Below are positions 1 to 18,936 of a stretch of 18,936 nt of DNA, in pieces. The notes under the pieces are model-generated. The model saw only the letters and a program-made list of their open reading frames with translations. It was not told where the DNA came from and did no database searches. This DNA comes from an archaeon (GTDB lineage Archaea; Iainarchaeota; Iainarchaeia; Iainarchaeales; CSSED10-239). The stretch is taken from NCBI GenBank assembly GCA_035400625.1, contig DAOMZT010000005.1:38696-57631 (forward strand), given 5' to 3'. The translations under genes and the position numbers were made by a program. How positions within the stretch are numbered: position 1 is the first letter of the stretch; the number at the start of each line of letters is the position of its first letter.

Positions 1-397
1 TACTAAAAATGCAAATGATCAATATGTAACAGGAAATGTAAGTACTAAGCAATATATAGTAGGAGCAACACCAATAAATACATGTGCAAATAATATAAAC
101 GACTATGAAATTGTATTCAATCCACCTGCAGGAAATTATCCTAATGTCACTAAATTAATTGTATATTTAGTAAATTCATATGAAGGCGATTGTGATTTCC
201 ATATATATTACACACTTAATGGTACTGATCCATCACCATATAATTCAGACACTTATCTATACAACACACACATAGGCTTAATTTCAAATACAACAATAAA
301 AGCCGCATTATTCGGATATAATTCTTCAACAAAATCATATTATAAAGGTCCAACTTTTACAAAACGCTATACATTTTTTCCACAAACAAATTCATAA
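1..397 (+). CDS. 3' end of a CDS that begins upstream of the window; surface/secreted protein fragment with a chitobiase/beta-hexosaminidase C-terminal-like (CHB_HEX_C_1 / Fn3-associated) module
   Basis: Reading from nt 2, the frame is open from the window edge to TAA at 395-397 (131 codons). It is absent from the ORF track because no start codon lies in the window. The translation ...VFNPPAGNYPNVTKLIVYLVNSYEGDCDFHIYYTLNGTDPSPYNSDTYLYNTHIGLISNTTIKAALFGY... shows the IYYTxxGxxP ... TTIKAxxF pattern typical of that module. A T-rich tract follows the stop. Confidence 0.7.
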   Translation, partial: TKNANDQYVTGNVSTKQYIVGATPINTCANNINDYEIVFNPPAGNYPNVTKLIVYLVNSYEGDCDFHIYYTLNGTDPSPYNSDTYLYNTHIGLISNTTIKAALFGYNSSTKSYYKGPTFTKRYTFFPQTNS

Positions 398-418
398 ATA
401 AATCCTTTTTTTCTATTT

Positions 419-458
419 CTTGTTTATTTATATTTATTCTTGTTTATTTATATTTATT
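419..458. repeat. Perfect tandem duplication of a 20-bp unit (CTTGTTTATTTATATTTATT x2) in the intergenic region upstream of thrS
   Basis: 419-438 and 439-458 are identical by direct reading and are followed by a partial third start (TCTGTATT). The repeat lies between the upstream gene's stop and the thrS Shine-Dalgarno site, in TATA-like sequence. Confidence 0.9.
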
Positions 459-545
459 TCTGTATTATATAATATATTATATCTTACCTAAAATTAACTT
501 AGTGGTAATAGGTATTTTTAGGTATCAAAAAACGGAGGAAAAAAC

Positions 546-2468
546 ATGAAAATAGAAGTAAAGTTTCCTGACGGCTCTAAAAGAGAAATAGAAGCAGGAA
601 AAAAAGCAAAGGATATTATCCTTGAAAATATTGGCGAGGGATTAGCAAGAATAGCAATCGCTGTAAAAGCCAACGGAAAATTGATAGACTTAGAAACACC
701 TATTACCACAACAACAGATTTTTTAGTTATAACATATAAAGATAAAGAAGGCAAGGAAATCTTTTGGCATAGCTCTTCACACATTATGGCTCTAGCTATA
801 AAAAGATTGTTTCCTGATGTTAAATTTGCAATAGGTCCTGCTATAGATGAAGGATTTTACTATGATGTAGACATTAATAGAGCATTTACCGAAGAAGAGT
901 TACAAAAAATAGAAGAAGAAGTTAATAAAATAATTAAAGAAGATATGCCTTTTGAAAGATTTGAAGTTGATTTTGGTAAAGCTTTAGAAATTTTTAAAGA
1001 CAACCCATACAAACTAGAACTGATAAATGAGATAAAGGACAAAGGGGAAAAGATATCCTATTATAAGATCGGAGAATTTAGTGACCTTTGTAGAGGGCCA
1101 CACATCTCTTCTTCTGGAAAGATAAAAGCATTTAAGGTTCTAAAGGCTTCAGGAGCATATTGGAGAGGAAATAGTAAAAATAAACAGCTTCAAAGAATCT
1201 ATGGTGTTTCCTATAACTCTTCAACAGAACTTAAAGAATACCTAACAAGACTAGAAGAAGCAGCAAAAAGAGATCATAGAAAGATAGGAAGAGAACTTGA
1301 TCTTTATAGCTTTCAAGAAGAAGCGCCAGGTATGCCATTCTTTCATGCTAAAGGTTCAATCATATGGAATAAGCTTGTTGAGTTCTTAACAGAAAAGCTT
1401 TACAAGAGAAATTATGAGATTAATAAAACACCAATGATTCTTAACCAATCACTTTGGTTAAGATCAGGACATTGGGACCATTATAAAGACAACATGTATT
1501 TTACAAAAATAGATGATCAGGACTATGCATTAAAACCAATGAATTGTCCAGGAAATCTTTTAATCTATAAGTCACATCAATATTCTTATAGAGATTTACC
1601 AATAAGAGCAGGAGAATTTGGATTAGTTCATAGACATGAGCTATCTGGTGTTCTTTCTGGTCTTTTTAGAGCAAGATGCTTTACTCAAGATGATGCTCAT
1701 ATTTTCTGTACAAGAGAACAAATGAAAGATGAAATTATCGATCTTATTAATCTCTTAGATGAGGTTTATGAAACATTTGGTTTTACTTATCGTATGGAAC
1801 TTTCCACAAAACCAGAAAATGCAATGGGAGATCCTGCTCTTTGGGATTTGGCTGAGAATACATTAAAAGAAGTATTAGATTCAACAGGAAAAGAATATAA
1901 CATCAATCCAGGAGACGGGGCATTCTATGGACCAAAAATTGATTTTCATTTAAAGGATGCAATTGGAAGAAACTGGCAATGTGGAACAATACAACTTGAT
2001 TTCCAGATGCCTGAAAAGTTTAATCTAACTTATGAAGGGCCAAACAACGAGAAGTTAAGGCCAGTAATGCTTCATAGAGCAATCTATGGCAGTGTTGAAA
2101 GATTTATGGGGATATTGGTTGAAGAATATGAAGGGAAGTTTCCTTTGTGGCTAAGCCCTGTCCAAGTAATTGTGCTACCTATCGCTGAAAGGCATAATGA
2201 CTATGCTCGTGTTGTTTCTAAAGTTTTAACTGATATTGGCCTTCGTGTAGAGATAGATGATAATGCCTTAACTCTAAACAAAAAGATTAGAAATGCAGAG
2301 CTTTCAAAGATCAATTACATCTTGGTAGTCGGCGACAGCGAAGAAAATAACCAAACAGTAAATGTCAGGACAAGAGATAACGAAATCTTAGGAGAAATTA
2401 AAGTCTCAGAGCTTATCAAAGCACTAAATGAGGAAATTATAGAAAAAAGAAGAAGTAGAAAAAAATAA
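546..2468 (+). CDS. thrS: Threonyl-tRNA synthetase (TGS domain + bacterial-type editing domain + class II core + anticodon-binding domain)
   Basis: 640-aa ORF. It has an N-terminal TGS-like segment (MKIEVKFPDGSKREIEAGK...) and the editing-domain motif HSSSHIMALA. The class II core shows the Zn-site context PMNCPG, FRARCFTQDDAHIFC and VMLHRAIYGSVERF. PVQVIVLPI marks the start of the anticodon-binding domain. GGAGG at 534-538 lies 7 nt before the ATG. Confidence 0.95.
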   Translation: MKIEVKFPDGSKREIEAGKKAKDIILENIGEGLARIAIAVKANGKLIDLETPITTTTDFLVITYKDKEGKEIFWHSSSHIMALAIKRLFPDVKFAIGPAIDEGFYYDVDINRAFTEEELQKIEEEVNKIIKEDMPFERFEVDFGKALEIFKDNPYKLELINEIKDKGEKISYYKIGEFSDLCRGPHISSSGKIKAFKVLKASGAYWRGNSKNKQLQRIYGVSYNSSTELKEYLTRLEEAAKRDHRKIGRELDLYSFQEEAPGMPFFHAKGSIIWNKLVEFLTEKLYKRNYEINKTPMILNQSLWLRSGHWDHYKDNMYFTKIDDQDYALKPMNCPGNLLIYKSHQYSYRDLPIRAGEFGLVHRHELSGVLSGLFRARCFTQDDAHIFCTREQMKDEIIDLINLLDEVYETFGFTYRMELSTKPENAMGDPALWDLAENTLKEVLDSTGKEYNINPGDGAFYGPKIDFHLKDAIGRNWQCGTIQLDFQMPEKFNLTYEGPNNEKLRPVMLHRAIYGSVERFMGILVEEYEGKFPLWLSPVQVIVLPIAERHNDYARVVSKVLTDIGLRVEIDDNALTLNKKIRNAELSKINYILVVGDSEENNQTVNVRTRDNEILGEIKVSELIKALNEEIIEKRRSRKK

Positions 2469-2482
2469 AGGAGAAATAAAAC

Positions 2483-2896
2483 ATGAAAATATATATAATA
2501 GCAAGCAGATACAATTATCATAGAATTGAAGAAATCAAGAAAGAGCTTGAAAACAGAGGCCATATAATTACTTTGCCTAATTGCTTTGATGACCCTTTTT
2601 TAGAAGAAAGAATAAAACTAGAAAAAGATCAAGAAAAACATCAAAAATTTAAAGCAGAAAATTATTTACTTCAAAGAAAAAAAGTTTCAGATATTGATGC
2701 TGTTCTAGTAATTAACTTTCAAAAGAATAATATACCTAACTATATTGGAGGCGCGACCTTTCTAGAGATGTATGAAGCATTTATGCAAAATAAAAAAATA
2801 TTCATGTATAATCCAATACCAGATGGAATATTAAAAGATGAAATAATTGGATTTAATCCAATAATCATAAATGGAAATATTGATTTAATAAAATAA
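2483..2896 (+). CDS. Small Rossmann-like protein resembling the nucleoside 2-deoxyribosyltransferase superfamily
   Basis: 137-aa ORF. It starts MKIYIIAS (the KIYlAG-type first strand). The distal segment DAVLVIN...YIGGATFLEMYEAFMQNKKIF resembles the D.GT.FE.G.A...GKP catalytic-Glu region of that superfamily. AGGAG at 2469-2473 lies 9 nt before the ATG. The gene sits between thrS and aspS. Confidence 0.5.
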   Translation: MKIYIIASRYNYHRIEEIKKELENRGHIITLPNCFDDPFLEERIKLEKDQEKHQKFKAENYLLQRKKVSDIDAVLVINFQKNNIPNYIGGATFLEMYEAFMQNKKIFMYNPIPDGILKDEIIGFNPIIINGNIDLIK

Positions 2897-2909
2897 AGGA
2901 GAAATAAAA

Positions 2910-4184
2910 ATGGAAAAATATATAGCAAGAGGTTATGTCTCAGAAATAAGAAATTTTGGAAACTTAATGTTCTTTATATTAAGAGACCAATATAAAAAAG
3001 AACAAATTACTTTCTTTAAGAAGGATAATCCAGAACTTTTTAACAAAGCCAAAGATATTACTAAAGAATCAGTAATTGTTGTTACTGGAACAAAAAAAGC
3101 TTCTGACCAAGCAATGAACGGCTATGAAATAATACCAGAAAATCTTGATATACTTTCCATTTCTGATGCGCCCGTTCCTCTGGACATCTCTGGAAAGATA
3201 GACAGCGGATTTGATGCAAGAATCAACTATAGATATGTAGACTTGAGAGTTCCTGAAAATCTTGCTATCTTTAAAGTCAGATCTAAGATTGTTAGAGCAG
3301 TTACAAACTTCTTTGATTCTAAAGGTTTCATTAATATCAACACTCCAAAGATTGTATCCTGTGGAGTAGAAAGTGGCTCAGAGTTATTTGAAATAAAATA
3401 CTTTGATAAGGTCGCATATCTTTCCCAATCCCCACAAGTCTATAAGCAGATGATGATTGCTTCTGGCTTTAATAATGTTTATGAAATTGGAGAGGTTTTT
3501 AGAGCAGAAAAGAGCCACACCACAAGGCACTTAACAGAGTTTACAGGGATAGATATGGAAATGGGCTACATTAAAGACCCTGAAGAAGTCTATAATGTCC
3601 TAGAAGAACTAATGAAATATGTTTTAACTGAAATAAAAAAAGAATGTAAACAAGAACTTGAATTACTAAAAGTAGAAATAAAAATACCAGAAAAAATTCC
3701 AAGAATAAAAATGAAAGATGCAAAAAAACTACTTGCTGAGAAAGGAAAAACAATACCTGCAGAAGAAGACTTAGATTCTGAAGGCGAGAAAATGTTAGGA
3801 GATATTGTTATGGAGAAATTCAATTCAGAGTTTGTGTTCTTAACAGAATTTCCTTTTTCTAAAAGGCCTTTCTATCATATGTGTGAGATAGATCCTGAAA
3901 CTAAACAAAAAATAACAAAAAGTGCAGACCTAATCTGGAAAGGTTGTGAGATTTGTACTGGTGCTCAAAGAGAACACAGAACCTCTGTACTTAAAGAGCA
4001 GATTATTGAGAAAGGAATGTCTTTAGAAGATATGGACTACTATATTAAAATGCTAAGTTATGGTGTTCCAAGTCATGGTGGAGCAGGCTTAGGTTTAGAC
4101 AGGATCACACAATTAATGTTAAATCTTACTAATGTAAAAGAAGCAGTTCTTCTTCCAAGAGATCCTGAAAGATTAACCCCATAA
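2910..4184 (+). CDS. aspS: Aspartyl-tRNA synthetase, short archaeal/eukaryal type (no bacterial GAD insertion)
   Basis: 424-aa ORF. The N-terminus is an OB-fold (GYVSEIRNFGNLMFFILRD). Class IIb motif 2 is FRAEKSHTTRHLTEFTGIDMEM and motif 3 is GGAGLGLDRITQLML. AGGAG at 2897-2901 lies 8 nt before the ATG. Confidence 0.93.
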   Translation: MEKYIARGYVSEIRNFGNLMFFILRDQYKKEQITFFKKDNPELFNKAKDITKESVIVVTGTKKASDQAMNGYEIIPENLDILSISDAPVPLDISGKIDSGFDARINYRYVDLRVPENLAIFKVRSKIVRAVTNFFDSKGFININTPKIVSCGVESGSELFEIKYFDKVAYLSQSPQVYKQMMIASGFNNVYEIGEVFRAEKSHTTRHLTEFTGIDMEMGYIKDPEEVYNVLEELMKYVLTEIKKECKQELELLKVEIKIPEKIPRIKMKDAKKLLAEKGKTIPAEEDLDSEGEKMLGDIVMEKFNSEFVFLTEFPFSKRPFYHMCEIDPETKQKITKSADLIWKGCEICTGAQREHRTSVLKEQIIEKGMSLEDMDYYIKMLSYGVPSHGGAGLGLDRITQLMLNLTNVKEAVLLPRDPERLTP

Positions 4185-4201
4185 ACTTAAAATGAGAAAA
4201 T

Positions 4202-4834
4202 ATGTTGAAACGACCAATAAGATACAAAATAAACTTAAATAGGAAAACAAATTGTAAGAATAGGACTTTAGAAAATACCAAATTAAAGCCAAATAATAGA
4301 AAAAAGAGCAGGAACAATTTAGAAAATATTCAAAAATTAAAGCCAAATAAATCAAGAAAAATAAAATTTGACAATCACACTATATATGTTAAAGAAAAAA
4401 ACACACACTGTTTAGAAATTGCAGAATTTTTTGTAAAAAACAGAAAAAATCCAAATAGGGATTTACCTGTCATTATTAAAGGCCTTATGGATTTTGCAAG
4501 AAAAAAAGGATATTCTACAATTACAGGAAATACATGGATATTTGCAGAACATCCAGCAATTGCTGAAAGATTAGGTGTGATTATTCCTCAAAAAGAAAAA
4601 AAAATAGCAACATTTAATGAATATAAAAAAAAGAAAAATATAATCAAAATTTTAGGAGCTAAACCTAAAACAAAAATATTGCCACCAGAAATATCAAAAG
4701 AGGTAAGAAAAAATCCAGATTTTGCATTTAAAACTATTGATTGTATCATAAAAACTGATGGTGGCTATCATGTTAGAACAGAAATTTGCGTGCCTTACGA
4801 ATATATATTTCTTCCATTCGCTATAAAACTTTAG
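4202..4834 (+). CDS. Hypothetical protein with a Lys/Arg/Asn-rich N-terminal third; the globular C-terminal part has no recognised family
   Basis: 210-aa ORF with no convincing SD upstream. The N-terminus carries the repeat LENTKLKPNNRKK / LENIQKLKPNKSRK. The segment ...LPVIIKGLMDFARKKGYSTITGNTWIFAEHPAIAERLGV... looks like a folded domain. The last base of the TAG stop is also the first base of tRNA-Val. Confidence 0.5.
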   Translation: MLKRPIRYKINLNRKTNCKNRTLENTKLKPNNRKKSRNNLENIQKLKPNKSRKIKFDNHTIYVKEKNTHCLEIAEFFVKNRKNPNRDLPVIIKGLMDFARKKGYSTITGNTWIFAEHPAIAERLGVIIPQKEKKIATFNEYKKKKNIIKILGAKPKTKILPPEISKEVRKNPDFAFKTIDCIIKTDGGYHVRTEICVPYEYIFLPFAIKL

Positions 4835-4906
4835 GTCCTATAGTCTAGTGGTTATGACGTTACCTTCACATGGTAAAGATCCCCGGTCCGATCCCGGGTA
4901 GGACCA
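4834..4906 (+). tRNA. tRNA-Val (anticodon CAC), no encoded CCA
   Basis: Hand-folded cloverleaf. Acceptor stem GGTCCTA/TAGGACC. D-arm GTCT-AGTGGTTA-TGAC (archaeal/eukaryal style). Anticodon stem TTACC/GGTAA with loop TTCACAT. T-stem CCCGG/CCGGG with loop TCCGATC. Discriminator A, followed by TTTT. Confidence 0.88.
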
Positions 4907-4913
4907 TTTTCAT

Positions 4914-5447
4914 TTATCTTGTTTCCATTTGAGCTAATTTGTCTTTATAAAAATCAGGAAGAGAGCAATCACTTGCTCCTTTTACTAGTGTTTGCTTGTA
5001 ATTCTTACTTGGCTTACCATTAATATCAAAGTTGTTTGTTTGAATATAGATTTCTGCTGAAATTGTTTTGCCATTTTTAGTAACAACATCAATCCATTCT
5101 CTATTATAGCTGTTCTTTGATTTTTCCCTATCTTTTCTGTAACCTTCAATAACATCAAGCTTTTCTATTTCTTTCTTTGTTAGAAGATAAAGACAACCAT
5201 AGACCTCTGAATTCTCATCAAAAACAACAGAGCCAACACCTCTTGGAAAAATCAGACGATGGCTTTTAAGCACGCCATAGCCTTCAGAAATCAAGTCATT
5301 ATTGCCTACTCTGTTTCTTAGAAGATCAATATCCATATTACTGCCATATGCAAAATAATAATAAGTAGTATTAAAATTTAACAAAATGAAAATAATTACT
5401 CCTAGAAAAATAAAAAGACACAAAAAAATAATCAATCTTTTAAGCAT
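4914..5447 (-). CDS. Gamma-glutamylcyclotransferase / AIG2-like family protein with an N-terminal transmembrane anchor
   Basis: 177-aa ORF. The hydrophobic N-terminus is LIIFLCLFIFLGVIIFILL. It is followed by the family hallmark YFAYGSNM and a downstream LDVIEGY (putative catalytic Glu context). Confidence 0.72.
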   Translation of the reverse strand: MLKRLIIFLCLFIFLGVIIFILLNFNTTYYYFAYGSNMDIDLLRNRVGNNDLISEGYGVLKSHRLIFPRGVGSVVFDENSEVYGCLYLLTKKEIEKLDVIEGYRKDREKSKNSYNREWIDVVTKNGKTISAEIYIQTNNFDINGKPSKNYKQTLVKGASDCSLPDFYKDKLAQMETR

Positions 5448-5598
5448 ATTTATTACTTCTTAAAAATTTCTTTTATAGGTCTTTTCAATAACAAATTATA
5501 AATAACCAAATTTTAACTAAAATATAGTAAGCTGAAGTATTTATAAACATATTTTATTATATATTGATTAGAACAATTAAATTAAACTTAAACAAAAG

Positions 5599-6276
5599 AT
5601 GGATATGGAAATAATAAAAGACATTTATAACATTTTACTCATTAACTATGGGCCACAAGGTTGGTGGCCAATATCTGATATTGGTTATCACCCTAACAAA
5701 TATTATGTAATTAAAACACATAAACAAATCTTTGAGGTTTATGTTGGAGCAATATTAACACAAGCAAATTCTTGGGAGAATGTTGAGAAATCAATATTTA
5801 ATCTTAAAAAAAACAATCTATTAAACCCAAAAGCAATAATTCAAAGCGATTCTAGAACAGTAAAACATGCTATAAATAATCTTAGCTATTATAATCAAAA
5901 ATATGAAAGATTAGTAAATGTTTCTAAATTCTATCTAAGTTTAAAAGATCGAATGCCTACTAGACCTGAACTTTTATCAGTAAAAGGCATAGGAAAAGAA
6001 ACAGCAGATTCCATTCTTTTATATGCCCACAGAGAACCTATCTTTGTTGTTGACACTTATACTAAAAGGATACTCTTAAATCTTAAACTAATTAAAAAGA
6101 ATGCAAAATACGAAGAGATACAAAAACTATTTATGGATAACCTACCAAAAGACTTTAAGGTATATCAAGAATATCATGCTTTGCTTGTTGAACACGGAAA
6201 AAGGCATTATTCCACAAAAGCAAAGAAAGGCAAAACACTAAAGGTTAGAGATCCTTTACTTAATCAGCTAAGATAA
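5599..6276 (+). CDS. Endonuclease III-related HhH-GPD DNA glycosylase-like protein lacking the C-terminal Fe-S cysteine cluster
   Basis: 225-aa ORF. The helix-hairpin-helix is LLSVKGIGKETADSILLYA, followed by FVVDTYTKRIL (catalytic Asp context). No Cys-x6-Cys-x2-Cys-x5-Cys motif occurs at the C-terminus. The N-terminal GPQGWWP motif is typical of the COG2231-type EndoIII-related group. Confidence 0.8.
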   Translation: MDMEIIKDIYNILLINYGPQGWWPISDIGYHPNKYYVIKTHKQIFEVYVGAILTQANSWENVEKSIFNLKKNNLLNPKAIIQSDSRTVKHAINNLSYYNQKYERLVNVSKFYLSLKDRMPTRPELLSVKGIGKETADSILLYAHREPIFVVDTYTKRILLNLKLIKKNAKYEEIQKLFMDNLPKDFKVYQEYHALLVEHGKRHYSTKAKKGKTLKVRDPLLNQLR

Positions 6277-9200
6277 CCATAAAACTGATTTATAAAACCA
6301 ACTAATTCTTTACCATATTTTGGTGTTTCGCCAGGATTCCATTTTTCTGCAACACCTTTTTTCTTGTTACTACCTGTAGATAATACCGTGCCAGAATAGT
6401 TATTTTTTAGATTAATTAAAGTTGCTTCAAAGCCAGCATCTAGTGAAGGATATACACAAAAATTGCCGTTTTTTGCTTTTCTACCACCACAAGCACAGCC
6501 ATTTGTTGCTTTGATGCCTGTTGGATTATTCGTTGCTGTTAGCGCACCATTTTTATAAGACCCAGATAACTTATTGTACATGGATTTCTCTCTTTGAAAA
6601 ATTGCCAAAATAAAAATAGGATCTACCTCATATATTGCACAAAGATTATATAGTGTTGGAATGGCCCGTATAAATTTTTCGTCTGCTTTATATCTATTTG
6701 GCCTATCTCCTGCGATTTTTTTAATATCATCCAATGAAACAGACGGAGCACTTGTAACAACCACACTGTTTTTTGCTCTTTTAGTGTTTACTTTTTTAGC
6801 TAAACCTAAATCTCCTGACCTTAATTTAGTTAATGTGTTTGCGTTAGTTGTATAACAACTACCTGTCCCTTTATCTAAAGAATTAATTATTTCTTCTTTT
6901 GTTTTAGGCTCAGACTTTGTAGGTTTTGCAGAGCCCTTAATAGATAACATAAATTTATCAAGCCACACCTTATCAAAGTGCACTAATTGATTAAAACTTG
7001 TCCCATTACTTACAAATTTGTTTTCTAAATCCAGTAGACTAGAATAGCTTGTTTCTGAATTATAAATATAGACATATGTACCGTTTTTTACAAAATCAAA
7101 AAGTGTTATTACATCATCATTCAACATACGAATACAGCCATGAGATCTCTGTTGCCCCATTGAGTTTTCTTTATTTGTTCCATGAATGTATATTCCTCTA
7201 TAAATTGTGTTTCTATTCCCATTTTCACAACCAACACCGATGTTGCCTTTTTCTAAACCATCTATTACTAATTTTCTTGTTACAACATAAGCAGTTCCCA
7301 CATTTTTTTTAGAAATTACTGGTGTGCTATTATTGCATTTACAACCACTTTCATCGATTATTTGGTAAGGCAGACAATTTTGTCCAACTTTTTGTACAAT
7401 TTTAAATAATCCTATTGGAGTTTTATAACTATCATTAACACAGCCAAACCCGTTTACTCCTGTTGACAACGGAAATTCAGCAATTATGTTTGTTTTATTG
7501 TTTTCCTTATTTACTAAAAACAATTTCTTATACTTTCCTAATATGACAATCATTGGCTCTTTAGGATCCAATCTTATTTTCTCATTAATTTCTGGATAGT
7601 CTTCTGTTGAATAACTGTTCTTATAATAGATATCAAACTCTTTTTGTAATATTCTATTATACACTTCTTCAAGTTCTTTATATACTGGACTATCATTAGG
7701 ATTTACCCCTGTTAACAACATATTAAAAGAAGAAGAATCAAAGATATATTCTGGAATATTCCCTTGATTTATTGATGTATCAACAGAACCTAAAAAGACC
7801 CCGTTTTCTTTAGCTTTTGCTATTAGTTTTTGATTAAGATTATTTGAAATCATAACTTCTTTTATTTGGCCATTTTCATAATAGCCATAAGCATTCTTCC
7901 ATCTTGCTGTAGTTTTTAAGAAAACATCTAATCTCTCTATTTTTAAGGTGTTTACCCATGAATGAATAATGTAATGATTAGAGCCAATTTTTCCTAGATA
8001 AACAACTACATGACTATATTCCTTGTCTTTATAGCTGGTGTTGTTATGCTTTATGCCAAGAACAGAACCAGGAATCAATAAATCAAAGTTTTTTTCTTGT
8101 AATGAACCTGTTGTTGCTTTCCAAATACTAATATTATTTGGCTGTTTTGCTAAATTCCAAGCATCAGCAGAATCAAATCTATATCCAAAGAAATTATTAT
8201 TGAAATTTCTAATAAATGCAGAACAAAAATTCACTTTTGGATTTGACCAAAAACTAACACAATCTGTTGGAGTGTTACTAACGCATGTATTTCTATATCT
8301 TTCAAAGAACGAATCTTTTGGAACATATTTTGTTTTAGATATCTTACAGATTAATGTTTCATTACAATTTAATAAGTCACTAAATTCTTTATTTAATGTT
8401 GGTTCATTTTTTATTATTTTTTTATAGACTTTACTATAGTCTTTTAGGATATTTAAATTTCTATTGTCTGTTTCGGTTTTAATAAATGTATTAACTGCCT
8501 GTATGTTTTTATACAGCGTTTGAGAATCGTCAATGGTATATACCGCAAAAGAATCGTTAGGTTGCATATTTTGATTTTGAGCAGTTTGATTCTCCAAAGA
8601 GCCGACATTGCTATTCCCTAAGGCACTTGCAAATTCCAAATAGCTTTCTTCCTTTTTAACATCTAATTCTTCATCTATATTTTTCCATAAAGAAAATTTA
8701 TTTTCAGAAATTGAAAAACAAGCTTCGCTATTATATATATTATTAATCAATTCAAAAAATCTAAAATCTTGATTTTCTTTATTTAATCTATATACATGCC
8801 TTCCATTTTCTGTGCTTTCAAAAACATCTACATTAAAGACTAAAGGGCTTTGTGATTCTATGATTATTGGATAACTTGCATTTTCTAATTTTGGAGGGTA
8901 GATTACAATTGTTTCTTTTGTTGCAAATTCTTCTCTTGAGTTATTTATAGTTAAGAGGTTATTTGTATAATTTACATATTCTCTGCCATTATAATATTTT
9001 ATAATAATTTCTTCTCCTGCATCTTTGTTAATTATCACAGGTTCTGTTAAGTTAATTATAAAATCAGGGTGTGCAGAATCAATGGAAACAACATTTCCGT
9101 TTTGTAAATTGTTATAATTATCAATAATTTCTGGGAGATTAGATGTAAAAGAAGTGGTATTTTCAAAAATATTTCCACGATTATAACTTAGTGCATTTAT

Positions 9201-10976
9201 TGTTTTTAAGAATAATGGATTACTAGAAAAATATTGGTTTTCAAAATAATAATTTACAAATAAATTTGTAGTAGGATTATCAAGCATTATTTTGGCGTTT
9301 TTAGTTGCAGGGGTGATTTCTGAAACCTTTACAACCACAGTTTTAGGTTCTAAGTTCACACTAAAATCAGACAAATTTAATTTCCAATAATTACCAAACA
9401 TTTGTGTGTGTTCATTATTTAGTATTCTTGTGGTTTCTTCTTTAAATGGCTTAATATTATAAATAAAATAATTTAGGCCTTCTGAATAATAAATATTTGA
9501 ATAGCCTTGTGTTTTGTATTCTAAGCCATATAATAGTTTAGAATAGACATCATCATTTACTCTTGAAACTTTAAAATTATTAATAGAAGAAAGGTATTTT
9601 TCTAATGTTATTTGATAATGGGTATGATAGTCTGTATATTTATAATAATCAGAACCTAAAATCTCTTGTAATAATCTATTAAATTCAGAATCACTAACTG
9701 CTGGCTCATTATTTGTTAAGTCTAAAATTGTTAATTTTCTATATTCCTCAGGAACAGAGTTTAACACAGCAATAGAAAATTCCAAAGATTCGGATATAGA
9801 ATTGTTTGTTGATAATTCAGTTATTAAAGACAAGTCTTGTTCAAGATAAGTTCCTACTTTTGAAATTAAGTTGTTTTTTCCTTTTTTGTATTTTATGTTT
9901 CCCATTTCTATATAGTTATTATCAGTAATAGCATCTATCTTTTTTGAAACCGCTATTCTGAACTGATCTTGATCAACATAGTATTCCCCATAATCAAAAA
10001 GATCTGATGGAATATTATTGTTCCATTCAAAATATAATCTGTCTAAGCCAAACACCTCTAAAGAATCATTAGTAAAACCGGAGATTCTAGAGCCATCTGG
10101 CAAAAGACAAACATTTTCTTTGGCACTCAAATATTCAGTTATTGATTTCTTTTTTTCTTCAAAGACAGATTCACCACATGAAGAAAAGCCATTTTCATTT
10201 ATTCCATAGTCTTTTAGATGGCAATATGGGCAATAAAATTCTATAATGTTTCTATTAATTTGAAACAAGGTGTATTTATTAAAAGAATCATAATCTAGTT
10301 GTAAAATATTAGTATTATATATTCCACTTACATTTTGATTACTATCTGTTTCTATAATTTGCAAAGAAAAGTTAGTGATGTTAGGTTTTAGATTTAAAAG
10401 TAATTTGTTATTGGTGATGTTGCTTTTGTTTAGTTTAAGATATCTAGGTACAGAGTTTATTTCTATTATTGAAGATGTTGCATTTACAAATCTGTTCTTT
10501 TCAGGTATCTGACTAGATTGAGGATTATCAATAACCAAATATATTGCTTGAGTAGTATCTGATAAATCTAGTTTTAGTTCTAGGGTTTTGTCTTTTGTAA
10601 TTTCTTGAGAGGAATTGTTAATAACATATGTTCTGCCTTGATTAAAAACATATATTCTTTTTTTCAGATTTAAATTTTCTTTTAAAAAATAATGAGGGAT
10701 ATCTAGAGATTTGTAATTTAATTGAGCATTAAGAGAAAAACCTAAATTTTGGTCAACAGAAGTAAAAAGGGTTATTGTGTCTTGAGATTCTTCTTGTTCA
10801 GTATCTGGAAAAACTAAGGGGATTGTTGAATTATCTAATTCCCCTTCTATTCCATTTATTGCAAAAGGCACAACTACAGGGGAGCTTTCATCTTCTGCAA
10901 CCATAAATGGCAATATTAAGAAAATAAAAAGCATTATCATTATTTTTGAATATTTCATAACTTGTTCACATTTCAT
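6264..10976 (-). CDS. Giant secreted multidomain cell-wall-active protein: signal peptide + about 880 aa of unknown Asn-rich region + NlpC/P60-like peptidase + YkuD L,D-transpeptidase + GH73-like N-acetylglucosaminidase
   Basis: 1570-aa uninterrupted ORF. The signal peptide is MKYSKIMIMLFIFLILPFMVA; a start at the second ATG (10958) is plausible. NlpC/P60-like module: NFCSAF (Cys codon 8223-8225), YSHVVVYLG (His codon 8010-8012), HYIIHSW. YkuD module: IYIHGTN...SHGCIRM (Cys codon 7134-7136). GH73-like module: ILAIFQREKS (Glu codon 6588-6590), NNPTGIKA, FCVYPSLDAGFEATLINL. Confidence 0.85.
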   Translation of the reverse strand: MKCEQVMKYSKIMIMLFIFLILPFMVAEDESSPVVVPFAINGIEGELDNSTIPLVFPDTEQEESQDTITLFTSVDQNLGFSLNAQLNYKSLDIPHYFLKENLNLKKRIYVFNQGRTYVINNSSQEITKDKTLELKLDLSDTTQAIYLVIDNPQSSQIPEKNRFVNATSSIIEINSVPRYLKLNKSNITNNKLLLNLKPNITNFSLQIIETDSNQNVSGIYNTNILQLDYDSFNKYTLFQINRNIIEFYCPYCHLKDYGINENGFSSCGESVFEEKKKSITEYLSAKENVCLLPDGSRISGFTNDSLEVFGLDRLYFEWNNNIPSDLFDYGEYYVDQDQFRIAVSKKIDAITDNNYIEMGNIKYKKGKNNLISKVGTYLEQDLSLITELSTNNSISESLEFSIAVLNSVPEEYRKLTILDLTNNEPAVSDSEFNRLLQEILGSDYYKYTDYHTHYQITLEKYLSSINNFKVSRVNDDVYSKLLYGLEYKTQGYSNIYYSEGLNYFIYNIKPFKEETTRILNNEHTQMFGNYWKLNLSDFSVNLEPKTVVVKVSEITPATKNAKIMLDNPTTNLFVNYYFENQYFSSNPLFLKTINALSYNRGNIFENTTSFTSNLPEIIDNYNNLQNGNVVSIDSAHPDFIINLTEPVIINKDAGEEIIIKYYNGREYVNYTNNLLTINNSREEFATKETIVIYPPKLENASYPIIIESQSPLVFNVDVFESTENGRHVYRLNKENQDFRFFELINNIYNSEACFSISENKFSLWKNIDEELDVKKEESYLEFASALGNSNVGSLENQTAQNQNMQPNDSFAVYTIDDSQTLYKNIQAVNTFIKTETDNRNLNILKDYSKVYKKIIKNEPTLNKEFSDLLNCNETLICKISKTKYVPKDSFFERYRNTCVSNTPTDCVSFWSNPKVNFCSAFIRNFNNNFFGYRFDSADAWNLAKQPNNISIWKATTGSLQEKNFDLLIPGSVLGIKHNNTSYKDKEYSHVVVYLGKIGSNHYIIHSWVNTLKIERLDVFLKTTARWKNAYGYYENGQIKEVMISNNLNQKLIAKAKENGVFLGSVDTSINQGNIPEYIFDSSSFNMLLTGVNPNDSPVYKELEEVYNRILQKEFDIYYKNSYSTEDYPEINEKIRLDPKEPMIVILGKYKKLFLVNKENNKTNIIAEFPLSTGVNGFGCVNDSYKTPIGLFKIVQKVGQNCLPYQIIDESGCKCNNSTPVISKKNVGTAYVVTRKLVIDGLEKGNIGVGCENGNRNTIYRGIYIHGTNKENSMGQQRSHGCIRMLNDDVITLFDFVKNGTYVYIYNSETSYSSLLDLENKFVSNGTSFNQLVHFDKVWLDKFMLSIKGSAKPTKSEPKTKEEIINSLDKGTGSCYTTNANTLTKLRSGDLGLAKKVNTKRAKNSVVVTSAPSVSLDDIKKIAGDRPNRYKADEKFIRAIPTLYNLCAIYEVDPIFILAIFQREKSMYNKLSGSYKNGALTATNNPTGIKATNGCACGGRKAKNGNFCVYPSLDAGFEATLINLKNNYSGTVLSTGSNKKKGVAEKWNPGETPKYGKELVGFINQFYGYLS

Positions 10977-11070
10977 AATTGTTTCACATTTAAATTACAT
11001 ATATTATATTATATCTAAATATATATAAACTTTTCATAAATGATCTTGTTGTCCATAAACCCCCTCACTA

Positions 11071-11108
11071 TTTCGATAATTTTCAATAAGTTTCGCTAAG
11101 TTTCGCTA
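11071..11108. repeat. Three copies of TTTCG(A/C)TA, two of them within a perfect 10-bp tandem (AGTTTCGCTA x2), in the divergent intergenic region
   Basis: TTTCGATA at 11071-11078. AGTTTCGCTA at 11089-11098 and 11099-11108. The repeats lie between the giant gene (minus) and the 11208 operon (plus), so they are a candidate transcription-factor binding site. Confidence 0.6.
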
Positions 11109-11110
11109 AA

Positions 11111-11124
11111 AGTATTTAAATACT
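11111..11124. promoter_or_regulatory. Perfect 14-bp palindrome AGTATTTAAATACT containing a TTTAAATA TATA-like core; candidate promoter for the 11208 transcription unit
   Basis: The sequence equals its own reverse complement. The same TTTAAATA core recurs at 12411-12418, about 26 nt upstream of another start codon. It would place a TSS near 11145, upstream of the GAGGTGA SD at 11194-11200. Confidence 0.45.
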
Positions 11125-11207
11125 GAAAAACAAGAGTTACTTATAATGTGCCATTAACACAGACACATTAAAATCCCCTATTCCAAAAAAAGCGAGGTGA
11201 AATGAAA

Positions 11208-11327
11208 ATGAAGAAATTAAGTTGTCCAGCAAAAAAACTAAGACAATTAGTTTTTGCAATTTTTGTTTACCTTGCTATTCTTGGTACCTTGATATTCACA
11301 TTATTAAAAATAAGATTTGTAAAATAA
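11208..11327 (+). CDS. Small single-pass membrane protein (39 aa; 41 aa if started at 11202), absent from the ORF track
   Basis: ATG AAA ATG AAG... encodes M(KM)KKLSCPAKKLRQLVFAIFVYLAILGTLIFTLLKIRFVK, ending at TAA 11325-11327. GAGGTGA at 11194-11200 lies 7 nt upstream of the ATG at 11208. The stop is followed by GGAGG (11331-11335) and the next ATG at 11342, which suggests translational coupling. Confidence 0.55.
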   Translation: MKKLSCPAKKLRQLVFAIFVYLAILGTLIFTLLKIRFVK

Positions 11328-11341
11328 ATTGGAGGAAGAAA

Positions 11342-12376
11342 ATGAATATAAAAAAAATAACAAATATAATAGTCGCAATATTTGCAATGACTGTATTTTT
11401 TATTGCAACAGCTCCTAAGTTGTTTGCAGATAGTTCAATATTAACAACTAGTGGTTCTTATGCCCCTGCAGATATTACATATCAACTAAACATACCTTGT
11501 GCAATAGATAGAACAAAGATAATATTGCCTGCTAAAATTCAACTAAACTCTGATGGGCAATATAAAGCCATTTGTAACTCTAGTGCCTATTTTAATGAAG
11601 AAACAGAAGTTTATCATTTAAAGAAAAATGAAGGCTATTATCTAGATATAGTAATATTGCCTGAAAAGACAAGCAAAAAGATAAATTTTTCTGAAATTGA
11701 AACAATAACATTAGATTTCTATAATCAAGATAATGAAAAGGCATGTTTTACTAAAAAACTAACCAAAGATACAACACAAGAAAATCTGTATGTTGGAAAA
11801 ATAAGTTATGTTAAAGGAAACGATTCTAAAGAATCTGCTTTAGAGAACATGGAAGGCTTTATTAATTCTTGCGGAATGGATACAACACTTAAATTTGAGG
11901 TTAGTGTAGAATCAAAAATAGGTGAAAAATTCACAGCAACAAACTCTGGAAATATAAAATACCTAGTTATTGACTCTGACAATTCAAATATAGTTGCAGA
12001 AAACGCAAGAGTCCAAAAACAAGTACAAGTAAGAAAAATGCAATCAAATTCTGAAAACAAAAACATCCAACAAAGAGAATCTATAAATGCCATTAATAAA
12101 GCACAGATATCTAAACAACTAACAATTAGAAACAATAATGAATTTTATATGGTTAGAGAAAACAAGGTAAAAAAGATAATGCCAGTTACACAAATGCTTC
12201 AAGAAAACAAAATAAATGTTGCAAAGGTAATTGGGGACATAAACCTAGAAACAGTTTCAGAGACACCAACCTATGTTTTTGAAGTCAAAGAACAAAGAAA
12301 ACTATTTGGGTTTATTCCAATTGGTCACAAAATAACTAAAAAAAGAATATCTGCAATAAAGGAAATTACAGAATAA
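11342..12376 (+). CDS. Secreted protein of unknown function (Sec-type signal peptide)
   Basis: The ORF-track entry 11222..12376 starts at TTG and overlaps the small ORF. The ATG at 11342 has GGAGG 6 nt upstream and gives MNIKKITNIIVAIFAMTVFFIATAPKLFA/DSS, a classic signal peptide. No family was recognised. Confidence 0.75.
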   Translation: MNIKKITNIIVAIFAMTVFFIATAPKLFADSSILTTSGSYAPADITYQLNIPCAIDRTKIILPAKIQLNSDGQYKAICNSSAYFNEETEVYHLKKNEGYYLDIVILPEKTSKKINFSEIETITLDFYNQDNEKACFTKKLTKDTTQENLYVGKISYVKGNDSKESALENMEGFINSCGMDTTLKFEVSVESKIGEKFTATNSGNIKYLVIDSDNSNIVAENARVQKQVQVRKMQSNSENKNIQQRESINAINKAQISKQLTIRNNNEFYMVRENKVKKIMPVTQMLQENKINVAKVIGDINLETVSETPTYVFEVKEQRKLFGFIPIGHKITKKRISAIKEITE

Positions 12377-12397
12377 TTTCCTTTTTCTTGTTTTTTT
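12377..12397 (+). terminator. Oligo-T tract (TTTCCTTTTTCTTGTTTTTTT) immediately after the stop codon; archaeal-style intrinsic terminator candidate
   Basis: The tract is read directly and follows TAA at 12374-12376. Runs of T are the known archaeal termination signal. Confidence 0.5.
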
Positions 12398-12410
12398 AAC
12401 AATAAGTAAC

Positions 12411-12420
12411 TTTAAATATA
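12411..12420 (+). promoter_or_regulatory. TATA-box candidate TTTAAATATA positioned for a leaderless transcript starting at ATG 12442
   Basis: The box centre is about 26-27 nt upstream of the ATG at 12442, matching the canonical archaeal TATA-to-TSS spacing. No SD lies between them. Confidence 0.5.
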
Positions 12421-12441
12421 AGATTGCAATATAATATTATT

Positions 12442-13308
12442 ATGTTTTTAAAAAAAATAATGCCTATCTTTATTTTTTTAATAATACTTAATTATAATTT
12501 TGCACAAACAATTGATTTTCAAAAAACAGAAATAACACATTACGAATTTGACACCTATAAAATTAAAGATAGCCTTATTGTATCAAACATAAATAACAAC
12601 CAACTTGTATTTGATATAGTTCCTTGCTATGATGTGATTGTTAAAATTAATAATCACAAAACAGATTCTATTTCTTACAACCTAAACACACTAACCATTA
12701 ACTTAAATGATAATTTAAAAGATTTAGAAAAGATAAATATAGAAATTATCTATTTGACAGATTACTATACTAATAAAGAAAAAGGCACGTGGATATTAAA
12801 TTACGGTTCAAGATATAAGGACAAAATTGATGAACTTAAAATAACACTTCCAAAAAATGCAAAAATCCTAGATACTCCAAGTGGTGCTACTGCACAAGTG
12901 ATTAATAAACAGATAAATCTTTCTTTAAAAGAAATTGCAGAAACTCACATAAATTACGAAACACCAGAATCTTCTTCAGGACCTAATTATTTTGTTATGA
13001 GTCTAGTTCTAATAATCGGAATAGTTTCATTTTACTTTGCATATAAGAAAAAACCAAAAGTAAAAAATAAAGCCAAAAGTAAAACTTCAGATTTACTTCT
13101 TGGTCTAAACGAAAACGAACAAAAAATAATTAAAGTTGTTATGGAGAAAGAAGGGCAAACACAGAAAGCAATTACTGCAAAAAGCTTTCTACCAAAAGGC
13201 ACAGTTTCCAGAAATATTAAAAAGCTTTCGGACAAAGGATATATTGAAATAAAGAAATATGGCGTAAGCAACAAGATATTTCTTGGTGAGGTTTTTAATA
13301 AAAAATAA
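12442..13308 (+). CDS. Membrane-tethered winged-helix (MarR/ArsR-like) transcriptional regulator with an extracytoplasmic N-terminal domain
   Basis: The ATG at 12442 is preferred over the track's TTG at 12424. The N-terminal hydrophobic segment is MFLKKIMPIFIFLIILNYNFA, followed by an ectodomain of about 170 aa. The TM helix is YFVMSLVLIIGIVSFYFAY (about 12987-13046), followed by KKKPKVKNKAKSK. The C-terminal wHTH-like segment is LNENEQKIIKVVMEKEGQTQKAITAKSFLPKGTVSRNIKKLSDKGYIEIKKYG. Confidence 0.7.
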   Translation: MFLKKIMPIFIFLIILNYNFAQTIDFQKTEITHYEFDTYKIKDSLIVSNINNNQLVFDIVPCYDVIVKINNHKTDSISYNLNTLTINLNDNLKDLEKINIEIIYLTDYYTNKEKGTWILNYGSRYKDKIDELKITLPKNAKILDTPSGATAQVINKQINLSLKEIAETHINYETPESSSGPNYFVMSLVLIIGIVSFYFAYKKKPKVKNKAKSKTSDLLLGLNENEQKIIKVVMEKEGQTQKAITAKSFLPKGTVSRNIKKLSDKGYIEIKKYGVSNKIFLGEVFNKK

Positions 13309-13319
13309 GGAGGATAAAT

Positions 13320-13691
13320 ATGGATGGTTTTTTAACAAACAACAATATTACTGAACCAGAAATAAAAGATACTCCTGATATTAAAAAGATTAAAAAAATA
13401 AAAGAAAAGCCAATAAAAGTAAAGCCAGTAAAAATAAAAGAACCAAAGGCTCCTAGAAAACCTAATGTTCTTAGGGCATTATTAATTGGGCTACTATTAT
13501 TTGGGTTACTTGCTGGTTCTTTTGTAGCATACGACAAATACAAAAAAGGTGAATTAAATCTAGAAAATATAAAATTTTTAAAATTTCTAGATTTAAATAA
13601 CTCTAAACAAGAAGACACAAACAGAAATATTGAACCACAAAATATTGATACTAATTTTCCTGATTTAAATAACGATCAAAATAACATGTGA
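13320..13691 (+). CDS. Small single-pass membrane protein with a Lys/Pro-rich N-terminal region
   Basis: 123-aa ORF. GGAGG at 13309-13313 lies 6 nt before the ATG and directly after the upstream stop, so the gene is probably co-transcribed. The N-terminal KKIKKIKEKPIKVKPVKIKEPKAPRKP is followed by the TM helix ALLIGLLLFGLLAGSFVAY. Confidence 0.65.
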   Translation: MDGFLTNNNITEPEIKDTPDIKKIKKIKEKPIKVKPVKIKEPKAPRKPNVLRALLIGLLLFGLLAGSFVAYDKYKKGELNLENIKFLKFLDLNNSKQEDTNRNIEPQNIDTNFPDLNNDQNNM

Positions 13692-13693
13692 CT

Positions 13694-14266
13694 TTATACT
13701 CTTAATTTAGGTCTTACTGGTCTTTTTTGTTTTTTGATAGTAACGGTTAGTGATTCTCTCTTTTTATCTAATTTTCTTTTACTCATAGAGTATCTAAAAT
13801 TCGAATTGTATTGTCTTCTCTTGCCATTAATATTTGCTTGAGCAGTAAGTTGTTTAAGTGATCTGTGCAAGGCGGGGTTAGCAACCATATCTATCCTAGT
13901 AAAACCTTTTGTTCTTATTTTTGCAACAGTATTAATCAGTAATTTCCTGCCAAGACCTCTTGCTTGGTGTTCTTTTCTTATAGCAATTCTACCAATGTAT
14001 GCACTTTCTTTATCTCCTCTATTAGATATAGAGAAACCAATTATTTTTTTATTTTTATGCAATAGATTAATGTAAACTCCAAATTCTCCTAATTCTTTTA
14101 ATCCATCATATAGATTTGATTTTAGCAAGTTAAAATATTCATCTTTTTTACAATTTACTAAATTATTAGTATATTCTATTTCATACAATTGATTAATCAG
14201 GCTTTCTTTTTTAAGAAATGCAACAACATCTTCTTTGTTGTTTAATATTATGTTTTGATATTTCAT
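13694..14266 (-). CDS. GNAT-family N-acetyltransferase with an Arg/Lys-rich C-terminal tail
   Basis: The true start is the ATG at 14266 (MKYQNIILNN...). The first 32 codons of the track ORF (to 14362) are a read-through of the tRNA-Leu gene. The acetyl-CoA motif A is IGRIAIRKEHQARGLGRKLL. The tail is ...GKRRQYNSNFRYSMSKRKLDKKRESLTVTIKKQKRPVRPKLRV. Confidence 0.8.
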   Translation of the reverse strand: MKYQNIILNNKEDVVAFLKKESLINQLYEIEYTNNLVNCKKDEYFNLLKSNLYDGLKELGEFGVYINLLHKNKKIIGFSISNRGDKESAYIGRIAIRKEHQARGLGRKLLINTVAKIRTKGFTRIDMVANPALHRSLKQLTAQANINGKRRQYNSNFRYSMSKRKLDKKRESLTVTIKKQKRPVRPKLRV

Positions 14267-14278
14267 AAAAATCTTAAA

Positions 14279-14360
14279 TGCTAAGGGCAGGATTCGAACC
14301 TGCGAAGCACTAAGCACCAGATCTTGAGTCTGGCTCCTTTGACCGCTCGGAAACCCTAGC
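14279..14360 (-). tRNA. tRNA-Leu (anticodon CAA), class II with long variable arm, no encoded CCA
   Basis: The reverse complement folds as follows. Acceptor GCTAGGG/CCTTAGC (one G-U pair). D-arm TCC-GAGCGGTCAAA-GGA (archaeal/eukaryal style). Anticodon stem CCAGA/TCTGG with loop CTCAAGA. A 13-nt variable region. T-arm GCAGG-TTCGAAT-CCTGC. Discriminator A. Confidence 0.88.
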
Positions 14361-14462
14361 AAGGCTTTTTTATATAATAATTTAAGATATATTTATCGTA
14401 TATAATTTAGTATAAAAAGAGTTATAAACATTAATTTTCATATAATATATAGCGATTAAATT

Positions 14463-16139
14463 ATGGATAGAAAAAAAAACACAATTATTGCAATAATTTT
14501 TACAACATTAGTTATCGGTATTTTTATTTTAGCCTCTATTTACTTAAACAAAAATCCAACTCCCGCAGATAAAATAAACGAACAACTAAGAGCACAAAAT
14601 GCATCTTGGATTGCAAGAGATTACCCAGATGAGATTATAAATATCCCTATTGTTCAAACACAAGATGATTTTATAGAGGATGCATCAGACATACCAATAT
14701 TTAATCAAGAAACAAAAAACCAGATTTTCCCAGAACACGAAACATTTACAAAAAAGGCAGAATATAATAATAAATTAACCGCATTTTTATTTCTTAACAC
14801 ATTAGTCACTCGAAATCATAAATTACAAGACAAACTTTCTTGGAAAAAATACATACATAATTTTCAATCACAAGAAGGTTGTGGTGGCTGTAGTGCATTT
14901 GCAACAATCTCTGCATTTGAGGCATATGCTAATAAAACAAAAAATTTAAACTTAAATCTTTCTGAACAATATCTAATCTCACATATTAATTTTCAAGGTT
15001 GTTCAGGAACTAACACCGAATATTATCTAAGATTAATAACCCTTAATAATTTCAATCCTAATACTGAAAATATAAATGAGTATTTAAAACGAAAAACAAA
15101 AAATGAAATATTAAATGAAAAAGGACTCTTAAATAAAGTGAATCCTTGGGGTGTAAGAAAATTACAAACAAAAACACAAATAAGTTTAATGAATGGAGAG
15201 GTTCCATTTGGTGTGCCTTTAGAAAGTAAACTTAAATATTTATCTTATGACTCTTGTGAGATTACAAATAATAATAGCGAAACAAAATCAGGAATGAATT
15301 TAAAATTATTCCATCAAATTTATAATTATAATTATAGTATATTTGATGAAAACTTTTGCCCAGACCATGGTGATAATAAAGATCTTTTTTTGCCTCAAAA
15401 GATATCCGGTATAAACAAATATTTTATAGAAAGCTATTTTAAAATAGACAATTCAGATTGTAAGGAAAATAATTCCCAAACCGTAAAAAATATTAAAGAA
15501 GCACTAAAATACTCTCCAATAATTGGGAATACAAATAAATTTTATAACTCTATTAGAGATAATTACAAAGAAGGTGTTTGGGAGAAATTGAATGATGAAA
15601 ATCACGTGATTTTAATAATAAACAATAAAAAATATATTGTTGGTCATGCAATAGTTATTGTTGGTTGGGGCGTAGACACAACTACCGGAAAAGAATATTG
15701 GATAATAAAAAATAGCTGGGGCAAAGGTTGGGGTGATAACGGTTATTTAAATACATGGATTAATGACAAAGATCTAACTATAGAATGCTCTTCATTATAT
15801 GGTTTTTCAGGAGATGTGATTGTAAAATCAGGTGATCAAATTAACAATTTATTGCCAGTCGTTAGAGAAGAAATCGAACAAGACAAAATTAGAAAACAAG
15901 AAATTGAAAAAATAAAACAAGAAAAACTACAAAAGCAACAAGAAATTAAAAATCAAAGACCTCTACTTAATTTTCCTGACGATTTTAATCCACTTAACGA
16001 TTATTTCCAAAAAAATATAAGTTATTCAGATATGGAAAATATAATAAATAATGACTGCTTAACTATCACTACTTGTTTTTATAATAAATTATACGACTTT
16101 TTAAATACTCCTGAAACACAAGATAATAGATTAACTTAA
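14463..16139 (+). CDS. Membrane-anchored papain-family (C1A) cysteine peptidase with a C-terminal coiled-coil/Lys-Gln-rich extension
   Basis: 558-aa ORF. The N-terminal TM is [21 protein letters not shown]. The active-site block is [12 protein letters not shown] (Cys codon 14889-14891; compare papain QGSCGSCWAF). The His block is [10 protein letters not shown] and the Asn block is [17 protein letters not shown]. The C-terminus reads [30 protein letters not shown]. Confidence 0.88.
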
Positions 16140-16177
16140 AATCAGTGTTTCTATTTTAGGCAATCAAATAAAAAGAA

Positions 16178-16432
16178 TTAAAAACCATCTATGCCTTTGC
16201 CTTTTCTTCTCTTAAACTTAGGGCCACCAAACAAATTTGCAAAGAAACCTGGCTTTTTTAATTTTTTATCTTTTCTGACCACTCTTCTTGGGCAAAATAA
16301 TCTTTGAAAGAAATTTTGTTCATTTCTTCTTCTTGTATTTCCTACAGAAACTGCCCCTGGTTCTGGTTTTGGGATCCCACCTGTTCCATAATATGCTTCT
16401 TGAAGTATCTTATCATGATCTTGTCTTTTCAT
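16178..16432 (-). CDS. Small, very basic protein of unknown function (84 aa)
   Basis: The ATG at 16432 is preceded by GGTGA (complement of 16441-16445) with 8-nt spacing. The track's longer form starts at GTG 16444. The sequence is MKRQDHDKILQEAYYGTGGIPKPEPGAVSVGNTRRRNEQNFFQRLFCPRRVVRKDKKLKKPGFFANLFGGPKFKRRKGKGIDGF, with a repeated FFxxLF motif. No family was recognised. Confidence 0.5.
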   Translation of the reverse strand: MKRQDHDKILQEAYYGTGGIPKPEPGAVSVGNTRRRNEQNFFQRLFCPRRVVRKDKKLKKPGFFANLFGGPKFKRRKGKGIDGF

Positions 16433-16552
16433 AAATATTCTCACCTTTTTTAAAAGTAGATATATATGAATAGAAGGATATAAAAATATTATCTAAATCA
16501 AACATAGAAATTAGTCTTGTTCTCTAGTGATAATGTATCCAAAAAATAAAAA

Positions 16553-17797
16553 TTAAGGAAAATAACTCATTAATTTATCCCCTTTTGTCCTATCACTTAA
16601 TTTTATGTATTTATGTAAAAACAAATCGATTGTTTCATTTACTCTTGCATGTCTACATTTGGATAGATTACAGTTTTTAGAGTTAAATACTGTTTTCATA
16701 ACAACAGCCACGTGCTTCTTAGAAGCCCATATTTTTTTAAAACTAGATTTGTTAATATTTCCAATCTCAAAATTGTTTTCTCCAAGGTGGGGATTACAAA
16801 GATAAACATTGCCATCAGTATCTATATTTGCAATCAAACCTAAAAGAATATTCCAGCAAATCCCTGTTTTACTAATACAAGGAGTGTTTTTATTTTTTTT
16901 GATACCAGTTATGTTTTCAATTTCTTCTTGTCTAATATCAGTTTCTTTCTTTAATATATTGTATAGTCTTTTTTTCTGATCAGAATTTAATTCAACATCT
17001 TGGTATTTTAATTTTCTATTCCTGTAAGTTCTTTCTGGTTCGAAATTATTAACACATCTTAATGCAATGTCTTTAAATCCAAGATTTTTAATGTAGTTAT
17101 ATATTCTTCCAGCAAATAAATAATTTTCTCTACAAATCATTATTTTTGCAGAAACATAGGTGTTTGTATTTTTTGTAAGGCGTAATAAATCTTTTATGTT
17201 CTTTTCAAGAATCTCAAATTGATCAGAATCAGCAGGTAATCTTCCAACCATATTATATAATTTTTTAGTATCTGCAAGAATAGAAATAGACACCCAGCTT
17301 AACTTTTTAATAAATTTTTTATTATTAAATTTATCAAGATTAACTCCGTTAGTATTCATACCATAATGTAAATTATATTCAGAAACAATCTCATTTAATT
17401 TGCCTTTACAAGCAAGCAATGCTTCTCCTCCACCGACTAAAACCACTCCCTTTCCAGAAATGCTTTCAAAGTCAGAAAGCAAGCTTTTTAATTTGGCTTC
17501 TGAAATTTCAATGCCATCAGCTATGTTTATTTCATTTCTTTGTTCACTTGAACAGAAGGTGCATTTTCTATTACAATAAGGTGTTGGATTAATGCCAAGC
17601 GACCTTGGTCCGATTTTAGAATATAATTTTAAAATCGATTTTTCTAAGTCTTTAGGATTGCTTCTAATTTTCTGAATTAATTCTGTATTTGACTTAACGC
17701 CTAATATCTCTTTCAAGATTACAAGTCTTTCTTGTGTAGCATCAATTGATTTTAATGAGCTAAACCCATGATAACTTGTAAGTTCTAATTTTTTCAT
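16553..17797 (-). CDS. Radical SAM enzyme with a roughly 70-aa N-terminal helical extension and a Cys-rich C-terminal (twitch/SPASM-like) region
   Basis: 414-aa ORF. The CX3CX2C motif is YCNRKCTFCSS (codons 17552-17575). The SAM-binding GGE motif is VLVGGGEALL. The C-terminal cysteines are CISKTGIC...DGNVYLC...CNLSKC. Confidence 0.85.
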   Translation of the reverse strand: MKKLELTSYHGFSSLKSIDATQERLVILKEILGVKSNTELIQKIRSNPKDLEKSILKLYSKIGPRSLGINPTPYCNRKCTFCSSEQRNEINIADGIEISEAKLKSLLSDFESISGKGVVLVGGGEALLACKGKLNEIVSEYNLHYGMNTNGVNLDKFNNKKFIKKLSWVSISILADTKKLYNMVGRLPADSDQFEILEKNIKDLLRLTKNTNTYVSAKIMICRENYLFAGRIYNYIKNLGFKDIALRCVNNFEPERTYRNRKLKYQDVELNSDQKKRLYNILKKETDIRQEEIENITGIKKNKNTPCISKTGICWNILLGLIANIDTDGNVYLCNPHLGENNFEIGNINKSSFKKIWASKKHVAVVMKTVFNSKNCNLSKCRHARVNETIDLFLHKYIKLSDRTKGDKLMSYFP

Positions 17798-17887
17798 ATA
17801 TAAAATTCCTGCCTTTTATTTTTCTTAAAAAAATCTAAACTAAAAGCATTCTTTTTTTAAAATTCATGATTCTTAGTTTAAATTTTA

Positions 17888-18936
17888 TCAATTTTCCTTA
17901 TCAGTCTTTTCATCTGTTTTAAAAAAAGACCAATTCTCATTATTATATATTTTTGGTTGATTATCAATCATTTCTGATTGACTAGCCACTTCTGATTGGT
18001 TATCTGTAACTTCTGGTTGACTAGCCATGTCTGAGGAAGGATTTTCCACAACTTCTGGTTGAAGTGGGTTGTTAATAACATCTTTCTTTCTTCTTTGAAA
18101 CACAAAAACCAAAATAATAATTACAATACACACAACCAAACCAATAATTAGATATATAAACCAACCACTATCTTTTTTATTTTTAGTTTCTGCTTCTTCT
18201 GAGTTTTCTGATTCCTCAATTTTTTCTATTTTTTCTTCTGGTATTTCCTCTGTGTTCTGATCTTCACTAACATGTGCGTTTTCATCTGATTCTAGTAATT
18301 CCTCGTTTGTTTCTCCAGAACTTATTATGGTCTTTATAAGATTTAATTGAGATTCGGTTACTTGCCTATTTACAGAATACGTAAATTCTGTTGTGTTTTC
18401 TGAAGATAAAGTGCTTAAATCAAATTCAATTATTGGATCTTCTTTTATGACATTAAAAGATATTGTAGAATTAATATCTGATGTGGAATTTGCTATTACT
18501 TTAGGTATAATTTCAATTACTTTTAAATTTGTTAAATTTTTATCAGAAATGTTCTTTACAGACAATGTTATCTTTGATAGAAATTCTGTTTTCTTTGAAG
18601 ACAAAACAGTTTTTGTTGTTTCTAATTTTCTCTTAATTTCATATTGGTTACGATTATTTAGGGTATATTTTTCTAAATTAATATCATCATAAGACAAATT
18701 ATTATCTTCTAAAATTTCTTGAACATTTTCTGGAGATGGGATTTCAATATTTGTTGTTATTGAATTATTAGTAACTATTGGATAGGATTTTGTAGGGCCA
18801 GACCCTCCTCCTGATGGTGGAGAAGATTTGGATTCTTCAAATTTAGCAACAACAGTTATGTTATTATTAACATTAGTGTCAGTACGTGGGTTCTGGGTAG
18901 AGTTATCACTCCATTTTACAAAATGATAGCTACTAT
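17888..18936 (-). CDS. Type I membrane surface protein, 5'-truncated by the window edge (the ORF stays open beyond the track's TTG at 18697)
   Basis: Hand translation of the minus strand from 18934 to 18698 in the same frame finds no stop. It reads ..SSYHFVKWSDNSTQNPRTDTNVNNNITVVAKFEESKSSPPSGGGSGPTKSYPIVTNNSITTNIEIPSPENVQEILEDNN, continuing into LSYDDINLEKY... The Y.F..W...ITVVAKF pattern resembles a Listeria-Bacteroides (Flg_new) repeat. Downstream come an acidic stalk, the TM helix WFIYLIIGLVVCIVIIILVFVF, RRKK, and a repeat-containing cytoplasmic tail. Confidence 0.75.
   Translation of the reverse strand, partial: SSYHFVKWSDNSTQNPRTDTNVNNNITVVAKFEESKSSPPSGGGSGPTKSYPIVTNNSITTNIEIPSPENVQEILEDNNLSYDDINLEKYTLNNRNQYEIKRKLETTKTVLSSKKTEFLSKITLSVKNISDKNLTNLKVIEIIPKVIANSTSDINSTISFNVIKEDPIIEFDLSTLSSENTTEFTYSVNRQVTESQLNLIKTIISSGETNEELLESDENAHVSEDQNTEEIPEEKIEKIEESENSEEAETKNKKDSGWFIYLIIGLVVCIVIIILVFVFQRRKKDVINNPLQPEVVENPSSDMASQPEVTDNQSEVASQSEMIDNQPKIYNNENWSFFKTDEKTDKEN

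Follow-up and report, generated by a model that had tools for sequence, protein, structure and literature searches.

The window analysed here, by which we mean the whole stretch of 18,936 nucleotides, carries on its minus strand one uninterrupted open reading frame at positions 6264..10976 (coordinates that take in the stop codon at 6264-6266), which encodes a protein of 1570 amino acids. This agreed with a preliminary description of the DNA, in which the single reading frame and the codons of four proposed catalytic residues, C918 (8223-8225), H989 (8010-8012), C1281 (7134-7136) and E1463 (6588-6590), had all been placed correctly. The identical protein is present in GenBank as HPV66630.1 ("L,D-transpeptidase [archaeon]"). 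Homologues that are full-length or nearly so numbered 17, with 44-98% identity to it. Because the homologues begin at M7 (MK..K), the true translation start is probably this second ATG, at 10958, rather than the first one. A TATA-like sequence read at 10988..10994 (TTTAAAT, minus strand), 30-36 nt upstream of the M7 codon, is tentatively assigned as a promoter element. Further AT-rich boxes were seen upstream of it. Residues 7-27 (10896..10958, minus strand) correspond to a predicted Sec-type signal peptide, MKYSKIMIMLFIFLILPFMVA, which is followed by EDE and would be cleaved just before these three residues. A hydropathy scan of the whole protein (Kyte-Doolittle, 19-residue windows) gave values above 1.6 at this N-terminus, the sole strongly hydrophobic stretch of the protein, and in one borderline window at residue 1442; no C-terminal membrane segment was found in the scan. 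The N-terminus was conserved across homologues and, as had been proposed, the protein looks like a secretory one carrying a Sec-type signal peptide.

The genome had been thought to be archaeal, and peptidoglycan synthesis is not known from archaea. The aspartyl-tRNA synthetase (AspRS) encoded in the window belonged to the non-discriminating archaeal type, and all of its relatives that bear a name come from DPANN or unclassified archaea (Diapherotrites, Woesearchaeota, Nanoarchaeota or plain "archaeon"). In agreement with this, all six full-length genomic relatives of the 1570-aa protein were found in bins titled "archaeon", and GenBank lists both the exact protein and the proteins next to it as archaeal, the largest contig with them measuring 813,239 bp. 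Neighbouring genes included regulators of the archaeal TrmB/DUF7343/Lrs14 types, and a conserved gamma-glutamyl cyclotransferase gene adjoins the gene under study. No rRNA or ribosomal protein genes were seen in the window. If the contig were a mis-binned bacterial one, for example from CPR, the protein would be an ordinary autolysin; the threonyl-tRNA synthetase of the window, which is of bacterial/eukaryal type (TIGR00418, 726 bits), and a small, AT-rich genome resembling those of CPR would fit such an origin. This explanation is nevertheless almost certainly wrong, given the AspRS and its relatives, the six independent archaeal bins with the same gene order, the exact proteins, which occur on an 813-kb contig and are archaeal in GenBank, and the archaeal regulators next to the gene. 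Gene types and database records confirmed that the host is a small-genome DPANN archaeon and not a CPR bacterium.

The first of three C-terminal modules, at residues ~896-1045 (7842..8291, minus strand), had been described as an NlpC/P60 peptidase. Our analysis points to a Cys-His papain-like amidase module that resembles the NlpC/P60-CHAP superfamily, with C918, H989 and H1005 as the catalytic residues proposed from alignment conservation. In an alignment of 36 sequences, about 30 of them small homologues, only three columns were invariant, those of C918, H989 and the Ala in DAW; position 1005 was mostly His and elsewhere Gln, Glu, Asp, Asn or occasionally other residues. The Cys, the His and the polar residue follow each other in the canonical, non-permuted order. 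PF00877 matched neither the query nor 14 family members, four of which matched Pfam Peptidase_C92 (E=0.004), and a single one among 36 small homologues matched NLPC_P60 (E=0.0021). A structure model of the module (pLDDT 73, pTM 0.73) gave as its best Foldseek match in the PDB the NlpC/P60 endopeptidase 3m1u, at a non-significant level (E=0.06, probability 0.75, TM 0.40), and CHAP, Tae2 and DUF1460 proteins appeared further down amid noise. In BFVD the best match, itself weak, was a C92 papain-like amidase (probability 0.98, E=0.016), and CHAP proteins were also recovered. Tae2, a T6SS amidase effector, was the sole PDB sequence-profile match (weak, E=0.075). All in all, the Cys-His module gave no significant match to a curated family or a solved structure, every E-value being 0.004 or worse. 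Conservation within the protein peaked here (70% pairwise identity). Judged by its sequence, the module belongs to an unannotated family, for which the NlpC/P60 label is justified at the superfamily level only.

The second module, at residues 1154-1304 (7065..7517, minus strand), has a YkuD L,D-transpeptidase fold, as had been recognised from its HG...SHGCIRM signature. PF03734 scored 59.6 bits over these residues (E=6.8e-16; cut-off 23.4) and likewise matched above the gathering threshold in five homologues. The stretch IHGTN...SHGCIRM aligned, with its His and Cys, to the Bacillus subtilis YkuD structures 1y7m and 2mtz, and also to 9tyw. Of the 17 homologues with a YkuD module, 16-17 kept the predicted key residues H1265, C1281 and R1283. 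Profile and alignment together make a solid case for the identity of this module.

The third module, at residues ~1426-1570 (6267..6701, minus strand), was assigned as a GH73-type N-acetylglucosaminidase-like domain, with E1463 as the proposed catalytic Glu. Here the earlier GH73/FlgJ-like assignment stood on motifs and relatives and fell short of the Pfam threshold: PF01832 scored 21.7 bits with the whole protein and 28.0 bits with the module alone, where the cut-off is 30.2 bits, but it matched all six members that carry the GH73 module (best E=3.9e-6). In a MAFFT alignment with Escherichia coli FlgJ, E1463 lay opposite the Glu of ALESGWG, which we take to be the catalytic residue of FlgJ, and the four GH73 motifs (..E-S.., NN.FG[IV]K, F..Y.S and Y..DP.Y) were collinear in the two proteins. 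The FlgJ reference sequence matched PDB 5dn4 (E=3e-89). E1463 was invariant in the seven aligned members with the module. In place of the FlgJ beta-hairpin region the query has a shorter G-C-A-C-G-G loop, and no equivalent of the second acidic residue of that hairpin was identified in the MAFFT alignment. The best 16 Foldseek matches in the PDB were all GH73 enzymes, with LytB first (probability 1.0, TM 0.57) and AtlE, Auto, SagB and FlgJ included; the model had a pLDDT of 52 and every match an E-value of at least 0.05. A profile search with the module found family fragments only. Sister lineages carry another module in the place of GH73, with weak matches to Phage_lysozyme2 (E=3.8e-5, in two of seven), Transglycosylase and SLT_4 (E=0.018). 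The exchange of GH73 for a lysozyme-like module suggests that the function kept through the swap would be the cutting of the glycan strand.

The rest of the protein is an N-terminal scaffold at residues 28-860 (8397..10895, minus strand) that contains 19 N-x-S/T sequons. It had been described as unrecognisable and Asn-rich. As to the first, the ~860 N-terminal residues had no match in Pfam, the PDB or PHROGs, but a profile search revealed within them a conserved core module of ~500 aa (roughly residues 277-786; 8619..10148, minus strand) that recurs in other giant secreted proteins of ~500-2400 aa, which matched profile positions ~271-780 with E-values down to 1e-51. In most of these proteins one hydrophobic segment, at the N-terminus, was seen. 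Among the 19 long ones that were scanned some carried the Pfam domains Peptidase_C1, CarboxypepD_reg, SpaA, SdrD_B, bMG3 or Big_1, and papain-type proteases and Ig-like adhesin domains are thereby represented. As to the second, the N-terminal region does contain 12.0% Asn, but this richness is not specific to it, since it fits a genome of 28% GC and the C-terminal part is similar (10.6%).

A horizontal acquisition of the gene had been put forward. Gene order was identical in the six loci compared (L001-L006). Across them AspRS kept 83-86% identity, while identity of the 1570-aa protein fell to as low as 44%. Within the protein, pairwise identity of the three catalytic modules was 70%, 68% and 62%, compared with 40-53% elsewhere. 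Among bacteria no close donor turned up; the best match there had 40% identity over 60 aa of the YkuD module. Horizontal acquisition was thus not demonstrated, and the conserved gene order points to vertical inheritance; the pattern is as expected for a vertically inherited gene that encodes a fast-evolving surface protein.

Taken together, these data lead us to favour, with a probability of roughly 60%, a reading in which a secreted giant DPANN protein, made of a scaffold and three murein-directed modules, opens or remodels the peptidoglycan of a neighbouring bacterium. The ~860-aa lineage-specific scaffold would present the three catalytic modules outside the cell. There, the Cys-His(-His) papain-like amidase/endopeptidase would cut peptide stems, the YkuD-fold enzyme, an L,D-transpeptidase or L,D-peptidase, would target stems at the mDAP/Lys-D-Ala position or else 3-3 cross-links, and the GH73 N-acetylglucosaminidase would cut the glycan strand. 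Jointly, the modules may open or remodel the wall locally, which could give the archaeon a hold on a bacterial host or a way into it, or could free wall and cell material as food. Inferences from these data are the substrate, the action outside the cell and the biological purpose, with attack on bacterial walls, or attachment to them, as the presumed function. Several points count against the main reading: the GH73 score below the Pfam cut-off together with the poor model of that module, the absence of a significant match for the Cys-His module and the loss of single catalytic residues in some lineages. In addition, Pfam found no wall-binding domain (LysM, SH3b or PG_binding) in the query, and YkuD enzymes are usually synthetic cross-linkers, not lytic, which fits poorly with a role in a lytic protein.

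The chemistry of YkuD leads to a different picture, which we regard as unlikely. As a true transpeptidase, the module could covalently weld the archaeal surface protein, and hence the cell, onto the peptidoglycan of its bacterial host, much as E. coli LdtA-C do with Lpp and murein. The other two modules, amidase and glucosaminidase, would make local openings in the mesh. If so, cells from two domains of life would be joined covalently. A related alternative is that the protein is mainly an adhesin, whose modules bind or tether peptidoglycan with catalysis reduced or limited to covalent linking, so that it would serve attachment and not lysis. Single catalytic residues have indeed been lost in some lineages, the YkuD Cys being Asn in P0010 and, among 18 close relatives, C918 being Ser in two (P0013 and P0015) and H989 being Pro in one (P0006), which indicates that not every module is indispensable. 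Moreover, YkuD enzymes form a covalent acyl-enzyme with the stem peptide, the E. coli enzymes LdtA-C attach Lpp to peptidoglycan (PMC10653827), and the scaffold is common to proteins with adhesin-like domains. On the other hand, the catalytic residues were retained in nearly all members, the query included, and the glycan-cutting module was swapped for another module of catalytic type instead of being lost, which makes a protein that is mainly an adhesin improbable.

The idea that the substrate is not murein but the archaeon's own envelope, or the pseudomurein or glycoproteins of an archaeal host wall, also has to be weighed, for the Cys-His module is too divergent for its substrate to be assigned. 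The bond that YkuD requires is an L,D-bond to a D-amino acid, and the one cut by GH73 enzymes is the beta-1,4 linkage between GlcNAc and MurNAc, whereas pseudomurein contains L-amino acids only and beta-1,3 links to talosaminuronic acid, which counts against it as a substrate. The known cultivated DPANN do have archaeal hosts, as stated in PMC8204110 and PMC11537232, but archaeal peptidoglycan hydrolases are rare in the lineages that make pseudomurein (Strock et al. 2025, PMC12352652), and we consider a non-murein substrate very unlikely.

Nutrient scavenging would draw on the same domain evidence as the favoured opening or remodelling of a bacterial wall. Here an exo-enzyme would digest free or dead-cell peptidoglycan for its amino sugars and amino acids, with no specific bacterial host or contact between cells, in line with the proposal that the peptidoglycan of dead bacteria is a source of amino acids for Pacearchaeota (PMC11537232), with the conserved gamma-glutamyl cyclotransferase gene next door and with a query in which Pfam recognised neither an adhesin nor a wall-binding domain. 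However, an 860-aa scaffold common to giant secreted proteins, some of them with adhesin-type domains, would be odd for a digestive enzyme that diffuses freely, digestion is not an evident use for a module of YkuD transpeptidase fold, and fast divergence relative to the housekeeping neighbours better fits a partner-specific interaction. We therefore regard scavenging as rather unlikely.

Much of archaeal diversity falls within DPANN, and the partner and the mode of interaction are known for few of their lineages. A conserved secreted protein that is aimed at murein would be direct genomic evidence that the partners of this lineage are bacterial and not archaeal. Its three separable modules and their catalytic residues offer reagents for studying wall specificity and for a host search, and the exchangeable GH73/lysozyme-like module, the Cys-His family and the ~500-aa scaffold module suggest a modular toolkit of surface proteins.

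Multi-catalytic wall hydrolases are known from bacteria, such as Staphylococcus aureus Atl (amidase and GH73) and CwlT of ICEBs1 (muramidase and NlpC/P60). Like these and their phage counterparts, the query joins a stem cutter and a glycan cutter in one polypeptide, and the fold matches of its Cys-His module include, weakly, CHAP and NlpC/P60 lysins. In contrast, the bacterial enzymes rely on LysM, SH3b or similar targeting repeats, whereas the query has a very large scaffold with no recognised fold, an added YkuD module and a producer without a known murein wall. E. coli LdtA-C and the hydrolase DpaA/LdtF share the HG...SxGCxRM motif with the query, but they are periplasmic housekeeping enzymes that act on the cell's own wall (PMC10653827), while here YkuD is part of a secreted archaeal protein.

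Among archaea, killing of bacteria by peptidoglycan hydrolases has been demonstrated, and such enzymes are prominent in Nanoarchaeota (PMC12352652). The proteins of Strock et al. 2025, exemplified by the M23 and PG_binding_1 proteins of Halogranum (PMC12352652), are, like the query, archaeal, secreted and equipped with peptidoglycan-active enzymes of bacterial type. They differ in being small, with one catalytic domain and a Pfam wall-binding domain and with a function shown by experiment, whereas the query has three catalytic modules, a huge scaffold and a function predicted from sequence. With no binding domain recognised by Pfam, the query falls outside their definition of a modular archaeal peptidoglycan hydrolase, and their screen would therefore miss it.

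The closest precedents are the large proteins published for DPANN: those of Castelle 2021 (PMC8204110), of Woesearchaeota AR20 (Castelle 2015) and the GH23 proteins of Vigneron et al. 2022 (PMC9723730). Large extracellular murein-degrading proteins have been reported for Woesearchaeota and Pacearchaeota, and for the large DPANN murein transglycosylase proteins a role in binding or degrading bacterial walls has been proposed (PMC8204110, PMC9723730). The query resembles them in being a giant (>1000 aa), DPANN-encoded, secretory protein with a wall-degrading module of bacterial type, and its sister lineages have a C-terminal module that is weakly lysozyme/SLT-like. The query itself carries GH73 instead of a GH23-like module, has no GH23 domain, and adds YkuD and Cys-His amidase modules that these papers do not mention. 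Since such proteins are published, and the exact protein is in GenBank, the novelty first claimed for the architecture was too strong. The protein fits the published idea that DPANN attach to or feed on bacteria, and what it contributes is detail and testability, not the concept: giant DPANN murein-degrading proteins were already known, and it is the combination of domains that looks new.

The open reading frame under study runs uninterrupted over 1570 aa on the minus strand (6264..10976), and the motifs and codon coordinates named in the preliminary description all proved correct when checked against its translation. Numbered from the first Met, these are C918 in NFCSAF (8223-8225), H989 in YSHVVVYLG (8010-8012), C1281 in SHGCIRM (7134-7136) and E1463 in FQRE (6588-6590), all on the minus strand. 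The first residue of the homologues corresponds to the second Met (M7, MK..K), which makes 10958 the probable true start of the gene. The sole strongly hydrophobic segment of the protein is the N-terminal MKYSKIMIMLFIFLILPFMVA, which is followed by EDE and looks like a Sec signal peptide; inspection of hydrophobic segments over the whole protein revealed no C-terminal anchor. The suggestion that the N-terminal part is specially rich in Asn had to be dropped: the Asn content is 12.0% over the first 860 aa and 10.6% thereafter, so it reflects a genome of 28% GC and we rejected a special Asn-rich low-complexity region. In the alignment of relatives (A1), the three modules were the best-conserved parts of the protein, with mean pairwise identities of 70%, 68% and 62%, compared to 40-48% for the linkers and 53% for the N-terminal part.

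The assignment of aa 1154-1304 to the YkuD family is secure at the level of sequence, as had been proposed. PF03734 matched this region with E=6.8e-16 and 59.6 bits (cut-off 23.4), and the IHGTN...SHGCIRM stretch aligned with solved YkuD structures, including that of B. subtilis YkuD. Residues H1265, C1281 and R1283 were kept in 16-17 of the 17 relatives possessing the module; in the homologue P0010 the Cys is changed to Asn, with a deletion.

The Cys-His module had been described as NlpC/P60-like, and this description held for the superfamily but not for the Pfam family. Neither PF00877 nor any other curated profile gave a significant match with the query and 14 family members, and the module had no match in PHROGs. 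A PDB profile search with a family-only alignment (A2) yielded nothing significant; a separate PDB profile search gave the T6SS amidase Tae2 (E=0.075) as the sole match. Profile searching of 1.84 billion representatives recovered ∼35 mostly small proteins (∼115-590 aa) that have exactly this module in common and that Pfam does not recognise. In the joint alignment of 36 sequences the only invariant columns were C918, the Ala of a DAW motif and H989, while position 1005 was mostly His and otherwise Gln, Glu, Asp, Asn or occasionally another residue. The canonical order of these residues in NlpC/P60 and CHAP amidases is Cys, His, polar residue. Foldseek placed the NlpC/P60 endopeptidase 3m1u first in PDB (E=0.06), with CHAP lysins, Tae2 and DUF1460 further down; in BFVD the top match was a C92 papain-like amidase (probability 0.98), and CHAP phage proteins were also listed. 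Peptidase_C92 matched 4 of the 14 family members (E=0.004). A permuted arrangement of the C92/LRAT type was rejected, since the Cys precedes the His and there is no conserved downstream Cys. These signals are weak but independent, and all appear to point towards papain-like amidases. We read the module as a putative family that lacks annotation, belonging to the papain-like peptidoglycan-amidase superfamily but distinct from Pfam NLPC_P60. In A1, C918 is replaced by Ser in P0013 and P0015, and H989 by Pro in P0006.

The glucosaminidase claim was likewise sustained in part. The Pfam Glucosaminidase profile (PF01832) scored 21.7 bits when run on the whole protein and 28.0 bits for the module alone, just below its cut-off of 30.2, but matched all six family members having this module. 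Alignment with MAFFT to E. coli FlgJ, whose sequence was confirmed against PDB 5dn4, showed four collinear GH73 motifs with E1463 opposite the Glu of ALESGWG; a short GCACGG loop stands where FlgJ has a β-hairpin carrying a second acid. Using a poor AlphaFold model (pLDDT 52), Foldseek returned only GH73 enzymes as the top 16 PDB neighbours, among them LytB, AtlE, Auto, SagB and FlgJ, with probabilities up to 1.0, a TM of 0.57 and no E-value below 0.05; lysozyme-like GH23 folds ranked after them. A PDB profile search with the family-only alignment (A3) gave nothing significant, hhalign of A3 against the single FlgJ sequence aligned the C-terminal motif only (probability 0.9%), and PHROGs contained no match. 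The profile of the module recovered only two further family fragments from 5.8 billion proteins, and no bacterial donor. We describe the C-terminal module as GH73-like.

In nine relatives this module is replaced by a different C-terminal region of ∼330 aa containing AQESGT...GIAQI. The alternative region weakly matched Phage_lysozyme2 (E=3.8e-5 in 2 of 7 members), Transglycosylas (0.0026) and SLT_4 (0.018), gave only spurious JAK2 kinase matches as a PDB profile and had no match in PHROGs. That a glycan-strand cutter is kept while its type is swapped suggests that the function under selection is the cutting of murein glycan. P0013 is without the entire C-terminal glycan-cutting module.

The N-terminal part had been called unrecognisable, and indeed it had no match in Pfam, PDB or PHROGs; a profile built from the N-terminal 1,120 aa retrieved nothing from PDB. 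It is, however, not an orphan: profile positions ∼271-780 matched proteins of ∼500-2400 aa with E-values down to 1e-51. Most of these other proteins have the matching module near the C-terminus, and a majority show just one hydrophobic segment, at the N-terminus. Some of 19 long carriers scanned bear Peptidase_C1, CarboxypepD_reg, SpaA, SdrD_B, bMG3 or Big_1 domains. Because the module recurs with such diverse domains in giant secreted proteins, it looks like a common scaffold for varied enzymatic or adhesive heads.

The interpretation depends on the host, since in CPR or another bacterium the protein could act on its own wall. Such an origin of the contig is unlikely. The AspRS beside the gene is of the archaeal non-discriminating type, and every relative of it that carries a name is archaeal, whether Diapherotrites, Woesearchaeota, Nanoarchaeota or plain "archaeon". 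The six full-length genomic relatives all lie in bins titled "archaeon". GenBank lists the exact protein as HPV66630.1 ("MAG TPA: L,D-transpeptidase [archaeon]"), which occurs on a contig of up to 813,239 bp, and a copy with 98% identity bears the label Candidatus Diapherotrites. The judgement that a bacterial origin is unlikely, and with it acceptance of the proposed archaeal contig, rests on AspRS, bins, GenBank labels and gene order: Rfam found only tRNAs and no rRNA usable for taxonomy in the window and four loci, no ribosomal protein or rRNA was seen in the window, and Pfam revealed no archaeal marker among the flanking ORFs of L005, a distant related locus. The ThrRS at 546-2468 (+) is of bacterial/eukaryal type (TIGR00418, 726 bits; archaeal-type model NF003068 only 219 bits, cut-off 484), beside the archaeal-type AspRS.

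Gene order was the same in all loci: C1 protease, tRNA-Leu/GNAT, membrane-anchored wHTH regulator, orf384, the big gene, HhH-GPD, GGACT, AspRS and ThrRS. This order, together with identities of 83-86% for AspRS and down to 44% for the big protein, indicates that the gene is vertically inherited in the clade and fast-evolving. Its GC content is not anomalous, and neither the homologue search nor the GH73-module profile search found a near bacterial donor. A viral or prophage origin was rejected, as IMG/VR held no relative.

The gene lies in a conserved block of secreted or membrane proteins (11222-18697). Within it, orf384 has a signal peptide from internal Met 41, the wHTH/DUF7343 regulator (12424-13308) and a papain C1 protease (14463-16139) are both membrane-anchored, and orf269 carries a membrane segment at its C-terminus. 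Over most of this stretch, from the C1 protease to HhH-GPD, gene order is kept in the six related loci (L001-L006), where orf269 was not detected. A radical SAM/SPASM enzyme adjoins an 88-aa ORF (ORFs at 16178-16444 and 16553-17797, both minus) showing 67-69% identity in L001, L003 and L005; the two may be a peptide-maturase/precursor pair. Between the big gene and the divergent orf384, four tandem 10-bp units (TAGCGAAACT, TAGCGAAACT, TATTGAAAAT, TATCGAAA; 11071-11109) are a possible binding site for a regulator. As listed mechanically, the 222-aa GNAT ORF (13694-14362, minus) runs across tRNA-Leu (14278-14361), which makes up its first ∼30 codons, so the true start of GNAT must be downstream. 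L001 carries a second giant secreted ORF with a signal peptide (15604-24849, plus; >3082 aa, beyond the locus end), inserted after HhH-GPD, where the window has nothing. L005 has an extra papain C1 protease of 724 aa (17715-19889, minus) between AspRS and ThrRS; C1 proteases are also fused to the scaffold module in other giant proteins. A gamma-glutamyl cyclotransferase (AIG2/GGACT; 4914-5447, minus) keeps its position next to the big gene in both L003 and L005, and a tie to gamma-glutamyl stem-peptide processing would be pure speculation.

We propose that the protein would be exported and kept by its scaffold at or near the cell surface, where the three modules could act on a bacterial sacculus. 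The GH73-type module would target GlcNAc-MurNAc bonds, the Cys-His amidase the stem peptides, and YkuD the L,D position of stems or 3-3 cross-links, by hydrolysis or cross-linking. In this way the wall would be breached or remodelled locally, aiding attachment, penetration or feeding; covalent tethering to host murein would be the most interesting outcome, though an improbable one.

Archaeal peptidoglycan hydrolases that kill bacteria have been reported and are prominent in Nanoarchaeota (Strock et al., PMC12352652). In contrast to those enzymes, the protein described here lacks the Pfam wall-binding domain that their screen demands, and YkuD was unmentioned in the top-ranked literature for YkuD and DPANN. 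Thus, the claim of an undescribed architecture stands for the combination of modules, whereas the general concept is already known; the new details lie in the architecture of three modules, the exchange between GH73 and lysozyme-like modules, the orphan amidase family and the scaffold shared with other giant proteins.
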